From contig CAVRCF010000005.1 of the NCBI GenBank assembly GCA_963719505.1, positions 736,001-800,000 of the forward strand: DNA of 64,000 bases. Reading direction: 5' to 3'. Below, piece by piece: positions 1 through 64,000 of the stretch (positions are counted from its first letter, which is position 1; each line of letters begins with the position of its first letter). The stretch comes from Halobacteriovoraceae bacterium (GTDB lineage: Bacteria; Bdellovibrionota; Bacteriovoracia; Bacteriovoracales; Bacteriovoracaceae). The notes beneath the pieces were generated by a model. That model searched no databases, was not told the DNA's origin, and was given only the letters and a program-made list of their open reading frames with translations. The translations under genes were made by a program, and so were the position numbers.

Positions 1-1
1 G

Positions 2-2116
2 CTATCAGCTTGGCTAACCCAAGCCAACGCCAATGCCACTCAAAACGGAAAAAGTGAAGTCACTGAGAAGGATCTTATCAAGTTTCTTCCTCAATTTTTT
101 CCGCAGCTCGATATAGATTTTTCAAAATTTAATGTGGATGAAGAGGAACTTGAAGTTCCAAGCTTCCTGGTTAACCTCAATGATAAGGCTGCCAGCGGAA
201 AGCTTGATCCTGTTATTGGAAGAACAAAGGAAATTAGAGCTGTCATGGAGATATTGGGCCGAAGAACTAAGAATAACCCGGTCTTGGTAGGACCTGCTGG
301 GGTTGGAAAGACGGCTATCATTGAGGGATTAGCTGAAGCGATTGTTAAAGGTAATGTATCAGATGTTTTAAAAGGAAAAACTATATATAGTATGGAGTTG
401 GGATCTTTAATTGCAGGGACGAAATATAGAGGCGAATTTGAAGAAAGAATACAGTCCCTTTTAAAGTTTGCTGAAAAAGGTGCTGGCGAATACATAATTT
501 TTATTGATGAAATTCATCAACTCATTGGTGCGGGAAAAACTGACGGTGCAATGGATGCTGCGAATCTTTTAAAACCGGCCCTATCTAGAGGTGAGCTCCA
601 CTGTATTGGGGCAACCACAGAAAATGAATTTCAAAAGTATATTTTAAACGATGCTGCTCTAGAAAGACGCTTTAGACAAGTTCCAGTTAGAGAGCCATCA
701 ATGGATGACTCGGTTGAAATCCTTATGGGAATTAGAGATAAGTATGAAGGTCACCACGGAATAAAAATATCCGATGAAGCTCTCTACAGTGCCGTTACTC
801 TCTCTGATCAATACCTCACAGATAAGAATTTGCCCGACAAGGCGATAGACTTAATTGATGAGTCAGCCTCTGCGTTGAAGCTTTCAGCAGAAGCTATGCC
901 GGCTGAGCTTGAGCTTTTAAAAGCAGAGATAAGAAATAAAAAGATTCTCTCAAAAGTAAATCCAAGCAAGGAACTCGAAGAGGATATTTCAAAACTACAA
1001 ATATCTTTTGATGAGTCTTATTTGAAATGGGAAGCCCAAGTTGGTAATCTTAAAAAAGTCTCCGATCTAAAAAGTCAGTATGAAACCTTGAAGTTTAATC
1101 TCGAAAAAGCGGAAAGAGAACAAAACTACGAAGAGGCTTCTAAGATAAAATACTCTCAGCTGCCTGAGGTTGAAAAAGAGTTGAAAGAATTTAATCACGG
1201 CTGGGAGCTAAAGACCGAACATATTGCCTCTGTCATTGCAAGACAGACAGGTATTCCTGTTTCTAAAATATTAAAGTCTAAGCAAGACTCTCTTTTAAAT
1301 CTTGAGGACGACCTCAATAAGAATGTCTACGGTCAAAATGAAGCGCTTCACGAAATTAGTGAAACACTTCTGGCAAGCTATGCAGGTCTCACGGATGAAA
1401 CAAAGCCCTTGGGATCTTTTTTACTGAAAGGACCAACAGGTGTGGGTAAAACTGAAACCGCAAAGACACTTGCTAAAAACCTCTTTGATTCAGAAGATAA
1501 TATCGTACGAATTGACTTGTCTGAATATTCAGAGAAACATTCTGTGGCAAAGCTCATCGGCTCCCCCGCTGGATATGTCGGTTATGATGATGGTGGTATC
1601 CTTACAGAAGCCATTAGAAGAAAACCTTACAGTGTTGTCCTTTTCGACGAAATAGAGAAAGCTCATCCAGACTTTTCAGATATTCTCCTCCAAATCCTTG
1701 ATGACGGACGTCTCACAGATAACAAAGGAAGGGTTATAAACTTTAAAAATACAGTCATTTTCTTGACCTCAAACTCAAAAAACGTTGAAGCTGACTTTAA
1801 ACCAGAAGTGCTAGGAAGACTTGATTCTATAATAGATTTCAAAGCTCTGGATAAGTCAGTGATGAAAAGCCTTGTGGAGAAGCAAATCATTCAGCTGGCA
1901 CAGAGGCTCAAGTCAAAGAAGATAGAGGTCAATTTTACTGAGAAAGCCATCTCCCATATTGCGGAACTTGGCTTTAGCGACAAGTATGGTGCCAGACCAC
2001 TTCAAAGCACCTTTAATAGGTTAATTATCAGACCTTTGTCCAAGCTAATCTTGGCCGGAGAACCAAAGTCGAAGATAGAAGTTGACTCAATAGATGGTGA
2101 AATTAAGATAAACTAA
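2..2116 (+). CDS. clpB: ATP-dependent chaperone ClpB (5' truncated by window edge)
   Basis: Two AAA+ modules (GPAGVGKT, FIDEIH, GPTGVGKT, LFDEIEKAH, GYVGY pore loop, YGARPL) with an intervening coiled-coil middle domain. The frame is open from position 2, upstream of the tracked GTG at 134. Confidence 0.9.
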   Translation, partial: LSAWLTQANANATQNGKSEVTEKDLIKFLPQFFPQLDIDFSKFNVDEEELEVPSFLVNLNDKAASGKLDPVIGRTKEIRAVMEILGRRTKNNPVLVGPAGVGKTAIIEGLAEAIVKGNVSDVLKGKTIYSMELGSLIAGTKYRGEFEERIQSLLKFAEKGAGEYIIFIDEIHQLIGAGKTDGAMDAANLLKPALSRGELHCIGATTENEFQKYILNDAALERRFRQVPVREPSMDDSVEILMGIRDKYEGHHGIKISDEALYSAVTLSDQYLTDKNLPDKAIDLIDESASALKLSAEAMPAELELLKAEIRNKKILSKVNPSKELEEDISKLQISFDESYLKWEAQVGNLKKVSDLKSQYETLKFNLEKAEREQNYEEASKIKYSQLPEVEKELKEFNHGWELKTEHIASVIARQTGIPVSKILKSKQDSLLNLEDDLNKNVYGQNEALHEISETLLASYAGLTDETKPLGSFLLKGPTGVGKTETAKTLAKNLFDSEDNIVRIDLSEYSEKHSVAKLIGSPAGYVGYDDGGILTEAIRRKPYSVVLFDEIEKAHPDFSDILLQILDDGRLTDNKGRVINFKNTVIFLTSNSKNVEADFKPEVLGRLDSIIDFKALDKSVMKSLVEKQIIQLAQRLKSKKIEVNFTEKAISHIAELGFSDKYGARPLQSTFNRLIIRPLSKLILAGEPKSKIEVDSIDGEIKIN

Positions 2117-2287
2117 AACTTGCTGAACCATACTTTAAGATTTTTTGATTTGTGAACAGAATTATATATTACTGAGATGACAAATATCTAACCTTAAGTT
2201 ATCTTAAACCTCTGTATCCTGTTATACGATAATTTAGTATCTTATCGTTTAGTAGAATATTAAGATGAAAATTGCGAGGATTGGTTT

Positions 2288-2683
2288 ATGCTGAGTTTAT
2301 ATAAGTTTCTAGTCGTTGATGACACCAAATTTATGAGAGCAAAGACAACAAGACTCCTTGAAGATAAAGGCGCATCAATTGCATCCATTTATGAAGCTGA
2401 GAATGGACGTGAAGCCATGCAGGTTCTTAAACGTCACCCGGATATTAATTTTATCTTGTGTGACCTCAACATGCCAGAGAGAAACGGATTAGAGTTTTTG
2501 GAAGATGTTAGAACGTCTAAAGATGAAACCATAGCGAAAAAGAAATTCATACTTGTCACGACCGATTCAGAAAAAGATAAAGTTATTACGGCTTTAAAGT
2601 TGAAAGTTAATGGCTACGTTTTAAAATCAGAGATGGAAGATAAACTTGTAGATGAAATAATCAGAGTACTGGGAGTAGTATGA
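2288..2683 (+). CDS. Single-domain CheY-like response regulator
   Basis: VVDD, CDLNMP..NGLEFL, VTT and YVLK receiver motifs; RBS gagga. Confidence 0.9.
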   Translation: MLSLYKFLVVDDTKFMRAKTTRLLEDKGASIASIYEAENGREAMQVLKRHPDINFILCDLNMPERNGLEFLEDVRTSKDETIAKKKFILVTTDSEKDKVITALKLKVNGYVLKSEMEDKLVDEIIRVLGVV

Positions 2684-3096
2684 CAATTGAAGTTAAGGGA
2701 ATAAGTATTCCTAAAGATTCCACATTTTTTGTGCTTGAAGACATGGAGAACTACCATGTAAATCTGAAAAAAGAATTATTTGCCATGGGCTTTCGTGGAA
2801 AATATCTAGCATTTTATACTCTTAAGGATGCTCTCGATAATTTAGATTCTGTCAATCCAGACTTCTTTATCAGTGACTGGAACCTACCTGATGGTCAGGG
2901 AATAGCTCTTTTAGATGTCGTAAGATCTAATTCTAAAAATGCAAAAAAACCTTTCATGATGATGACAACCGTTGATGATATAAATAAAATACTAGATGCT
3001 ATCAAAAAGGGTGCTGACGGCTACGTCGTCAAGCCTTGGCAGATGGGAGATATTGAAGAAGCACTCTCCCACGCTTATGAGAAGAGAGCTAATTAA
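2680..3096 (+). CDS. Single-domain CheY-like response regulator
   Basis: VLED, SDWNLPDGQG, GADGYVVKP; ATGA overlap with the previous gene. Confidence 0.9.
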   Translation: MTIEVKGISIPKDSTFFVLEDMENYHVNLKKELFAMGFRGKYLAFYTLKDALDNLDSVNPDFFISDWNLPDGQGIALLDVVRSNSKNAKKPFMMMTTVDDINKILDAIKKGADGYVVKPWQMGDIEEALSHAYEKRAN

Positions 3097-3463
3097 CATT
3101 TAACTTTATTTTCATCTTTGGGTGAATCATACACTTGACTTCGTATTCACCCTTTTTATTTAATGTAATTGTTTTATCGTTGTCCTTGCCTGGATTCTGA
3201 ATCTTAACATCGAAAACCTTCTCACCATCAAGCTTACCATTAACATTGTGTCTAGCATCGTCTCGATTTAAGAAATTAATTTTATCTCCAACCTTTAAGT
3301 CCATTTTTTCAACTTTGTATTTTTCTTCAATTGACTCATCATCGAAAACTTTGCTCGCTTGCTCTTCTGTAATGTCTTTTAAAAACACCTTATCTACTTG
3401 GTAGATATTTACCTCAGCTGAAAAAACAACCCCTGACAATAAACTAAGAAGTAAAAGTTTCAT
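3089..3463 (-). CDS. Exported cupredoxin (plastocyanin/amicyanin-like)
   Basis: Signal peptide; type-1 copper ligands HNV...CMIHPKM. Confidence 0.85.
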   Translation of the reverse strand: MKLLLLSLLSGVVFSAEVNIYQVDKVFLKDITEEQASKVFDDESIEEKYKVEKMDLKVGDKINFLNRDDARHNVNGKLDGEKVFDVKIQNPGKDNDKTITLNKKGEYEVKCMIHPKMKIKLNVN

Positions 3464-5633
3464 AATTTTCCTTTTTTATAAAGAAGTTAAAAGTTGTTCC
3501 TTCTTTTAATTTGGATTGGACACTTATTTGCCCACCCATCTGCTCTATGCTTTTTTTAACTGCATCCATGCCGATGCCTCTTCCAGACAGATCTGACACG
3601 TCATTTTTTGTTGAAAGACCTGGCATAAAAATCAAATCTATTTTATCTTGATCTGTGAAACTTTCACTTTCCTCAATAAGCTCTCTCTCTATTGCTTTAT
3701 GATAAAGGATATCACCGTCAATGCCGTTGCCGTCATCAGAAACTATAAACTGGTAAGTCGTCTCAGTTTCAAGTGCCTTAATTGTTATTTTTCCTTTCTC
3801 ACCCTTAGAGAGCTCTCTTCTTCGAGATTTGTCTTCAATACCATGATCAGCTATATTTCTAAGAATATGGGAGAAGCTTAAATCTAATTTTTTTAACGTT
3901 TGAAGCTTTAGATCAAATGGAGCATCTACTTCTAGCTCCATGTCTTTATCGCTCAACTGTGAAGCCATGGCACGAACAAAGTCTTTATACTTTTTAAATT
4001 TTTCCTCGACAGGGAATGCATCTAGATTTTTTGCAAGTACTTTGCACTTAGGTGGTATTCCAGGGTAATTGATCAGCTCATCGATTTTACTTGGATTGCA
4101 GTAATAACCGTCCTCTTCGTTGTCTAATCTTAAAATATTATTTACTTCAAGCTTTATTTGGTTGAAGTCGACTTTAATTTCTTCCAATCGATGTAGGATA
4201 TCAATCTCTTCAAGGCCTATAATGTCGCTTTCGAGATCATGTACCAAAAGGGATGTTGAATCAAATTTATTAAGAGAAAGAAGTCCCTTTATCGAGTGTA
4301 AATCCCTTAGTCTATCCTCGATACTTTGAGACTTCAGAAAGCCTAAAAGTAAGTCATCGGTCTCTTTGACAAAACCAAAGTAGCCACTGATATCTGAAGA
4401 GACAAATGAGACTCTTTGAACCTGATTCTCTAGAGCTTTTGCTTTTCTTCTGGTTGCAATTAAATCAGTCATATCTCTTATGATGACAATAATTCGAATA
4501 AGAGATCCTTTTGCATCATTTACCGCTTTAAAGGATATCTCAAGATTTCTATCCTGAAGATCAATTCTATTTGGAAGAAGTCTCATTGCAGATTCAAAAC
4601 CAAGAATCCCGGAGTAAGCTGTCTCAATAACATCCCTAACCCTCACGTCTTTTACTAAAAGAGCTTCATAGACTTCGGAAAGATGGGTCAAATTCCTCAT
4701 ATTAGGAACAATCTCATCAGTTCTAGGTGAACGCTCAGGCGAGATATTTCCTTTTTCGTTGATATAAAAAAGTCCAAAAGGCAAAGAAGCAAGAAGAGTT
4801 GTCATCCCCTTATCTTTTCTTTCTATGGTATCAAGCATAATATTGAGAGAGTCAGAGAGATCACCAAACTCATCATTGTTTTTTAAATGAGATCTTTTGG
4901 AGTAGTCACCTTCTTTGACCTTTTCACAAACTTTCTCTAGCTTTCCAAGTGGCTTTATAATAAGAAATGCCACGACAAAAGAGAACAGAATACTGAGAAC
5001 AACACCCAGCGAAGTCGCAATTGAAGTTTCTTTGAGATTCTTCTTGTTTAGCTCCTCTGAGTCTAGTCGAAATAAGTATCCATTTTCAGCAGAGTCATCA
5101 AAGATCTTTTCTGCGTCTGAGACAATTTCTCTCGAAACACTGTTTGCGTTCCATTCGTCATAGAGATCAAAGAACTTTGTATTTCCTTTCAATAATCTTT
5201 GTTCTTTTTGCAAAAGGATTTCATCTTCCACAACTTTGAGTCGCTCAAGATCTTCATCAATTTCGGAGAGGAGACTCTCTTTGTTAGCACTCAAAGACCT
5301 CTCTTTTACAACACCAAGGTCCTCAATAATCGTTTTAAATGATCGCTTTACTTTCTTCTTTAAAACTTTGAAAGCCTCTTTGTCTCTGGATAGAAGAGCC
5401 TCTTGTATAAGACCTTTATGCTTTGAAATATCGTACATGACAGCTTTAGCAAACTGGCCAGTCATCAAGGTATTGTCATACGTTGTGTAGACAAGCTTTG
5501 CTGTTTGATCAATTTGTTTGTAACTATTAATACCTATAAAAGCTGAAATAAGTACAAGAAGACTAAAAACGGCAATTAACTTTAACTTTATGGAAATTCG
5601 CATATGCCTTACTTTGTTAATGATTAATAACAT
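3444..5633 (-). CDS. Membrane-anchored sensor kinase: periplasmic domain, HAMP, PAS-like, Hpt, CheA-type HATPase; no CheW domain
   Basis: Two TM segments, HAMP (KPL..L...DEFGDL), Hpt LHSIKG, CheA-like RNIADHGIE / DDGNGID / SGRGIGMDAVK. Confidence 0.85.
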   Translation of the reverse strand: MLLIINKVRHMRISIKLKLIAVFSLLVLISAFIGINSYKQIDQTAKLVYTTYDNTLMTGQFAKAVMYDISKHKGLIQEALLSRDKEAFKVLKKKVKRSFKTIIEDLGVVKERSLSANKESLLSEIDEDLERLKVVEDEILLQKEQRLLKGNTKFFDLYDEWNANSVSREIVSDAEKIFDDSAENGYLFRLDSEELNKKNLKETSIATSLGVVLSILFSFVVAFLIIKPLGKLEKVCEKVKEGDYSKRSHLKNNDEFGDLSDSLNIMLDTIERKDKGMTTLLASLPFGLFYINEKGNISPERSPRTDEIVPNMRNLTHLSEVYEALLVKDVRVRDVIETAYSGILGFESAMRLLPNRIDLQDRNLEISFKAVNDAKGSLIRIIVIIRDMTDLIATRRKAKALENQVQRVSFVSSDISGYFGFVKETDDLLLGFLKSQSIEDRLRDLHSIKGLLSLNKFDSTSLLVHDLESDIIGLEEIDILHRLEEIKVDFNQIKLEVNNILRLDNEEDGYYCNPSKIDELINYPGIPPKCKVLAKNLDAFPVEEKFKKYKDFVRAMASQLSDKDMELEVDAPFDLKLQTLKKLDLSFSHILRNIADHGIEDKSRRRELSKGEKGKITIKALETETTYQFIVSDDGNGIDGDILYHKAIERELIEESESFTDQDKIDLIFMPGLSTKNDVSDLSGRGIGMDAVKKSIEQMGGQISVQSKLKEGTTFNFFIKKENYETFTS

Positions 5634-6024
5634 CCTTATTCATAGGAGCTAGTTTTGCTAAAAGTTTATTTTGCAACCTTGGACTAATGTCATTTTCTCT
5701 CATCGTCTGTTGTAGAACTTCAACAAGTTTGTAAAAGTGTGAAGCTTTAATATCGTGACCTTTATGGGCTCTTTTCATATTCTTACCAGAATATTTACAA
5801 GGACCATTGAGTTCAGCACAAAACTGCTCAGCCAGTTTTTCCTTAAAACGCTTTATATCTGTTTCAACAAAAAACGGTTTCATTTTTTCGTTGGATTGAA
5901 GCTTTAAGGTAAACTCATCAACAATTTTATTAATCTTTTTCATGCCACCAAATTTTTCAAAATCTGAAGATGAATAAGATGCAAATGAGATAATAAGGGT
6001 TATCATTAAAATAATATTTTTCAT
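5617..6024 (-). CDS. Group 1 truncated hemoglobin with signal-peptide-like N-terminus
   Basis: FGG...IVDEF, PFF, QFCAELNGPCKYSGKNMKRAHKG pattern of trHbN. Confidence 0.9.
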   Translation of the reverse strand: MKNIILMITLIISFASYSSSDFEKFGGMKKINKIVDEFTLKLQSNEKMKPFFVETDIKRFKEKLAEQFCAELNGPCKYSGKNMKRAHKGHDIKASHFYKLVEVLQQTMRENDISPRLQNKLLAKLAPMNKDVINH

Positions 6025-6884
6025 TAAAAACCTACTTGTAGTGAAGTGTAAATACCGCTTTGATTATCGCGAACAGCTATGTTTCCAAGATCAACGTATG
6101 CTGTAGTGAGAGAAATGTTCTTTGTTGGGGCCCAAGCAAGATAAATATCCTTCCAATCTTCTTCCTCAAAGCTGGTCAGGTTATTAGGCTTATTTCTGTA
6201 TTCCATTCCTAAAACGAGATCATGCCTCAAAAGGTATCCAACGGATACTTCCGTCATCAATTCTCTTTCATCGTTTTCACCGCCACCAAATCCTAAGAAC
6301 CCTGTTTGATTGGCTTTGGTCGACCTTAAAGTTAGATTATAAAGCAAGCTTTGATTGAGAACAATCTTTGAAAATGAAACATAGTAGTCAACACCGATAT
6401 GATCCTCAGCTCCTAGCACTTTAACAAGATCCTCTTCTTGGTTCTCTTTTCTTTGAACCCCCACAGAAATTTGAGGTATCCAAGTGCCTTGATCCAGTAC
6501 CCCGTCACCATAGACTTTAACTTTTAAGCCCATAGTGTCTTGTTGAATACCAAACTGATCATTTTTTCCCAGGTTTGCTGAACTAACATCTTGAGTATAA
6601 AAAACTTGCTGAGAATATGAAAGCTCAACCAGATTTTTAAGACCAACGGTAATCCCCTGGGCCTTAACCGTATAGTCTTGGGTTCTAACTTCTGTGGCGT
6701 AGACATTTGCACCATACTCATCACGAGTGGCATAAGTACCAATGAAAGCCCAAGGAGTTAAACCTCCCCCAGCAGAACCTTCCAGCTGGGAAACCCCACC
6801 TGTTAAGAGAAGTTTTCCGGACATCGCTGAAGCTTGAAAAGTGGACCCTAAGACGAGGGCTCCAATTACTGCTCTTTTTAACAT
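6024..6884 (-). CDS. DUF3034-family putative outer-membrane beta-barrel
   Basis: TGGVSQLEGSAGGGLTPWA motif, EYRNKPNNL, C-terminal SLQVGF. Confidence 0.85.
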   Translation of the reverse strand: MLKRAVIGALVLGSTFQASAMSGKLLLTGGVSQLEGSAGGGLTPWAFIGTYATRDEYGANVYATEVRTQDYTVKAQGITVGLKNLVELSYSQQVFYTQDVSSANLGKNDQFGIQQDTMGLKVKVYGDGVLDQGTWIPQISVGVQRKENQEEDLVKVLGAEDHIGVDYYVSFSKIVLNQSLLYNLTLRSTKANQTGFLGFGGGENDERELMTEVSVGYLLRHDLVLGMEYRNKPNNLTSFEEEDWKDIYLAWAPTKNISLTTAYVDLGNIAVRDNQSGIYTSLQVGF

Positions 6885-6966
6885 TTTTACCTTCCTTAAC
6901 TGAAATAAGCTTTAATTATATGAAATTAATTTTTAAAACACAAAATTTATTGCTACTGTATAAACT

Positions 6967-8499
6967 ATGGATAAAGAATTAATCAGCGTAAGAAATGCAA
7001 ACTTCTCAGATATTCCCAAGATCTCAGCCCTTTTAGATAAAATCTATGGTGAAATGGAAAGTTACAAAAAGGCCATGATCAGAGGTCAACTCTCAAACTA
7101 CAAAGAAGGTTGTTTTGTAGTTTTCAAAGGAGAGGAGCTTATAGCCTACTCCGCCAGTCTTTTAATGAGCGAAGAAAAAGCCATTACCCCTCATACCTGG
7201 AGCGAAATCACCGCCAACGGTTACGGTTCAACCCACCAGCCCAAAGGAATTTATCTTTATGGGTATGAAACTTGTGTTGATCCTACTATTAGAGGTCATA
7301 GAATAGGACTTAGGATTTATAATGCGCGAAAAAATCTAGTTAAACATAAAAATTTAAAGGGCATCATTTTTGGTGGTCGAATACCAAACTATCACAAGAA
7401 ATATAAAAAAGTAGATAGTGTTCAAGAATATGTTGATAAGGTCATTGATAAAAGCTTCAAAGATACAACTTTAGGATTTCAAATCAGAAGAGGTTTCGAA
7501 GTCATAGGTATACTGAAGAACTATGATAAATCCGATATTCAAAGTCGTGGTTATGCAGTTCATCTTAAATGGGACAACCCCGAGTTTCTAGCAGAGTCAA
7601 CTGATGACGAACTACAGTTACCTATTAAGCAAAAGTCTGTAAGAGTAGTGACCGTTCAATATCAACTTCGACCGGTGAAAAGCTTTGAAGAGTTTTCAGA
7701 AATCGTTGAATATTATGTCGATGTTGCTGGGGATTACTCGGCAGATTTTTTACTTTTTCCCGAACTTTTTACCATGCAGCTTCTCTCTATTAAAAATGAA
7801 GAAGTAAGTCCGGATGTGGCCATTCGTCATATGACCGAATATACAGAACAGATTAAGGACCTCTTTATAAACCTTGCTGTGAAATATAATGTTAATATCA
7901 TTGCAGGTTCCCATCCAACTCATGTTGGAGAAAGAGTGAGAAATATTTCGTATATTTGTTTGAGAGATGGAAGCATCCACGAGCAAGCTAAGATTCACCC
8001 AACTCCTGATGAAAAATATTGGTGGAAAATTGAAGGTGGAGACAAACTTAATGTCATCGATACAGATTGTGGCCCTATTGGTGTTCTTATCTGTTATGAC
8101 AGTGAATTCCCAGAGCTTACAAGACATATGGTAAACCAAGGAATCCAATTTCTTTTTGTTCCCTTTTTAACTGATAATCGCCAAGGTTACTGTAGAGTAA
8201 AGTATTGCTGTCAGGCGCGTGCTGTTGAGAATCAAATCTATGTCGCAATGGCCGGAAATGTCGGAAACCTCCCTCGAGTTTCTAACATCGATGTCAATTA
8301 TGCTCAAAGTTGTATTTTAACTCCGTGTGATTTTCCTTTTGCTATGGATGGTATAGCAGCCGAGGCGACACCGAACGTTGAGATGGTTTCAATTGCTGAT
8401 CTAAGAATAGATACTCTTTTAGAGGCAAGAGCGAATGGCTCTGTTAAAAACCTCATGGACAGGCGACATGACCTCTACTCCGTCGTTTGGAAGAAATAA
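6967..8499 (+). CDS. Bifunctional GNAT acetyltransferase / carbon-nitrogen hydrolase
   Basis: VDPTIRGHRIG GNAT motif; nitrilase triad LFPE, QAKIH, ICYDSEFPE. Confidence 0.9.
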   Translation: MDKELISVRNANFSDIPKISALLDKIYGEMESYKKAMIRGQLSNYKEGCFVVFKGEELIAYSASLLMSEEKAITPHTWSEITANGYGSTHQPKGIYLYGYETCVDPTIRGHRIGLRIYNARKNLVKHKNLKGIIFGGRIPNYHKKYKKVDSVQEYVDKVIDKSFKDTTLGFQIRRGFEVIGILKNYDKSDIQSRGYAVHLKWDNPEFLAESTDDELQLPIKQKSVRVVTVQYQLRPVKSFEEFSEIVEYYVDVAGDYSADFLLFPELFTMQLLSIKNEEVSPDVAIRHMTEYTEQIKDLFINLAVKYNVNIIAGSHPTHVGERVRNISYICLRDGSIHEQAKIHPTPDEKYWWKIEGGDKLNVIDTDCGPIGVLICYDSEFPELTRHMVNQGIQFLFVPFLTDNRQGYCRVKYCCQARAVENQIYVAMAGNVGNLPRVSNIDVNYAQSCILTPCDFPFAMDGIAAEATPNVEMVSIADLRIDTLLEARANGSVKNLMDRRHDLYSVVWKK

Positions 8500-8591
8500 A
8501 GTTTAGAAAGTTACACAACATAAACAACTAAAATTGAGGCATGCTGTATTCATGTGACATATCCTTTTTATAAACTAACAAAGGAAGTGAT

Positions 8592-9074
8592 ATGAACGAA
8601 AACAAAGAAAAAATTATTAACATTATCAAAGATGTTAAAGTTGCAAGCCTTATCACCTATGATAACAAACTTACATCTAGACCTATGTACACATCACAAA
8701 AAGAGTTTGATGATAAACTCTTTTTCTTTACCATTTTTGAAACTGAAAAAGTGCAAGATGTAATAAAAACACCTGAAGTCCTTATTAATTATGCGGACAA
8801 CAAAGGTTTTAATTATGTATCAGTTAATGGTACCGCACACTTAAACTTTAATAAAGAAACCATGAAGAAACATTGGAACTTTGCAAAGTCTGCCTTTTTT
8901 GAACAAGGCCTTGATACTCCCGGTTTGTGCTTAATTGAAGTAGAAATTAGTAGAATGGAGTGCTGGACATCTGATAAAAACATTCTTACTAAAGCTTACG
9001 AATTCAGCAAAGGGTTAATGAAAGGCCAGAGCGCGGATCTTGGTAAGCACTTCACAGAAAATAACTTACATTAA
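8592..9074 (+). CDS. General stress protein 26 / pyridoxamine 5'-phosphate oxidase-like
   Basis: SRPM, YVSVNG.A and LIEV...ECW pattern; RBS aaggaag. Confidence 0.8.
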   Translation: MNENKEKIINIIKDVKVASLITYDNKLTSRPMYTSQKEFDDKLFFFTIFETEKVQDVIKTPEVLINYADNKGFNYVSVNGTAHLNFNKETMKKHWNFAKSAFFEQGLDTPGLCLIEVEISRMECWTSDKNILTKAYEFSKGLMKGQSADLGKHFTENNLH

Positions 9075-9105
9075 TAAACGACTGTAAGTCAGACTTAAAG
9101 CTGGC

Positions 9106-10134
9106 TTACAGGTTTTTAAATTTTCTCTCCAGTTTATCAACTGAGTTTTCTAAACTCCCCCAAAATGCTTCTGATGCATCAACCTTAAATTTACCGTTAT
9201 CTATTTCAAAAGGTAATTCAGTGGCTATTTTATTGTCTGAAATTGCAGAGAGAATCCAACCAGCAAATCCGCCTAAATACTCAATAAAAAAGTGTGATGC
9301 ACCTTTAAACTCCTGGTCAGGTTTCACAACATCTAGGTCATCTAAAAATACTCTTGCGTAGGCTTTAGCATTATTGGCATCACCTTTAAACTCGCTCAAT
9401 ATAGTTAACTCTCCACTGGTAATATCTAGTGGGACATAACTTAGTAATAATTTATTTAAAGTATTAATTTTAAATTTATCGATCTTTACGTTTATATCAA
9501 AATAATTATCATCCCTTGACAGATCAATTCCACCATCAACATGAATCGGTGCTTGATTATTTAGGACACCTTCAATAGTAATATTGGATAGATTTGATTT
9601 ACTGAGATTAGGAGTGAGTAGATTGTTGACCACACCTTGGGAAATAAACACATTAGTATTTTCAAAACCTACTATTGAAGTATCTTGATAAGAAAATGTT
9701 AAATCCTTTATATTTATAGATTGAATATCTAATGGAATAACTGCTTTGAGAGCCTTTATCCAATTTTCCTTTTTTTCCTTACCAGGAATTTGCTCTTGAG
9801 ATTTATCTTTGGACTTAACAATAGTAACTGAAGCCTTACTTATAAGAACATCTAAAGAAATCTTCCCCTCTAATAAAGCTGTCCACGAGACGTTAAGTCC
9901 CAGGTTATGAATATTTAAAAATGGTAATTTGTCTTGAGAAGAAACCTTATCAATGACGAGCTTATCAATACTATAACTTCCAGTTATGAGGCTAATGTCC
10001 AAATCATCTATGTGTCCCGACAAAGAATCAAAACTATCTCCCAGTGATTTATTGATAAAGTGTTTACCAATGGGCTCAAGTGAGATTCGAATGAGAATTA
10101 GAACAACAAGTGTCATCATTAAAGATTTTTTCAT
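9106..10134 (-). CDS. DUF748/AsmA-like protein
   Basis: N-terminal TM, then GHIDDLDISLITGSY and IATELP. Start moved to ATG 10134 (RBS aagg). Confidence 0.7.
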   Translation of the reverse strand: MKKSLMMTLVVLILIRISLEPIGKHFINKSLGDSFDSLSGHIDDLDISLITGSYSIDKLVIDKVSSQDKLPFLNIHNLGLNVSWTALLEGKISLDVLISKASVTIVKSKDKSQEQIPGKEKKENWIKALKAVIPLDIQSINIKDLTFSYQDTSIVGFENTNVFISQGVVNNLLTPNLSKSNLSNITIEGVLNNQAPIHVDGGIDLSRDDNYFDINVKIDKFKINTLNKLLLSYVPLDITSGELTILSEFKGDANNAKAYARVFLDDLDVVKPDQEFKGASHFFIEYLGGFAGWILSAISDNKIATELPFEIDNGKFKVDASEAFWGSLENSVDKLERKFKNL

Positions 10135-10282
10135 AACATACCTTAAATCAATAATAGATTCACTGCACACAATTACTTTAGAATATCGTGTGAAAAAGTT
10201 TACACATTCAATGCGCACTATCGAGCATATTTTAACAGCATACATCATTAGACTGAGAGCAGAAAATTATAAGGAGGAAACA

Positions 10283-10562
10283 ATGACAAAATCAGAGGAA
10301 TTCTTAGAAAAAATTGAAAATGCTTCACCGGCTGTAAAAGAAGTTATAGAATCAGCTAAAGAGATTTACGATGAAGCCAAGAGAGTTTTGACTCAAAGGG
10401 CCAAAGAAGAATTTAATAACTCTCAAAATTCTATGTATGAAAATAGAACCAAAGAGGAACTTTATGCTTTAGCTAAAGAGCATAATATTGAGGGTAGAAG
10501 CTAAGGGTAGAAGCTATATGTCAAAAGCAGAATTAATATTAGCATTAAGGGTACTCCACTAA
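10283..10562 (+). pseudogene. Small protein with C-terminal Rho-termination-factor N-terminal-like (Rho_N) domain, truncated by a 13-bp duplication
   Basis: Strong RBS aaggagg before ATG 10283. TKEELYALAKEHNIEGRS is followed by a stop; removing one repeat copy restores ...GRSYMSKAELILALRVLH*. Confidence 0.75.
10491..10516 (+). repeat. 13-bp tandem duplication AGGGTAGAAGCTA x2
   Basis: Read directly: 10491-10503 and 10504-10516. Confidence 0.95.
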
Positions 10563-10564
10563 AA

Positions 10565-11287
10565 ATGAAATTAAAGCTTGTTACTTATAACCTTCATAAA
10601 GGTAAAAATATTCTCGGGTTTAAGTACTGCTTTAAAAAACTCAAAACTTTTTTAGATGCCGAGGAGTTTGATATCGGTTTCTTTCAGGAAATTCTTGGAG
10701 AAAATATTAATGATTCTACCATCCCAAAACAGATAGAAGAACTCGCCGATGCCAAATGGACAACTTACTCGTTTGCAAGAAACTCGATTGTTTCAAACCA
10801 CGAGCATGGAAATTTGATTTTAAGTAAGTTCCCCATTACTTCATTTGATATCTGCGATCTTTCATTAAATAAGCTTGAAAAAAGAAGTGCTCTTATTGCA
10901 CAAATAAAAATGGGAGAAACAAATTACAATTTCATTTGCACTCACCTTAATTTGAGACAGAAAGATAGAATTAAGCAAATTGATATTTTAATAAAGTTTT
11001 TAAAAGATAATTACGACGACGAAACTCCAACGATCTTAGCTGGAGACTTCAATGACTGGAATGGCAATGTATCAAAGCATCTAAAAAAAGAGGCTGGTTT
11101 TTTTACCTTACCTGAAAGTGAACAGTTGAAAACTTTTCCCTCTCTTAAGCCTGTTCTCGCTCTAGATCGTTTTTTCTTTCACAAGGTAAAGATGGAGAAC
11201 CTCTCAGTTCGGGTGCCAACGGATGCCAAGAAATACTCAGACCATCTGCCACTTTTTTGTGAGATTGATATTGGTGGTAACAATTGA
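10565..11287 (+). CDS. Endonuclease/exonuclease/phosphatase family protein (YbhP-like)
   Basis: TYNLHKG, FQE, HGN.ILS, THL, AGDFNDW, LDR, SDHLP. Confidence 0.9.
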   Translation: MKLKLVTYNLHKGKNILGFKYCFKKLKTFLDAEEFDIGFFQEILGENINDSTIPKQIEELADAKWTTYSFARNSIVSNHEHGNLILSKFPITSFDICDLSLNKLEKRSALIAQIKMGETNYNFICTHLNLRQKDRIKQIDILIKFLKDNYDDETPTILAGDFNDWNGNVSKHLKKEAGFFTLPESEQLKTFPSLKPVLALDRFFFHKVKMENLSVRVPTDAKKYSDHLPLFCEIDIGGNN

Positions 11288-12426
11288 GAGTGGATTATGA
11301 ATTCTATACTGATGGTGATGAATATCAATCATCCTATGTATCGCTTATCGCTAAAGCCAGAACTTCAATAACAATTCAAACATATATCTTTAAACTTGAT
11401 GACTTTGGCCAAAAGGTATTTGATGCCCTCACAGAAGCGGCGATGAGAGATGTGAGAATTTCCATTCTCGTTGATTATTTTGGCTCAATTGATTTTGATA
11501 GAAAAAAAATAAGCTTTCTCAATTCATTTTCAAATGTAAATTTTATTTTTTTTAATTCCTTCTCTAACTTTAGACTGTTACAGTTTGGTAGAAGGCTACA
11601 CCACAAAATTATAGTCATTGACTCAGTCAGTGCTATTGTTGGGGGCATCAATATTATCGAGTACGATTTTGCACAAGAAATGAGCTATCCCCGCCTCGAC
11701 TTTGCAATAAAAGTCACTGGGGCGCCGGCTGCAAAAATAGAACAGTATGCCCATCACATATTTGCAAGTACACTTAATAACAAATTCATAGAGAAGCATT
11801 ACAAAATAAACAACAGTCCTGACTCAAAAGTGAAAGTTCTCACAAATGACTGGTACCTCAATAGAAAAGAGATCAAGCTCAATTACGAAAAACTCATCAA
11901 GCAGTCCAAAGATTCGATCATTCTGATTCATGGATATTTTTTTCCATCGATAAAGATGGTCAACCTTCTAAAAAAGAAAGCTGCCCAAGGAGTCGAGATA
12001 ACCTTAGTTCTTCCTCTGTATTCTGATTGGACCACTTGGATATGGGCGACTAAACACCTTTACCGTAAACTATTCAACGCCGATATTGATGTGTTGGTTT
12101 GGAACAAGTCAACACTGCATGGAAAGCTTGGAATATTTGACAATAAGATTGTGACTGTCGGCTCGCATAATCTCAATTACACGAGCTCTTTTGGCAACCT
12201 TGAAATGAATATTCAAGTCAAAGATTCCAGTTTTACAAATGAAATTATCGAGAAGGTAAAAGTGATGATCAACACAGGGGCTACGCAATACCAATCTAAA
12301 AATGAACTTATAACACCACTGAAGGTTGTCAGAAACTTCTTCTTTTATATACTCTTGTTGACAATGGCCCAGCTTACAATCTTCTCCCTTGGACTAGCAA
12401 AATTTCTCAAGAGGACTAAAAAGTAA
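11284..12426 (+). CDS. clsB: Phospholipase D family, cardiolipin synthase ClsB-like
   Basis: Two HKD motifs (HHKIIVID, HGKLGIFD); follows a ybhP-like gene as in the ybhP-clsB arrangement. Confidence 0.75.
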   Translation: MRVDYEFYTDGDEYQSSYVSLIAKARTSITIQTYIFKLDDFGQKVFDALTEAAMRDVRISILVDYFGSIDFDRKKISFLNSFSNVNFIFFNSFSNFRLLQFGRRLHHKIIVIDSVSAIVGGINIIEYDFAQEMSYPRLDFAIKVTGAPAAKIEQYAHHIFASTLNNKFIEKHYKINNSPDSKVKVLTNDWYLNRKEIKLNYEKLIKQSKDSIILIHGYFFPSIKMVNLLKKKAAQGVEITLVLPLYSDWTTWIWATKHLYRKLFNADIDVLVWNKSTLHGKLGIFDNKIVTVGSHNLNYTSSFGNLEMNIQVKDSSFTNEIIEKVKVMINTGATQYQSKNELITPLKVVRNFFFYILLLTMAQLTIFSLGLAKFLKRTKK

Positions 12427-12784
12427 ATTCTTTTTTATTATGCTTTCTGCGAATAGAATCGAGACCTCTTTGAATCTTCTTATTTTTTAGAAATCTCTCT
12501 CTCAAGCTTCTCGTAACCTTTGTATCACTTATATAAAGCCCCACAAAAATAGTTATAAGTCCCTGACCTGGCATAAAGAGCATCAAAATACCAAGTAAGA
12601 CTAAAATTAAGCCCAAGAGATTTCTCATGACTTTCACTATCCAAGACTCATTACGCTCTTTCTTTCTAAAATAATCACTTGGTATTTTAAGCAGCCATAT
12701 ATAGGTGCCCAGTGATCCCACAAGGAAAAAAACCACAGAAATTACAGATATAAGAAAACCATACTTGCTAAAAAATTCAATCAT
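12416..12784 (-). CDS. PGPGW-domain small membrane protein
   Basis: IPSDYF and GILMLFMPGQGLITI motif. Confidence 0.75.
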   Translation of the reverse strand: MIEFFSKYGFLISVISVVFFLVGSLGTYIWLLKIPSDYFRKKERNESWIVKVMRNLLGLILVLLGILMLFMPGQGLITIFVGLYISDTKVTRSLRERFLKNKKIQRGLDSIRRKHNKKEFTF

Positions 12785-12890
12785 TCGTTTACCATTTTTC
12801 TAGTTATTTAAACAAAACTCAAAAAAGCTCTGGAACTTCAATAGTTCAACTTAGTTTATCCTAGCTTAGCATCGTTAAAAAAGGAACTAA

Positions 12891-14168
12891 ATGAAAGTAG
12901 TATTATTGTTGTTGTTGGTCTTAAATTTTGCACAAGCTCAAAAGATTATTTCCCCTAAAGATTATGACTACCCTATGATAAGTAATCTAGAGGCGACATT
13001 TGGGGTGGCTTCCCTCGCTCCAGTCGCTGGATCAGTTTGGTGGGATATCAAAATTTCACCAAAAAAGAGGTATATTAATGGAAAACTTTCCCTCATCGAT
13101 ATCAGATTTTATAAACCGCAAAAAAGATGCAAGGAACAAACAAAGAGCCTTGTCTTTATTCTCACAGGAGTCACGGGAAGTGCATCTGATGGTATCGCCA
13201 ACCAATATGCCCATCAATTGACCCAAGAGTGCCATCACGCTCTCATACTCCCCTCTATCTTTAATCAAAACTTCGTCAACTCTTCAAGCTCTACCGGTGT
13301 CGTTGGTAACAGCTTGTACGATATGAAAGATTTTTATGATTTTATGAAAAAGTCTGTCTCTTACATAGAGGAAAATCACGACCTCATATTCAACAATTAC
13401 TCATTATTGGGTTACTCCCTAGGAGCGTTGACTTCGGCCTATATCCATAAACTAGATGAAGATCAAAAGAGCTTCAATTTTGAAAAGACTCTCCTGATAA
13501 ATCCACCTGTAGATCTCGACTATTCCCTGAGTAAAGTTGATAACTTTAAAAGTAATTTAAAGAAGATTGGAAAAGTAAAAAGAATTAGACTTCTGGCCAA
13601 AATTGGCAAGCATGTGGCAATTCACAAAAGAGTAAAAACAAATCGAGTTGTCTATTTGAATTTTATTAACAGCACCAAAATGGCGGATTTTCAATATAAA
13701 GCAATGATTGGATTTGATCTTTCTAAAGAGCTAACGGACATCATTCTTTGCTCGAAAGATGTTCTAAAATCGGTCCATGGAAGGGACCTAGGTATAATCC
13801 CCAACTATAGACGAAGAATTCAGAAGAAATTGGCAAAAATGTTTGGCTACAAAGACTATTTTTTAAAGTTTGTCATGGGCTACCGAGAAGATTTTGATAA
13901 CTTACCTCCAATGGACTACAAAGACTTCATTTCACAAAACTCAATAACAAGTCTAACTCATTGGCTTAAAACTCATAATGATATCTACATAATGCATAAT
14001 AAAGACGATTTCATCATTTCCCAATCAGATATTGAGTACCTGAAAGAAACTTTTGGCGACAGACTTACTCTCTACCCAAGAGGTGGACACATGGGAAATA
14101 TTTGGCATGATGAAAATGTTAAACAAGTAAATTCAATTATAGGATCAAATAATCTAATGGCTAAGTGA
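12891..14168 (+). CDS. Exported alpha/beta hydrolase
   Basis: Signal peptide, GYSLG nucleophile elbow, HNKDD, GGHMG. Confidence 0.8.
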   Translation: MKVVLLLLLVLNFAQAQKIISPKDYDYPMISNLEATFGVASLAPVAGSVWWDIKISPKKRYINGKLSLIDIRFYKPQKRCKEQTKSLVFILTGVTGSASDGIANQYAHQLTQECHHALILPSIFNQNFVNSSSSTGVVGNSLYDMKDFYDFMKKSVSYIEENHDLIFNNYSLLGYSLGALTSAYIHKLDEDQKSFNFEKTLLINPPVDLDYSLSKVDNFKSNLKKIGKVKRIRLLAKIGKHVAIHKRVKTNRVVYLNFINSTKMADFQYKAMIGFDLSKELTDIILCSKDVLKSVHGRDLGIIPNYRRRIQKKLAKMFGYKDYFLKFVMGYREDFDNLPPMDYKDFISQNSITSLTHWLKTHNDIYIMHNKDDFIISQSDIEYLKETFGDRLTLYPRGGHMGNIWHDENVKQVNSIIGSNNLMAK

Positions 14169-15770
14169 ATCTATAATCGCGTTGGTATCGAAAGGTTTAC
14201 TGACGTAACCATCAAAGCCTAGCTCATAACATCTGTCTTTGCCATCTTGGTTTGATGAGGCTGAGAAAGCTATTATTTTTTGATCTTTGTTTTTCTTAGT
14301 TTTCATTTTTTCAAAAGCTTCAAAACCTGTCATATCAGGGAAGTTTAAGTCTAAAAAAACAGCATCAATGCTATCGTCAAAAAGCTCTATTGCCTGCTTA
14401 CCAGACTCGGCTTCAACCATTTCATAACCGAAGTCCCGCATGTAGTGTTTGAAAAGAAAACGATTCTCATAAACGTCATCTGCGATTAAAACTTTTTTAA
14501 AGTTGATCAAAGGTGACGATTCATTTACTGGTAGGTGATTTGTGGCGTGACCACTCATTTTATATTTTAAAACGGGAAGTGAGAGTCTGAAATGAGAACC
14601 TACGCCAAGCTTTGTACTCACTAACTCAACCGTTCCACCAAGAAGGTCAGAAATTTCTTTAGTAATAGCAAGTCCCAAGCCCGTTCCTTTAAAATTCTCT
14701 AAAATGGATGCATTGGCTTGCTCAAAGGGATGAAAGATCTTTTCGGACTCAACATGGTCCATCCCTATCCCCGTGTCTATAACATCGACGATAAGCTTTT
14801 TATCATGTTTATCAAAATCCACATTAAACTGAACTGTTTTATTCTTAGAGAATTTAATTGCATTGGACAAAAGATTCAGAATAATCTGTTTCAAAAGAGT
14901 TGAGTCAGTTGAAATTCTGCTTGGAACTTTCTGAGTGATGTCTAAATTGAATGTGACATTATTATTGATCGCATTTATGGCAACCAAATTATAAGTTTGT
15001 CTGAGGAAACTTTTTGTACTAAACATCGTTTTGTTTTGCATTAACTTATTTGATTCAAGCTTCGAGAAATCTAAAATGTCTCCAATTAGCTCAAGAAGAT
15101 AATTTGAATTCGACTTCAAAACTTTTAAAGTGTTTTTTATTGAAGGATTCATAACTCCGGCAAGCTCTTCTTCTAAGACATCGACATAACCTAATACTGA
15201 AGTCAAAGGTGTCCTCAGTTCGTGGCTCATTGATGAAACAAAAGCTGTGTTACTTCTGGCCACTTCATTGAGATGATCTCTTTTTTTTGTAGCTTCAATA
15301 ATATGCATAATTTCATCAGCAATGATTTCAAGTTGTTTTTTTTGAACAGTATCAAGTTTATGAGGTTTCCGATCAATAACACAAAGAGTTCCAATATTAT
15401 AACCGTCTGAGGTTTTTAAGGGCTTTCCTGCATAATATCTAATGGAAGGATCGTTTACGACAAGTGGGTTATCGCTAAAGCGCTCATCTTCAAGTGCGTT
15501 TTCTATCTCAAATATCTCATCTTGATTAATAGCATGCCCGCAAAATGATACCTCTCGAGGAGACTCATCTAGGTTTGTTCCATGTTTTGCTAAAAACCAC
15601 TGCCGATCTCTATCAACAAGGCTAACTAAAGAGACAGCGCAGCCAGTAATTGTGGAAGCTAGATAGACGAGATTATTGAGTCTTTTATTTGACTCTGAAT
15701 CCAAAAGATTTAGATCAACTAAAGCTTTTAGTCTTTCATCCTCATTATGAGGTATATCAGGATTTTTCAT
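14154..15770 (-). CDS. GAF-domain hybrid histidine kinase with receiver
   Basis: GAF (SFCGHAI, RYYAG.PL, GTLCVID), SHELRTPL, NLLSNAIKF, GTGLGL, C-terminal REC. Confidence 0.92.
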   Translation of the reverse strand: MKNPDIPHNEDERLKALVDLNLLDSESNKRLNNLVYLASTITGCAVSLVSLVDRDRQWFLAKHGTNLDESPREVSFCGHAINQDEIFEIENALEDERFSDNPLVVNDPSIRYYAGKPLKTSDGYNIGTLCVIDRKPHKLDTVQKKQLEIIADEIMHIIEATKKRDHLNEVARSNTAFVSSMSHELRTPLTSVLGYVDVLEEELAGVMNPSIKNTLKVLKSNSNYLLELIGDILDFSKLESNKLMQNKTMFSTKSFLRQTYNLVAINAINNNVTFNLDITQKVPSRISTDSTLLKQIILNLLSNAIKFSKNKTVQFNVDFDKHDKKLIVDVIDTGIGMDHVESEKIFHPFEQANASILENFKGTGLGLAITKEISDLLGGTVELVSTKLGVGSHFRLSLPVLKYKMSGHATNHLPVNESSPLINFKKVLIADDVYENRFLFKHYMRDFGYEMVEAESGKQAIELFDDSIDAVFLDLNFPDMTGFEAFEKMKTKKNKDQKIIAFSASSNQDGKDRCYELGFDGYVSKPFDTNAIIDSLSH

Positions 15771-15832
15771 GCGGTATTTGTATCACAATATGAAAAACTA
15801 GACAGTTAAAATCTTAAGGATATCTAAATTTT

Positions 15833-16450
15833 TTATAATTTGAAAAACTCTTTTATCCCCATCAATATATTATTTGCTGCCATTGAGGCTAAAATCAGTC
15901 CCATTACTTTACTGATAACAATAGCCCCAGAGTTTCCAATTCGGCGATGAATTTTATTCGATAGGATCATTAGGATATAGTTAATTAAAAGAATCAATGC
16001 CATAACAAGTGCTGTCATGACCTGATTAGACACACTGTGTCGTGTGTTGTCAGTCAAAAGTACTATTGCCAAAATAGCTCCCGGACTTGCAATGGAAGGT
16101 ATGGCCAGCGGAAAAATGGCTGCTTCGTCCTCATCCTTAACCAGCTGAATCTCTTCTTCTGGCTTACTGCTTCCAAAAATCATGTTAATTGCAAACAAAA
16201 ACAGGATAATTCCACCAGAGGCTTGAAAAGCAGCTAATGGTACTCCTATGGATTTTAAGACGATTTCCCCAACAATAAGAAAAAATAATAGGACTCCAAA
16301 GGAGACAAAAGAGGCAAACTTTGCGATCGCTTTCTTTTCAATCTCGTCATAGCCTTTTGTTACTGCGATAAAGACTGGCACTGTTCCAATGGGATCTATG
16401 ACAGACCAAAGAACAATAAAGGTACTTACAACGTCATCTAATTCAATCAA
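15833..16450 (-). CDS. MarC family membrane protein
   Basis: IDPIG.VPVF, FPLAIPSIASPGAI, MGLILA. Confidence 0.9.
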   Translation of the reverse strand: MIELDDVVSTFIVLWSVIDPIGTVPVFIAVTKGYDEIEKKAIAKFASFVSFGVLLFFLIVGEIVLKSIGVPLAAFQASGGIILFLFAINMIFGSSKPEEEIQLVKDEDEAAIFPLAIPSIASPGAILAIVLLTDNTRHSVSNQVMTALVMALILLINYILMILSNKIHRRIGNSGAIVISKVMGLILASMAANNILMGIKEFFKL

Positions 16451-16468
16451 AAATAAATCTCCTCTTTC

Positions 16469-17359
16469 CTATAAAGAAGATTTTATCTCATTAACAACTT
16501 CTTCGATAGCATTATTACTATGCTCAGACAGTATAAGTGCGCAAATTTTGGTTTTGGAAAAGGAGAAGTTTCCAATATGGAATAGTCTGCCCGCAATAAG
16601 TTCTTCGTTCACGGAAATTTTGGGAACAATAGAGAAACAACTATTCGACTCAGTTGCGGCTAGCATAATATCAATATTATCCGACTCTCCAACAACATTT
16701 GGTACAACCCCACATTCATAGAAGTACTTATCAACCTCTCGTTGAAGATGATTGAGAGGAGTATATTTAAAATATGGCATCCCATCTAAGTCATTTGGAA
16801 CAACAACTACTTTTTTTGAAAAATTCTCTCCACAAACAAAAACATACTCTGGTTTTTTAATATCGACGACTTCAATAGCATCACTTAGCTGGTGCTCGGC
16901 CAAACTTTCAGATAGAACAAAGTCTACTTCCCTTGCGTGCAGTTTATCGATGAGTCTCTCTGTTTCCACTTCAACAATACTGACGCCAATATCAGGCTTT
17001 TCAAAAAGAGGCTTTAGTAGCTTAGATGCGTATGTTCTACTAATTGAAGATGTTATCCCAATTTTGAAGTGAGATTTTGTATTCATTTGTTGTCTATAAG
17101 AAAAGCTTGAAACCATCAATTCTGCTTGAAAGAACATTTTCTTTGCAAAATCGAGAATATATTCACCCTGCTCATTTAACTTGAGGGCCCTACCATTTCT
17201 GTTAAAGAGCTTGTGTCCCATTTGTTTTTCCAATTGCTTTAATTGTTGGGAAAGTGTCGGCTGAGAGACATTGAGAACTTTAGTCGCTTTTGCCAAAGAT
17301 CCTTCAGATGCAATAACGAAAAAGTAATAGAGGTGATTAAAGTTGATGTTATTAAGCAT
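16469..17359 (-). CDS. LysR family regulator (NhaR-like)
   Basis: NFNHLYYF..ASEGS..SQPTLSQQLKQLE HTH. Confidence 0.9.
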   Translation of the reverse strand: MLNNINFNHLYYFFVIASEGSLAKATKVLNVSQPTLSQQLKQLEKQMGHKLFNRNGRALKLNEQGEYILDFAKKMFFQAELMVSSFSYRQQMNTKSHFKIGITSSISRTYASKLLKPLFEKPDIGVSIVEVETERLIDKLHAREVDFVLSESLAEHQLSDAIEVVDIKKPEYVFVCGENFSKKVVVVPNDLDGMPYFKYTPLNHLQREVDKYFYECGVVPNVVGESDNIDIMLAATESNSCFSIVPKISVNEELIAGRLFHIGNFSFSKTKICALILSEHSNNAIEEVVNEIKSSL

Positions 17360-17667
17360 TTCTTCCTCCTTAGATAGAAAATACCTATATAGATTAAAAT
17401 GCTTTTAATAATCATTATTCTTGTTTCAAGGTAAAAGCTGTGTAAAAAAAGCTACAAATTTTAATAAATTTGGCAATTAAAGCTGCCAGAGCTGACTTTA
17501 GCGTAACCTCAGAGAAGCTATAGTCATTGCAAAACATACTAACTACAAAAGTCATAAATAGCTGAAATCACTCAAATGCCAAAATTATTAAGAAAATTTA
17601 ACTCTTTGCTTGTCACTAAAATGACGATCTGTACTCTAATATTACTTTAATTTAATTCACCCAAAGG

Positions 17668-19116
17668 TTGAACGTCATGTTGGATAATACTATTGCTTCA
17701 ATTAGTACCTACTCTGATCTTATTATTTTTTTCGCGTATACCAGCATCGTGGCAATTCTCATCTACTATTTTTTTATTAAGCTGCACATGAAGTTGAATT
17801 TATTTTTCATCTCCTTCAGCGGATTTATTCTGGTGAGTGGGTTAAACCATTTAGCCATATTCTTAAATAGCTTCAACGACGTTATTTTCCTCGTTTCGAT
17901 TCTGAAAATATTAAAAGCTTTTACAGCTTTATTGGCAACTGTAACACTATGGCCTTTTGTCAGAGATGCTCTCTACTTAAAAAGTCTCACAGAGAATGAA
18001 AGACAGAAAAGAGACCTCAAGATCTTCAAAGAAGCCTATGAAGATGCATCAATTGGCTTGGCGCTCCTAGATAAACAAGGACAACTGCTGAAAGCCAACA
18101 AAGAGCTCATTAGACTTTTTGGTTATGGTGAGGAATATACTCTTCACAGCAACATATACAAATTTATTAATAAGGTTGAAGCCAAGAAAAACGAAGATCT
18201 GTTTAAAAAGATCTATAAAAGCTCAGATGAGGTCTTTGATTTTAAATTGAAGTTTGTTAAAAATTCTGGCGAGGATTTTTGGGGAAAAGTTCAGCTTAAA
18301 GTGCACAGGAAAGACTCTGGTGAAATCGACTTTATTTCTGTCCAGATTACCGATATAACCAGAGAACTCGAAATTGAAAAAGAGCTTCAACGAGAGAGGG
18401 TAAATGCCGAAAATGATAGAAAGCTCGAGTATCTAAAAAGTATGGCTTCAAGTGTAGCCCACGAAATAAATAATCCTCTAACAATCATCAGTGGAGCGGC
18501 ACAAATCATTGAGATTCTTCTAAAGAAAGAAGATATCGATAAAGAAAAAATAAACCAAGAGATTAAAGATACAACTGAGTCGGTGTTAAGAATATCTAAA
18601 ATTATAAAATCTCTCAAGATGCTCTCTAGTGAGAAAAAAGAGCAACTTGAAAGCATACCTGTCTCCTCTATTTTGGACAATGTCATTGAGCTATGCCAAG
18701 CAAAGTTTGTTTCAAACGGCGTCACATTTGAAGTGACACAAGATGAAGGTATCTTTTTGAAAAAAATTAACTGCAATAAAATGCATATGTCACAAGTTTT
18801 AATTAATATGCTAAACAATTCTTTTGAAGCTCTTGAGAACTTAGATGAAAAATGGATAAATATTAAGGTCTATCAAAAAGAACATTCAATAGTCTTCGAC
18901 ATAGTAGATAGTGGTCATGGTATAAATGAAGAAAATAAAAGCAAAATATATCTTCCATTTTACACGACAAAATCTCAAGGTGAGAATGCTGGTCTTGGTT
19001 TGAGCTACTCAAAGTCAGTCATTCAAAATTACAATGGATCTTTAGAACTAATTGAAGATAAAAATACAACCTTTAGAGTTTCACTTCCCTTTGAAAGTGA
19101 ATTAGAAGTCGCCTAA
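17668..19116 (+). CDS. PAS histidine kinase with ethylene-receptor-like 3-TM N-terminus
   Basis: SDLII..AY.SI and FIL.SG.NH TM motifs, PAS, AHEINNPL, GLGL. Confidence 0.85.
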   Translation: MNVMLDNTIASISTYSDLIIFFAYTSIVAILIYYFFIKLHMKLNLFFISFSGFILVSGLNHLAIFLNSFNDVIFLVSILKILKAFTALLATVTLWPFVRDALYLKSLTENERQKRDLKIFKEAYEDASIGLALLDKQGQLLKANKELIRLFGYGEEYTLHSNIYKFINKVEAKKNEDLFKKIYKSSDEVFDFKLKFVKNSGEDFWGKVQLKVHRKDSGEIDFISVQITDITRELEIEKELQRERVNAENDRKLEYLKSMASSVAHEINNPLTIISGAAQIIEILLKKEDIDKEKINQEIKDTTESVLRISKIIKSLKMLSSEKKEQLESIPVSSILDNVIELCQAKFVSNGVTFEVTQDEGIFLKKINCNKMHMSQVLINMLNNSFEALENLDEKWINIKVYQKEHSIVFDIVDSGHGINEENKSKIYLPFYTTKSQGENAGLGLSYSKSVIQNYNGSLELIEDKNTTFRVSLPFESELEVA

Positions 19117-19545
19117 AAGTTTTTCGTACTCAGAAACTAAACTGTCTGGATCATCACTTGACTGTTCTTTGGCTTCAAAGTTCTGTGACATTCCTCGAGT
19201 CACTGCACTCAGAAGATTTCCAAAGTGTGGCTTGTCGACAAAATCAAATGCACCATACTTAACGGCTTCTTTAACAAGGTTATCATCTCCATGGGAAGTG
19301 AAGAAAATAAAGGGGACTTCATTTTTTTTCTTTCTCACCTCTTTAACAAAATCAATTCCATTCATAACGGGCATATTGATATCGCTAACAACACAGCTAA
19401 TTCCTGGTTCCAGGGCCATCTTATCCAAAGCCTCTTGCCCATTGATGGCCGTAATAATACTCTCAACTTCCGAAGAAAGAATAGTTACTAGCTTATCCAA
19501 AATTTTAATCTCATCGTCGACGATAAGAAGAGTTTTTACTGACAT
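19102..19545 (-). CDS. Response regulator receiver protein
   Basis: IVDDE, SDINMPVMNG, GAFDFVDKP. Confidence 0.9.
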   Translation of the reverse strand: MSVKTLLIVDDEIKILDKLVTILSSEVESIITAINGQEALDKMALEPGISCVVSDINMPVMNGIDFVKEVRKKKNEVPFIFFTSHGDDNLVKEAVKYGAFDFVDKPHFGNLLSAVTRGMSQNFEAKEQSSDDPDSLVSEYEKLLGDF

Positions 19546-19728
19546 AATGGAATTCTCTCACTTAAAATATAAAAGTCACAGATTTTTTTAAGCAAATCTT
19601 ATTCGTTTAGAAAAAAGGGGGAAATCATCTATAAATTTATCAATAAAGGTATCATTTCCCAAAAAATTGATCTTATCGCCTTCACCTCTTATATTCCAAC
19701 GATTATTATTTACTACTTTCTTGATTAT

Positions 19729-20586
19729 ATGAATATTATTGAACCTCAGCAAAGGGTGACACCGATGCTTGTTTTCATAGGAGCTTTGATAGTGGATGGT
19801 GCCCATGTGTATTCAACATTATTCGTCACTTACTTTGATTCAAATATCAAAAGTAAAATTAAACTTCATTTGATCCTGGCCCCTTTGTTGACAATTTTGA
19901 TCTGCTATCTTCTTTATATTTATGAGTTTAAAGCCTTACTTCTTTCTTTAGTAGGAAGCTTTGCTCTTTTTCATTTCATTCGCCAAGAAGCTGGCTGGAT
20001 GAAATTAGCGGGAAGGCTCGACCCGAAGCAGCCGCAAATTCTCAATAAGGTAGATCTCTTTACCTCTTATATCTTTACGATAACTCCCGTTTTATATCTT
20101 ATATCAGAGAGGAATCGTGGCTTTTGGCTCTCCAGAGGAGATCTTCCTATCATCCCAAACCTTTACTGGGACACTGGGAAATACATAATGCTTTTTACCG
20201 GTTTGGTTTGGCTTGGCTTTAATATAAGACACTGGAGAAAAACCAAACTGATTAACGGCTCGAAACTTTTAATCATTCTTAGTAATCTCGCTGCTTGGTT
20301 TTTCGCCCTAACTTATCTTGCTGGATCTTGGCTAGGACTCCTTCTCATAATCCTCCCTCATGGAGTTCCCTACTTCTTTTTGGTCGCAAAGGAGCACAAT
20401 AAAAAATCTCCAAATAAGTTAACAATTTATCCTTTTCTATACCTACTTTGTGTTTTGTTATATTTTTTTGAAACAAGAGTTGGTGGTCTTAAAAATCCAA
20501 TATTGACATCAATTGCGATAATGCCTCAAATAGTTCACTACTATCTGGATGGAATCATTTGGAAGAGATCAATCCAATCTCGCTAA
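19729..20586 (+). CDS. Polytopic membrane protein with conserved-looking His motifs (true start may lie upstream, near 19627)
   Basis: Multiple TMs; DGAHVYST, HFIRQ..G, PHG.PY, HYYLDG.IWK. The frame stays open upstream without an ATG. Confidence 0.7.
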   Translation: MNIIEPQQRVTPMLVFIGALIVDGAHVYSTLFVTYFDSNIKSKIKLHLILAPLLTILICYLLYIYEFKALLLSLVGSFALFHFIRQEAGWMKLAGRLDPKQPQILNKVDLFTSYIFTITPVLYLISERNRGFWLSRGDLPIIPNLYWDTGKYIMLFTGLVWLGFNIRHWRKTKLINGSKLLIILSNLAAWFFALTYLAGSWLGLLLIILPHGVPYFFLVAKEHNKKSPNKLTIYPFLYLLCVLLYFFETRVGGLKNPILTSIAIMPQIVHYYLDGIIWKRSIQSR

Positions 20587-20640
20587 GCAACTGTTTTTAC
20601 TTATAGCCAGAGTAAATTTGGCTAATTTCTTGATTCAATA

Positions 20641-20669
20641 TTGAACAATATGCTACCTTTAAGTATAAA
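20641..20669 (+). promoter_or_regulatory. Candidate sigma70 promoter for the peptide/RRE operon
   Basis: TTGAAC-N17-TATAAA ending about 64 bp before the first peptide start. Confidence 0.45.
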
Positions 20670-20732
20670 CAAAAGTTTAATAAAATATAATCAGCACAAA
20701 ATCCACCCAAGTTTGTGACAGGGTGCTTTAAT

Positions 20733-20819
20733 GTGGATAAATTTAAAGAGTTTTTTGGTGAAATTAAAGTCACAATTCTAGATTTAGATCTTGAGGCACA
20801 AGATGATGCTGGAACATAA
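20733..20819 (+). CDS. Putative precursor peptide 1 (28 aa): MDKFKEFFGEIKVTILDLDLEAQDDAGT
   Basis: GTG start after RBS-like AGGGTG; shares the FFG-x-I-x-V-xx-(V/L)DLD motif with the downstream peptides. Confidence 0.7.
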   Translation: MDKFKEFFGEIKVTILDLDLEAQDDAGT

Positions 20820-20842
20820 TAAAAGTACAATAAGGTAAATGC

Positions 20843-20965
20843 ATGAAAGAGTTAGAAGACTTTTTTGGAACGATTGAAGTCAATCAAGTAGATCTCGATG
20901 AAAACGACTTAGAGATTTTTGCCAATATGGCGGCTGAAGAAACTCTAGAGAAGGCAATTGAGTAA
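20843..20965 (+). CDS. Putative precursor peptide 2 (40 aa): MKELEDFFGTIEVNQVDLDENDLEIFANMAAEETLEKAIE
   Basis: TAAGG RBS plus ATG; near-identical to the next ORF, with synonymous differences. Confidence 0.8.
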   Translation: MKELEDFFGTIEVNQVDLDENDLEIFANMAAEETLEKAIE

Positions 20966-20993
20966 AACTGAAAAAATACAATAAGGCAAAACT

Positions 20994-21116
20994 ATGGAAG
21001 AGGTAGAAGATTTTTTTGGAACGATTGAAGTCAATCAAGTAGATCTCGATGAAAACGACTTGGAGATTTTTGCCAATATGGCGGCTGAAGAAACTCTAGA
21101 GAAGGCAATTGAGTAA
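20994..21116 (+). CDS. Putative precursor peptide 3 (40 aa): MEEVEDFFGTIEVNQVDLDENDLEIFANMAAEETLEKAIE
   Basis: TAAGG RBS plus ATG; 151-bp offset from peptide 2. Confidence 0.8.
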   Translation: MEEVEDFFGTIEVNQVDLDENDLEIFANMAAEETLEKAIE

Positions 21117-21145
21117 AACTGAAAAAATACAATAAGGCAAAACTA

Positions 21146-21281
21146 ATGAAGAGTTAGAAGAATTTTTTAGAACATTAGAACAATTGAAGTCAATCAAGTA
21201 GATCTCGATGAAAATGACTTGGAGATTTTTGCCAATATGGCCCTCGAAGAGCCAACAAATAAAGAACTTTCATTTGAGTAA
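21146..21281 (+). pseudogene. Frameshifted peptide copy 4 with a different C-terminus (...IEVNQVDLDENDLEIFANMALEEPTNKELSFE)
   Basis: Same RBS, but ATG AAG AGT TAG (one base short of copy 2) plus an 8-bp duplication TTAGAACA at 21167-21182. Confidence 0.7.
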
Positions 21282-21296
21282 CCTCGGAGAAAAGAA

Positions 21297-21572
21297 ATGA
21301 ATAAAACATACTCTTTAAATCCAAGTCTTTTCTTCTCATCAAATGATGAAAAGTTAAATATTATTAGTCTAGAAGATAAGAATAACGAAGTTATATCTTT
21401 AACGAAAGTAAATGCTCTTATATTTCCAGATATCGTGGATGGAAAAACCCAAAATGAAATTCTTGAAAAAGTTAAAGCTCTACCCGACTGCCCGGAAGAG
21501 AAGGAAGTTGAAAAATATTTGTCTAATTTTCTCGTAAAATTAGAAGAATTGAACGTTATTGTTCCCAAATAA
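21297..21572 (+). CDS. Stand-alone PqqD-family protein / RiPP recognition element (RRE)
   Basis: 91 aa with a beta-rich N-half, then SLTKVNALIF..IVDGKT.NEI...EV..FL.KLEE.NVI, the PqqD/lasso-B1 pattern; RBS ggag. Confidence 0.75.
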   Translation: MNKTYSLNPSLFFSSNDEKLNIISLEDKNNEVISLTKVNALIFPDIVDGKTQNEILEKVKALPDCPEEKEVEKYLSNFLVKLEELNVIVPK

Positions 21573-22782
21573 AATCTTTCAAAAGAAGTTGAATAAATCG
21601 GCTCACTCCATCAATCGAATGTTGATCAGCATCAAGTCCAGAAAAGCGAAAACAACTATTTGCTTCATTGGTATTAGAATCCTCAAAAGCTCCTAAAAGA
21701 CATGAGTCCAGCCCAAAACTCGTGCCCCAAAAAACGGGAAGTTCAGCTTTTGCTTTGAGTTTATTAACTCTTAAGGCAAAATTCTCATCAGTTGATTTTA
21801 TCTTGATGAGCGAAAATAGCTCATGATGGACATTTGTTCTAAACGGCTTATGACCATGCTTAAGCACATTCACCTCTATATCTTTAAGATTTTTTTTGAA
21901 GCGCCCTACTCTTTTTAGGTTGAGATGATGATATTTCTCACTCCAAAAGAATGGAAGTATATTCTCTAAATTTGAAAATCCCCCATAACGTCCAAAATAG
22001 CGGTGAAAGAAATTTTCTGCACTCTTGTCTCTTTTTTCTTTAAAGCGATCAAAGTATTGAAGATTAAAAGCATAAAGACTTCCAAGTTGAGCATACTCCT
22101 CTCCAAAAGAGTCAGTCTTAATAAGACTCTTTATGATAAAAACAGCCGCACCTGAAGACTTAAGTTTTATAAAAACTTCTTTTTCAAGAAGTGAGCCTGT
22201 TAAAAGACAAGTCGCATCGACAACAATAATATCGTACGCTGAAAAATCAAGCGCCTCATAAGTTGAAGTCTCAGAAACACTATAATCAAGTATTAAGCAT
22301 CGATCTCCACCGCTTTGATCTTTCTGTTCTAAAGACTTAATAACTTTATTTGTGTCAAAATAAATGGACGTCACAGGTCTTACAAACTCAATATTAGTAT
22401 CGATTGATGTAACAAAAGTCAGCACGATCGCCATTGCACCTTGAGCGCTAGAGGTGAAAGCGGCAAACTCCTCACCACCGCCAATATCAACCAAAGAGTG
22501 GGGATGAATAAAACGAAACTTATTATCTCCCATAAACCTATACCCTTCCCTTGAATAAGTATAAGAGATGTTCTGACCATAGAAGTTGAGCGGCTTATTC
22601 ATCAGATTCGTTGTTGGAAATTCTATCTTATCGATTGCCTCTTTTCTGATGTGTCTAAAAAGATATTTTTTGGCAACTCTAATGTCTTCTGCACAATGAA
22701 CGGGATGAAGAGATGCCTTTACGCCAGCAAACGTACACAAATAGTCAATTTCCTCTCTTTTAGACTCAATATAGGATGACAC
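21556..22782 (-). CDS. Divergent PLP-dependent enzyme, Cys/Met metabolism (cystathionine gamma-synthase/lyase-like) family
   Basis: YSREG (cf. YSR.GNP), FTSSAQGAM (FSSGMAA), YFDT (YGGT), VVDAT (VVDNT), SLIK (S.TK lysine), TSFG, FRFS. Confidence 0.65.
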   Translation of the reverse strand: MSSYIESKREEIDYLCTFAGVKASLHPVHCAEDIRVAKKYLFRHIRKEAIDKIEFPTTNLMNKPLNFYGQNISYTYSREGYRFMGDNKFRFIHPHSLVDIGGGEEFAAFTSSAQGAMAIVLTFVTSIDTNIEFVRPVTSIYFDTNKVIKSLEQKDQSGGDRCLILDYSVSETSTYEALDFSAYDIIVVDATCLLTGSLLEKEVFIKLKSSGAAVFIIKSLIKTDSFGEEYAQLGSLYAFNLQYFDRFKEKRDKSAENFFHRYFGRYGGFSNLENILPFFWSEKYHHLNLKRVGRFKKNLKDIEVNVLKHGHKPFRTNVHHELFSLIKIKSTDENFALRVNKLKAKAELPVFWGTSFGLDSCLLGAFEDSNTNEANSCFRFSGLDADQHSIDGVSRFIQLLLKDFIWEQ

Positions 22783-24497
22783 ATATTCTCCGTAGATTTA
22801 AAATATCCTACATGAATCATAAAACAAAAACTGAACTCTTTGTAGGAATAAATTTGGGTCATCATGATGCAAGCTGTTGTGAACTCGATACAGCTTCTCA
22901 AAGTTTTACTATTTATGAAGAAGAAAGACTCTCAAGAGTTAAAAGTAGAGGGTTTTATCCCTTTTTATCTGTCAACCAACTTCAAAACTCTTCCTTCTCA
23001 AAGCTCGATAACAAACAGGAAGTAAAAGTTTCCTTCTCTAGCTTTATGACTGATATTGAAAAATCTTGGGAACTTTCTCAAAAGAAGAAAGAAGCTTCCT
23101 TTATTCTTCTCAACGAGAATTTTCAACCTAAGAAAATCTCAAAAAGTATAATCCATCATGAAGCTCACCTCTTTTCAGCCCTACCTCTTGTAGATACGAG
23201 CGCTGACTATCTTGTCGTCGTTGCTGACGGCTGTGGCAGTAACCTAGATGATCTAGAACTCCACTCTTTTTTTGATCAAGATACTTCTCAAGCGGAGGGC
23301 TATGAAATGATCTCAGCTTATTCTTGGCGGCAAAGATCACTAGAACAAGTGGATAAAAAGTGTAGCCTTCTGTATTGGAAGAAAAATAAAAAGGACTCCT
23401 TCTATCCAGCTTCATTTTTTACCAGTGCAGCTAAAATCGTCTTTGGAGATTGGAAGCATAGTGGAAAAGTCATGGGTCTTTCCGCTTACCACACCGGTGA
23501 GCTTTATTCTCGAGACGAGCTTTTTGATAAAATGTACAACGCCGAGGTTCCTGAAAAACTTGATCCGACGGCTTTTGATAATTTATCCGACCCCATTCTT
23601 AAAGAAAAACAAAAGATTTGTGCCAGTGTTCAGTACTACTATGAAGAGTTTATGTTCGAATACCTTGAGACTTTACAAAAAAAGACAAAGCTAAAAAATT
23701 TAATCTTAATTGGTGGCTGTGCTCTCAATTGTGTTTTTAATGAAAAGCTCAGAAAGAAAAAAATCTTTGCAAATATTTATGTCCCACCATGGCCAAATGA
23801 CGAAGGGATCTCTTTTGGTTCCACAGTGGCATCCTACTACAATGAAAACGCAAAACTCCCTCTTATTAAAAACACGAAGTCTCCCTTTAGGGGAATGAAT
23901 TTTCAATATAGCGAACGTGATATAATAGAACAGTTTAAGGATTATACAATTGAGCCTTTTAATATTAATACAGTTGTCGAGCTATTTATCAAAGGTGAAG
24001 TTATCGGTTGGTATGAAAATCAAAGTGAATGTGGACCACGGGCCCTTGGTCATCGCTCCATTTATGCTGACCCCTTTAAAGCCGGGATAAAAGACTTTCT
24101 TAATAGTAAGATTAAATTTAGAGAAAACTTTAGACCTTATGGATGCTCCATCTTAGAGGAGGACCAAAGCCTATTCTTTGAAGATCACCAAGGACTCAAC
24201 TCCCCCTTTATGTCATTTGCCCCCATAGTCTTAACTGAGCAAAGACAAAGGCTCAAGGAGGTTATACATAAGGATCAAAGTATACGAATTCAAACTGTCG
24301 ATGACACGTTTGACGGTTTAAAAAAGTTCTTAGAAAAAATTAAAGAAAAAAGAGGAAATTCTCTCATTATTCATACAAGCATGAATATTAATAAGATGCC
24401 CATTGTAAATTCCATTCATGATGCAAAGGAATTCTTTGCTAAAAGTAATATCAAATACATGGTCTTTAATGACTACTTAATCTCAAAGCCTGTATAA
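22776..24497 (+). CDS. O-carbamoyltransferase, NodU/CmcH/TobZ family
   Basis: HDAS, EEERLSRVK, HHEAH, DG.G, GKVMGLSAY, GGCALN, GPRALGHRSI, KFRENFRP, RIQTV; the start may be 22812. Confidence 0.92.
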   Translation: MTHILRRFKISYMNHKTKTELFVGINLGHHDASCCELDTASQSFTIYEEERLSRVKSRGFYPFLSVNQLQNSSFSKLDNKQEVKVSFSSFMTDIEKSWELSQKKKEASFILLNENFQPKKISKSIIHHEAHLFSALPLVDTSADYLVVVADGCGSNLDDLELHSFFDQDTSQAEGYEMISAYSWRQRSLEQVDKKCSLLYWKKNKKDSFYPASFFTSAAKIVFGDWKHSGKVMGLSAYHTGELYSRDELFDKMYNAEVPEKLDPTAFDNLSDPILKEKQKICASVQYYYEEFMFEYLETLQKKTKLKNLILIGGCALNCVFNEKLRKKKIFANIYVPPWPNDEGISFGSTVASYYNENAKLPLIKNTKSPFRGMNFQYSERDIIEQFKDYTIEPFNINTVVELFIKGEVIGWYENQSECGPRALGHRSIYADPFKAGIKDFLNSKIKFRENFRPYGCSILEEDQSLFFEDHQGLNSPFMSFAPIVLTEQRQRLKEVIHKDQSIRIQTVDDTFDGLKKFLEKIKEKRGNSLIIHTSMNINKMPIVNSIHDAKEFFAKSNIKYMVFNDYLISKPV

Positions 24498-25615
24498 CTA
24501 GAATATACTTCGCGATAGAGAGACTTTCCACTTTTTTTCCTAAAGGGAAAGCTTTTGCGATAGGTTTTAGAAAAAAGACGAAAAGTTTGGCTTTGCCCTA
24601 AGTACTCATTTTTTTGCTGAATGATTTCACTTATTTTAAGATTAAAGGATTCGTACGATAGCTGTGTTGAAAGATCGTGATCAACGATACTATTCACTCT
24701 CCCTTTCAAGCCCATAAGTGCGCTTAAAAGATTCTTTTTATTTATTCTTGGAATGAGATCTTCATCAACTTCTACGCCAACCATATCTGAGAAATCATTA
24801 TAAGCCCCATGCCCTCCCCAGTTGCTTAACACCAGTTGGTGCCCTTTTAAAAAGCCCTGGGCAATGCTTACGCCAAAATCTTCATCGTGGTAGGTACTCA
24901 TTGAAACCGAGTACTGACAGTTACCCATCACTTGTTCAAGAGAGCCTTGCTCTAGACTTCCATGATACTCAATTCCTCCATCTGACTTTTTAATCAAAGA
25001 GTAAAAAGTATCCTTAAAAACATTCATATCAACTTTATAGCCATGAAGATGATAGCCCCTATCGTGGAAATCTCCAGCTATATGAAGCTTTAACTGAGAA
25101 TTAAAACGTCTCGCATTGATAAAGACACTCATGAGTTCAAGAATATTTTTTTGAGGAGTTAACCTTCCTGCATAAATGAGACTTTTTCCCGCTGATGAAG
25201 TCACTATTGAAGGTTTCATAGGATAAGGAACAATATGACAAGCACCACTTTGAACCAAGCTTTGAATCTGATCTTTTGATCTTGGGCTGGCCGCAAGAAG
25301 TGAGACATTTTCTCCAAGTAAATTGTCTCCAATATAATTCCAGCGATCAAGTTCTACTGTCATATTTCCATAGACCGGTAAAATAAAATGATTTTTTTTA
25401 CCTAAAAGAGCGGAAAGTGAATCTTGCCACTTAAAATGGTCTGACATAAAAAATATATCTGATTCTGGCAAAATTGAATCAACCTGGGCGGGATCAATAT
25501 AATGAACTTCAAATGGAGCGCGATCAAGCGCCTCACAAATATACTTTTGAATGATATTACAACTAAGCCAGAAATGATCTTCATCCACTTTTAAGACATA
25601 AAGTTTATTCTTCAT
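24473..25615 (-). CDS. GT-B glycosyltransferase (GT4-like)
   Basis: YAGRLTPQKN, HIAG, EDFGVSIAQ, SNWGG; start moved to ATG 25615. Confidence 0.85.
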   Translation of the reverse strand: MKNKLYVLKVDEDHFWLSCNIIQKYICEALDRAPFEVHYIDPAQVDSILPESDIFFMSDHFKWQDSLSALLGKKNHFILPVYGNMTVELDRWNYIGDNLLGENVSLLAASPRSKDQIQSLVQSGACHIVPYPMKPSIVTSSAGKSLIYAGRLTPQKNILELMSVFINARRFNSQLKLHIAGDFHDRGYHLHGYKVDMNVFKDTFYSLIKKSDGGIEYHGSLEQGSLEQVMGNCQYSVSMSTYHDEDFGVSIAQGFLKGHQLVLSNWGGHGAYNDFSDMVGVEVDEDLIPRINKKNLLSALMGLKGRVNSIVDHDLSTQLSYESFNLKISEIIQQKNEYLGQSQTFRLFSKTYRKSFPFRKKSGKSLYREVYSSYTGFEIK

Positions 25616-26690
25616 AAAGGCCTTTAAAAAACGTTGCCTTAAGTTTTTGCAAAACTTTAAAATTTTGCGCAATAATAAAGAGGTACACAAAGTTTTTCCC
25701 TGGAGGGTTTAGAAACATAAAACCATTTCGATCTCCTTTTTTATAGACAGGCCAGCGAGATTCATCAAGAGAGAATCCTTTTTTAAAACTTAATTCAAAA
25801 AATTGTCCTACTCCCGATTCAGGCAAGAAATTTCGTAACTCAGCTAAAAGCGATCCCATATTAATCCTATAATTAACTTCACACAGGGGATAAATGCCAA
25901 TGCGATCTCCATCTTTAAATAAAAAACCATCAATCGTGAGATTTTGCTGAAGATCGAATTTCTTTAACTCCTCTAGCAGACTGATAGAAGTTGAGACTGC
26001 TTTATTGTAGTCTTCAAGAGCATCTAAGGATTTTAAGTAAATATCCTTATCTTCATTCTTATCAAAAATAAGCCCACCAAAGTAGTGACCAGTCTTGTTC
26101 ATCATCGTAAGATAATCGAAACTCTCATTCGTAACTGGATTATAGTGAATTGAATAGTCAAGAATTCTCTCATAGAAAGGCTCAAGAACCTTTACCTCTT
26201 TAAAAGGCTTTGCATCGGAAGCTCTTTCAATCACTTCAAAGCCTTGTCCCGCTTTGTAGAAGCAGTTCTTTAAAAGCCACTTTCTGTTTTTAAAATCAAT
26301 CTTTTTGAGATCGTGATCGGAAGTGAGAAAGTGAAAATCTTTTGGAAGGAGATTGTTCATCTCTAGAAATTTATAAGTCCAAGCTTTGGAATTTAAATTT
26401 TTCTCCAGCTCTATATCAGTTAACTTACCATACCAGTTAACAACTCCTCTTTCATCCTTTGTGAATCTTGGAATAATAAACCCAAATCCTTTCAACTTAT
26501 CGATAAAATCCACAGAATAATCCTCTAAAACAAAGAGTTCACAGTCTGGATCTTTATTGATGGCAAAAAATAAAAATTCAGCACATCCCCACACTTCTCG
26601 ATTTCTTAAAACTCGCTCTGGACTAAAGCCAAGTTCCTGCGCAAAGAGTTCAACTTCATACTCTGAATTTACTCTATATTTGATTGTCAT
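25605..26690 (-). CDS. ATP-grasp fold ligase-like protein
   Basis: LNSK, WLLK...AGQG, VLEPF.ERILDYS, IDG....IYPLCEVNYR. Confidence 0.75.
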   Translation of the reverse strand: MTIKYRVNSEYEVELFAQELGFSPERVLRNREVWGCAEFLFFAINKDPDCELFVLEDYSVDFIDKLKGFGFIIPRFTKDERGVVNWYGKLTDIELEKNLNSKAWTYKFLEMNNLLPKDFHFLTSDHDLKKIDFKNRKWLLKNCFYKAGQGFEVIERASDAKPFKEVKVLEPFYERILDYSIHYNPVTNESFDYLTMMNKTGHYFGGLIFDKNEDKDIYLKSLDALEDYNKAVSTSISLLEELKKFDLQQNLTIDGFLFKDGDRIGIYPLCEVNYRINMGSLLAELRNFLPESGVGQFFELSFKKGFSLDESRWPVYKKGDRNGFMFLNPPGKNFVYLFIIAQNFKVLQKLKATFFKGLYEE

Positions 26691-27694
26691 AGAAAAACGA
26701 TATCTGCTTGATCGATTCCGTTAAAGGAATGATTCCAAGCCGTAGAGTATCCACTTACATTTTCAACGATAATATTATCACCGATGCAAATACTTAGTGG
26801 ATCTAATTGAATAGTCGCTAAAACGTCACTCTCATAGCAGCTTGGACCTGCAACCTTTAAATCTTCATTCTTTTTCTCAGTAACAGGTTTACAATGCCTG
26901 TAGCGAATTTTTACTCTGTTATCAATCCATCTAAGATGGCAAGTTGGCGACAAAGAACAAATAATCGTTTTGTTGTAAAAAGCGAGAACTTTCCCAACCG
27001 CCACGCCGGAGCTTGCGGAAATCCATCTTCCAGGCTCAAAGTAGAGGGTTGTGTTGGGAAGGTTTTGATAGGCATATTTTGTTATACTTTTGATTTCATC
27101 AAGACTCAAAGGTGCGAAGCCCCCCCCAAAATTGATAGATAAGTTTCTGTTTGCTGCTATAGAGATGAGGCGATCAATCATTTCTTCATAGTCTGTTACT
27201 TTATTTTCTAACCCTCCAAAGTGAAGGTGTAGATGTTTAATGGATGGAAACTTGGCTAAAGTATCCTCTAAGTCATTTAATTTGACTCCAAAGCGAGAAC
27301 CCTCTCCAAGGAAGTCTGTCGATACTCGTAAGGAAATATTATCAAACTTGCTCACTCTACCCAAGTCCTCGAGGCAATTGATGTCATTGACTGAATTCTC
27401 TAAAGGTGAATAAAATGGTGAAGAATTCCAAACGATCTTTTTGTCGAGTTCGGAGATCAAATTTTGCTCGTTAATATTTGAAACATCAAATCCAAAAAGA
27501 AACTGTGAAGCAAGTTTAAGAACTTCGGTATTAGGAAATGACTTCACGGGAAAAAGAAACTTAACCCTATCATTTTCAAGGCTCTTAAGACCCTCAAAGT
27601 TTGCCAGCAAATCTTTTTTAGAAAAGTAGTAACAGGTACTTCTTTCCATGCTCTCAAACTCTCGTAAACAAACCTTAGTTGATAAATACTGCAT
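26687..27694 (-). CDS. PLP-dependent decarboxylase, fold type III (diaminopimelate/ornithine/carboxynorspermidine decarboxylase family)
   Basis: FPVKSFP (PLP lysine), SRFG, HLHFGG, NFGGGF, EPGRW, GPSCYESD, GYS; the start may be 27649. Confidence 0.88.
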   Translation of the reverse strand: MQYLSTKVCLREFESMERSTCYYFSKKDLLANFEGLKSLENDRVKFLFPVKSFPNTEVLKLASQFLFGFDVSNINEQNLISELDKKIVWNSSPFYSPLENSVNDINCLEDLGRVSKFDNISLRVSTDFLGEGSRFGVKLNDLEDTLAKFPSIKHLHLHFGGLENKVTDYEEMIDRLISIAANRNLSINFGGGFAPLSLDEIKSITKYAYQNLPNTTLYFEPGRWISASSGVAVGKVLAFYNKTIICSLSPTCHLRWIDNRVKIRYRHCKPVTEKKNEDLKVAGPSCYESDVLATIQLDPLSICIGDNIIVENVSGYSTAWNHSFNGIDQADIVFL

Positions 27695-27873
27695 TTTAAA
27701 ATTATAAGGAAACCCCGTTTTAATGGCAAGAAACCATTACCTGGTCCAAAAGACTAAATTTCAAAGGCTTAGCACTGCACAATAGTATGTAGACATAACC
27801 TTGTTTAAAGACTTTTAAAGGCCAAAGTCTAATTTATTTGCTATGGTCCTAAAAAATTAAAAGAGAGAAAACT

Positions 27874-28944
27874 ATGACAAATATAAAAATTGACCCAAAA
27901 GCCATTTCAAACCTAGAGAATTTTCAAAATCCAACAGATATTCAATTTGGAAAAACTTTAGTTCCAGCACTTTTAAAGTGTGAATATCGAGACGGTCAAT
28001 GGGGTGAGCTTGAATTCTTACCCTATCACAAGATACTCATTGATCCGGCAGCTAAGGTTCTTCATTACGCACAAGAAATTTTCGAAGGACTAAAAAGTTA
28101 TAAGAACGATGAAGATGAGGTTTTCTTATTTAGACCTGAAGAAAATGCAAAAAGATTCAATAAATCAGCAGTGAGAATGGGAATGCCTGAACTTCCGGAA
28201 GAGATCTTTATTGATTCTCTCAAGTGCTTAGTTAAGCACTCTCACCACACATTTTCTAAAGAGCTTGGAGATTCGTTTTATTTAAGACCTTTTATGTTCG
28301 GAGATGAACCTCAATTAGGTGTCAAACCATCTTCAACTTACCAATATTATCTTATTGGGGGCCCAGCAGGAAACTACTTCACAAAGCCCTCGGTGAAAGT
28401 CAGAGTTGAAAAAGAGTCCCACCGAGCATCTTCAAAAGGGATTGGAAGTGCAAAGACTGGTGGGAACTATGCTGCCAGTATGGCCGCAAATAAAGTGACC
28501 AGCGAGCAAAATTATGACCAAACACTTTGGCTTGACCCCGTCTATGGTGAGTTTATTGAGGAATTGTCAGGAATGAACTTCTTCGCAGTTATCGATGATG
28601 TTTTAGTGACACCTGAGCTTGGAAATTCAATTCTTCACGGAATAACGAGGGCATCACTTCTAGAGCTTGCCCAAAGCTTTGGTATAAAGGTTCAAGAAAA
28701 AAAGATTTCTATAAATGAACTTATGGACCAAATAGATTCCAAAAGTTGTACAGAGCTTTTTGCATCTGGAACGGCATCTGTTCTTACTCCAATAGAATGT
28801 TTGAAACTCGACGATAGAGAAGCATTCGTCAAACATCCAAATGGAAAAATATCAGTGAAATTAAAAGAAGCCCTTCAAAAACTTCAAACAGGTCGAAGTG
28901 AAGATCCTTTTAATTGGAGACAACAGGTCGATCTTACAAAATAA
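27874..28944 (+). CDS. ilvE: Branched-chain amino acid aminotransferase
   Basis: LHYAQEIFEGLK, YLRPF, AKTGGNYAAS, EELSGMNFF, ILHGITR, SGTA. Confidence 0.93.
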   Translation: MTNIKIDPKAISNLENFQNPTDIQFGKTLVPALLKCEYRDGQWGELEFLPYHKILIDPAAKVLHYAQEIFEGLKSYKNDEDEVFLFRPEENAKRFNKSAVRMGMPELPEEIFIDSLKCLVKHSHHTFSKELGDSFYLRPFMFGDEPQLGVKPSSTYQYYLIGGPAGNYFTKPSVKVRVEKESHRASSKGIGSAKTGGNYAASMAANKVTSEQNYDQTLWLDPVYGEFIEELSGMNFFAVIDDVLVTPELGNSILHGITRASLLELAQSFGIKVQEKKISINELMDQIDSKSCTELFASGTASVLTPIECLKLDDREAFVKHPNGKISVKLKEALQKLQTGRSEDPFNWRQQVDLTK

Positions 28945-28961
28945 ACCAATAAAATGCAGTC

Positions 28962-29480
28962 TTAGTTATTGGGAACCCATTTTTTCAACTTCCTTTGAAG
29001 ACTCTGTCTATGAATACCAAGTTTCTTCGCAGTGTTTGAAATATTGCCTTTCTCTTTTGCAAGAATGTGTTCAATGTACTCGCGCTCGATGCGATCAAGG
29101 CTGAGCTCTCCCTCTCGAATATTGGCCTCTAATTTATTATCGATAAGGTCTATGACTTTCTTAAGATTAATCGGTTTCGTAATATAGTCAGAAGCTCCAA
29201 GCTTCATCGCCTCTACAGCGGAGGAGATAGTGCCAAAACCAGTCATCAGAAAAATCTCTGCAGCTTTAAACCTATCCAGACATGGAGCAATGAGATTAAG
29301 CCCAGAGAAATTTTTTAATCTTAAATCGATGAAGATATATTGGAAATCACCTTCAATATTTTCAATATGATGGTCGCAAATATAACGAACACTAAAGCGA
29401 CCACTATCATTTAGATCTAAGGTCAAACTTTCAGCAAATAATTCTTCATCGTCAATTATTAGAATATTTTCTTTAGTCAT
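28962..29480 (-). CDS. regA: RegA/PrrA/ActR-family response regulator
   Basis: DLRL...SGL, TGFGTISSAVEAMKLGA, EYI..L....GNISNTAKKLGIHRQSLQRKLKK. Confidence 0.8.
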   Translation of the reverse strand: MTKENILIIDDEELFAESLTLDLNDSGRFSVRYICDHHIENIEGDFQYIFIDLRLKNFSGLNLIAPCLDRFKAAEIFLMTGFGTISSAVEAMKLGASDYITKPINLKKVIDLIDNKLEANIREGELSLDRIEREYIEHILAKEKGNISNTAKKLGIHRQSLQRKLKKWVPNN

Positions 29481-30639
29481 CGATTATCCCTTCAAGATAA
29501 AGCTCAAGTACAGCTCCACTATTATTGTAGATATTTAGCGTTCCACCACAAGCTTCGAGCCCAAGGGCACAATTATAAAGTCCCAATCCCCTTCCTTGAC
29601 CTTTTGTCGTATTATAAGGTGCTTTAAAATTCTTTAAGATATAGTCTGAAAACCCCTCTCCTTCGTCCTCAATCTTTAGAAGAATCGAGCCATTTTTCTG
29701 AGTAAGACTAATACTAGCTTGTTTTAAATTTTCATCAATACAGTTTTGCATGCTATTTGAAATAAAAAGCTGAATGCTCAGAGCATTGGTTAAGGCAAAA
29801 ACATTAGATTGTATATTCGATTTGAAAGAAAAAGACTTTCCTTTTTGTAGGGCTAAAACTGTTGTTTCCAGAAGTTCCGACAAATTGATTCGCGTCATTT
29901 TGGCATGATCAAATCCAGACTGGGCAAGATTGAGATGATGAGTTGTCTGTTCTAATCTTTTGACACTTTTATCCAGTATATCCAAGTCGCGAGAAATAGC
30001 ATCCTCAGGTGAATCTCTAAGAAGTTTGTCTACTTTTAGTCTCACGGTATTGAGAGGTGTACCCAACTCGTGCACAATTCCTGAAACCAGAAGAGAAATC
30101 TGTCGGTTTTTTTCAAGAAGACTTCTCTTATTCTCTAAACTTCCAATCGTCTTTTGTTGCTTTAGAAAAAGAAGACCTAAACTTCTCATCGCGACCCACA
30201 TCCCTACAGTCAAAAGCACTTGTGGAACAAACGTGAACATAATAGAGGTAAAATCGTTAGAGGAACTCCAAAAGATCAAGATAATAAGAGAAAAAAGTAT
30301 AGGTAGATACAGATGATCCTGTTTTTTGGGCAAAACAAATGCGGCCATCATGATGTGAAAATAAATGAGATCCCAAAAAGGATTCTGAATTTTTCCGCAT
30401 AAAAGAATTAAAAGAATAAAAGAACACAGATCAAAAAGCAGATGAGTGAGAGCCCTGGGTTTTAGAAGATTAAACTGACATAAAATATTAAAAGAAAGAA
30501 TTCCTAACAAAGTAAGAATAACAAACGGGAGATTTTCATAAGGGAGGTAAATATACCTTATCGCGAAAGGAATCGCTAACATTTGCAATGAAAGCGCAAT
30601 CCACCTCAATTTGATTAGCCAATTCAAACTATTAATCAT
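29473..30639 (-). CDS. regB: RegB/PrrB-like sensor histidine kinase
   Basis: LIKLRW, G..QNPF, HELGTPL, TTK..GRGLGL. Confidence 0.7.
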   Translation of the reverse strand: MINSLNWLIKLRWIALSLQMLAIPFAIRYIYLPYENLPFVILTLLGILSFNILCQFNLLKPRALTHLLFDLCSFILLILLCGKIQNPFWDLIYFHIMMAAFVLPKKQDHLYLPILFSLIILIFWSSSNDFTSIMFTFVPQVLLTVGMWVAMRSLGLLFLKQQKTIGSLENKRSLLEKNRQISLLVSGIVHELGTPLNTVRLKVDKLLRDSPEDAISRDLDILDKSVKRLEQTTHHLNLAQSGFDHAKMTRINLSELLETTVLALQKGKSFSFKSNIQSNVFALTNALSIQLFISNSMQNCIDENLKQASISLTQKNGSILLKIEDEGEGFSDYILKNFKAPYNTTKGQGRGLGLYNCALGLEACGGTLNIYNNSGAVLELYLEGIIDD

Positions 30640-31538
30640 TAAATCCTTTTTACAAATCCAAGCCCAAGGGATCGACCAAGGATTGTCCCTTTACTTTGTC
30701 CTAAAATAAAGTCATCCGTATAGCTGATGGATAAGTCAATATTCTCCAGGCTATAGGTAAAGCCTAAAACTAATTGGTTAAGGATAAGGGATTGTCCTGA
30801 CTCTGCAAAGACAGAGATGGCTTGTTCGTGAATAAAACTTCTCTCTAATGATAAAAGAGAGCTCAAAGCATTACTAAAATTGTATATATGAGAAAAAGCG
30901 ACCTTATGATCAAGAGAATTTTGGGTCTCAGTTTTTTCTGTAAAGCGCGATCTGCTAAAACTCCTTCCCGCTCGATAAGTGAAAGCTGTATTGAGGAGAA
31001 GATCTTGGGTTTGGAATCTCTTCTTTAGAAGCATACCTAAAGTAGAGAGGTAGTGACCTTGGCCTCTGGAGTCTAAAAGGTCTGCTCTTTTTGCATTAAA
31101 GATAGAGGGAGCTGTCGGCAAAGTAACAGAAAAATAGGTAAATCCTTGAGAGATAAATTGATGTCTGGTAAATTCTGGATAAAATTCATATGCACTGCTA
31201 AGAGAGATATCCCCCAGACCAGATTCACTTCTCCACTCGCTTCCAATATCTCGGCTCTTTGTGACGACGGGAAGACTTGTTCCCAATTGCCAACGTGAAC
31301 TAAATTTATGACTCATAGATGTTGTGAGCGTTTCAATTGATTCAAGCTGACTTTTAGGACGTTCGATAATATTGGAGTTTTCATTGGTATCAGCTAAAAT
31401 AGTTCTATTGCTATAGGAGCTTCGAATAACACTTTTGGAATCCCCCATAATAAGGCTCACAGTACTTGCACCGCCGCCACAACAACTTCCAGCTATAGCG
31501 TTCGCACATAAGAAGAAAAGGCTAAAGAGTAACTTCAA
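30639..31538 (-). CDS. Exported protein with N-terminal CCGGG motif, probable outer-membrane beta-barrel
   Basis: Signal peptide then GSCCGGG; GLGDISLS...Y and TLPT patterns; amphipathic strands. Confidence 0.55.
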   Translation of the reverse strand: MKLLFSLFFLCANAIAGSCCGGGASTVSLIMGDSKSVIRSSYSNRTILADTNENSNIIERPKSQLESIETLTTSMSHKFSSRWQLGTSLPVVTKSRDIGSEWRSESGLGDISLSSAYEFYPEFTRHQFISQGFTYFSVTLPTAPSIFNAKRADLLDSRGQGHYLSTLGMLLKKRFQTQDLLLNTAFTYRAGRSFSRSRFTEKTETQNSLDHKVAFSHIYNFSNALSSLLSLERSFIHEQAISVFAESGQSLILNQLVLGFTYSLENIDLSISYTDDFILGQSKGTILGRSLGLGFVKRI

Positions 31539-32001
31539 CGATCGCCTCCTCTATGAATGAAGAATCTTTTGTACAATTCGCGTTTTGTTCAATTGTTCTA
31601 ATATAAATCTTCCAAGTTCCAGGCATAATAAAGTAGACGTCGTCAATTTCATAGTGATCATCAACTCTAATGACTTCTACAGGACTTGAGCCATGCTCGG
31701 TTCCACTTGGCATTTTCATCCACAAAAGCACACATAGCTTAGAATTAAGATAAAGGTACGGTCCGATCGAACTATCTTGATATGAGTCCCAAAAATAGAG
31801 TTGAAAAGGAGAATTGATAGAAACTTTAGGCTTGGTATTAAATCGAAGATCAAATTGATATCTGGAGTTTGGCCAATTTTCAAAATCTCCTTGAGAACTT
31901 TGGGTTAAAACATTCGGCTTCTCCCCTGTAAGGGCACCAAAGAGGTGACTTTTCCCACAAGACAGTGTCAAAAAAAGAAACAAAAAGGATAGGCACTTCA
32001 A
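31522..32001 (-). CDS. YtkA/FixH-like lipoprotein
   Basis: Lipobox LSC; WMKMP...HGSSPV, YFIMPGTWKI. Confidence 0.65.
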   Translation of the reverse strand: MKCLSFLFLFLTLSCGKSHLFGALTGEKPNVLTQSSQGDFENWPNSRYQFDLRFNTKPKVSINSPFQLYFWDSYQDSSIGPYLYLNSKLCVLLWMKMPSGTEHGSSPVEVIRVDDHYEIDDVYFIMPGTWKIYIRTIEQNANCTKDSSFIEEAIVEVTL

Positions 32002-32004
32002 AAT

Positions 32005-32553
32005 TTACTCCTTAATAGGGATATAACAACCAAGACTGGTACGCTGAGCAATTTTAGGTGCACTTCCCCCTTCAATATCATCAAGGGCTATTTTCAGAAA
32101 ATTTGTCTTTGCTACTCTTCCATTTGATGAATTAGTCACACTACCAGAATAAACGGTTTCACCTTTTGAATTAACGATAAACACATGGGGAGTTTTGACA
32201 GCTCCATATTTTTTAGCAATATGTGAGTCTTGATCGTAGATGACTGGGAAGTCGAAATCCAGAGATTCAAAGTAATTTTTAGCATGTTTTAGCTTTTCAT
32301 TATAGTTTGAATGAACACCGACAAATTTTATATCGCTATATTTCTTTAAGAGATTATTCACGATATCATTATGGGATTCTGAACAAGGACAGCGAGATGA
32401 CATGAAAATAAAGGTTGTATAAGCATTCTGCTGCAAGTTCACAACAACTTCCTCTCCACTGTGAGTCTTCCCCTTGACCATCAAATCATTATGAGAGGGT
32501 TTTGTGGCGCATCCCACAATAATAAAAAGTAGTACCAGAAATTTAAGCATCAT
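32005..32553 (-). CDS. Redoxin (AhpC/TSA, thioredoxin-like) lipoprotein
   Basis: CPC motif, VGVHSN, FPVIYD, GAVKTPHVF, C-terminal GC; RBS aaggag before 32553. Confidence 0.85.
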   Translation of the reverse strand: MMLKFLVLLFIIVGCATKPSHNDLMVKGKTHSGEEVVVNLQQNAYTTFIFMSSRCPCSESHNDIVNNLLKKYSDIKFVGVHSNYNEKLKHAKNYFESLDFDFPVIYDQDSHIAKKYGAVKTPHVFIVNSKGETVYSGSVTNSSNGRVAKTNFLKIALDDIEGGSAPKIAQRTSLGCYIPIKE

Positions 32554-32596
32554 TTCTCCTTTTGAGTTTTTATAACATAAAATAATCAAAGATCGG

Positions 32597-32613
32597 TGCA
32601 ACAAATTGTTGCA
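32597..32613. promoter_or_regulatory. Palindrome TGCAACA-AAT-TGTTGCA, candidate RegA-type operator
   Basis: Perfect 7-bp inverted repeat between divergent genes; resembles GCGNC-N5-GNCGC RegA/RegR boxes. Confidence 0.6.
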
Positions 32614-32665
32614 TTTAAAAGAGAGACATAAAGATGTATAAAGATGGAAAAACTTGGAGATAAAA

Positions 32666-33082
32666 ATGAAAGCTATTTTTTATGTAATATTTGGTCTTAT
32701 TATTTCACAGCCTACTTTCGCTGAGCAAAAAGGAAAGTGCATAGGTCTTACCAGTGAAAAACTCTGTATAGAACTTGAGTGGATTCAAGGACCTTTTATT
32801 GACGCCTATTCAAAAAATATCGTTCGTTTTAAGGATTTGAAAAAAAGTACAAGCGAGAGCCCGGTTTATGCCACTCCAAAGGGATCTCTACAATTTTACT
32901 CTTGGATGATTATGCATGGCCATGAACACGGGGGACGACCTGTTGTGACTTCAAAAATGAAAGAAGGCATCTTTGAAAATTCTAAAATTTACTATATGGG
33001 TGGAATGATGGGAACATGGCAGTTTAAACTTAAAATTGACTCTACTGAGTTCCTACTACACTCACTCTCTATTGAGAACTAA
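32666..33082 (+). CDS. Exported YtkA-like His/Met-motif protein
   Basis: Signal peptide; WMIMHGHEHGGRPV, YYMGGMMGTWQ; paralogous motifs to 31522-32001. Confidence 0.6.
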   Translation: MKAIFYVIFGLIISQPTFAEQKGKCIGLTSEKLCIELEWIQGPFIDAYSKNIVRFKDLKKSTSESPVYATPKGSLQFYSWMIMHGHEHGGRPVVTSKMKEGIFENSKIYYMGGMMGTWQFKLKIDSTEFLLHSLSIEN

Positions 33083-33700
33083 TTAGTACTGCCTAAAGAC
33101 AGAAAAAAGTTCACCTACCAGATTCCAGCGTGAAGAGTCTTTAATAGTGATAGGCTTAAAATCTCGATTTGATGGAACAAGCTCAACTGAATTCTTCTTT
33201 TTGTATATTCTTTTAAGTGTGGCTTCTCCATCAACTTTAACGACGCCAATCATTCCGTCTCGAATCGTATTGGTTTGACGTAAGATGACGATATCGCCAT
33301 TCATAATATGATCATCTATCATAGAGTCACCAAAGACTCTTAGAGCAAAATAGCTCTCACCTGTCTTTAAGTTTGATTTTGGATAATCAAGATATTCAAT
33401 ATCTTCAATAGCTTCAGTTAAAAGTCCTGCTGCAACTCGCCCTTCAATCTTTAACCTTACAACATCACTACCAAGAGCTTCGGGGCGGAACTCCATATAG
33501 CCTTTCTCTTTGAGCTGTCTTACGTATTGAGCCGCAGAGTTCTTTGACTTAAAGCCAAAATGGTCGGTAATTTCCGAGTAGCTTGGAATACAATCATGTT
33601 TTTCAAAGAAAGCCGTAATATACTTAAGTACGCTACTCTCCTTGCTTGTTAAATTCGTCATTCGTGCCTTTAAGCTATTAAAATTAATCCTCTTTAGCAT
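33083..33700 (-). CDS. lexA: LexA repressor
   Basis: PSYSEI..HFGFKS wHTH, GRVAAG cleavage site, GDSM serine, ATLKR lysine; likely start 33661. Confidence 0.93.
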   Translation of the reverse strand: MLKRINFNSLKARMTNLTSKESSVLKYITAFFEKHDCIPSYSEITDHFGFKSKNSAAQYVRQLKEKGYMEFRPEALGSDVVRLKIEGRVAAGLLTEAIEDIEYLDYPKSNLKTGESYFALRVFGDSMIDDHIMNGDIVILRQTNTIRDGMIGVVKVDGEATLKRIYKKKNSVELVPSNRDFKPITIKDSSRWNLVGELFSVFRQY

Positions 33701-33737
33701 TTTCTACGACTCATTCCCCAAAAGGCCCTTGCGCGGG

Positions 33738-33782
33738 GTACATATTTAGTACATATTAGAGTGAGTACATATATAGTACATA
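33738..33782. promoter_or_regulatory. Candidate LexA operators: two GTAC-N7-GTAC boxes (GTACATA x4)
   Basis: GTACATA at 33738, 33749, 33765 and 33776 in the lexA/imuA divergent spacer. Confidence 0.7.
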
Positions 33783-33816
33783 GGTATTTTCCAAATGCAA
33801 CCCCTAAGGAATAAAG

Positions 33817-34470
33817 ATGAGCTTTTTTGATAGTAAAATATTAGAAAATAAGGATCTTTCTGATTTTCAGAAGCTCAAGGAGCATTTTCAAACTCCATCT
33901 AAGCTTAGATCTCATCATCAGTTTAGGACAGGAATAACAAGACTCGACTCCTTCCTCTCTCCCGTAAACTCTGAGGCTTCTCTTATCGAATGGGGCTGTC
34001 CGCATGGTAGTCTGGGGCGCTTTATCATCACTTCTATTATCGCCTCAACAGAAGGAAATTGCCTTTGGCTGTTCGATCAATCGCAACTTTGTGTTTATCC
34101 AAATTCATGGAAAGATATGGGCCTTGACCTCGACCGTATCAACTTTATCAATACAAACAAACCGTTAAAAAATTTAAAGCCTGTTTTTCTTGAAAGCACC
34201 TACAAATCTATAGTGATCGACTCATGTGAATTTTTATCCAAAGCGGATCTTCAATTTCTCTATCAAAAAAGTAAAGAGCACAAACTTAGCCTTTTTCTTA
34301 TTCGGCACTACTTTCTCAGCAATCGAAACGGTAATCCTTTTTTTAAGTACAGACTAAACGCCTCCTTCTCTCTTAAAGACGACAGTTTTAAGCTCAATTT
34401 TATTAAAGGACAAAATAGAAAAGAAAAAAGCTATTTAAGACTTAAGACTAACGAGGTTTTTAGTGGGTGA
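33817..34470 (+). CDS. imuA: ImuA-like (inactive RecA-fold) protein
   Basis: TGITRLD, LIEW..P.G.LGR, WL, YP......GLDLDR, IVID; position in the cassette. Confidence 0.75.
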   Translation: MSFFDSKILENKDLSDFQKLKEHFQTPSKLRSHHQFRTGITRLDSFLSPVNSEASLIEWGCPHGSLGRFIITSIIASTEGNCLWLFDQSQLCVYPNSWKDMGLDLDRINFINTNKPLKNLKPVFLESTYKSIVIDSCEFLSKADLQFLYQKSKEHKLSLFLIRHYFLSNRNGNPFFKYRLNASFSLKDDSFKLNFIKGQNRKEKSYLRLKTNEVFSG

Positions 34471-35917
34471 TTTACTTTCTTTATTTAAATTTGAACACTC
34501 TAATGAATCCCCTCGTTATCTTCTCTTTAACGGTGTTCTTAAAAAGAGCGCATTCTTCTTAAGTCCTGACGTTATGCGCTTAGATGTTAAAACTTATATT
34601 GTGGCCATCTCGTCAACAGAGAAATACTGGAGAAACTATGCTCGAAATCAAAAGTATAGTTTCTTTGATACAATCCAAGAGGAACTCAACAAAGCGCTTA
34701 TACATGGTTATAGTGCCTGCCTGTGCGACCATCCTTTTCAAGGTATCCTCTTTTTAAATTTTCTAAAATTTAGAGACCTCACAGGACTTCACAGCCTAAA
34801 CTCTTCTTTTTATAAAACAAATTACAAAAGAATGGACTGGAAAGCATGGCTTTTTTCGGCCAGACAAACTCATCACGCTTTTATCCAGCACGATGTCCTT
34901 ACAAAAGAGACGAAAAGCTTTGTTTCTTTTATGGGAAAGCTAGAGCGTTTTATAGAAAGAATTGGGCTCGATTCAACCAAATCGATGGAGATGATTAGTC
35001 ATGATGAACTCTCCAGACGATATGGAATGCTTATTAGCCTTTTTTGGAAGTGGACTAATCTTGACTTAGAAGAGGGAAAGATTAAAGAAAGTATGGTCAC
35101 AGAGAACCTTTGTGGCTTTCCTTGGGTACAGCTTAAGGAGGCTGAAACTCCTACACTTATCAATCGACTCGATCATCCGTTGAGCCTTTGGGATCATATT
35201 GAAAATGAACTAAGAAATGATCTTTTTAAAATACATAAAGAAAAAGAGCTTAAGGATCCTAACAGAGTGATGCAAATTAAGTGGACTCTTTTTAATTTTG
35301 ATGGTGAATCGATTGAAAGTTTAATTGACCTGCGCTTTCCTCTTGCTCTTACAGAAGAGAGAGATAAGGATTTTAAAACGCTTCTTACTCAATTTGGTTA
35401 CGCTTTTGATGATATAAAGACGAAGATAAAAGAAGCCAACCCTGATTTTCCGGCCAATCAAGTTACTTTAGGATGGAAAATAGAAGTTGTAAAAACGATC
35501 CAACTCTCAATAGCGAATTTTGATCTTTTTATGAATGAGATTGAAATTCAAAAATCTAATATTTTAGGGCTACAATCGAAGATAAAAGCTAAAATTGAAT
35601 CCTTTATTACAAAGAATCATAATGTCCCCTCTCTGGATTATAGTGACTTTGCAATCGACAAGAAAAGAGTCGAGTCATCAACTTCGATGAATAGACTTCT
35701 TCTCAAACCTCTTTTTATTTATCCTGAGCCAATCTGGCTTGATGAAAGTGAGATCGGCTTTAAGAGGTTTTTAGAAAGAACCTCAAGTGACTGGTGGAAA
35801 TCAAAGGATCCCTTTGATTACTATCGGGATTATTTTATTTGTGAAGTCGATAAAGTTTATGTTTGGGCTTTTAAAAATGCAAAAGGACAGTGGTATAAAC
35901 ATGGTCTCTACTCTTAA
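34463..35917 (+). CDS. imuB: Highly divergent ImuB-like protein
   Basis: C-terminal ER...WW.....RDYF.......W.F....GQW..HGLY ImuB signature; lies between imuA and dnaE2. Confidence 0.7.
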   Translation: MGDLLSLFKFEHSNESPRYLLFNGVLKKSAFFLSPDVMRLDVKTYIVAISSTEKYWRNYARNQKYSFFDTIQEELNKALIHGYSACLCDHPFQGILFLNFLKFRDLTGLHSLNSSFYKTNYKRMDWKAWLFSARQTHHAFIQHDVLTKETKSFVSFMGKLERFIERIGLDSTKSMEMISHDELSRRYGMLISLFWKWTNLDLEEGKIKESMVTENLCGFPWVQLKEAETPTLINRLDHPLSLWDHIENELRNDLFKIHKEKELKDPNRVMQIKWTLFNFDGESIESLIDLRFPLALTEERDKDFKTLLTQFGYAFDDIKTKIKEANPDFPANQVTLGWKIEVVKTIQLSIANFDLFMNEIEIQKSNILGLQSKIKAKIESFITKNHNVPSLDYSDFAIDKKRVESSTSMNRLLLKPLFIYPEPIWLDESEIGFKRFLERTSSDWWKSKDPFDYYRDYFICEVDKVYVWAFKNAKGQWYKHGLYS

Positions 35918-38900
35918 AGATCATTTCAAATTTCACGAGTGGCTGTGTAAAACTCATTTTAGTTTTCAAAGCTCCACCTCATCTGCTTCAGACCTTATCA
36001 AGACCATGATAAGTCTCGATTACGACTCTTTTTGCGTCAGTGACTTCGATGGAGTCTACGGTATCGCCAGAAGTTTTATAGAGCTTAAGCATATTGAAGA
36101 TAAGAAACTCAAACTCAACTACGCCGCTGAAATTCATCTTTATCAAGACCATGACCTTCCCCTACTGGATCAAGTCACTATTTCAATAGGTGTGAAAAGC
36201 TTCAAAGGCTATAGGAATCTTAATAAAATCCTAACACGCTCTCACAAAGACTCAAAAGATGAAGCTTTTATCTCTTTAATTGAACTTGCAAAAATGGATC
36301 TTGAAGATCTTTTTGTCATCATTCCAATGCGTGGAGGATTAAAACATTTTTTAGAAAACCCCAGAGACTTGGATATCTTACAGGCCCTTTTTAAAGATGA
36401 TCTCTACCTTGCTGTGACAAAAATTCATCATCGCTTTTTTGATTCCCTTATTCCAAAGGTTTTCGCGTTATCAAAAGAGAAGAAAATAAAGACGCTTATC
36501 TCTCAAGACGTTTTTATGACTCATCGATCAGAGAAGTGTTTCCATGATGTTCTGGTGGCCATGAAAAATAATCGAACCCTCTCTGACTGTGGTGAATATA
36601 TTTTTCCAAATTCGGAGAGAAGTCTTCACTCTAAAAAATCTATCCTTGAGACCTATGGGAGTTTTCCTGAATTTACTCAAATGCTAGAAAACTCTGAAGC
36701 TCTCGCTAACAGTTGTCATTTTTCTTTGAGTGAAATTAGTTACAAATATCCAAGCGAGATGATCCCAGATGGACTTACGGCCCAGCAGTACCTTGAGAAG
36801 CTCTCTTGGGAAGGGGCCAAAGAGCGCTTTGGAGCGCCTTTGAGTGCCAAAGTTGTAGATCTTATATCAAAAGAGCTAGACCTCATAGAGGATCTCGGAT
36901 TCGCCGATTACTTCATCACTGTTTGGGATATTGTTGCCTGGGCAAGGTCTCAAAATATCTTATGCCAAGGAAGAGGTTCTGCAGCGAATTCATCTGTCTG
37001 TTTCAGTCTTGGCATTACTTCTTGTGATCCCTCTTTATTTGATCTTCTTTTTGAGAGATTTATGAGTAAAGAGCGAGGAGATCCTCCCGATATTGATGTG
37101 GATTTTGAACACGAAAGACGTGAAGAAGTTTTGCAATATATCTACAGACGCTATGGCAGAAAAAGAGCTTCTATGGTGGCGAATATTATTACTTTTAGAA
37201 CAAAGAGCTCTCTTAGGGAAGTTGGAAAAGTTCTAGGGGTTCCTGAAAAGATTTTAAAAACAGCTTCTAATACTGTTAGCACCGTTAAATTTCGAGGCGA
37301 AGAATTGAGTTCAATTATAGATTATATAAAAGCGAATACTCATGAAGATGTCGACTTCTCTTGGGATCTTTGGAGTCATTTCTCTCAAAAAATTATTGGT
37401 TTCCCAAAGCATATGGGTCTTCACTCAGGAGGGTTTGTTATCTCCAATGACCCCATCACTGAGCTTGTCGCCCAAGAGCCTGCAACAATGGAGGGCAGAA
37501 CAATTATTCAGTGGGCAAAAGATGATATTGAGGAACTTGGATTTTTCAAAATTGATTGTCTCTCACTAGGGATGCTTACTGCCGTTAGAAAGTCTTTTGA
37601 AATGATTAAAGAATGCTATGGTGTGGAGTTTGATCTTCATAATATCCCCATGGATGACGCTCCAACATATAAGATGATCCAAAAGGCTGATACCATTGGT
37701 GTTTTTCAAATTGAATCTCGAGCTCAAATGTCGATGCTTCCAAGGCTAAAGCCTCGCTCTTTTTATGATCTCGTTATCGAAATTGCTATTATTAGGCCAG
37801 GTCCTATTCAAGGAAATGTTATTCATCCTTTCTTAAGACGTCGCGATGGACTAGAACCTATTACCTTTCCTCATGAAAGTGCAAAAAAGATTTTATCTAA
37901 AACACTAGGGGTTATTATTTTTCAAGAACAGATGATGAGGCTGGCCATTGAACTTGGAGATTTTACAGGAGGTGAAGCCAATGAACTTAGAAAGCATATT
38001 GGTTCTTGGAATTCAAAAAATTTTAATCGAAACCTTCAGCCCTATTTGAAAAAATTAGTCTCTGGTCTCAAAAAAAGAGGGATTAGTCGACAATATATTG
38101 TCTCGATGATCAATCAAATGAAGGGCTTTGCTCATTATGGTTTTCCAGAGTCTCACGCCATCTCCTTTGCCTTTATCGCTTACGCATCCTCTTACCTAAA
38201 GTGTCACTACCCTGCAGCTTTTTATACTTCTGTTATGAATTCACAGCCAATGGGCTTTTATACCCCTCACGCTCTTATTCAGGCCGCAAAACAAGAAGGA
38301 ATACCTATTTTTCCTATAACGATTAATGACTCGAACTGGGATCATAAACTTGAAGCTCTGCCTGAGGTCTCTGGAAGGCCTCCTCGCTTTGGAATAAGAC
38401 TTGGCTTTAGAATTATAAAGTCTCTTGGCGAAGCCACAGTAAGTAAAATTATAAAATCAAGAAATAAGCATGGTAAATGGAAGTCCTTCGATCACTTCAC
38501 TCACCTCAACTCTCTAAAAAGAGATGAATACAGCGCCTTAGCTGCAGCGAATGTTTTTGAATGCCTAGGCCTTGATCGCTCAAATGCCCTATGGAAAAGT
38601 GAGGCAATTCCCTTTAAGCCCATGATCGATATTGAAGAAAAAAAGATTTCCTGGGATAAAAACTCAAAGCTTTTTGAAAGTCAGCTGGATTTTAATTCTA
38701 CTGGTACGAGCCTCAAAACTCACCCCGTTCAAATTATTAAAGAGAATGATTGGAGCTTTGATGTAGAGATTGAAAAAATAACGCTGGCTTCAAAGCTTGC
38801 TTCTATGGAAGAGAGATATGGTGTCTATGTCTTTGGCATGCTCATGATTAAGCAAGCTCCTCCATCAGCAAAAGGCATGGTCTTTTACACACTTCAAGAT

Positions 38901-39137
38901 GAAACGGGAATGATTAACCTCGCTTTCACACCACAAAAATATTCTCAATATTTTTCTCTTTTAGAAAATACAAACTTCTTGTGCATACGAGGGAAATTAC
39001 AAAAAGCTGGCGAGTATCACTCAATACTCGTTGATGAAGTTGTCCAAAAAAATAATACAACAACTTTTAAAGCGGCGAAAAAAGATCAGCCACAACAGAC
39101 GGAGCTCTTTTTACATATTCCTCGTGGATATCATTGA
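35901..39137 (+). CDS. dnaE2: Error-prone DNA polymerase DnaE2 (ImuC)
   Basis: PHP N-terminus, CQGRGSAANS, PPDIDVDFEHERREEV, QWAKDD, FQIESRAQMSMLPR, YGFPESHA; C-terminal PRGYH variant of SRDFH. Confidence 0.95.
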   Translation: MVSTLKDHFKFHEWLCKTHFSFQSSTSSASDLIKTMISLDYDSFCVSDFDGVYGIARSFIELKHIEDKKLKLNYAAEIHLYQDHDLPLLDQVTISIGVKSFKGYRNLNKILTRSHKDSKDEAFISLIELAKMDLEDLFVIIPMRGGLKHFLENPRDLDILQALFKDDLYLAVTKIHHRFFDSLIPKVFALSKEKKIKTLISQDVFMTHRSEKCFHDVLVAMKNNRTLSDCGEYIFPNSERSLHSKKSILETYGSFPEFTQMLENSEALANSCHFSLSEISYKYPSEMIPDGLTAQQYLEKLSWEGAKERFGAPLSAKVVDLISKELDLIEDLGFADYFITVWDIVAWARSQNILCQGRGSAANSSVCFSLGITSCDPSLFDLLFERFMSKERGDPPDIDVDFEHERREEVLQYIYRRYGRKRASMVANIITFRTKSSLREVGKVLGVPEKILKTASNTVSTVKFRGEELSSIIDYIKANTHEDVDFSWDLWSHFSQKIIGFPKHMGLHSGGFVISNDPITELVAQEPATMEGRTIIQWAKDDIEELGFFKIDCLSLGMLTAVRKSFEMIKECYGVEFDLHNIPMDDAPTYKMIQKADTIGVFQIESRAQMSMLPRLKPRSFYDLVIEIAIIRPGPIQGNVIHPFLRRRDGLEPITFPHESAKKILSKTLGVIIFQEQMMRLAIELGDFTGGEANELRKHIGSWNSKNFNRNLQPYLKKLVSGLKKRGISRQYIVSMINQMKGFAHYGFPESHAISFAFIAYASSYLKCHYPAAFYTSVMNSQPMGFYTPHALIQAAKQEGIPIFPITINDSNWDHKLEALPEVSGRPPRFGIRLGFRIIKSLGEATVSKIIKSRNKHGKWKSFDHFTHLNSLKRDEYSALAAANVFECLGLDRSNALWKSEAIPFKPMIDIEEKKISWDKNSKLFESQLDFNSTGTSLKTHPVQIIKENDWSFDVEIEKITLASKLASMEERYGVYVFGMLMIKQAPPSAKGMVFYTLQDETGMINLAFTPQKYSQYFSLLENTNFLCIRGKLQKAGEYHSILVDEVVQKNNTTTFKAAKKDQPQQTELFLHIPRGYH

Positions 39138-39263
39138 TCAAAAACAAGGAGCAAAACGAAGAGTCGACACAACGCAAAAGGGCTCGCTAATTTAATGATA
39201 ACTATTTCTTATCAAATTTAGTAAGAATAAGTCTTGGAAACTCACTTACAAAAAAAGGATAAA

Positions 39264-40007
39264 ATGAAAAGACTACTCCTCATTTTGATGATCTTCTCAC
39301 AACAAGGAGAAGCAACTTCTTTTGCAAAAAAGGACTTGGCAGTCGCCATCGGTGCCAAAGCCAGCTCCCTTATCTATAAAAGAGGAATCATCATCTATGA
39401 AGGTGTTCAGCTTAGTCCCATATATTCTATTAACCTCTTTCGTAAAGATCTCTTTATCGCCGGATCCGCGCTCTATCATAATTTAATATTCTCCAAAAAT
39501 ATAAGACTTCTTACAAGAATTAACCTCGATGCAACAAAGGATAGACCACTGTACTACTCCAGTGAAAAAGAGGATGATCGGATAAGGAGGGAGAAAACGA
39601 ATGAGCTGGATTTCTTCTTTCAATACGATTTTACCCATAGCTCCTATATTCGAATAGAATATTCAAAAGACTTAGTGGCCCACTACGGACAGTATTCAGC
39701 CGTTCATCTTCGTTATGACTTAAGAACCAATAAAAGCCCAACTTTAATTCAACCAGGTTTATTTCTTAGCCTAGGGCAAGGTGATAAAAATCATAATGAG
39801 TACCTTTACGGCGAAGGAGCGAAGTCTGGTGTTAATAATATCGAATACGGCTTCTCAATTGTGAGTCCAAAAGCAATTGACAATTTTTGGCCAACACTTA
39901 AGATTACTCAATTTGAAATACTTGGAAAGGATAATAAAGAGGCTTCATTTGTAGAAGAGAAAACCGGGATAAGTGTTGAATTCCTTTTCGCTAAAAGAGT
40001 TTTTTAG
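39264..40007 (+). CDS. MipA/OmpV-like outer membrane protein
   Basis: Signal peptide, IYKRG, HNEYLYG, terminal Phe. Confidence 0.6.
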   Translation: MKRLLLILMIFSQQGEATSFAKKDLAVAIGAKASSLIYKRGIIIYEGVQLSPIYSINLFRKDLFIAGSALYHNLIFSKNIRLLTRINLDATKDRPLYYSSEKEDDRIRREKTNELDFFFQYDFTHSSYIRIEYSKDLVAHYGQYSAVHLRYDLRTNKSPTLIQPGLFLSLGQGDKNHNEYLYGEGAKSGVNNIEYGFSIVSPKAIDNFWPTLKITQFEILGKDNKEASFVEEKTGISVEFLFAKRVF

Positions 40008-40049
40008 TAAATTAATTTCTTTTATTCAAAGTTTTGATACACTTTATTA

Positions 40050-40484
40050 ATGAAAATACTCATAGCGACACTAATATGCTCCCATCTCACCTTCGCAAAA
40101 TGTATGATCCCTGATGATCAACAAAAAGTTAAAGATTCAAAGATTATTATTGTCGCAAAGATAAGAAGAGCAAATGTTTCAGGCGAATCTCAAAAGGTCC
40201 AATCCTACTGCGAAAACTTTGGGGCCAACAAAGTTCCCTTGCGCTATCTTATTGAGCCTGTAGAGATCTTAAAAGGTGACATTGATAAACAGATATATGA
40301 GCTGACTTATACCTTCTCCTGCAACCGCTATCCTCGAATGATGGGGTTCAAAGAGGGTTCAAGCTACGTTCTGTCCATTAAAATGCTAAAGAACAGAAAG
40401 ATTTTTCTCAGTGGTAATTCTTGTGGCTCCTGGGGATGGGATATAAAAAACCTTAAAAAAATAAAGAAGCTCATTGCAAACTAG
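40050..40484 (+). CDS. Exported hypothetical protein (possible TIMP/NTR-like fold)
   Basis: Signal peptide, early Cys, EILKG, SC...F..G.SY pattern. Confidence 0.5.
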   Translation: MKILIATLICSHLTFAKCMIPDDQQKVKDSKIIIVAKIRRANVSGESQKVQSYCENFGANKVPLRYLIEPVEILKGDIDKQIYELTYTFSCNRYPRMMGFKEGSSYVLSIKMLKNRKIFLSGNSCGSWGWDIKNLKKIKKLIAN

Positions 40485-40863
40485 CGTTTATCTCTCCCAA
40501 TAAAATACCTTGTTTAATTTCATAAGCGGCAAGAAGTAAAACCAAAATGATTTCAATCAAAAAGTAGCCATACCCCAAATCAGTTAAGCTTCCTAAAAAC
40601 TGTGCGAGAGTAAAAACACTGACGATGCAATACAAAAGGTTTAAAGCTCCAATGATATAAAGGTGATAACTTTTCAAGGCTTTGACTTTTGAAAAGCAGC
40701 CAAATGAGTAAAAGCAATAAAGGACAGGAAAGAGACTAAGAAAATATAACGACTGCTTTGGCACACCTATGTGCTGATGAAAAAGAGGAAGAATTATTCC
40801 TAGGGAAAGAGCGCTTATTACGGCACCGATGCCATCAATCAAGAAAAGAGTTTTGATATTCAT
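40471..40863 (-). CDS. Four-TM hypothetical membrane protein
   Basis: LFLIDGIGA, NLLYC, YFLIE; coupled to the desaturase gene. Confidence 0.65.
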   Translation of the reverse strand: MNIKTLFLIDGIGAVISALSLGIILPLFHQHIGVPKQSLYFLSLFPVLYCFYSFGCFSKVKALKSYHLYIIGALNLLYCIVSVFTLAQFLGSLTDLGYGYFLIEIILVLLLAAYEIKQGILLGEINASLQ

Positions 40864-41753
40864 AAACCCATCTTCAGTCTTTTATAAGCCTTTGTAAATG
40901 GTCCAAGGTACTGAACGAAGAGACTTTCATGATCCTTTAAGTAAGCCGTCCCAACTTCTAAATCGTCCATATCACCCAAAGTTTTAGAATGAATAAAAGT
41001 GCCAAAGACCCTATCCCAAATAACAGTAAAACTTCCAAAATTTGAATTTCCCTGTTTCATATCAATACTATGATGGATTTTATGATTTCTTGGTGTCATC
41101 AGAATATTCTCAAACCATCCACATCTAATATCCATATTGGCGTGGGTAAAGAGTCCAAGAACCGAATTCATCATAAGAAAATAGAAGAGAGCGTTTTCAT
41201 TAACACCAATTAAAAGAAGTGGCAGGTACATGCAAATTTGTTGAAAAAATCTCTCCACGATATGAGAGCGAGAGGCTTTAAAAACATTGAGCTTCCTATC
41301 ACTGTGATGGAGCTCGTGAAAAAGCCACATTATTTTGGATTGGTGGTGAAGTCTGTGTTGCCAATACCTTCCAAAGTCAGCGATCAAAATCAGCAAGCCT
41401 ACCTGAAAAATAATATTGAGATTATTGGGCCAAATATTGAAAGCCTCAAAAGAAGCAGCATACTTTAAAATGATCGCGGCTATAGCTGAATTGACGAAGC
41501 TTCCAAGGACTGTCCCTAAATTAGTTCCTAAAAGACTATGGACAACATCTTTTAATTCTTCTCTTCCTAAGCCTTTCCATTTCTTTTTAAATGGAAAAAG
41601 TTGTTCTGATAAAAGAACGATAAAGAAAAGAGAAGTTACATAAGTAAAAAGACTAAGAGCTTTACTCTGGCCGGAGCTTATAACCCAGATAGAGAAGATA
41701 ATCGTAATGACCATCACAACTGGAAAATAGGAATACTTAATAAAAGACCTCAT
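40860..41753 (-). CDS. Sterol desaturase / fatty acid hydroxylase family protein
   Basis: His boxes YWQHRLHH, HELHHS, HAN, HKIHHS, NFG..WDRVFGT. Confidence 0.92.
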   Translation of the reverse strand: MRSFIKYSYFPVVMVITIIFSIWVISSGQSKALSLFTYVTSLFFIVLLSEQLFPFKKKWKGLGREELKDVVHSLLGTNLGTVLGSFVNSAIAAIILKYAASFEAFNIWPNNLNIIFQVGLLILIADFGRYWQHRLHHQSKIMWLFHELHHSDRKLNVFKASRSHIVERFFQQICMYLPLLLIGVNENALFYFLMMNSVLGLFTHANMDIRCGWFENILMTPRNHKIHHSIDMKQGNSNFGSFTVIWDRVFGTFIHSKTLGDMDDLEVGTAYLKDHESLFVQYLGPFTKAYKRLKMGL

Positions 41754-41937
41754 AGCCAGACTTTAACATGAATTTATTCGCCAATAGACGCAGTGTGTAA
41801 TAGTTTTATTCAAAAAGTGTCAATTTGAACAATACTTCTTCATCGGAAGTTGACATAAGTAGTTGAAAAGACAACATTTCTTAAGAGAAACTTTGGTATA
41901 ATAGTTGCAGATATATTAACTAATAATGGAGGTTCAA

Positions 41938-42600
41938 ATGAACAGATTAACACTCACACTCTTTCTTATCCTTACTTTAGTTTCTTGCGGTAAAGAAGAT
42001 GGGTCTTCATCATCTGATTCAACACCTGAGGTGGATCAAAGTCCTGTCGAAGTAGACTACTCTTTTGTTAATTCAAGAAAGGTGGATGATAGGATCTTTT
42101 TAGAGTCTTTTAGATATAGAGAGCTTTATACCTACACTGAGGGACAGGCTTCTGTCGTCATCCCTAAAAGAACAACCTTAACGCTTACGGAGAATGATAT
42201 AAAAGTCTTCGTCAAGGTTGATGAAAGTGATCTCTCAAGGGTTAATGGCCTCACACTTAAGGGCAGTGAACAGCCATGGGCACAGATGAAGTTTAAATCT
42301 CAAGTCACCGACGATATTGTAAAAATTTGTGTTCAGTTTCAGCCTAAGAGTCAAATGATTACGAAAACTGGCCTCACTGAAGTAGAACTCAACAAAAAAA
42401 CAGTTTTCACAGCTCTGGGTGATAGTAAAAACTGTGTCGGAATATCCGCAAATGGAATTGATGTTTTTAATGGAATAGAAAAAAGCTACTTAGTTGTTGA
42501 TGATACACAATCGATAGAAGCAGAAGCTAAATCAGATATGAAAGCCGGTAATCAAAGAGTAGGAACACAAGTAGAATTTTCATTTGAAATTGAACAGTAA
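41938..42600 (+). CDS. Hypothetical lipoprotein
   Basis: RBS ggagg, lipobox LVSC, Ser-rich linker. Confidence 0.7.
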   Translation: MNRLTLTLFLILTLVSCGKEDGSSSSDSTPEVDQSPVEVDYSFVNSRKVDDRIFLESFRYRELYTYTEGQASVVIPKRTTLTLTENDIKVFVKVDESDLSRVNGLTLKGSEQPWAQMKFKSQVTDDIVKICVQFQPKSQMITKTGLTEVELNKKTVFTALGDSKNCVGISANGIDVFNGIEKSYLVVDDTQSIEAEAKSDMKAGNQRVGTQVEFSFEIEQ

Positions 42601-42727
42601 AATCAAAACGATGTCTAAGATGCTTAATATCAAACAATAGGTTTGATTTTTTAAATTTTTTAACGACCTCTCCCTCTTGTACACTAAAAGTGCCCAATGC
42701 TTGGGCTACTTTGATAAAAAGGAGATC

Positions 42728-43078
42728 ATGATGAAATTTGTCTTTAAAAATATGGAGAGGTCTGAATTCATTGAAAGGAAAGTCTCAAATAAAATTGAAA
42801 GTTTTCAAGAAAAATTTCCTTCACTCAAGCTCTCAGAAATAATATGCACTATTAAAGCAAGTAAATCCTCACCTCAAAAAACCAGCGAGAAGTTCAGAGT
42901 AAAACTCAAAATTAATACAGGTAAGTACAGTGGTCTTATTTTGGAAAAAACATCAAACTTATTTCACAAAGCTCTCACAGAAGTAACCGATGGCATTCAT
43001 GAGAGGCTTAGAAGGTTTGACGGAAAGAAATTAAAGCAAAAAAGACAGCTCGCTTCTTTGAAAACTTTAAACAGCTAG
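42728..43078 (+). CDS. HPF/RaiA-like ribosome-associated protein
   Basis: FKNMERSE.I...V..K, A......ERL.R pattern; RBS aaggag. Confidence 0.65.
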   Translation: MMKFVFKNMERSEFIERKVSNKIESFQEKFPSLKLSEIICTIKASKSSPQKTSEKFRVKLKINTGKYSGLILEKTSNLFHKALTEVTDGIHERLRRFDGKKLKQKRQLASLKTLNS

Positions 43079-43090
43079 CAAAACTAGCTA

Positions 43091-43819
43091 TCATTTAAGG
43101 AGCATCCAAATTCCCATACCGATCATCATAAGATTTTCGGTTAGAGATATAAAGCCAAGAGGTACATTACTATCACCTCCGACACAAGCACATTTAAGTT
43201 CTCGCTTATCGATGTAGACTGCTTTGATAACAGAATAGCCACCCACGGCTCCAATAAAGATGGAAATCAAGGAGACAAAGGTAAGAAAAGAACCTGCGAT
43301 CATTCCTATACCGGCAATACCTTCAGCAAATGGATACACATAGGCATAGCGCAGATATTTTTTTGCCAAGACATCATAGGTAATAAATTGGTTAGAAAAT
43401 GAGTAAAGATCTTGAAGCTTTTGAATAGCTAAGACGGTCATACTAATGGCAATAAAACTTTCAAAAAAGTATAGAAAATTAAAACGATCTAACGTTGAAA
43501 AAGAAAAGGCTAAGGCCATAAGAGCTGTCGTTGAAAAAATGGCAATAATTGGCTGATAGGTCGTTCCCGCCTGCTTTAAAGTTTTAATATTAAAGTGTTC
43601 CACTAAATCGTCATAGCCACCAATTCTTTTACCCGCAATAAAGGTCTGTGGTGTGGTTTTCACATCATACTCATCTTTGAAGGCATCGGTCTGTTCACGA
43701 GTATTTAAGGTATGATCTTCGACCTCATATCCTTCTCTTTCTAAAAGGTCTTTCGACTTCATACCAAAAGGACATATATGTTGATCGGTCACCATTCTAT
43801 ATAAAACTGCTTTTTTCAT
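43091..43819 (-). CDS. Glutaredoxin-MauE/DoxX fusion membrane protein
   Basis: CPFG, TTPQTFI.G.RIGGYDDL; LKCACVGG.SNVPLGF.SLTEN. Confidence 0.88.
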   Translation of the reverse strand: MKKAVLYRMVTDQHICPFGMKSKDLLEREGYEVEDHTLNTREQTDAFKDEYDVKTTPQTFIAGKRIGGYDDLVEHFNIKTLKQAGTTYQPIIAIFSTTALMALAFSFSTLDRFNFLYFFESFIAISMTVLAIQKLQDLYSFSNQFITYDVLAKKYLRYAYVYPFAEGIAGIGMIAGSFLTFVSLISIFIGAVGGYSVIKAVYIDKRELKCACVGGDSNVPLGFISLTENLMMIGMGIWMLLK

Positions 43820-43904
43820 TTAACCTCCTTATAGTAAGGATAAAAGAAATCGAGACTCTTATCCCCCAATACATAATAAAGCTTTGTGATTAATTTTTTA
43901 CATA

Positions 43905-44435
43905 TTAGGCTTTAGGCGCACCACAGTGAGGCATATCCGGAGCATAAGGGTTATGAACTTTTGTCATTTTCTTTACATTTTGAAGCCAATACTTTTTAAC
44001 CATGGGGCAGTAAAAGAGGCCATAACGACCATCTAAGTCAATTTTTGTGATGATGATATCGTTTAATCTCTTTGAGATATTGTCTAAGAGGCTATTATTA
44101 ATACTTCTACTGTTTTCCGTTTTTATCGCACTAATTAATTTTTGCACATTGTCTTTTTCTAATTTATCTTTCACCATTTCAATTTTTATGAGAGCAAGCT
44201 TTTCAGAGAGTACCTTGGCTTTTTTTACGACTTCGTCTTTGTCATACTCAAAGTATGCAAAATGAAGTTGATCGTAAGCTTGAAGAGCATTGTAAATAAT
44301 TTCTTTATTTTTATCATTCACCTTCATCATTTCAGAACTAAAAGCTTTAGAGTTAAAGCCTATGAGAACCAAACCAACAAAGGCTATAAACCTAAATTGA
44401 AATATTGTTAGAAGTGAGTTACTTAGAAATTTCAT
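43905..44435 (-). CDS. DUF3347-like metal-associated exported protein
   Basis: YCPMV..YWLQ....NPY...M..CG. Confidence 0.8.
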   Translation of the reverse strand: MKFLSNSLLTIFQFRFIAFVGLVLIGFNSKAFSSEMMKVNDKNKEIIYNALQAYDQLHFAYFEYDKDEVVKKAKVLSEKLALIKIEMVKDKLEKDNVQKLISAIKTENSRSINNSLLDNISKRLNDIIITKIDLDGRYGLFYCPMVKKYWLQNVKKMTKVHNPYAPDMPHCGAPKA

Positions 44436-47400
44436 ATTTTTCTCCTTTAGAAATATTTTTTTGTTCGAAATAAGAATAAACTATTGGTACAGCAAAAAGA
44501 GTAATAAACTCAACCATCATCCCGCCTAAAGCTGGAATGGCCATGGGTTTCATGACCTCACTACCAGTACTTGTCGACCACATAATAGGAACGAGGGCAA
44601 CAATAGTCGTCGTTGTTGTCATGACTAAGGGTCTAATTCTTCTCGTCCCTGCTTCAAGAATACAATCCTTTAACCCAACCCAATCGGTGGGTTTATGAAT
44701 CCTAATTGCTTTTTGCAGGTATGTCATCATCACTACACCGTCGTCCACTGCAATCCCAAAAAGGGCAATAAAACCAACCCAAACGGCGACAGAAGCATTA
44801 AAACCACCTAGCCATAATAAAATAAGACCCCCTGAAAATGCAATTGGCACAGCACTAAAAATGATCGCCGCATTACGAAGATTCCTTATTCCTAGGTAGA
44901 TGATTATAAGATTAATAAAAAGAGCGATAGGAACTAATAACATAAGTCTATTGGTCGATCGAACTTGGCTCTCGTATTGTCCTGCCCATTGAAGAGAATA
45001 GCCTTCAGGGAGGTTAACCTTTTTAGAAATTTTTCCCTGTGCCTCTTCAACAAATCCAAGAAGATCTCGATTAGTGACATTCAAGAGAACGACCGAACGA
45101 AGCATCCCGTTTTCAGACTGGATCATCGCCGGACCAGTCACAATATTTACTCTTGCAAGTTGATCAAGAGGAATATGTTGTCCTAAAGGGCTTGGAACCA
45201 AAACTTTTTTTAAATCATCAATTCTATCTCTGAGCTCTTTTTTATATCTCACTCTTATGGGGTACCTCTGTCGTCCGTCATAGAACTGACCTATTGTCAT
45301 TCCACCAACCGCGGTTTGAAGTGTTCTATTGATGGTTCCCGTATTTATTCCGTAACGACTAGCGGCCACTCTATCGATATCAAACTCGATATAAGGTTTA
45401 CCTGTTATCTGCTGTGCATATACACCCGTAGAACCTTCAATTTTTTCTAGCTCAGTCCCAATTTTAGAAGCCAATATTTCCAAGGTTTCTAAATCGGGTC
45501 CAAAAATTTTAACACCCACTTGAGTCTTAATACCCGATGAGATCATCGATATACGATTCTCAATAGGAAATAACCACGAGTTCACAAGACCAGGGACTTG
45601 CATGGCTTTATCCAGCTCTTGGATGATATCGTAAATAGACATTCCACTTGGCCACTGATCCTTAGGAATAAGTTTAATTACTGTTTCAAACATTGAAATG
45701 GGTGCAGGATCAATAGCGGTGTCGGCACGACCAAGCTTTCCAACAGCATCTTGAACCAAGGGATGTTTCTTTAACTGACGGTCGGTATAAGCCAAAAGTT
45801 CCCGAGCCTTCGTCATGCTGACATCAGTTGTTGTAACCGGCATATACAAAATCTCCCCTTCATTGAGAGAAGGCATAAACTCACGTCCAAGTTGAGTGTA
45901 GGCGTACCCACCTAAAAGGATAATGAGAAAAGGAAAGAGAACAAACAGAAGCCTTCTTTCTAGGAAAAAATTTAGAACAGGTTTGTAGAAATTAATTATC
46001 GAGCGACTCACTGTATTCTTTTCAATAGGTTTTAGATTACCTTTTAGGAAGAAAACACTCAAAGCTGGTATAAGAACAATAGCCACAATAACGGACCCTC
46101 CCATGGCCAAAGTTTTTGCCCAAGCGAGGGGGCCAAAAAGCTTTCCTTCACTCCCCTCTAAACCAAAGACCGGAAGAAAGGTAACAATTGTCGTTGCAAC
46201 AGCTGTAAAGATAGCTGGTCCAACTTCTCGTGCTGACTTTATGATAATTGAGACTCTTTGTTTTTTATTGATATTAGGATTTTCTGAAAGACTCGAGTAG
46301 ATATTCTCAGTCATGATAATTCCCATATCCACCATCGAACCGATAGCGATAACGAGTCCAGATAAACTCATAACGTTTGAGTCAATTCCAATAAGCTTCA
46401 TGAGAATAAAACTTATTCCAACCCCCAAAGGTAGTGTTAATGAAATTAATATGGACGTTTTAAAGTGCAGCAGAAAAAGAAAGACGATTACTATTGTTAT
46501 TATAATTTCTTGTGATAACGCCGTATAGACAGTTCCAATTGTTCTTTCAATAACCTCTGTTCTATCATAAAAAGGAACGAGCTTAACCCCTTTTGGAAGA
46601 CCTTGCTTAATTGTTTTAAACTTCTCTTTTACTCTATCAATAATAATTTTTGGATTTTCACCATAGCGCATAGTTACAACACCACCTACTGATTCAACTC
46701 CATTTTTATCCAGCGCCCCTCTTCTAAAAGCCGGCCCCGTACCAACGGAGGCTATATCCTTGACACGAATAGGCGTTTTATCCTTAACATCTATGACAAC
46801 ATTTTCGATGTCCGTTAAAGATTTAAAAAAGCCCTTTCCACGAACGACAAATTCTCTATCTCCTTCTTCAATAACCTCGGCTCCAACATCGATATTACTG
46901 TTTTCAATCGCCTCTATGACTTTACTAAAGTGAATATCAAAAGCGAAAAGACGAGTAGGATCCACATCAATTTGATATTCTTTTACAAAGCCTCCGATAC
47001 TTGCAACTTCACTTACTCCACTGACTCTTTGAAGAAGATACTTTACATAGAAATCTTGAATTGATCTCAATTCTCCTAAAGACTTTGGAGTGATTGAGTC
47101 TTTCTCATTTTCTAAGGTATACCAAAAAATCTGTCCTAGACCTGTTGCATCTGGACCCATAGATGGAGTAACTCCACTGGGAAGTTCGCTTTTTCCAACT
47201 GAAAGTTTTTCAAGAACTCTACTTCTAGACCAATAAAAATCGATATCATCTTCAAAAATAATAGAAATAGAGGAAAAACCAAATGCTGATGTTCCCCTTA
47301 TATTTTTAACTCCGGGTATACCTTGCAAGATAATACTCAAAGGATAAGTAATTTGCTCCTCAATATCTTTTGGAGAGCGACCTGCCCACGTTGTAAAAAC

Positions 47401-47544
47401 AATTTGCTGATTTTCTCCAATGTCAGGGATAGCATCAATTCTAGCTGTTCTTAAGCTTAGGATTGACAAAAACGTAATCCCGATAAAAATGAGAACGACA
47501 ACCATTCTATTTCTAATTGATAATTCTATTAACCGACTTATCAT
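44419..47544 (-). CDS. cusA: CusA/CzcA heavy-metal RND permease
   Basis: DAIPDIGENQQIVFT, GPDATGLG, EFMP.LNEG, PISMFET, RIRP..MT. Confidence 0.93.
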   Translation of the reverse strand: MISRLIELSIRNRMVVVLIFIGITFLSILSLRTARIDAIPDIGENQQIVFTTWAGRSPKDIEEQITYPLSIILQGIPGVKNIRGTSAFGFSSISIIFEDDIDFYWSRSRVLEKLSVGKSELPSGVTPSMGPDATGLGQIFWYTLENEKDSITPKSLGELRSIQDFYVKYLLQRVSGVSEVASIGGFVKEYQIDVDPTRLFAFDIHFSKVIEAIENSNIDVGAEVIEEGDREFVVRGKGFFKSLTDIENVVIDVKDKTPIRVKDIASVGTGPAFRRGALDKNGVESVGGVVTMRYGENPKIIIDRVKEKFKTIKQGLPKGVKLVPFYDRTEVIERTIGTVYTALSQEIIITIVIVFLFLLHFKTSILISLTLPLGVGISFILMKLIGIDSNVMSLSGLVIAIGSMVDMGIIMTENIYSSLSENPNINKKQRVSIIIKSAREVGPAIFTAVATTIVTFLPVFGLEGSEGKLFGPLAWAKTLAMGGSVIVAIVLIPALSVFFLKGNLKPIEKNTVSRSIINFYKPVLNFFLERRLLFVLFPFLIILLGGYAYTQLGREFMPSLNEGEILYMPVTTTDVSMTKARELLAYTDRQLKKHPLVQDAVGKLGRADTAIDPAPISMFETVIKLIPKDQWPSGMSIYDIIQELDKAMQVPGLVNSWLFPIENRISMISSGIKTQVGVKIFGPDLETLEILASKIGTELEKIEGSTGVYAQQITGKPYIEFDIDRVAASRYGINTGTINRTLQTAVGGMTIGQFYDGRQRYPIRVRYKKELRDRIDDLKKVLVPSPLGQHIPLDQLARVNIVTGPAMIQSENGMLRSVVLLNVTNRDLLGFVEEAQGKISKKVNLPEGYSLQWAGQYESQVRSTNRLMLLVPIALFINLIIIYLGIRNLRNAAIIFSAVPIAFSGGLILLWLGGFNASVAVWVGFIALFGIAVDDGVVMMTYLQKAIRIHKPTDWVGLKDCILEAGTRRIRPLVMTTTTTIVALVPIMWSTSTGSEVMKPMAIPALGGMMVEFITLFAVPIVYSYFEQKNISKGEKYEISK

Positions 47545-47553
47545 CTAAAATCC

Positions 47554-48891
47554 CTAGTTCTTGTCTGATGTTGGCGTTGACATTTCTTCATAACCACCAA
47601 AGAGTTGAGCTTGTGCGTCTAGTAGGAAGTTTCCTTCAATGACGACTTGTTCGCCCTCAACAAGCCCTTGTTTAACTTCGACATATCCTTCTGACTCGTA
47701 GCCGGCTTTAATCTTTTTTGCTCTAAATTCTTTTTCATTCACTCTGGTCCAAACAACTTTCCTTTTCCCCGTATCAATAACTGCACTTCTTGGAATAACG
47801 AGAGGTGTTCCTGGGATTTCTATCGTCAAGGTTCCACTGGCCACCATCGCAGGCTTTAACATTCCTTTGGTATTTTTAATAGTCGTTCTTATTTTTAGCG
47901 TTCTTGTTTTTGGATTAAGGACGGGACTTACGAAATCAATAAGACCAGAAATTTCTTCTCCAGGATGAGCACTAAAAGTAAGCTCGATGCTCTGACCATT
48001 TTTAACAAGAGCAGAGTCACTCTCATAGACATCTAGCTCTATCCAAACCTCACTCAAGTCTGAAAGCTCAAAAAAGTTTTCTCCTTCTTTGAAGTATTTT
48101 CCAACGATAGCTTTTCTCTGCCTCACGATTCCTGTCGCTGGAGAATAGATCTTTATGCTCTTTGGAACTTTTTTTTCTTTGTACCATTTTTCATACTGAA
48201 ATGATTTCACTCCCCACTGCTCTAGGCGCTGTTCACTTTGGGAGTACATATCTTTAAAGTCCTTAGATTTTGTTTTGTCATAGCTTGTTCTGGCAATGAT
48301 GTACTCCTCACCCGCGGTAATAAGCTTAGGACTATAAAGTTCTAAAACGAGATCATCTTCTTGGATAAAGCTTCCTGTTGAGCTAACATAGACTTTCTCT
48401 ACTCTTCCATCTATCCTAGCCGGAATACTGCTTTCTTTTTCTTCTGACTGCATTACGGAACCTAGAAGCCTTATTTTTTTTACCATCTTCATAGGAGTCA
48501 CCTCAAAGAAGGCAGGAGAAAAATGACTTAACTGGGCCTCTCGAAGCCTAACCTTTCCAATCTCTTCTAAGATATCATGATCTTTCTTTACCATTTCAGT
48601 TCCATCGGTTGGACAAACCTCTTTTTTATCACTTGTAATATCTGGAAAGTTTTTACAGTACCAAACTTCTTTGTGCTCAGAAACTTCTGGATTTGATTTA
48701 TCAATCTCAACTTTAGTCAAATTCATATGACAGATGGGACATTTACCAGGTTTGGATTCTCTTATTTGAGGATGCATAGCACAGGTGTAGAAGACCTCAC
48801 TACTGGTATGATTATGCTTTACGGGATCGATACTCTTTGAGCAACTCATAAAGCTCACTGATAAAAAGATGGCGATGATTATTTTATCCAT
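47554..48891 (-). CDS. cusB: CusB-like membrane fusion protein with heavy-metal-binding domain
   Basis: YTCAMHPQI..PGKCPICHMNL, YSP.L, LKPAM, GNFLLDA. Confidence 0.9.
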   Translation of the reverse strand: MDKIIIAIFLSVSFMSCSKSIDPVKHNHTSSEVFYTCAMHPQIRESKPGKCPICHMNLTKVEIDKSNPEVSEHKEVWYCKNFPDITSDKKEVCPTDGTEMVKKDHDILEEIGKVRLREAQLSHFSPAFFEVTPMKMVKKIRLLGSVMQSEEKESSIPARIDGRVEKVYVSSTGSFIQEDDLVLELYSPKLITAGEEYIIARTSYDKTKSKDFKDMYSQSEQRLEQWGVKSFQYEKWYKEKKVPKSIKIYSPATGIVRQRKAIVGKYFKEGENFFELSDLSEVWIELDVYESDSALVKNGQSIELTFSAHPGEEISGLIDFVSPVLNPKTRTLKIRTTIKNTKGMLKPAMVASGTLTIEIPGTPLVIPRSAVIDTGKRKVVWTRVNEKEFRAKKIKAGYESEGYVEVKQGLVEGEQVVIEGNFLLDAQAQLFGGYEEMSTPTSDKN

Positions 48892-50080
48892 TTAATTTTT
48901 CTCCACGAAGTAGTTTTCTCTCAAGCCTTAAAAGAGAAATTTTTTCTCTCATATTTTCTCTTCGAAGAAGAAGATTCTGCAATTTAAGTTCAGACTGTAA
49001 TAAAGCGACATAGGTTCCTTCCCCAAGTGAGTAAGATTTTGATGTCACCTTTCTTGAATTTTCAGCAAATCGAATCGTTTTTGAATTGAGAATATTTAGC
49101 TCTAATTGAATTTTTGAAATTGAAAGATCAATTTTTCGAAGTGTAGATGTTTTTTGTCTTTTGTAATTATTTAAATCTTTAGTCGCTGAGTATCTTTCAT
49201 TAACGGCACTGGAGTTGGAAGCATATCTCTTATCTGAAAAAGGAAGAGGGAATGAAACAGAGGCACTCACAAAGTCGCCAAGGTCATCGACATCGGCTCT
49301 TTTCCGATAAGATGCCCCAATAGTGATGTCTGGCACATAATTCAGTTGACTTGCATTCACCAGATGGTCTTTAGATTTTAATTTTGACTCTAGCGCCAGA
49401 AGATTTGGATCACTTTTTTCATTGGATTTCTTTTTAAGAACGCTCCAAGGAATACTATTCATTTCCAGTTCCACATCTTTTCCTACAAGATAGATGAGGT
49501 TGGATTCAACATCTTTGAGATCAAATTTCATATTGCTAATCTGAGCGTCGACTTCAGATTTTCTAATCTCTAAATCTAAAAGAGCTTGTTGGGATATTTT
49601 CCCATTTGAATATAAACGTTTCGATGTCTTTATATTATTTTTAAGCCAAGAAGCATTTTCTTTTAAAATTTTTATCTCCTCTAAAAGCTTCTTTTTTATT
49701 ATCGCTATTTTCCAAAGTTCCGCTTTAAGCCTCCTCTCGATAGTCTGGGAGTGATAACTCTCAGCATCAGATAGCCTACTATAGGATTGATCTATATTTC
49801 CATATTTTGACGTTAAGGGAATCGTTTGACTGATACCAATTTCAACTCCGGTCATGGGTGAATCATCATTTGCCAAGGAATCTACAGGGAAATTTGAAGC
49901 AGAAATTTTTAAATTTGGATCCCCCCAAGATGAACCAAGCTCACCTTGAGCCTTGAGCATTTTTGCTTTATATTTTATTGATTCTACCTGGTCGTGACTC
50001 TCAATAGCAGTAATGGCTTCTTTAAAACCTATTGCGTTTGCCACCGAGCAGTAGAGAAATATTAAAAATATTAACCTCAT
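48884..50080 (-). CDS. TolC-family outer-membrane efflux protein
   Basis: DP.L, GISQTIP, PDITIG..Y, SY..G; first gene of the RND operon. Confidence 0.85.
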   Translation of the reverse strand: MRLIFLIFLYCSVANAIGFKEAITAIESHDQVESIKYKAKMLKAQGELGSSWGDPNLKISASNFPVDSLANDDSPMTGVEIGISQTIPLTSKYGNIDQSYSRLSDAESYHSQTIERRLKAELWKIAIIKKKLLEEIKILKENASWLKNNIKTSKRLYSNGKISQQALLDLEIRKSEVDAQISNMKFDLKDVESNLIYLVGKDVELEMNSIPWSVLKKKSNEKSDPNLLALESKLKSKDHLVNASQLNYVPDITIGASYRKRADVDDLGDFVSASVSFPLPFSDKRYASNSSAVNERYSATKDLNNYKRQKTSTLRKIDLSISKIQLELNILNSKTIRFAENSRKVTSKSYSLGEGTYVALLQSELKLQNLLLRRENMREKISLLRLERKLLRGEKLNG

Positions 50081-50130
50081 AAAAGCATTTCCTCTTAATA
50101 ATAATGATGAACTGTCTTCTTCATCTATCC

Positions 50131-50158
50131 TTACGAAAACAGAAGGTATTTTGTGACA
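50131..50158 (-). promoter_or_regulatory. ECF-type promoter TGTCACA-N16-CGTAA driving the efflux operon
   Basis: Minus strand reads tgtcacaaaataccttctgttttcgtaa; identical elements to the divergent copy. Confidence 0.75.
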
Positions 50159-50222
50159 TAAAGGATATTTTTTGTATAAAATGAACCTTATTGCAAATAC
50201 TTACACAAGCATGAAAGAAAAA

Positions 50223-50250
50223 TGTCACAATTTTGGCATAAGCTTCGTAA
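50223..50250 (+). promoter_or_regulatory. ECF-type autoregulatory promoter TGTCACA-N16-CGTAA
   Basis: tgtcacaattttggcataagcttcgtaa, ending 13 bp before the sigma start. Confidence 0.75.
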
Positions 50251-50263
50251 CAAAAGGTAGAAA

Positions 50264-50791
50264 GTGTCGAATCCTTATTTAAATTTGAATGATGAGAAAC
50301 TTATGGACCTATATCAAAATGATAATATGCAGGCTTTTGAAGTGATCTATGACCGCTACGAGAGTCGTATCTATAGTTATATAAAGAAAAGAGTGAAAGA
50401 CAAAGAGATGGTAAGTGATATTTTTCAAAATGCTTTTTCAAAATTTCATAGAAGCAGAGATCTATACGATCCAAAGTACCCACTTATCAGTTGGCTTTAT
50501 ACCATTACAAGGAGTGAGCTTCTCGATTTTTTAAAAAAGAAACGAGATGTTTTTGTCAATCTCACTTTTGATATTGAAGAGATTCAAAATGAAGAAGTGG
50601 ATTTATTGGATCTAAGAGATGAAAAATTTTTATCAGAAAATGAAAAAGAAGCTATAGAGCTTAGGTATTATGAAGACAAAGGTTTCAATGAAATCTCAAA
50701 GATATTGAATACAAGTGAATCTAATATAAGAAAAATCATCTCACGAGGAATAAAAAAACTTAGAGTGAAATATAAAGGGCAATCTTTATGA
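50264..50791 (+). CDS. ECF RNA polymerase sigma factor
   Basis: AFE.IY.RY, DIFQ..F.K, SWLYTI.R...D, region 4 (ELRYYE...F.EIS..L..SE..IR..ISRG.KKLR). Confidence 0.92.
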   Translation: MSNPYLNLNDEKLMDLYQNDNMQAFEVIYDRYESRIYSYIKKRVKDKEMVSDIFQNAFSKFHRSRDLYDPKYPLISWLYTITRSELLDFLKKKRDVFVNLTFDIEEIQNEEVDLLDLRDEKFLSENEKEAIELRYYEDKGFNEISKILNTSESNIRKIISRGIKKLRVKYKGQSL

Positions 50792-51288
50792 GTCTATTTA
50801 GAGAAGAAAAAGACATTCAAATACCAACGAAGCTAAAAGAGAATGTTTTCGCTATGGTGAAGAAAGACCTAAGTCCAGAGCACAAGGTCGTTTTTTTAAA
50901 GCTTCTTTTTATCCAAGCAATTGTGGGTGTGACCACCATGGCTTTTTGTCCGCAGTTTGAAATGAGCCTGACCAACTCACACGAACTTTTTCACTACTTT
51001 CACAGAACTTTTGGCCAGCAAACCTGCATGCTTATTTGTGGCGCTATTTTTATTGGGAGTGGAGCTCTTGTCGCAAACTCTATTCTCTCAAAAGCAGAAA
51101 TAAAACGCATTAAAGGATCTTCATTTCTCTACTACATAACAATTAGCTCCATGGCCGTATCAGCATTTCTTCTCCTTTCCCAAAATACGTATATGATTGT
51201 TGTACCCTTTTGGTTTATTGGGGCAACAGTATCAGGGATTGTTTTCTTTAATCTTATTCACTATATTAGGATAAAGAAAATAGCATAA
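50788..51288 (+). CDS. Putative membrane anti-sigma factor with Cys/His loop
   Basis: ATGA-coupled to the sigma gene; about 4 TMs; CPQF...H..FH.FH...CMLICG. Confidence 0.7.
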   Translation: MSLFREEKDIQIPTKLKENVFAMVKKDLSPEHKVVFLKLLFIQAIVGVTTMAFCPQFEMSLTNSHELFHYFHRTFGQQTCMLICGAIFIGSGALVANSILSKAEIKRIKGSSFLYYITISSMAVSAFLLLSQNTYMIVVPFWFIGATVSGIVFFNLIHYIRIKKIA

Positions 51289-51300
51289 TAGGTATTATAG

Positions 51301-51999
51301 ATGTTTGAAATTGCTTTATCCATTTTAACTCTGACCGCGATGGAAATTGTCCTGGGAATCGATAATATTGTTTTCATCTCAATTCTAGTGGCCCGGGTCC
51401 CAGCGGAGAAACGAGAAAGCACAAGAAAACTTGGAATCTTTCTTGCTCTTTTTATGAGGCTCATCTTATTGTTTTCTATTACATGGGTCATGCAACTTAC
51501 AACTCCTTTATTTTCAGTTTTTGAGCACACAATTTCTGGAAGAGATATTATTTTGCTCCTGGGTGGAATGTTTCTAATTGGAAAGTCGACCTTTGAGATT
51601 CACCATAAAGTTGAAGGTGAAGATGAAACGATTGATATTAACACGAAGGCAAAATCAGCCAAAACAATTCTCATTCAGATTATTCTTCTCGATGTCGTTT
51701 TCTCTTTGGACTCCGTCATTACGGCTGTTGGGATGGCAAATCAGATCTGGATTATGGTTGTGGCGATGATTGTAGCGATGGTCGTGATGTTAATATCGGC
51801 CAAGTCAATTGGCGATTTTGTTGAGAAAAATCCAACCGTTAAAATATTAGCTCTCTCATTTTTACTTCTTATTGGCGTGATGCTGGTTGCAGAAGGAATG
51901 GGCCAACATATTAGTAAAGGGTATATCTATTTTGCGATGGCTTTCTCTTTGGGTGTAGAACTTCTCAACATGCGCTATCGAAAGAAAATCCCAGAATGA
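51301..51999 (+). CDS. TerC family membrane protein
   Basis: EIVLGIDN, DVVFSLDSVITAVG, KGYIYFAMAFS. Confidence 0.92.
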   Translation: MFEIALSILTLTAMEIVLGIDNIVFISILVARVPAEKRESTRKLGIFLALFMRLILLFSITWVMQLTTPLFSVFEHTISGRDIILLLGGMFLIGKSTFEIHHKVEGEDETIDINTKAKSAKTILIQIILLDVVFSLDSVITAVGMANQIWIMVVAMIVAMVVMLISAKSIGDFVEKNPTVKILALSFLLLIGVMLVAEGMGQHISKGYIYFAMAFSLGVELLNMRYRKKIPE

Positions 52000-52871
52000 A
52001 AATTCTACTTCTAGTCCTGGCCACAGCAATTTGGGGGGCGGGTTTTATGGGAACACGCTGGACAATGGATGTCTACTCTCCGGTATGGTCTCACTCTTTA
52101 AGGTTTATTTTTGCGGGGTTATTCATTTTTCCTTTTATTTTATTCAATCTGAGTAAAGTCAATTGGAGAAAAGCTTTTATCTTATCCGTTCTTTTATTTA
52201 TAGGGCTTATGTTGCAAACCTATGGCATCAAATACACAACCCTAGCAAAAAGTGGCTTTATTACGACTTTCTATGCTCTTTTTACACCGGTTATTCTTGG
52301 CCTGTATTTTAAAAAGAAATTTACAAAGGGATACTGGGCTTTGGTTGCAGTAGCTCTGGTTGGGATGGCCCTTTTATGTGAACTCCACTGGACTGGGTTT
52401 AATATTGGTGATGCCTACACCCTTTTAAGTGCTCTGTTCTTCTCTTTGCACATCATAGCGGTAGATGTTTACGCAAAAGATGAGCCTCCAATTCTCATCA
52501 ATAGCGTTCAATGCTTTATCATGGGAATTATTGGGCTTGTCTATGGTCTTATTGCTGAGGGAATTCCAGACTTAGCTTATATCATCCCAGGAAATATCCA
52601 GTTCAATGAGCTCGTGTTTTATGGATTTATCATCTTAAGCCTATTTTCATCCTTGATCGCCTTCAGCATTCAGATGATCGCTCAAAAAGATATTCCGCCA
52701 CATGTCGTCAGCTTAGTTTTTCTCATGGAGTCAATTTTTGCTTCAATACTGGGGTATTATGCTTTTGGAGAAACACTCTCGACAAAAGCATTAATCGGGG
52801 CTTTTTTAATTCTTTCATCAGTAGCGAGTCTTAAACCATTGATGGATAGGAAATCCTTGAAGGTAAAATAG
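51996..52871 (+). CDS. DMT/EamA family transporter
   Basis: IWG.GF, LRF, KSGFIT, NIGD, ESIFA, GE.L. Confidence 0.9.
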   Translation: MKILLLVLATAIWGAGFMGTRWTMDVYSPVWSHSLRFIFAGLFIFPFILFNLSKVNWRKAFILSVLLFIGLMLQTYGIKYTTLAKSGFITTFYALFTPVILGLYFKKKFTKGYWALVAVALVGMALLCELHWTGFNIGDAYTLLSALFFSLHIIAVDVYAKDEPPILINSVQCFIMGIIGLVYGLIAEGIPDLAYIIPGNIQFNELVFYGFIILSLFSSLIAFSIQMIAQKDIPPHVVSLVFLMESIFASILGYYAFGETLSTKALIGAFLILSSVASLKPLMDRKSLKVK

Positions 52872-52983
52872 ATCATACCAATGAGTATTTCTATCTCTTT
52901 TTTCTAAGTTATAACTGTACCACCACGATTTAATAAGATAAACTTAACAATACCATTTCAATTTATAGAGGGAGAAAATTTAC

Positions 52984-54261
52984 GTGACTCAAGTAGATTC
53001 AGTGGACATTAACCATTTTACAAGCATTCTTAAACAGAAATTCATGCTCAATACCTACGTCTATTTATCTATTGTCTTATTTTTATTCTCACTCTATTTT
53101 TATTTTGTTGGGCAGCTTGTCGTTCATTCTTATTTTTCTTTTCTTTTTTTGAGTCTATTCGCTATGCTCTACTTTTCTGCTAAGAAAGGACTTTTTAGCT
53201 TTGTCACTCTTGTCCACTTACAGAATGTAATTTTAATGCTAGTCATGTCTTCAGCTTTTCTTGCCTCTGGAGGCTTGCGAGCGCCTGTTATTTTTTGGGT
53301 CCCTGTTGTTATGTATTCGACAATGAGCCTAGTTGGACGAAGAGCTATGCTTATTTGGCTCGTCGTGGGTGTCGTTATTATTTCTGCATTTCTTTTATTA
53401 GAGTTAAATGGATTTCAGTTCACTAATATTCACAACGAAGCCAATCGACATATTCTTCACTACGCACACTTTATCCTTCTTTCATTTTTTACCTTTTCTA
53501 TATGCCTATTGAATGAGAGGACCAATCAAGAGCACTCCAAGATTCAAATCAATCTCATTGAGAGAATGTATCATCAAAACAGACTTGCAAACTTGGGAGA
53601 GATCGTCGCTGGTGTGGGACATGAGGTTAATAATCCGCTGGCAATTTCTCATGGGTACATGGCAAAACTTAAAAGCCTCTTAAAAAAAGAAAACATTACA
53701 ACCCCTGAAGTTTTGGATGCCATTGAAACAATAGAGGCTTCGAATTATCGAATTATCGATATCATCAAATCTCTTCGCTCTTTTTCACGGAAGGATTCCG
53801 ACAGAAATGGAGTGACCAATATTAAAGAGATGATTGAAGAAATTGCTCATCTGGTTGAAGTTGAGTATGCGAATGAAAACATAAAGTTTACTTATCCAAA
53901 AGAGACACCACATTTTAATGTAAGAGGTAATCACTCTCAAATTCAACAAGTTCTCTTTAATCTCCTTTCAAATGCGCGAGATGCTATTGAGAAAAAGATT
54001 GAAAAGGAAATCGAGATTAAGTTAGATGAAAGCACTCCTGGAAGACTTAATATAATAGTCAAAGACAATGGAGATGGAATACCTGAAAATATCAAAGATA
54101 AGGTATTAGATCCATTTTTTACGACCAAACCAGTTAATAAGGGCACGGGACTGGGTCTGAGTATATCTCATAATCTTATTAAAGCGTTTGGCGGTAGTAT
54201 CAGTATTGAGTCTGAAGTTGGATTAGGGACGGCTGTTCAAGTATCATTTGATAAAGCATGA
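52984..54261 (+). CDS. Membrane sensor histidine kinase
   Basis: Multi-TM N-terminus, [31 protein letters not shown]. Confidence 0.9.
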
Positions 54262-54369
54262 AGCTTTGTCCTAACTGTAAAACTCTCCTGTCCAATCCAA
54301 AAATTTGTAACGTAATCTTATTTTTTAATATGGGTTTTCTTTACACTTTTTAATGGATAAAATATCTAA

Positions 54370-55131
54370 ATGAAATATCAAACTGAATCTTTAAACAATA
54401 AATCAGCCCTTATTACTGGAGCCTCCTCTGGCATTGGACTCGCTTGTGCCCATTACCTTGGTCAACATGGTGTGAAGCTAAAGTTGGTGGCCAGACGCGA
54501 GGCTAAGCTCAAAGAGCTTTGCGCTCTTTACTCATGTGAATATGTTTGCGGTGATCTCAATGACGCTTCAACTCTTAAAGAGATAAAAAATAAGGGCTTC
54601 TTTTCAAGCGATATCGTTATTAATAATGCAGGCTTAGCTTTAGGAAAAGATGACTTTGCTCAAATAACAGATGAAGATATGGATCAAGTTATCCATACTA
54701 ATATTCAAGCAGCTTTTAAGATAGCAAAGTATTCTATAAAGGAGATGACCGATCGATCCTCTGGAGATCTTATCAATATTTGTTCTATCGCCTCTCATGA
54801 AGCCTACAAAGGAGGAGCGGTTTACTGCGCAAGTAAACATGCTCTTTTAGCTCTTGGAAAGTCTCTTCGCGAAGAAACTTTTGGTCAAAATATTAGGATT
54901 ATTAGTATTTCTCCCGGTCTCGTTGAGACTGAGTTTTCAAAAGTTCGCTTCAAAAGAGATGAAGAAAAAGCCTCTAAGGTCTATACCGGTATGGTCCCTC
55001 TTCTTCCTGAGGATATCGCTTGGCAAATTGTCCACGCTCTTCAAACTCCTCGGCATGTGAACATTGATGAAATTATTGTCCTGGCCACAGATCAGGCAGG
55101 GGCAACAAAAGTAAAGCGCGATACAATTTAA
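54370..55131 (+). CDS. SDR oxidoreductase (YdfG-like)
   Basis: TGASSGIG, NNAG, YCASK, PGLVETEFS. Confidence 0.92.
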   Translation: MKYQTESLNNKSALITGASSGIGLACAHYLGQHGVKLKLVARREAKLKELCALYSCEYVCGDLNDASTLKEIKNKGFFSSDIVINNAGLALGKDDFAQITDEDMDQVIHTNIQAAFKIAKYSIKEMTDRSSGDLINICSIASHEAYKGGAVYCASKHALLALGKSLREETFGQNIRIISISPGLVETEFSKVRFKRDEEKASKVYTGMVPLLPEDIAWQIVHALQTPRHVNIDEIIVLATDQAGATKVKRDTI

Positions 55132-55198
55132 CTTCGACAATAATGCCTTAAGCTAATAAAATTTTGCTTCATCTGGCATATTCCCTTAAAATATTCCT

Positions 55199-56458
55199 AT
55201 GAATAAACGAAATTTATCACTCCTTTTGGCCATCATAGCTGGTGAAGCCATTTTTATGCTTCCCTTTTTAGTCCCTAGACTCTACAGGCCTCTCATTCTT
55301 GAGACTTGGAGCTTAACCAATACAGATATAGGCCTGGCCTTTAGCGCTTACGGTTTTAGTGCAATGATCTCTTATATTATAGGTGGTCCTTTTGCCGACA
55401 AGTATCATCCTCGATATCTAATGGCCTCATCACTAGCTTTGACTTCTCTTGGTGGCTTTTCTCTTATCTTCTTTCATTCTCCAGTAAATTTAATCTTTAT
55501 CTATTTTATGTTTGGAATATCCACCACACTTCTTATGTGGGGAGCTCTTATTAAACTTACCCATCAAATAGGAGGAGAAGATAAGAGGGCCAGTGCCATG
55601 GGTACTCTCGATGCTGGACGGGGCCTTGCCGCAGCTGTCATGAGCTCTTTAATCATATTTGTCATTGCAATTTTTGTTAGTGAGACTGATACGAATTCAA
55701 ATGAAACTTCTCTATCAATCATTTATGGTTTTATTGCCAGCTCAAATATCCTCGTTGCACTTCTTCTTGTCTATGGACTTCGCGATCTAAAATTTTCCAA
55801 ACAAAACTCTTCAAAGTGGAGTTTGAAAGAGTCAGTTGAAGTCCTAAAGCGTTTTGATATTTGGTTATTAGGTATTATTATTTTGAGCTCTTATTGTGGT
55901 TACAAGTCCGTTGATAATTACTCTATCTACCTTGTTGATATCTTAAATTTCAATTTAAAAGAGTCGAGCTATTTTACTTCCCTGATCTTTTGGTTAAGAC
56001 CTATCAGTGCTTTTGCAGCTGGGTTTTTAGCTGACTCTTTTGGAAAAAAGATTAAAGGCGGACGTTTTTTAAACCTCTTTATTTTATTAATGATCGCATC
56101 TGTTCTTCAATTTTTAATGGCTACTAATATTCAATCACTAACCTATCTTATTTTGTTCATTGTCCTCGTCTCCTCAGCTCTAAGCTACGCTCTTCGAGCA
56201 ATCTATTTTGCCGTCTTTGGCGATCTCAATATTCCAAGTTATCTTATCGGAACTACTGTAGGAATTGTTTCATTGGTGGGCTTTCTTCCAGACATCTTTT
56301 TTGGATCTCTAACAGGCTACCTCATTGATAATTACCAAGGATTCGTGGGTTATAATTATGTCTTTATCTTTACAGGATCGGCTATGCTTGTTGGAAGTCT
56401 CTGTTCATTTACTTGTTACGTAAGATGTAAAAATAGAGAAAAGTCTCTCGTTGAATGA
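55199..56458 (+). CDS. MFS transporter
   Basis: About 12 TMs, GG.FADK, GFLAD, GIVSLVGFLPD. Confidence 0.9.
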   Translation: MNKRNLSLLLAIIAGEAIFMLPFLVPRLYRPLILETWSLTNTDIGLAFSAYGFSAMISYIIGGPFADKYHPRYLMASSLALTSLGGFSLIFFHSPVNLIFIYFMFGISTTLLMWGALIKLTHQIGGEDKRASAMGTLDAGRGLAAAVMSSLIIFVIAIFVSETDTNSNETSLSIIYGFIASSNILVALLLVYGLRDLKFSKQNSSKWSLKESVEVLKRFDIWLLGIIILSSYCGYKSVDNYSIYLVDILNFNLKESSYFTSLIFWLRPISAFAAGFLADSFGKKIKGGRFLNLFILLMIASVLQFLMATNIQSLTYLILFIVLVSSALSYALRAIYFAVFGDLNIPSYLIGTTVGIVSLVGFLPDIFFGSLTGYLIDNYQGFVGYNYVFIFTGSAMLVGSLCSFTCYVRCKNREKSLVE

Positions 56459-56555
56459 GAGCAGTAAAGTAATAAAACACAAGAGAGTGAGTCGATAGAA
56501 TCTTTGAGAGTAACTTTATGTAAAAGAGAGGCGAACTATCTCTCCTCAGTATTAA

Positions 56556-56771
56556 TTAATACTCACAAGTAACGTCACTGGCTGCACTTTGAGCTAGACG
56601 CTGATCCCAATCTTTCCTGTCACTAAACGATTCACTCAACTTGTTAAATAAACAGCGACTTAATTTAGAAACTGAAACAGGTCCTGATGGCTCACCATTA
56701 ATTTCTTCAACACAGGAAATCGTCTCTTCTCGACAAAAACAAACAAACTCTTTTCTTAATTCACTCATCAT
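56556..56771 (-). CDS. Small hypothetical protein
   Basis: Good RBS (aaggggag) and no competing ORF. Confidence 0.45.
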   Translation of the reverse strand: MMSELRKEFVCFCREETISCVEEINGEPSGPVSVSKLSRCLFNKLSESFSDRKDWDQRLAQSAASDVTCEY

Positions 56772-56852
56772 TCTCCCCTTTCAGATAATCTTAGCCTAGA
56801 CATAAAATCTTTCAAGTTAATTTAAAAATTTAATTTGTGATGGCTTATTAAT

Positions 56853-57755
56853 TTAGTTTTTAATATTATCAGAAATTAATTTTCGAAACCACCTATTTTT
56901 TTCAACCTTGTCATCAACCAAACTCCAATGGCAGTAAAAGCTTAGGGTTAATTTAGAATCAATATCTCTTTCCATTTTAAGGTTCTTATACCTTTTGACT
57001 AATTTCTCTATTGGTTTAGGTAGAATGGCAACGAGTTGACAATTGTGTTCAATAAGCTCAAGAAGAGAAGCTATAGAGTTACAACTCATAGTTTTTCTTC
57101 TTAGTTTTTTTTCTTTAAAATGGGAATCAAGCTCTGTCTTCCCGTTGTTATTCATAACAGACCACTTTAAGTATGTCTTTTCTTCTTTGATTTTTAAGCT
57201 TTTGTTCGATACTATTACGTATTGATATTCTATTAGTTTTCTCTGTTTTACGTTCGGTATCGGTAGTTTTGTGCCCGCAATAATCAGATCGTAGATAGGT
57301 TGTTCAGAGTCGAGTAAAACAGAGTTAGACTTTAAATCTTTAAGTGAATTTATCCTTAAGCTATGGCTTTTATTAAATCGTCTTAGCAGTTTCAAAATGT
57401 GTGATCCCCAAGCAATTTCAAATAACTCTGAACAGTAAATGACAAATTCTTCCGCCTGCGTAGTAGGGTTAAAAGAAGTCTCAAAAGCCTGTAGATCTTC
57501 AATCTCATTAAATATTTTTCTTATCATTGGATGGAGTGTAATCGATGTATTTGTTGCTTTAATTCCTGATTTACTCGTAATAAAAAGTTCATCATTGAAG
57601 ACTTTTCTAAGTTTTTTTAAAGACAAAGACATCGCTGGTTGGGATATATTCGCAAGATTAGAAGCCGATGTGACAGAGTCTGCTCTAATAAGGCAAAGAA
57701 AGTGTTTCAAAAGATTAAGGTCGTAATTTGGGAGCTTTTTTAAATCTTGTGTCAT
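56853..57755 (-). CDS. LysR family regulator
   Basis: DLNLL, SQPAMS..LKKLR..FNDELF, C-terminal WFR. Confidence 0.88.
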   Translation of the reverse strand: MTQDLKKLPNYDLNLLKHFLCLIRADSVTSASNLANISQPAMSLSLKKLRKVFNDELFITSKSGIKATNTSITLHPMIRKIFNEIEDLQAFETSFNPTTQAEEFVIYCSELFEIAWGSHILKLLRRFNKSHSLRINSLKDLKSNSVLLDSEQPIYDLIIAGTKLPIPNVKQRKLIEYQYVIVSNKSLKIKEEKTYLKWSVMNNNGKTELDSHFKEKKLRRKTMSCNSIASLLELIEHNCQLVAILPKPIEKLVKRYKNLKMERDIDSKLTLSFYCHWSLVDDKVEKNRWFRKLISDNIKN

Positions 57756-57851
57756 ATGCCCTGCTTATAGATAAGTATTTATTTTATATATTATATTAAT
57801 GATTAAAACTCTGTCATGATAAATAATCTTAACTATGACAAAGGATACTTC

Positions 57852-58451
57852 ATGCAAAGAATAATGCCTCTTCTAATAACACTTTTTATCTGCAATTTCG
57901 CTAGGGCTGGTAGCTTAACTGTTGCCTCAGACATTGCACAGCCAATATTCGCTAGTGGCTGGAATGTGAATGCCTATTATATTTTCGAAAATAAACTTAT
58001 ACTCTCATGGTCACACGGTGCTGATTTGAAAATCAATCCGGGAGATGAAATTGCATCTGACGAGATTGAAGATCAAAATGTAGAGCTAAAAGTCAATTAT
58101 ACAACAGGCCCAGAGGTTGGATACTCATTTTCTGACATTTTTGATGTAAGATTAGATTTTAAAATTCATCAAGCAGATTTTAAGTTTAGATCGAATGGAG
58201 AAAAAACAGATTATGAACTCTACACAGTAGGTCCAGCCGTTACCTACCACTGGTATCCATTCTCCGACAATAAAGGCTTTGTTGTAAATACATCTGCTAG
58301 ATACTGGTTCTATGCTGGAGATACTTTGTCTGGAGGAGACTTTAAGTACATCGATTCTAATGGGCAAACTCAAAAGCATGATCCAGAAAAGACAGCGCAA
58401 GGTAGTGCTACAGGTTTAGGTTTTAATATTTCACTTGGTTGGACATTTTAA
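57852..58451 (+). CDS. Putative outer-membrane beta-barrel protein
   Basis: Signal peptide, Y.WYPF, terminal NISLGWTF; divergent from the LysR gene. Confidence 0.65.
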   Translation: MQRIMPLLITLFICNFARAGSLTVASDIAQPIFASGWNVNAYYIFENKLILSWSHGADLKINPGDEIASDEIEDQNVELKVNYTTGPEVGYSFSDIFDVRLDFKIHQADFKFRSNGEKTDYELYTVGPAVTYHWYPFSDNKGFVVNTSARYWFYAGDTLSGGDFKYIDSNGQTQKHDPEKTAQGSATGLGFNISLGWTF

Positions 58452-58699
58452 ACTATAGGTAGATGAATTTTAGACCTATCTTTTTATACCTTTGAGTCAA
58501 GGCTGAAAATAATATTTTGATAGGTCATTTTTCCACAGTGCATGGTAGAAAGAAGCCTTACAAAACTTTAAGTATTATATTGATTGAGCAAGCGCATCGA
58601 GAAAAATTTCTCTCTCTTTTTAGGGGGAAGCCTAAATAGATATGGTGAAGTCAAGTTACAAGAAAAATTATTCTAATGTTTATTAAAGCAGAGCGACCT

Positions 58700-59635
58700 C
58701 TAGTGGGTATGAAGAAGCTTTAAATCCAAGTTAAGTTCTTTCATTAAGGATCTAATATACTTTTTATCTTTGTGTTTCACTGAAATAATCTCAAAGTTTT
58801 CTAGAGAGACATTTTCGATAAAGTGTGCCTCTAAAAACCCTAACCGATACTTGTAAATCTTACTCCAAAAGTCTAATGGCTTTGTCGCTGCTAATATATC
58901 ACTTAAAATAGTTTCTTTGTTATAAGGTTCCCCCCAGGATCTAACTGAAATTCCCAGTCGAATATTTTTTATAATCTGATATGCTATGATTTTAGAATAA
59001 TGATGGGATACAAAAATTTGATTGGCGAAGTCTAATTTTAAATCAGGAGAAATAGGTTTTTCAACACTTATGTCTAGTACACCTCTTATCCAAGTGTGGC
59101 CTGCATAAAGTGACCCCCATGAGAAAGCATCTTTATTTTTAATTTTAATAATGACGTCTCCAAAGTTTTTCTCCCCGTTTAGAAAAGCCACTGAAGCAAA
59201 GACACAATCCTCTCCCGAAAAAAGACGTTGCTCTACTGGTTGAGTAGTGCTTGGTTTTACGCCCAATTTAGTTGGACTCACAAGTCCTTTCCCAGATTTC
59301 AAAATAAGTTCAAGCTTGGATATCGAAGTTCTGTGAATAATAGGGGGAAATAATTTTTCGCTAATAATCCATACGAGCAGCTTTTCATCGTTAGACAAAG
59401 GAAAAAGTTTTTTTTCATATCGCTCTATATTCTTCTTTGAAATTGTCGTGAATACAGATTTTAAGAGGTTGACCGAAGACATTTCTTTTTCAGAATTCAG
59501 TGTATTGTTCGCAGCAATTTCTCTTACAATAGGTGCCCCACACCTCCATCTATCTGGCATATAGGCTTTGTCAGTACTTTCACACGAAGTATTGATAAAA
59601 GAAAACGCGGCAAAAATAAAATAAAAAGTCTTCAT
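58700..59635 (-). CDS. Hypothetical lipoprotein, possible ADP-ribosyltransferase-like fold
   Basis: Lipobox-like TSC; HRT....L..ILKSG.GL.SP, VFAS, LEAH. Confidence 0.5.
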   Translation of the reverse strand: MKTFYFIFAAFSFINTSCESTDKAYMPDRWRCGAPIVREIAANNTLNSEKEMSSVNLLKSVFTTISKKNIERYEKKLFPLSNDEKLLVWIISEKLFPPIIHRTSISKLELILKSGKGLVSPTKLGVKPSTTQPVEQRLFSGEDCVFASVAFLNGEKNFGDVIIKIKNKDAFSWGSLYAGHTWIRGVLDISVEKPISPDLKLDFANQIFVSHHYSKIIAYQIIKNIRLGISVRSWGEPYNKETILSDILAATKPLDFWSKIYKYRLGFLEAHFIENVSLENFEIISVKHKDKKYIRSLMKELNLDLKLLHTH

Positions 59636-60660
59636 ACAGAAGCTAAATAAAGTGGATGAAAGTTTTTATCTAGTCTTTCACAACCGGGAAAAGGCAGCCT
59701 TTTACTCTCATGAAACGTTCTTGCATCAAGAAAAATAATTCCCTCTGATGAAAGAATCATAAACTTATCTTTAGAGGATTTAACATCAATAGGATTTACA
59801 AAACTTTTCGTTGATATTATTTTATTTGAATCAGAAAGTAAGTAGACACTATTACCAGCTGGGTTTATGGCGCAACTCGTACTAGTCTTTTGATTTGTTG
59901 ATAGCCAAAAAAGATAAGGAATTTTAGTTTTTCTACTACTTTGCACAGGTATAAGATTTTTAGATTTATCAATTTGCATAATCGGCAGATATTTAGCACT
60001 GCTCGCATCAGAAAATCCACCAACGACTTCAAATCCATTGTTTCTTCTTCTAAATATGTGTCCTGCTTCTAGCTTACCGTGTTCAAATTTTTTGATCGAT
60101 ATTTGTTTTGTCTCTAAATTCAAATTTAGTATACCCGAACTGTTTGCTTCAGAAATACAAATAAGAATATTCTTTTTGTTTTTGGATAAGATGGACATGT
60201 GGAGAAGATAGGATGAGCTTAAATTGATATCGGCAATTTTTTTTAAGCTGGCAGATTCATAGAGACGTAAGAGATTGGAACCTTTTTCTTTTAGGGGTGC
60301 TAAGACCAACCCTTTAGCGTAATCAATTGAACAATGGCCATAAAAAGTCGATTCTTTATCTGCGATATGACTTGTTATTTTTAACAGCTCTTTATCCCAA
60401 ACAGCTATATTTTCTCCATCCTTTTCTACTAAGAGAATTTTTTTCTCATCAACTTTTAGAATTTGATGAGGCTTGAAGGGTAATTTATAACTGTTGTGTT
60501 TATAGGTATCTGCATGATAGAAATTCAGATAAAAATCTCTTCCAAGTTGAGTCACGTATACAACCTCAAAACTATTTTTCCGATTCTTTGCCCTAGTTTG
60601 AAAGAAATAGCTAGATGAGAAAAATAGAATTATAATCTTGAAAAAGTATCGCCTATCCAT
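59632..60660 (-). CDS. Tat-like exported beta-propeller (DUF1513-like)
   Basis: MDRRYFFK N-terminus; PH, FYGH, LH repeats; ATGA-coupled to the next gene. Confidence 0.55.
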   Translation of the reverse strand: MDRRYFFKIIILFFSSSYFFQTRAKNRKNSFEVVYVTQLGRDFYLNFYHADTYKHNSYKLPFKPHQILKVDEKKILLVEKDGENIAVWDKELLKITSHIADKESTFYGHCSIDYAKGLVLAPLKEKGSNLLRLYESASLKKIADINLSSSYLLHMSILSKNKKNILICISEANSSGILNLNLETKQISIKKFEHGKLEAGHIFRRRNNGFEVVGGFSDASSAKYLPIMQIDKSKNLIPVQSSRKTKIPYLFWLSTNQKTSTSCAINPAGNSVYLLSDSNKIISTKSFVNPIDVKSSKDKFMILSSEGIIFLDARTFHESKRLPFPGCERLDKNFHPLYLASV

Positions 60661-60771
60661 CCTTACTCCTATCATTCTTTGAATACTCAAAATACATTTT
60701 TACAATTAGCCCTTATAATTATTTACATAGAAAACGTATAAGTAAATAAAATAATAAGTGTAGGGAAAATT

Positions 60772-60800
60772 AAAAAAGCCAAGTACGAATACCTGGCTTT
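60772..60800 (-). terminator. Rho-independent terminator
   Basis: Minus strand AAAGCCAGGTA-TTCG-TACTTGGCTTT followed by a T run. Confidence 0.75.
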
Positions 60801-60950
60801 ATATTTTATGGAGGAGACACCTTAAGCTGAAACTGGAGCTTTACAGTTCAAACCCTACGCAGTTACAGAGACTTAACAGCTTGAAGTTCCAATTTGGAAC
60901 CTCAAATAAAAAATTACATTGTAAGTATACTGTAATTGTGATAGGATTGT

Positions 60951-61241
60951 TTGATGAAGTTTGAATGGGACGAGAAGAAGAACAAATCTAATATTAAGAA
61001 GCACTCTGTTTCATTTGATGAAGCAAAGACAGTTTTTTACAGTGATCAGGCCATAATATTTAATGATCCTGAGCACTCAAGTGAAGAAGATCGCTTTATT
61101 ATCGTAGGCTTTAGCTCTATTGGTAAACTCCTTCTATCCTGTTTCTGTGAAAAATGTGAGGGAGATATTATTAGAATTATTTCAGCAAGAAAGCTCACTA
61201 AAAATGAATCAAAGAACTTTTCTAAAGGTGGTTTAAAATGA
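60951..61241 (+). CDS. brnT: BrnT family toxin
   Basis: FEWDE.KN..N.KKH.VSF.EA..VF, EDRF..VG, IRIISARK. Confidence 0.92.
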   Translation: MMKFEWDEKKNKSNIKKHSVSFDEAKTVFYSDQAIIFNDPEHSSEEDRFIIVGFSSIGKLLLSCFCEKCEGDIIRIISARKLTKNESKNFSKGGLK

Positions 61242-61462
61242 AAAAAGAATATGATTTCTCAAAAATGAAAGGACGCAAAAATCCTTATGCAAAAAAATTG
61301 AAAAAACAGATTACAATTAGACTTGATGAACCAGTTATTGAATACTTTAAGAAGTTAGCAGAAGAGAACGATATATCTTATCAGACTCTAATAAATCTAT
61401 ACCTTAAAGATTGTGCAAATTCAGAGAAGAAGTTGGTAACGAAATGGTTGTCAGCGTCTTAA
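61238..61462 (+). CDS. brnA: BrnA / CopG-like antitoxin
   Basis: MKKEYDFS, ITIRLD..VIEYFK, YQTLIN.YL. Confidence 0.9.
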   Translation: MKKEYDFSKMKGRKNPYAKKLKKQITIRLDEPVIEYFKKLAEENDISYQTLINLYLKDCANSEKKLVTKWLSAS

Positions 61463-61470
61463 TCAAAATA

Positions 61471-61955
61471 CTAACTTAAGTAATCTAAACATTTTTTACA
61501 AGAATTATAACTATTAGTTCGCTTCTCCAAATTAATTAGATTCCTCTGTTTAAGCTCTTCCTTAACAGATAAAATACAGACATCCCCTTCAAACTTTTCT
61601 AATGGTGTTAAACCTTCAAGTGCGTAATGTGGAACAATCTCATTATATTGATGAACAGACCTATATATCTTCTTATGAAGAAGTTTGTAGGTCTTTACTC
61701 TACCCAGATAGTACCTTTGCTTAAAGGTTCTAAAAACGGCTTCAACCATCGAGTTTGAAAACTTTATGTCTTTCTTTGCAATATAGTGCTTAATCCACCG
61801 ACTAAATATTACTCTTTGGACAAATGATGCTAAATTTTCACCGCCTCCATCAGACAGAAGCTTGCCTTGAAAAGAAGGTACTTTGCAACATGAGTTAGTA
61901 AGTGTCTTAATCGCCACATTTGCATTTTTATTATCTGATAATGTCCAGCCAATAT
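61471..61955 (-). pseudogene. Truncated DDE transposase (rve core) remnant
   Basis: IGW.LS, LLSDGGGEN, NSMVEAVFRTFK, YN...PH.AL.GLTP; N-terminal part missing. Confidence 0.75.
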
Positions 61956-62130
61956 TCGTTAGATAATTTTGCCCTTATACATTTATGATAATACTTCTTA
62001 GGCTGCTTATTTGGCCGTCTCGATATACCGTATAGCTTCATATATTTATACCAAGAGTCCAATGAACTGATCTTCCCCTCAAAAAACGGACACTCTTTTA
62101 ACAGCACAACTTATATGATAGGAGTGCGTT

Positions 62131-62433
62131 ATGAAAAAGAACAACAAAAAACAAAGACAGAATTATTCCCCTGAATTCAAGGCAAATGCCGTTGAACTAG
62201 CCGAAGAAATTGGGCCAAAAGAGACTGCTCAAAAACTTGGCATCAAGAATGTTCAAACTCTAACAACTTGGATAAAACATTCAAATAAAATGGAGCTCGA
62301 CGATGAATATTGAGACACTGAACAACTAAAAGCAGAAATAAAACAGCTCAAAAAAGAGCTTTTAAAAGAGAAAAAAGTTACAGCGATCCTAAAAGATGCC
62401 ACGGCTTTTTTTTGTCAGGATCAACTGAAGTGA
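62131..62433 (+). pseudogene. IS3 OrfA with internal TGA at 62311
   Basis: YSPEFK..AV HTH; the frame continues after the stop with a leucine zipper and ILKDATAFF. Confidence 0.85.
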
Positions 62434-63304
62434 AATTCAGAGGAATTGTTCTTTTAAAAGAAGAGGGCCATGCTTTAAAAAGCTGCTGTGAACTGCTCAA
62501 AGTATCCTGTTCCGGCTTTTAAGATTGGAGAGGAAGATTGCCATCAAAAAGAGTTCAAAGAGATTTGAGACTGTCTGAGAAGCTCAGAAGTATCTTTGGT
62601 AAAAACAAAGGTCGCTACGGATCACCCGAGTTCAAAAAGCTCTTGAAAACGAAGGAGAAAAAGTTAGCAAGAACAAAGTTGCAAAGATAATGAGAGAGGA
62701 TGGTCTGAGAGCTAAAGGCAAGAAGTCTTTCCGTCCAAAGACGACAATAAATAACCCTTTGGATGCTAAGTCTCCTAGAGTTTTCAAGATTGAGGACAGC
62801 AAGATAAAAGCGCAGAATGAAGTCTGGGCTTCTGATTTAACATACATCGCGACGAAGGAAGGATTTTGTTACTTAACTGTTGTTTTGGCTTTATGGAATC
62901 GAGAGATTAAAGGCAAAAATATTTCAGTGTCAATGGAAGCTAAAAATACAAAGGATGCTTTTTTATCAGCAGTAAGAAACAGTTCTGGTAGGCTTAACAA
63001 AACAATTTTTCACTCGGATCAGGGAGTTCAGTACTGTTCAAAAGAAGTGAGAGGAAAGCTTCGATTTCTTGGGCTAACTCAATCGATGTCGAGGAAGGGA
63101 AACTGTTATGACAATGCCTTTGTAGAGAGTTTCTTTCATAGTTTAAAGACGGAGCTTGGGCATAAGGTTTTTGAAAGTTTTGAAGAAGCGAAAAAAGAAA
63201 TATTTGAATATATAGATTGGTACAATAAAGAAAGGTTACATTCTTCACTTGGCTATTTGAGTCCGAAGGATTATGTTAAACAAGACAATCGTCAAGCTGC
63301 TTAA
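62430..63304 (+). pseudogene. IS3 OrfB transposase with TAA at 62520 and a frameshift near 62626
   Basis: CELLKVS.SGF*DW, RYGSP/RV; WASDLTYI, HSDQGVQY, GNCYDNA.VESFF..LK.E. Confidence 0.88.
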
Positions 63305-63452
63305 AAGAGTGTCCGTTAAACATGGGTAAGATCAAATCCTAGACGAAATTATATTTTTACTTAAAATTTATCAAACTATTATTGCAGCTCTTATTGGGTC
63401 TATAGTCGCCTATAAATATAATAAGTCCAAATATAAACTCGACAAAGACATT

Positions 63453-64000
63453 TGTTCGTGACCCCCTTTTGACGGCTACCTCTTAACGGAGGAAAAAATG
63501 GAAAGAAAAAGAAGAAGATTTACCGAAGATCAAAAAATCCAAATTCTACAGGAACATCGTTCAAAAGGTGTTCCAATTTCAGTTTTAGCACGAGTCCATG
63601 ATATAAATGCAGTAACTTTATACCAATGGAAAAGAGCTATGAAAGACAAACCTGATACTAATATCGATGTTGCTGACCTTTTGAAACAAATTGATCAACT
63701 TAAAAAAGACAAAGATAAACTACTCAAGAAAGTTGGTGAATCTACCCTCAGAGAAGAGGTCGCTCAGGATATCATCGATTTTTATAAAAAAAAGATCTTG
63801 GAACAGGAGTTGATCGAGCAAAAGAATTCATCAAACTCAAAAAGAAAGGATCAAAAAAAATGATCTGTGAAATGTTTGGAGTCCACTCAAAATCAATTTA
63901 TAAAACGACTAGCTCAAAGAAATTTTACTTTAAAGCTGAAGATGGAGAAATACTAAGCCAGATTAGGTCAATTGTTTCCTTACGACCAACTTATGGTTAT
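63453..64000 (+). mobile_element. Second IS3-family element (IS2-like), truncated by window end
   Basis: Probable IRL beginning TGTTCGTGACCCCC; orfA then a -1-frame orfB (…PTYGY); slippery A-AAA-AAG at 63788-63794. Confidence 0.8.
63498..63863 (+). CDS. IS3-family transposase OrfA
   Basis: RRRFTEDQK, LAR.HDI....LYQWK, LKKVGE. Confidence 0.88.
   Translation: MERKRRRFTEDQKIQILQEHRSKGVPISVLARVHDINAVTLYQWKRAMKDKPDTNIDVADLLKQIDQLKKDKDKLLKKVGESTLREEVAQDIIDFYKKKILEQELIEQKNSSNSKRKDQKK

Follow-up and report, generated by a model that had tools for sequence, protein, structure and literature searches.

A candidate RiPP-type gene cluster combining small peptides, a stand-alone RRE and a divergent PLP enzyme in a predatory-type bacterium

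We identified a candidate biosynthetic gene cluster spread over both strands at positions 19729-27694 of a 64,000-nt stretch of a Halobacteriovoraceae genome (hereafter, the window). It comprises genes for small precursor-like peptides, an RRE, a PLP enzyme, a carbamoyltransferase, a glycosyltransferase, an ATP-grasp protein, a decarboxylase and a membrane protein. This is very likely a RiPP-type cluster whose enzymes act on the RRE-bound peptide, and it probably represents a real biosynthetic locus belonging to a RiPP family that has not yet been described. Across related loci, the core of the cluster consists of the peptide, the RRE and the gamma-type PLP enzyme, usually with the carbamoyltransferase, the decarboxylase and the glycosyltransferase. 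Our literature searches returned no description of this cluster family, and its combination of enzymes is not known from other peptide pathways described so far. A predatory-type bacterium apparently uses this conserved gene set to make decorated natural products from small ribosomal peptides. The window contains the following features:

19729-20586, plus strand: polytopic membrane protein with His/Asp motifs (285 aa)
20733-20819, plus strand: precursor-like peptide 1 (28 aa from GTG; 34 aa if from the GTG at 20715)
20843-20965, plus strand: precursor-like peptide 2 (40 aa, MKELEDFFGTIEVNQVDLDENDLEIFANMAAEETLEKAIE)
20994-21116, plus strand: precursor-like peptide 3 (40 aa)
about 21136-21284, plus strand: decayed fourth peptide copy (stop-to-stop frames, DNA alignment of the four copies)
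21297-21572, plus strand: stand-alone PqqD-family RRE (91 aa; family profile, Pfam PqqD in homologues)
21556-22782, minus strand: divergent Cys/Met-metabolism PLP enzyme, gamma-family, fold-type I (408 aa; fold model, profiles)
22776-24497, plus strand: NodU/CmcH/TobZ-type carbamoyltransferase with Kae1-like and YrdC-like domains (573 aa, start possibly M13 at 22812; Pfam)
24473-25690, minus strand: GT4-like (GT-B) glycosyltransferase (380 aa from the likely ATG at 25615)
25605-26690, minus strand: ATP-grasp ligase (361 aa; AF2 model, Foldseek)
26687-27694, minus strand: fold-III PLP decarboxylase of the DAP, carboxynorspermidine or ornithine type (335 aa; Pfam, PDB)
27701-27729, minus strand: sigma-70-like promoter match (TTGCCA-17-TATAAT, 11/12, best of the region)
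27874-28944, plus strand: ilvE (390 bits)

ORF calling recovered the membrane protein, RRE, enzyme and ilvE genes of the original prediction as genuine reading frames, with the glycosyltransferase start probably at 25615 rather than 25690: homologues align from residue 26, and a start at 25615 would overlap the ATP-grasp stop. The promoter match sits just upstream of the decarboxylase/ATP-grasp/glycosyltransferase unit; the region presents 30 such sites, not above shuffled sequences (27.6 ± 5.4), and this one is a pattern match only. Catalytic motifs are intact in all the enzymes of the cluster. As single sequences, the RRE, the PLP enzyme, the ATP-grasp protein and the membrane protein of the window present no significant family match, and their identities therefore rest on profiles and predicted folds.

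Four related peptide genes had been predicted upstream of the PqqD-like gene; three of them are intact, but the fourth is not. This copy has lost its start codon (ATG to AAT), presents a Gly-to-Arg change in its FG motif (FR) and contains an 8-bp frameshifting insertion, and we therefore consider it a decayed pseudogene. Peptide 3 is the same as peptide 2 from residue 6 on (peptide-family HMM, 6.4e-9 and 7.9e-9, respectively), and peptide 1 (4.5e-5) possesses a shorter and divergent core (…DLDLEAQDDAGT). The motif D-[FY]-x-x-F-G-x-I of peptide 2 is common to the peptides of related loci, where they form, as anticipated, a conserved family beside the RRE. Across this family, a conserved D-[FY]-x-x-[FV]-G-x-I...L segment is followed by a hypervariable C-terminal part that contains no conserved nucleophilic residue; only the Gly and Asp of the motif are (nearly) invariant.

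The 91-aa protein alone matched no Pfam family and reached only 0.088 with TIGR04353. A profile built from 17 homologues aligned over its full length with the lasso RRE TbiB1 in the PDB (7.7e-7) and reached further PqqD-family chaperones at 0.017-1.3, and Pfam PqqD was matched by nine of the 17 homologues (best 4.6e-10). The predicted complex of the RRE with peptide 2 scored 0.44 (best of three controls, 0.02) and weakly supports their association: the score passes a mark that 116 of 157 solved complexes attained but only 2 of 215 mismatches did, in a range (0.60 or under) that holds only 18 of these 157 solved complexes and both passing mismatches. The partner pLDDT was 58, at least 88% of the contacts agreed between runs, and the pass may come from likeness to known structures, since solved RRE-leader complexes exist.

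The 408-aa PLP enzyme alone yielded no Pfam or PDB sequence match. Its AF2 model (pLDDT 86.9) resembles Cys/Met-metabolism enzymes: the best 50 matches (Foldseek, VIA) were all CGL, CGS, CBL, MGL or OAHS, with Z of 19.6-20.8 over about 300 aligned residues. In agreement with this fold, 19 of the 21 PDB matches of the family profile are Cys/Met enzymes, and 4 of 58 relatives weakly match PF01053. Invariant columns include the predicted PLP lysine K222 (S219-x-x-K222), D189, Y76-x-R78 and R379. The decarboxylase was recognized by Orn_Arg_deC_N (1.3e-5), lysA (4e-12) and nspC (4e-10), and its PDB matches are DAP and carboxynorspermidine decarboxylases. Its invariant residues across 15 homologues are K51 (FPVKSFP), H156-x-H158, G190-G191, E220-P-G222 and E288-x-D290.

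The carbamoyltransferase was identified with Carbam_trans_C (5e-49), Carbam_trans_N (4.5e-19) and the NCBIfam NodU model (2.9e-37). Among its PDB matches are 7xb6 (3.7e-43), GdmN (2e-30) and TobZ (4.6e-29), with TobZ, GdmN and NovN in the range of 1e-29 to 1e-43; H127-H128-x-x-H131, D151 and D342 are invariant across 16 homologues. The glycosyltransferase of the window remains below the Pfam cut-off for Glycos_transf_1 (3.9e-5; 23.7 bits vs. 26.4), but this threshold is exceeded by longer homologues that occupy the corresponding position (4e-14 and 8e-21). The ATP-grasp protein alone presents no Pfam match. Its model (pLDDT 92.6) resembles the ATP-grasp peptide ligase 8ynd (6e-12; TM 0.62), PGM1 (3wvq/3wvr; TM 0.62-0.65), BesA (8yi6; 0.66), PylC and PurK, and K102, D254, N273 and R275 are invariant (E271 nearly so). 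The original assignments of these proteins—PqqD-like, divergent Cys/Met-family PLP enzyme, fold-III decarboxylase, NodU/CmcH carbamoyltransferase, GT4-like glycosyltransferase and ATP-grasp—were all confirmed, although for the PqqD-like protein, the Cys/Met-type PLP enzyme, the ATP-grasp and the glycosyltransferase this was by profile, fold or homologues only.

The membrane protein presents invariant D23/H26, H82-F-x-x-Q86, H211 and H270-x3-D274-x3-W278. It found no match in Pfam, NCBIfam or PDB, even with a 10-member profile, and its Atlas neighbors are all annotated as hypothetical. This protein and ilvE had been described as flanking the block, and the identity of ilvE was confirmed. Eight of 22 related loci encode homologues of the membrane protein, in some cases in duplicate, and the protein is co-conserved with the cluster, but ilvE has no homologue in any related locus and is a bystander. 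We scanned 15 proteins of the window and six flanking proteins and found no radical SAM enzyme, YcaO, lanthionine synthetase, lasso cyclase, protease or exporter, as had been noted from the sequence. The description of the system as RiPP-like without fitting a recognized class also holds: its genes are functionally linked and we could not match them to any class.

We further analyzed the conservation of the cluster. PLP-enzyme homologues were found in 24 of the 237 genomes of the bacterial family (relatives named Bacteriovoracaceae), representing 9 of 69 genera. The comparison covered the window, L011 and L051-L070, 22 loci in all, of which ten are cut by contig ends. The neighbors of the PLP enzyme are the RRE (19 loci), peptides (16 loci; 15 by HMM and one by eye), the carbamoyltransferase (16), the decarboxylase (13), GT4 (13), the membrane protein (8) and the ATP-grasp protein (4). 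With GT2 in four of the remaining loci, 17 loci possess a glycosyltransferase. In 10 of the 16 loci with a carbamoyltransferase, its gene directly adjoins that of the RRE and has the same orientation. The usual partner to which the RRE is coupled is thus the carbamoyltransferase (10 loci) or, less often, the PLP enzyme (4 loci), rather than GT4. Gene order and strands are shuffled among loci: all seven genes recur, rearranged, in L011 (60% GC), and in L058 the peptide, RRE, PLP enzyme, carbamoyltransferase, ATP-grasp and glycosyltransferase genes form one tightly overlapping operon. The same pattern was observed in 20 metagenome loci, some of which duplicate genome loci, with up to four precursors. 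This arrangement is far beyond chance; the peptide motif and the enzyme set recur in different order in loci of 30-60% GC. Orientation is mixed, as the original prediction had cautioned, but linkage no longer depends on proximity only, given this co-conservation, the operon of L058 and the seven genes of L011. We did not detect the cluster in the three other species of the same genus that were searched (completeness 82-90%). An Fe-ADH gene was observed in three related loci and an AsnB-like gene adjoins two only (L060 and L062). The genome also contains a second cluster with a PqqD gene, two GT4 genes and a peptide gene.

Several enzymes are less constant than this core. A divergent subgroup (L064, L066, L068 and L069) presents the PLP enzyme without decarboxylase or carbamoyltransferase, so the decarboxylase is not obligatory; three of these loci carry an RRE and a GT2. 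The ATP-grasp gene is accessory in this cluster family and is fused to the carbamoyltransferase in L057; other members of its family were found in a Suv3-helicase/DUF455 operon in all 19 loci examined. Since the gene is present in only 4 of the 22 loci, the ATP-grasp ligation initially proposed cannot be the core logic. Outside the bacterial family, the PLP enzyme lacks a detectable RRE or peptide in six of seven loci, and the decarboxylase-PLP pair is an adjacent module found in other contexts (L085, L107 and L109). In L085 (a Lysobacterales MAG), the pair lies without RRE or peptide in a glycan context of the nonulosonic-acid type, with NeuB, a PseB-like dehydratase, an L-amino-acid-ligase-type ATP-grasp and a second decarboxylase. 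In L109, also without RRE or peptide, it lies beside rSAM, ThiF-family and GNAT genes, the latter two reminiscent of the make-up of mcc operons. Enzymes occurring in the absence of peptides or RRE had been named as evidence against the prediction; this was found in part, for the decarboxylase-PLP pair outside the bacterial family (L085 and L109).

We infer every chemical step of the pathway, including the order originally put forward, from amine synthesis through ligation and carbamoylation to glycosylation. The RRE would bind the conserved peptide segment as a recognition sequence and bring the variable core at the C-terminus to the enzymes. The gamma-type PLP enzyme may catalyze a gamma-replacement, in which a free amino-acid donor (SAM, O-acyl-homoserine or one of the Met type) would give up a 3-amino-3-carboxypropyl unit to a nucleophile on the core peptide or on its sugar, and the fold-III decarboxylase would trim this unit to an aminopropyl amine. 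The carbamoyltransferase could then carbamoylate an amine or hydroxyl, like StdF and the crocagin enzyme, and GT4 would add a sugar. In this genome, the PGM1/PylC-like ATP-grasp may form one further amide bond, and the membrane protein could be a further modifying or export component.

Alternatively, the peptide might be a reusable handle rather than the product, as in pearlin-, LysW/AmCP- or BtrI/J/K-like pathways, although we consider this unlikely. A small amine, amino-sugar or ureido compound would be assembled on the peptide and then cleaved off: the ATP-grasp or PLP enzyme would attach an amino acid, and the decarboxylase, carbamoyltransferase and glycosyltransferase would tailor it. The last residue of peptides 2 and 3 is Glu, as in LysW, no protease or exporter is found in the window, and both PLP enzymes belong to families acting on free alpha-amino-acid moieties. 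In addition, the decarboxylase gene overlaps the start of the ATP-grasp gene by 4 nt, which recalls BtrJ/BtrK, where Glu is described as ligated via its side chain to a carrier before PLP-dependent decarboxylation (PMC11350588). However, the C-termini vary across the family (acidic in the window, Arg-rich in L052, L065 and L067, Pro-rich in L055 and L061), and L097 presents four precursors with several different cores beside one enzyme set, as is typical of RiPP precursors that encode the product. The ATP-grasp gene is also absent from 18 of the 22 loci, and no PEARL or LanB-like enzyme was seen in the window.

It is also conceivable, at rather low probability, that the product is a glycopeptide whose sugar is decorated. 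Glycosylation and/or carbamoylation would then depend on the RRE, and the PLP enzyme and decarboxylase would modify the sugar or make its substituent rather than act on an amino-acid side chain. Because the PLP enzyme mostly lacks RRE and peptide outside the family and L085 presents a sugar context, the pair could decorate a sugar instead of the peptide. The glycosyltransferase found beside the PLP enzyme in most loci and the second PqqD-GT4-peptide cluster are consistent with this reading, as is the homology of the carbamoyltransferase to TobZ, since TobZ-type enzymes typically carbamoylate sugar hydroxyls. However, the window contains no sugar-nucleotide biosynthesis genes, the preferred coupling of the RRE is not to GT4, and this reading overlaps our best explanation, from which it differs only in the acceptor atom. 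Finally, we disfavor as highly improbable that these genes tailor the cell envelope (LPS or glycan) and have only unrelated small ORFs and a PqqD-like gene as neighbors, with no peptide product: glycosyltransferases, membrane proteins and carbamoyltransferases are common in envelope loci and the decarboxylase-PLP pair does occur alone outside the family, but the RRE (19/22) and peptides of one sequence family (16/22) always lie within the cluster despite the GC range and shuffled gene orders, the L058 operon starts with the peptide and the peptide gene is multiplied in tandem.

The proposed RRE-guided modification of the peptide can be compared with several known systems. TbiB1 and TfuB1 are, like the window protein, small stand-alone leader-binding RREs of the PqqD family, and TbiB1 is its best solved relative; the window differs by its leader motif and contains neither a lasso cyclase (Asn-synthase-like) nor a B2 peptidase. 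PGM1, which in pheganomycin attaches a non-proteinogenic acid to a peptide of ribosomal origin, BesA and PylC are the closest folds to the 361-aa protein (TM 0.6-0.66), with sequence identities of 10-14%. Butirosin BtrJ/BtrK likewise combine adjacent ATP-grasp and fold-III enzymes, the latter described as acting on a side-chain-tethered amino acid (PMC11350588), but their carrier is an ACP with a thioester, whereas the window possesses a ribosomal peptide and an RRE and no ACP. In daptides (MpaB RRE, MpaC Fe-ADH and MpaD aminotransferase), an RRE-guided PLP enzyme is reported to install an amine on a ribosomal peptide (PMC11350588); the window lacks Fe-ADH, aminotransferase and methyltransferase, and its PLP enzyme is of the gamma-family.

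By analogy with MccD/MccE and Mur24/Mur23, amino(carboxy)propylation may tentatively be proposed as the role of the PLP enzyme and decarboxylase. Microcin C (MccD and the MccE N-terminal domain) and muraymycin-type Mur24/Mur23 are described as transferring an aminocarboxypropyl group that is then decarboxylated (PMC11350588), with a fold-III (group IV) PLP decarboxylase yielding the aminopropyl group (PMC11350588; PMC10491745). The scaffold is given as a ribosomal peptide derivative for microcin C (PMC11350588; PMC10491745) and as a nucleoside-bound substrate for Mur23, also a fold-III enzyme (PMC11350588). Similarly, the window pairs a fold-III decarboxylase with all motifs, recurrent across many loci, with a PLP enzyme from a family that naturally performs gamma-replacements. 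In contrast to this CGS/CGL-like protein, MccD is SAM-dependent and non-PLP and Mur24 is ACC-synthase-like, so both systems are functional analogies and not homologues; the window also lacks the ThiF/MccB adenylyltransferase of microcin C. The NodU-like StdF is reported to carbamoylate a peptide lysine, forming homocitrulline, and crocagin is presented there as the only RiPP besides it to involve a carbamoyltransferase (PMC13174530). The window enzyme, of the same NodU/TobZ family, would likewise act on the precursor peptide of a RiPP cluster. StdF is a fusion protein with an S8/S53 peptidase and has YcaO-TfuA and an MNIO enzyme as partners; the window contains none of these. Unlike StdF, the carbamoyltransferase described here stands alone, and translational coupling usually links it to a discrete RRE; fusions of an RRE with a carbamoyltransferase have been reported from bioinformatic work (PMC12710340).

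The cluster occupies positions 19729-27694 of the window and is followed by ilvE.

Genes of the cluster and the adjoining ilvE (window coordinates, strand; gene set confirmed by the ORF list and the raw sequence)
19729-20586, +, membrane protein, 285 aa
20733-20819, +, short peptide gene 1, intact, GTG start
20843-20965, +, short peptide gene 2, intact
20994-21116, +, short peptide gene 3, intact
21297-21572, +, RRE gene, 91 aa
21556-22782, -, PLP-enzyme gene, 408 aa
22776-24497, +, carbamoyltransferase gene, 573 aa
24473-25690, -, glycosyltransferase (GT) gene, in the three-gene overlapping unit; start more likely at 25615
25605-26690, -, ATP-grasp gene, 361 aa, in the three-gene overlapping unit
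26687-27694, -, decarboxylase gene, in the three-gene overlapping unit
27874-28944, +, ilvE

The GC-content is flat over the region (0.33-0.39). The convergent RRE and PLP-enzyme genes overlap by 17 nt (21556-21572) and the convergent carbamoyltransferase and GT genes by 25 nt (24473-24497); the annotated 5' ends of the PLP-enzyme and carbamoyltransferase genes share 7 nt (22776-22782), unless the carbamoyltransferase starts at 22812. Promoter and terminator counts in a scan of the region were not above those of shuffled sequences, so that a single good -35/-10 match is the only operon evidence from the scan. Signalling genes lie on both flanks: a GAF hybrid kinase, a LysR gene, an ETR1-N/PAS histidine kinase and a single-domain response regulator on one side (14154-19545), and a Fis-type response regulator with its kinase on the other (28962-30639). 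A LysR gene also adjoins the cluster in two related loci (L059 and L061). Neither ilvE nor the flanking two-component systems were retained as members of the cluster. ilvE had no match in any of the loci searched, those around PLP-enzyme homologues included, and the two-component queries, which covered the loci of ATP-grasp homologues, gave only stray response-regulator matches in two loci of an ATP-grasp paralogue (L014 and L026), neither of them beside a cluster. As originally predicted, no protease or exporter is found among the window proteins, and the same holds for the flanking proteins that were scanned. An M6 peptidase and a Mem_trans carrier are present in three related loci.

Four peptide genes had been predicted upstream of the RRE gene. 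Aligning the DNA of the four copies revealed that the fourth has its start codon changed to AAT, has lost the Gly of the FG motif to a replacement and carries an 8-bp frameshifting insertion; with these three lesions, the array consists of three intact genes and one pseudogene. The peptides alone gave nothing significant in single-sequence searches of Pfam, NCBIfam and PDB. A peptide family sharing the motif D-[FY]-x-x-F-G-x-I was found in 16 of 22 related loci and 11 of 20 metagenome loci, in which up to four precursors adjoin one enzyme set. The alignment falls into three parts. The N-terminal part is polar, varies in length and is almost missing in the window; the middle conserves D-[FY]-x-x-[FV]-G-x-I...[LI], with the G invariant and the D nearly so; the C-terminal part is variable, often starting after an aromatic residue, Met or His followed by Ala or Ser, and is acidic in the window, Arg-rich in L052, L065 and L067, and Pro-rich in L055 and L061. 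Judging from the alignment, this three-part build is the anatomy of a putative leader or recognition sequence, followed by a core. An RRE-dependent RiPP cluster is recognized by short precursor genes beside its enzymes that combine a conserved recognition segment with a variable core, and the window has three such intact copies; the putative precursor would be post-translationally modified and released.

We then analyzed the distribution of the cluster among related genomes. Homologues of the ATP-grasp protein occur in 20 of 61 related genomes, and this protein was rejected as an anchor because every other cluster gene is absent from 19 of the 20 loci around these homologues; L011 alone carries the remaining set. 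The 19 other loci represent a family-wide paralogue in a Suv3-helicase/DUF455 operon. This paralogue has no Pfam match and lies downstream of the DUF455 gene in all 19 loci (L012-L030) and of a Suv3-like DEXQ helicase gene in 17; the window's own genome has a copy at C1:923690-924682. The PLP enzyme is a better marker of the cluster than the ATP-grasp protein. Its homologues were found in 24 of 237 Bacteriovoracaceae genomes, from 9 of 69 genera, and were absent from three other species of the same genus (82-90% complete). The window, L011 and 20 further regions (22 loci in all; ten cut by contig ends) were examined for the other genes.

Occurrence of the other cluster genes in the 22 loci
RRE: 19
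Carbamoyltransferase: 16
Peptides of one HMM family: 15, plus one divergent peptide recognized by eye
Decarboxylase: 13
GT4: 13
Membrane protein: 8
ATP-grasp: 4 (absent from 18)

Gene order and strand differ among these loci. L011 (60% GC) holds all seven genes in another arrangement together with a 2OG oxygenase, and L058 is a single overlapping operon (peptide-RRE-PLP-carbamoyltransferase-ATP-grasp-GT). The RRE gene lies directly beside the carbamoyltransferase gene, on the same strand, in 10 loci, beside the PLP-enzyme gene in 4 and beside a GT2 gene in 3. Accessory genes present in subsets of the loci encode 2OG oxygenases, Fe-ADH, the Mem_trans carrier, the M6 peptidase, an acyltransferase, DUF418 and an AsnB-like protein. 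The same pattern is repeated in 20 metagenome loci, some of which are the same DNA as genome loci.

The window's genome contains one such cluster only. It also has stand-alone paralogues of the membrane protein (C1:162899-163927; 1.4e-50), of the GT (C1:191293-192570; 3.4e-68) and of the carbamoyltransferase (C5:937215-939152; 1.2e-103; 645 aa), and no peptide or RRE match was found near any of the three. A second RRE-type cluster lies outside the window, on contig C3 of the same genome (L090, 7763-13074): a 60-aa peptide gene (7763-7945) overlaps the gene of a PqqD protein (7927-8211; Pfam PqqD, 3.4e-7), accompanied by two GT4 glycosyltransferases, a 466-aa protein of no named family and a DUF6445 protein. 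This looks like a further glycosylated-peptide pathway.

Single-sequence searches named the carbamoyltransferase and ilvE and, weakly, the decarboxylase and the GT; the RRE, the PLP enzyme, the ATP-grasp protein and the membrane protein remained nameless, so that homologues were needed to place them. By itself, the 91-aa sequence was below threshold in Pfam and NCBIfam. A profile of 17 homologues matched the lasso-peptide RRE TbiB1 (5v1u) in PDB over its full length (7.7e-7), with further PqqD-family chaperones ranking behind, and 9 of the 17 family members matched Pfam PqqD. The PqqD fold originally proposed for this protein is therefore confirmed by its family profile. The predicted RRE-peptide complex scored 0.44, against 0.02 for the best of three controls. 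Of 157 solved complexes, 116 reached the mark applied here, as did 2 of 215 mismatches; just 18 of the 157 did so at 0.60 or less, and so did both passing mismatches. The partner had a pLDDT of 58, and 88% or more of the contacts were shared between runs. This model weakly suggests that the RRE binds the precursor leader and, since RRE-leader complexes have already been solved, it represents a likeness at most.

The 408-aa protein alone gave nothing significant in Pfam, NCBIfam or PDB, and did not match PF01053 at the gathering score. Only 4 of its 58 relatives matched PF01053, and weakly (best 1.2e-4), which indicates a distant, separately evolving branch. Its structural model (pLDDT 86.9) was placed in the Cys/Met-metabolism family by Foldseek (E down to 7.5e-9), and the best 50 VIA matches were all cystathionine gamma-lyase, gamma-synthase or beta-lyase, methionine gamma-lyase or O-acetylhomoserine sulfhydrylase (Z 19.6-20.8; 287-309 residues aligned; rmsd 3.6-4.9). 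A 22-homologue profile found nothing useful in PDB; with the 58-member profile, Cys/Met enzymes made up 19 of 21 PDB matches and Y-x-Y-x-R aligned with the YEYSR motif of CBL/CGL. S219-x-x-K222, D189, Y76-x-R78 and R379 are invariant across the 22 and across the 58 sequences; from family roles, we take S219/K222 to be the S-x-x-K motif of the Schiff-base lysine, D189 the Asp to the pyridine N and Y76/R78 the phosphate motif. The divergent Cys/Met-family enzyme of the original prediction is thus upheld by fold and motifs, although PF01053 is not matched. With 548 representative clusters at E <=0.001, of which 255 are at <=1e-30, among 1.84 billion proteins, the family is a small one, and it has no Pfam model of its own.

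The predicted carbamoyltransferase and decarboxylase assignments hold as well. In the protein named as a NodU/CmcH carbamoyltransferase, both the Kae1-like and the YrdC-like domain score over their Pfam cut-offs (PF16861, 166.6 bits for a cut-off of 27; PF02543, 69.5 bits for 24). Its metal-binding motif is kept, with H127, H128 and H131 (H-H-x-x-H), D151 and D342 invariant in 16 homologues. It matches 7xb6, GdmN, NovN and TobZ in PDB and is not a NodU equivalog (128.7 versus 1000 bits; NCBIfam). The decarboxylase passes PF02784 (25.2 bits; cut-off 23.4) and keeps all the motifs of the fold-III family (PLP lysine, H-x-H, GGG, EPG and E-x-D), K51, H156, H158, G190, G191, E220, G222, E288 and D290 being invariant in 15 sequences. 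Among solved structures, DAP, carboxynorspermidine and ornithine decarboxylases are nearest to it; it scores far under the lysA and nspC equivalog cut-offs of NCBIfam, so that the assignment is to a family and not to a substrate. The window GT scored 23.7 bits against the Glycos_transf_1 cut-off of 26.4 in Pfam, which its homologues in L060 (52.8 bits) and L065 (74.8 bits) pass, and had no sequence match in PDB. The membrane protein has invariant His/Asp motifs; it gave nothing significant alone in Pfam, NCBIfam or PDB and no family there even by a 10-member profile, and the Atlas returned unnamed clusters only.

The ATP-grasp protein matched no Pfam ATP-grasp model, and single-sequence searches of PDB and NCBIfam gave nothing significant. 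Its fold and Mg/ATP ligand residues are nevertheless those of the predicted ATP-grasp enzyme: the model (pLDDT 92.6) is closest to ATP-grasp ligases (Foldseek, 6e-12), with 8ynd, PGM1 (3wvq/3wvr), BesA and PylC as best folds (TM 0.6-0.66), and K102, D254, N273 and R275 show no variation, and E271 almost none. The carbamoyltransferase and ATP-grasp genes share 4 nt in L058 and in L011, and both orders occur. In L057, a single 879-aa reading frame (12835-15474, -) joins the two proteins, which hints that they act together; the fusion comes from one MAG and could be an assembly error. The coupling in L057, L058 and L011 prompted the reading that a PurK- or carbamoyl-phosphate-synthetase-like ATP-grasp feeds the carbamoyltransferase. 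We regard it as remote, given that PurK-type folds match the ATP-grasp model at TM 0.44-0.52 against 0.6-0.66 for the peptide ligases.

The analysis establishes which genes make up the set, that they are conserved together and that their catalytic motifs are intact; the chemistry that follows is inferred. In the boldest reading, to which we give a low probability, these genes would represent a new RiPP class, so far found mainly in Bacteriovoracaceae and defined by PLP-dependent gamma-replacement on an RRE-bound peptide. The trans-sulfuration-type enzyme would graft an amino(carboxy)propyl arm, the dedicated fold-III decarboxylase would turn it into a polyamine-like amine, and the carbamoyltransferase, the GT and the His/Asp membrane enzyme would elaborate the product. 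Since gamma-family PLP enzymes and fold-III decarboxylases each act on a free alpha-amino-acid moiety, the simplest joint use of the two on a peptide would be gamma-replacement yielding a 3-amino-3-carboxypropyl group, followed by decarboxylation to an aminopropyl group. The ATP-grasp enzyme, nearest PGM1, PylC and BesA, could add one amide bond more in the four clusters that possess it. Loline biosynthesis has a comparable pair, the CGS-like LolC and the ODC-like LolD. The two-step logic is established for microcin C (MccD, then the PLP decarboxylase in the N-terminus of MccE; PMC11350588, which also mentions LolD) and for the muraymycin-type antibiotics (PLP-dependent Mur24, then fold-III Mur23; PMC10491745 and PMC11350588). 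Carbamoylation of RiPPs has two precedents, crocagin and StdF, the latter turning Lys into homocitrulline (PMC13174530), and RRE-carbamoyltransferase fusions have already been noted (PMC12710340).

The decarboxylase and PLP-enzyme genes form an adjacent, often overlapping module, which we also found outside Bacteriovoracaceae. In a Lysobacterales MAG (L085, 8677-17666), the pair occurs with a PseB-like dehydratase, NeuB, DUF4910, a second Orn/DAP decarboxylase and an L-amino-acid-ligase ATP-grasp, in a locus of nonulosonic-acid type where RRE and peptide were not detected. On a metagenome contig (L109, 2-8711; 63% GC), a 2OG oxygenase and a B12-binding radical SAM enzyme are encoded upstream of the pair, and the genes of a ThiF-family enzyme and a GNAT are close by, a make-up that recalls microcin-C-like operons (MccB, MccE). 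In L107, it adjoins an aminotransferase, a kinase and a PhyH-type oxygenase. These three contexts fit a portable, substituent-installing cassette and indicate that its acceptor need not be a peptide. Alternatively, the cluster could encode a scaffold-peptide pathway (pearlin, AmCP or BtrI-like), which we consider unlikely, or a glycopeptide decorated on its sugar and not on a side chain, which seems quite unlikely. Envelope tailoring with no tie to peptides is highly improbable given the counts of RRE and peptide genes.

Enzymes are what define RiPP classes, and every addition to the enzyme logic has led to new chemistry and to new handles for mining. The present cluster combines a leader/RRE system with two PLP enzymes, a carbamoyltransferase and a glycosyltransferase. 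If the new-class reading is true, ribosomal peptide maturation would have its first demonstrated gamma-family PLP enzyme, and the decarboxylase-PLP pair would constitute a portable "aminopropylation cassette" for peptides, sugars and peptide-nucleotides. The analysis also defines a precursor motif and supplies HMM-ready families and about 30 loci, whose cores may be acidic, Arg-rich or Pro-rich; this natural core diversity, together with the motif, makes the chemistry directly testable. Little is known of the secondary metabolism of Bacteriovoracaceae, obligate predators of other bacteria, in which peptides of this kind could play a part in prey killing or signalling.

Guidance by an RRE is familiar among RiPPs; the enzyme set appears unprecedented, and both the PLP family and the membrane protein are uncharacterised. 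A full-text search (main texts, mostly outside subscription journals; beyond four cited papers, titles and abstract starts only) returned no published account of this RiPP-RRE-PLP-carbamoyltransferase combination or of any RiPP from Bacteriovoracaceae, nor, in the same partial texts, a paper joining RiPP precursor peptides with a cystathionine gamma-synthase-type PLP enzyme. In microcin C-like peptide-nucleotides, the precursors are of heptapeptide type and end in Asn, unlike the window peptides, and a ThiF/MccB adenylyltransferase is used; none is encoded in the window. L109, a distant metagenome locus, is the only one in which a ThiF gene adjoins the decarboxylase-PLP pair. In graspetides (microviridin-type), the ATP-grasp enzyme is class-defining and forms side-chain macrolactones or lactams, whereas here it is missing in 18 of 22 loci and its nearest folds in the window are ligases of the PGM1/PylC/BesA type. 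Lasso peptides rely on an Asn-synthase-like cyclase and a transglutaminase-like leader peptidase, neither of which is present among the window proteins, as had been predicted, but their RRE TbiB1 is the nearest full-length match to the RRE family of the window.

Follow-up and report, generated by a model that had tools for sequence, protein, structure and literature searches.

A tandem array of small ORFs probably encoding precursor peptides of an RRE-dependent RiPP-type gene cluster in a Bacteriovoracaceae genome

Results

Small ORFs located directly upstream of a gene for an RRE-fold protein

The analysis of the window, which is the whole 64,000-nucleotide stretch of DNA studied here, identified on the plus strand at 20733-21281 three small ORFs that are intact (28/34, 40 and 40 aa) and a fourth copy that has decayed. 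This array probably encodes the precursor peptides of an RRE-dependent RiPP-type cluster extending over approximately 19729-27694, because it is located directly 5' of a gene for an RRE-fold protein within a conserved enzyme cluster. The cluster most likely represents a RiPP-type pathway without earlier description, and no paper on the cluster or the peptide family was found by full-text searches of the literature, RRE-Finder supplementary tables aside. The original prediction had taken the array for RiPP precursors, and this reading was supported by the RRE-fold neighbor gene and by the detection of a peptide family in 13 of 26 related loci.

Organization and decay of the array

The four sequences quoted in the original prediction were all located on the plus strand. 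Copy 1 (20733..20819) starts with GTG and encodes 28 aa, or 34 aa when the in-frame GTG at 20715 is taken as the start codon. Copy 2 (20843..20965), the candidate precursor peptide, and copy 3 (20994..21116) both start with ATG, encode 40 aa and share 95% identity. The decayed copy 4 (about 21145..21281, plus strand) matched residues 8-38 of copy 2 with 77% identity. Tandem Repeats Finder detected a repeat at 20821-21241 with a period of 151 nt, 2.7 copies, 91% matches and a score of 672. The alignment of the four units indicated that unit 4 had lost the ATG register by the change of CTATGG to CTAATG, that the Gly codon of FFG was altered, and that an insertion of 8 nt caused a frameshift, with a tail unlike those of the other copies. 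Copy 4 is likely a pseudogene that decayed after tandem duplication, as one part of the precursor-array reading.

The comparison of copies 2 and 3 identified two synonymous changes (GAC/GAT and TTA/TTG) and two nonsynonymous ones (K2E and L4V), and the AAC/AAT difference distinguished the broken unit from unit 3 in the unit alignment; the synonymous copy differences cited beforehand as a sign of coding were indeed present. Copy 1 carries the motif FFGEIKV, and its tail is short and divergent and has no Met/small-residue block. Its pN/pS against copy 2 was 0.65, which indicated relaxed constraint on copy 1. The peptides of the window are free of Cys, and copy 2 contains 13 Asp/Glu against 2 Lys among its 40 residues. 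When a single peptide was used to search the own genome, the three local copies and nothing more were detected. The copy 2/3 protein was present as a called cluster in a large protein collection, of which the sole source was the contig of the window itself, and no close homologue of copy 2 besides the window's own was found among 5.8 billion proteins.

Shine-Dalgarno-like sequences were found upstream of the intact ORFs, namely AAGG 7-8 nt 5' of the ATG codons of copies 2 and 3, and AGGG 5' of the GTG codon of copy 1, in agreement with the claim that these copies have their own ribosome-binding sites. The sigma70-like promoter that had also been proposed upstream was dropped, as the consensus scan scored against shuffled sequence detected two sites when 4.5 ± 2.6 were expected, which was not above chance. 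A terminator-like hairpin (20604..20624, plus strand), located between the upstream membrane-protein gene (19729..20586) and the array, was a consensus match only, found once against 0.3 ± 0.5 in shuffles. The reading of the array as non-coding RNA was rejected because no Rfam family matched the array region at E ≤ 1 and the predicted fold of one repeat unit was unremarkable (z -1.22), with 24 of 200 shuffles folding at least equally well.

A discrete RRE-fold protein encoded downstream of the array

The gene located 16 nt past the end of the array (21297..21572, plus strand) encodes a discrete PqqD-like protein of 91 aa. The AF2 model of this protein (pLDDT 88.7) confidently predicted an RRE fold. 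The best Foldseek match was TbiB1 with its leader (5v1v_A; E 3.5e-5, TM 0.81/0.83, rmsd 1.9), and every one of the top 14 rows was a RiPP RRE protein or domain. In the searches with profile models, the protein had no match to PF05402 at E ≤ 10 and remained below all Pfam/NCBIfam thresholds (TIGR04353, 13.8 bits where the cut-off is 35, E 0.088), and PF05402 (PqqD) was matched by 6 of 20 aligned homologues, with the best E of 4.6e-10. As the model-level match was lacking and the fold agreed, the 91-aa protein was regarded as a divergent relative of PqqD and not as a model-level member.

The arrangement of a small stand-alone RRE next to short precursor ORFs resembles that of the lasso-peptide B1 proteins (TbiB1/TbiA leader; PDB 5v1v, 5v1u and 6jx3). 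Their structures agreed with the model of the 91-aa protein with TM of 0.78-0.85, rmsd of 1.9-2.0 and identity of 17-20%, although the leader motif differs. In addition, lasso-peptide systems include a B2 transglutaminase-like peptidase and an Asn-synthetase-like cyclase, neither of which was found among the window ORFs at 11284-32001.

Enzyme genes neighboring the array

The hallmark gene of the cluster (21556..22782, minus strand) encodes a 408-aa protein that was assigned by AF2 and Foldseek as a divergent fold-type-I PLP enzyme. It gave nothing against Pfam at E ≤ 10. The AF2 model (pLDDT 87.8, pTM 0.90) was similar to cystathionine gamma-synthase/lyase, ALAS, SPT and LmbF in Foldseek, with E of approximately 1e-7 and TM of 0.37-0.55, and Lys222 and Asp189 were invariant in 27 sequences. 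The next gene (22776..24497, plus strand) encodes a NodU/TobZ-type carbamoyltransferase of 573 aa, which matched Carbam_trans_C (E 5e-49) and Carbam_trans_N (E 4.5e-19); the E-value of 2.9e-37 to the NodU model was below the equivalog cut-off. A GT1-family glycosyltransferase is encoded at 24473..25690 on the minus strand, and the listed TTG is probably located 5' of its true start. Its own Pfam match was weak (E 3.9e-5, below cut-off); its homologues shared 33-40% identity, and one of them matched Glycos_transf_1 with E 4.7e-18. The gene at 26687..27694 (minus strand) was assigned by NCBIfam/Pfam to a divergent fold-type-III PLP decarboxylase homologue of the Orn/DAP/carboxynorspermidine decarboxylase family, with matches to lysA (E 4.3e-12) and nspC (E 4.4e-10), both far under the equivalog cut-offs.

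The 361-aa protein encoded at 25605..26690 (minus strand) is a soluble protein of no recognised family, as judged from its homologues and the ESM Atlas. None of four members of this protein family matched Pfam, including ATP-grasp, and the 361-aa protein had no match among PDB sequences. The ESM Atlas returned hypothetical Bdellovibrionota clusters, in which an ATP-grasp_3 cluster appeared first at rank 22 with a score of 0.96, so an ATP-grasp identity may be taken as a lead only. At one related locus (L055), the carbamoyltransferase carried the homologue of the 361-aa protein as a C-terminal fusion (E 3e-29). Upstream of the array, the gene at 19729..20586 (plus strand) encodes a His-rich multi-pass membrane protein of 285 aa with five hydrophobic segments, which had no Pfam/NCBIfam match and only Atlas clusters of 'hypothetical protein'. 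The 361-aa protein was rejected as a membrane paralogue of this protein, as it had no hydrophobic segments and no similarity to it (E 2.2). At least three of the cluster proteins, the 408-aa PLP enzyme, the 361-aa protein and the His-rich membrane protein, are outside described families. Genes for two-component regulators flank the cluster, and these were not conserved with the cluster across loci.

Distribution of the cluster in related genomes

The family of the 408-aa PLP enzyme was found in 26 of 237 genomes of the same family (Bacteriovoracaceae by record titles) and in 14 of 401 genomes of a phylum sample; none of three other genomes of the same genus possessed it. Several Halobacteriovorax-like genomes carry the cluster, and the homologues of the PLP enzyme include one with 63% identity (P0030). 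Among 1.84 billion cluster representatives, 281 were detected at E ≤ 1e-30, and the family is therefore small but real. Homologues from Bradyrhizobium and Acetobacteraceae were not accompanied by any RRE or peptide match at the eight loci scanned, and the two matches in other families of the phylum likewise lacked the RRE/peptide context. These loci were excluded as the same cluster owing to their different gene context.

The 26 related loci were picked by the presence of the hallmark PLP-enzyme gene. They contained the RRE gene in 21 loci, the carbamoyltransferase gene in 18, the decarboxylase homologue in 14 and GT1 in 13, and homologues of the His-rich membrane protein were present in eight, including the window. 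Fe-ADH, Zn-ADH and 2OG-Fe(II) oxygenases were present in some related clusters; Fe-ADH of PF00465 was found in four of the 26 loci, the window not being one of them. The locus L058 displayed a tight operon in the order of peptide, RRE, PLP enzyme, carbamoyltransferase, 361-aa protein and GT1. Neither a leader peptidase nor a dedicated exporter was consistent across the clusters, no radical SAM enzyme or LanB-like ligase was present in the examined clusters, and no C39 peptidase/PCAT exporter was found in the window or in the flanks of 11 relatives.

The gene organization also bears on an explanation in which the peptides are translated but stay unmodified, as small acidic regulators of anti-sigma-like or antitoxin-like type, with the RRE-fold protein as their partner or chaperone. 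RRE/PqqD-fold proteins generally bind peptides, and the two-component regulators flanking the cluster would suit such a role. This explanation is improbable, as the peptide genes are found together with the tailoring enzymes, and in the same orientation, at many loci, often in tight operons as in L058, and the regulators at the flanks do not accompany the cluster from locus to locus.

A peptide family in the related loci

Peptide ORFs were found in 13 of the 26 loci with one to three copies per locus, all of them RRE-bearing (13/21, against 0/5 of the RRE-less loci). The HMM constructed from nine seeds detected non-seed members in seven more loci with E from 2e-15 to 4e-3, and the iteration of the window-free HMM converged at 50 frames or proteins. 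The window-free family HMM detected no peptide in eight of the 21 RRE-bearing loci, the window being among the eight. The peptide genes were located directly 5' of the RRE gene or the PLP-enzyme gene, for example in L058, L009, L063, L064 and L056. The original prediction had named a lack of motif conservation near PqqD homologues elsewhere among the results that would count against it; in its favor, such conservation was observed as FG-x-I ORFs beside RRE/PLP genes in half of the loci (13/26).

The layout of a conserved N-terminal half followed by a variable tail was borne out in the family, in which the motif took the form D[FY]xx[FL]GxI and was kept with variable tails in 30 relatives. In a second, looser block near the C-terminus, small residues came after a hydrophobic one, which in many cases was Met, and the block was Gly-Gly/Ala-Ala-like in some peptides. 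The strong acidity claimed for the peptides held for the window copies, but was not a trait of the family, as several relatives had Arg-rich tails. The pN/pS was calculated for 15 pairs of paralogues or orthologues picked by hand and was lower than 1 in all of them (range 0.08-0.65). These values showed, at the level of sequence comparison, purifying selection on the multi-copy peptide family of the relatives. AGG/GGA-type motifs within 25 nt upstream were judged by eye to be present in 16 of 22 peptide ORFs.

The C-terminal residue of the family varied among E, D, R, K, N, S, V, P and T, which is relevant to the explanation that the peptides are real and bound by the RRE-fold protein but act as carriers or scaffolds, an amino-acid-derived small molecule being built on a side chain or terminus and then released. 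Analogues of such carriers are pearlin-type scaffold peptides, LysW-type amino-group carriers and the peptide-derived cofactors PQQ and mycofactocin. The enzyme set of two PLP enzymes, carbamoyltransferase and GT1 is indeed typical of small-molecule amino-acid/sugar chemistry, and the presence of Fe-ADH, Zn-ADH and 2OG oxygenases beside some clusters, the lack of a conserved leader peptidase or exporter and the weak ATP-grasp lead for the 361-aa protein (Atlas rank 22) point in the same direction. Carrier and cofactor precursors, however, keep an invariant reactive residue, whereas the C-terminal residue and the tail vary across the present family, and several diverged copies per locus suit product diversity better. 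The clusters also contain no LanB-like ligase or radical SAM enzyme, and no Pfam ATP-grasp match was obtained for any of the four homologues of the 361-aa protein. The carrier explanation was thus considered unlikely. The LysW-type carrier and pearlin-type scaffold readings in particular were rejected, as a ligase partner was not found and the C-terminus was unconserved.

Relationship of the window peptides to the family

The window version of the motif (EDFFGTIEV) is two residues shorter than that in most relatives. In hhalign, the comparison of the window peptides with those of the relatives gave P 6.8e-4 with a probability of 26.8%, and BLASTP between the window peptide and its closest relative gave E 0.12. 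Under two window-free HMMs, copy 2 ranked 14th and 68th of 138,660 small frames genome-wide, with E-values of 31 and 110, and copy 1 ranked 435th and 617th. The rank of copy 2 corresponds to the top 0.05% genome-wide, and the intergenic stretch of the array contains only 26 small frames. Conversely, the HMM constructed from the window peptides alone placed family members at seven of the top 26 positions among 13,667 frames, from four independent subgroups, with no match below E 0.18. By sequence alone, the window peptides were linked to the family weakly and not significantly. Position and architecture are the main grounds for the link, because the window array occupies the same position in the syntenic cluster as the peptide genes of the relatives; the Phe-Gly-x-Ile motif, the acidic middle and the small-residue block are common to the two.

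It was also considered that the window ORFs are unrelated to the cluster and represent a young tandem duplication of an orphan gene or non-coding DNA with a chance resemblance to the family. The similarity that is not significant alone, the decay of one copy with the divergence of copy 1, and the absence of a close copy 2 homologue from the 5.8 billion proteins would fit this explanation. It is nonetheless improbable, as the position coincides with that of the peptide genes in related clusters, the three shared sequence features recur, copy 2 ranks at the top in a stretch with so few frames, and the top matches of the window-only HMM are strongly enriched in family members. Furthermore, the ORFs are open and have Shine-Dalgarno-like sites, and the signal of an RNA family or structure is absent.

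Discussion

The array described here is a probable set of precursors in an RRE-dependent RiPP-type cluster not yet described. In the working proposed for this cluster, the small ORFs would be translated, and the N-terminal motif (EDFFGTIEV in the window and D[FY]xx[FL]GxI in the relatives) would be bound as a strand by the RRE-fold protein, which would present the peptide to the tailoring enzymes. The most consistent candidates for these enzymes are the NodU-like carbamoyltransferase and the novel fold-type-I PLP enzyme. GT1 and the decarboxylase homologue may act as accessory enzymes, as may 2OG-Fe(II) oxygenases or Fe-ADH in the relatives. By gene co-occurrence, the enzymes of the cluster may have a tailoring role on the peptide, a substrate that would be unusual for PLP enzymes. 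The modification would take place in the variable part of the peptide, either at the hydrophobic/small-residue block close to the C-terminus or beyond it. Translation in this organism, binding of the peptide by the RRE, the position and type of the modification, and the export and function of the product all belong to the inferred part of this working.

A more specific proposal is that the array is the first example of a new RiPP class, present mainly in predatory Bacteriovoracaceae, in which a discrete PqqD-like RRE would deliver multi-copy peptides, with D[FY]xxFGxI in their leader, to the NodU-type carbamoyltransferase. The carbamoyltransferase would act jointly with the fold-III decarboxylase homologue and with the PLP enzyme, whose cystathionine-synthase-like type had not been recognised before. 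We propose it tentatively, the chances being somewhat against it. Within this proposal, the enzymes might install an amino-acid-derived adduct on a side chain, and the adduct would then be decarboxylated and carbamoylated. If true, this adduct chemistry would have no described counterpart on ribosomal peptides and could possibly serve in predation or competition. The host bacteria live as obligate predators of other bacteria and have a little-explored secondary metabolism, and the product could therefore bear on predation or antimicrobial discovery. If the precursor reading is true, it would provide a compact cluster of approximately 8 kb with known substrate peptides, open to testing, and the small but real family of the hallmark PLP enzyme awaits the assignment of a function.

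PLP enzymes are rare in RiPP pathways to our knowledge, daptides being the case that we encountered. The present clusters share with daptides several similar short precursors, an RRE, a PLP enzyme and, in four of the 26 loci, Fe-ADH (PF00465). Daptides are described as undergoing an RRE-dependent C-terminal modification by a Fe-ADH-type oxidative decarboxylase, a PLP aminotransferase and a methyltransferase; the aminotransferase belongs to class III (PF00202), the RRE is part of a DUF-RRE fusion, the precursors end with an invariant Thr, and an RRE-peptidase is also present (bioRxiv 10.1101/2023.03.08.531785, PMC12670281). The oxidoreductase of daptides is of the PF00465/PF13561 type, and the cluster in the window contains no Fe-ADH. 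The window peptides end with Glu, or with Thr in copy 1 only, and the varied termini of the family include no invariant Thr. Moreover, the RRE here is discrete, PF00202 and the methyltransferase were absent from the Pfam scans, and the present PLP enzyme, unlike the daptide aminotransferase, matches no Pfam family and has a cystathionine-synthase-like fold.

Crocagin is reportedly a RiPP pathway with a NodU-like carbamoyltransferase. StdF, which forms homocitrulline from Lys, was called only the second RiPP-associated carbamoyltransferase in its description (PMC13174530), and RRE-carbamoyltransferase fusions were noted in the 2025 RRE-Finder update (PMC12710340). According to a 2026 preprint, just two peptide carbamoyltransferases have been described. 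The crocagin and StdF systems resemble the present cluster in having a NodU/TobZ-type carbamoyltransferase beside a precursor peptide and an RRE-containing partner, but the present cluster has no MNIO, YcaO/TfuA or S8 peptidase fusion, and Lys is unconserved in the peptides.

The biosynthesis of PQQ involves PqqA/PqqD/PqqE, and that of mycofactocin MftA/MftB/MftC with a glycosyltransferase. These systems and the present clusters have in common that the gene for a PqqD-family chaperone comes after that for a short peptide, and some of the present clusters also contain a glycosyltransferase and dehydrogenases. In contrast, radical SAM enzymes are absent here, the peptides are multi-copy, and their C-termini are unconserved. 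The Gly-Gly/Ala-Ala-like block in some peptides recalls the double-glycine leader bacteriocins, although their C39-peptidase ABC exporter was not found here. Graspetides depend on an ATP-grasp ligase, for which the only lead here was the ATP-grasp_3 cluster obtained with the 361-aa protein at rank 22 in the Atlas, with no Pfam or PDB-sequence match. As a separate observation, an AsnB-type gene with a GATase domain was located nearby in one of the related loci (L057).

Small-ORF array upstream of the RRE gene

The four small ORFs of the original prediction were all present on the plus strand at 20733-21281 of the window, and the array is regarded here, with fair confidence, as encoding the precursors of an RRE-dependent cluster of RiPP type that has not been described before and occurs mainly in Bacteriovoracaceae. 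Copy 1 begins with GTG at 20733 (28 aa) or at 20715 (34 aa), copies 2 (20843..20965) and 3 (20994..21116) encode 40 aa each, and a broken copy 4 ends at 21281. Tandem Repeats Finder detected a 151-nt repeat unit in 2.7 copies with 91% matches (score 672). Copies 2 and 3 were 95% identical, with two synonymous and two non-synonymous differences between them, and AAGG or AGGG motifs were found 5' of the ORF starts. Only three places in the organism's own assembly matched the peptide, which were the copies in this array. The array region matched no Rfam family, and the RNA fold of the repeat unit was not better than those of shuffles (z -1.22). A terminator-like hairpin (20604-20624) was located between the upstream gene and the array. 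The array does consist of genuine small genes; the sigma-70 promoter also predicted upstream of it did not rise above chance, as two sites were found against 4.5 +/- 2.6 in shuffles.

Alignment of the four units indicated that unit 4 had lost the start register, carried a changed codon for the motif Gly, was shifted in frame by 8 additional nucleotides and ended in a tail unlike those of the other units; it is therefore a decayed copy. Damaged or start-less copies were also seen inside the peptide arrays of relatives (L064 3034-3237 and L008 11501-11644, both on the minus strand), one with a frameshifted tail and the other with an internal ATG as its only start ahead of the motif. Such peptide arrays therefore seem typically to turn over by duplication and decay.

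RRE-fold protein

The gene starting 16 nt past the array (21297..21572, plus strand) encodes a 91-aa protein, which resembled PqqD only faintly by sequence (TIGR04353, E 0.088) and had no Pfam match at E <= 10. Pfam PqqD was matched by six of 20 homologues (best E 4.6e-10). The AlphaFold2 model made from 20 homologues was confident (pLDDT 88.7), and its secondary structure follows the order strand-strand-strand/helix-helix-helix, as in RiPP recognition elements (RREs). In the Foldseek search against the PDB, lasso-peptide B1 proteins solved with leader peptides ranked first (top match 5v1v_A, E 3.5e-5, TM 0.81/0.83, rmsd 1.9 Å), followed by the RRE domains of ThcOx, TruD, LynD and PbtF. Although the fold is like that of lasso B1 proteins, the window cluster had neither B2 nor C enzymes.

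Other genes of the cluster

The 408-aa PLP enzyme (21556..22782, minus strand) belonged to no Pfam family. Its predicted model (pLDDT 87.8, pTM 0.90) matched fold-type-I PLP enzymes, including cystathionine gamma-synthase and lyase, ALAS, SPT and LmbF (E ~1e-7, TM 0.37-0.55), and Lys222 and Asp189 were invariant across 27 sequences. It is followed by genes for a NodU-like carbamoyltransferase (22776..24497, plus), a GT1 glycosyltransferase (24473..25690, minus), a 361-aa soluble protein of no known family (25605..26690, minus) and a divergent homologue of Orn/DAP-type decarboxylases (26687..27694, minus). In the ESM Atlas the 361-aa protein fell among Bdellovibrionota clusters annotated as hypothetical; a cluster annotated as ATP-grasp_3 came only at rank 22, and Pfam and PDB-sequence searches did not confirm an ATP-grasp fold. 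In the related locus L055 (12735-15374, minus), a carbamoyltransferase (residues 10-544) was fused to a homologue of the 361-aa protein (residues 554-876, E 3e-29), suggesting that the two proteins may work together.

Upstream of the array, a 285-aa His-rich membrane protein (19729..20586, plus) belonged to a multi-pass family of roughly 285-350 aa in which His, Asp and Trp are conserved at several positions; no Pfam, NCBIfam or PDB-sequence match was found for this family. Homologues were located at L008 15502-16518 and 16519-17535 and at L058 4634-5650, sometimes with two paralogues in tandem within the cluster. The family might hold a metal site embedded in the membrane, although this is a guess.

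Two-component regulators lie on the flanks of the block. A histidine kinase just upstream of the cluster (17668-19116, plus), adjoining a single-domain response regulator, carries PAS and HisKA/HATPase domains behind an N-terminal domain that matches the ETR1-like membrane domain of ethylene receptors (PF25487, E 1.4e-10). For a class-IV aminotransferase at the cluster border (27874-28944, plus), BLAST against the related loci gave no counterpart, and the gene is thus probably outside the conserved set.

Peptide family in related loci

Small ORFs adjoining the RRE or PLP-enzyme gene in three relatives shared the motif D[FY]xx[FL]GxI. An HMM from nine seeds (three from the window and six from relatives) detected non-seed members in seven further loci (E 2e-15 to 4e-3), and iteration of an HMM free of window sequences converged on 50 frames or proteins. 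With the window-free model, one to three peptide copies were found in 13 of 26 loci, all 13 possessing the RRE gene, while none of the five RRE-less loci gave a match. The tight operon of L058 runs in the order of peptide, RRE, PLP enzyme, carbamoyltransferase, 361-aa protein and GT1, and peptide genes lie immediately 5' of the PLP-enzyme gene in L063, L064 and L056. When 5.8 billion proteins were searched with a profile, 26 members were obtained at E <= 0.01, none with a Pfam domain and all named only as hypothetical proteins or bare gene calls; no NCBIfam match was obtained for any of 30 members. The pN/pS ratio was below 1 in all 15 hand-picked, non-independent pairs (e.g. 0.08 at pS 0.90). 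The aligned peptides begin with a variable N-terminus, in many cases rich in Lys. The conserved motif comes next, then an acidic middle part and a loosely conserved block in which a hydrophobic residue, often Met, precedes two or three small residues. The tail is highly variable, being rich in Arg in one subgroup and acidic in the window peptides.

Relationship of the window peptides to the family

The window ORFs are positional counterparts of this family and very probably evolutionary ones, a point that sequence alone does not prove. When the small stop-to-stop frames of the window's genome, 138,660 in all, were scanned with a model from relatives alone, copies 2, 3 and 1 and the broken copy ranked 14 (E 31), 24, 435 and 2183, respectively; with the larger window-free model the ranks were 68, 74, 617 and 828. 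As the intergenic stretch contains 26 small frames, the chance of one at rank 14-68 there is ~0.003-0.013 by our arithmetic. Copy 2 shared 16/35 identities with the closest relative's peptide (BLASTP, E 0.12), and hhalign of the three window peptides against 30 relatives gave P 6.8e-4 but a probability of 26.8%. A window-only model found nothing significant in 13,667 frames of relatives (best E 0.18); seven of its top 26 matches were family members from four independent subgroups, against ~0.1 expected, and three further top matches were small frames adjoining cluster genes. The spacing from Asp-Phe to Phe-Gly in the window motif is two residues shorter than in most relatives.

Small frames adjoining cluster genes in L067 (9313-9471, minus), L068 (7784-7993, minus) and L069 (6270-6434, plus) carry an FG-(T/E)-(I/V) motif with the short spacing of the window and different, Cys/Pro-containing tails. 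They did not reach the family HMM threshold, and may represent a sister subfamily closer to the window peptides.

Comparison with known systems and proposed mechanism

A radical SAM enzyme is required in PQQ and mycofactocin systems, and the cluster has none. Multi-copy precursors, an RRE and a PLP enzyme, with an Fe-ADH in some relatives, recall the daptides. The daptide-defining features examined were all lacking, however: there is no invariant Thr at the C-terminus, no fusion of a DUF to the RRE, no PF00202 aminotransferase and no methyltransferase. Crocagin is reportedly one RiPP precedent with a NodU-like carbamoyltransferase. In all, two RiPP precedents for NodU-like enzymes are described, one carbamoylating a Lys (PMC13174530), and the 2025 RRE-Finder update notes RRE-carbamoyltransferase fusions (PMC12710340). 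Full-text literature searches, covering the articles themselves, found no description of the cluster or peptide family.

Beyond gene content, fold and conservation, the mode of action is what we infer. We consider it likely that the small ORFs are translated, that the N-terminal motif would be bound by the RRE-fold protein in the manner of leaders in the solved B1 complexes, and that the complex would be presented to tailoring enzymes modifying the variable C-terminal part. Among the enzymes, translational coupling to the RRE gene was commonest for the carbamoyltransferase (L008, L009, L050, L052, L056, L057 and L021). As a speculative scheme for a role of the PLP enzyme and of the decarboxylase homologue on a peptide, an amino-acid unit might be attached to a side chain, with decarboxylation and carbamoylation to follow.

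Distribution of the cluster

The PLP-enzyme profile matched 26 of 237 genomes and nine of 69 genera of Bacteriovoracaceae, the family of predatory bacteria that includes the window's genome, and none of three other genomes of the window's genus. In a phylum-wide sample, 14 of 401 genomes matched, 12 of them from this family. Among 24 genome loci (window included) and two metagenome loci, all picked by the PLP-enzyme gene, the RRE-like gene was present in 21, the carbamoyltransferase in 18, the decarboxylase homologue in 14, GT1 in 13, the His-rich membrane protein in eight, a 2OG-Fe(II) oxygenase in five, an Fe-ADH (PF00465) in four, and the 361-aa protein in three plus one as a C-terminal fusion on the carbamoyltransferase, these counts being lower bounds since many contigs were short. 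Variable accessory genes included Zn-ADH, DUF418, MFS, Mem_trans and acyltransferase, with no recurrent leader peptidase or C39 exporter among those of the related loci. Since many RRE-guided 'orphan' clusters exist, the find is less surprising; what sets this one apart is that three family-less proteins occur together with two PLP-type enzymes, a carbamoyltransferase and candidate substrates that are clearly identifiable.

PLP-enzyme homologues in Bradyrhizobium and in two other families of the window's phylum were accompanied by neither an RRE gene nor peptides. The Bradyrhizobium records (L013, L014, L016-L019 and L011) contain distant homologues with 22-26% identity, matching near position 8000-9300, one of which weakly matches Cys_Met_Meta_PP (E 0.002). 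Homologues in cultured Bradyrhizobium species are possibly tractable material for this PLP-enzyme family.
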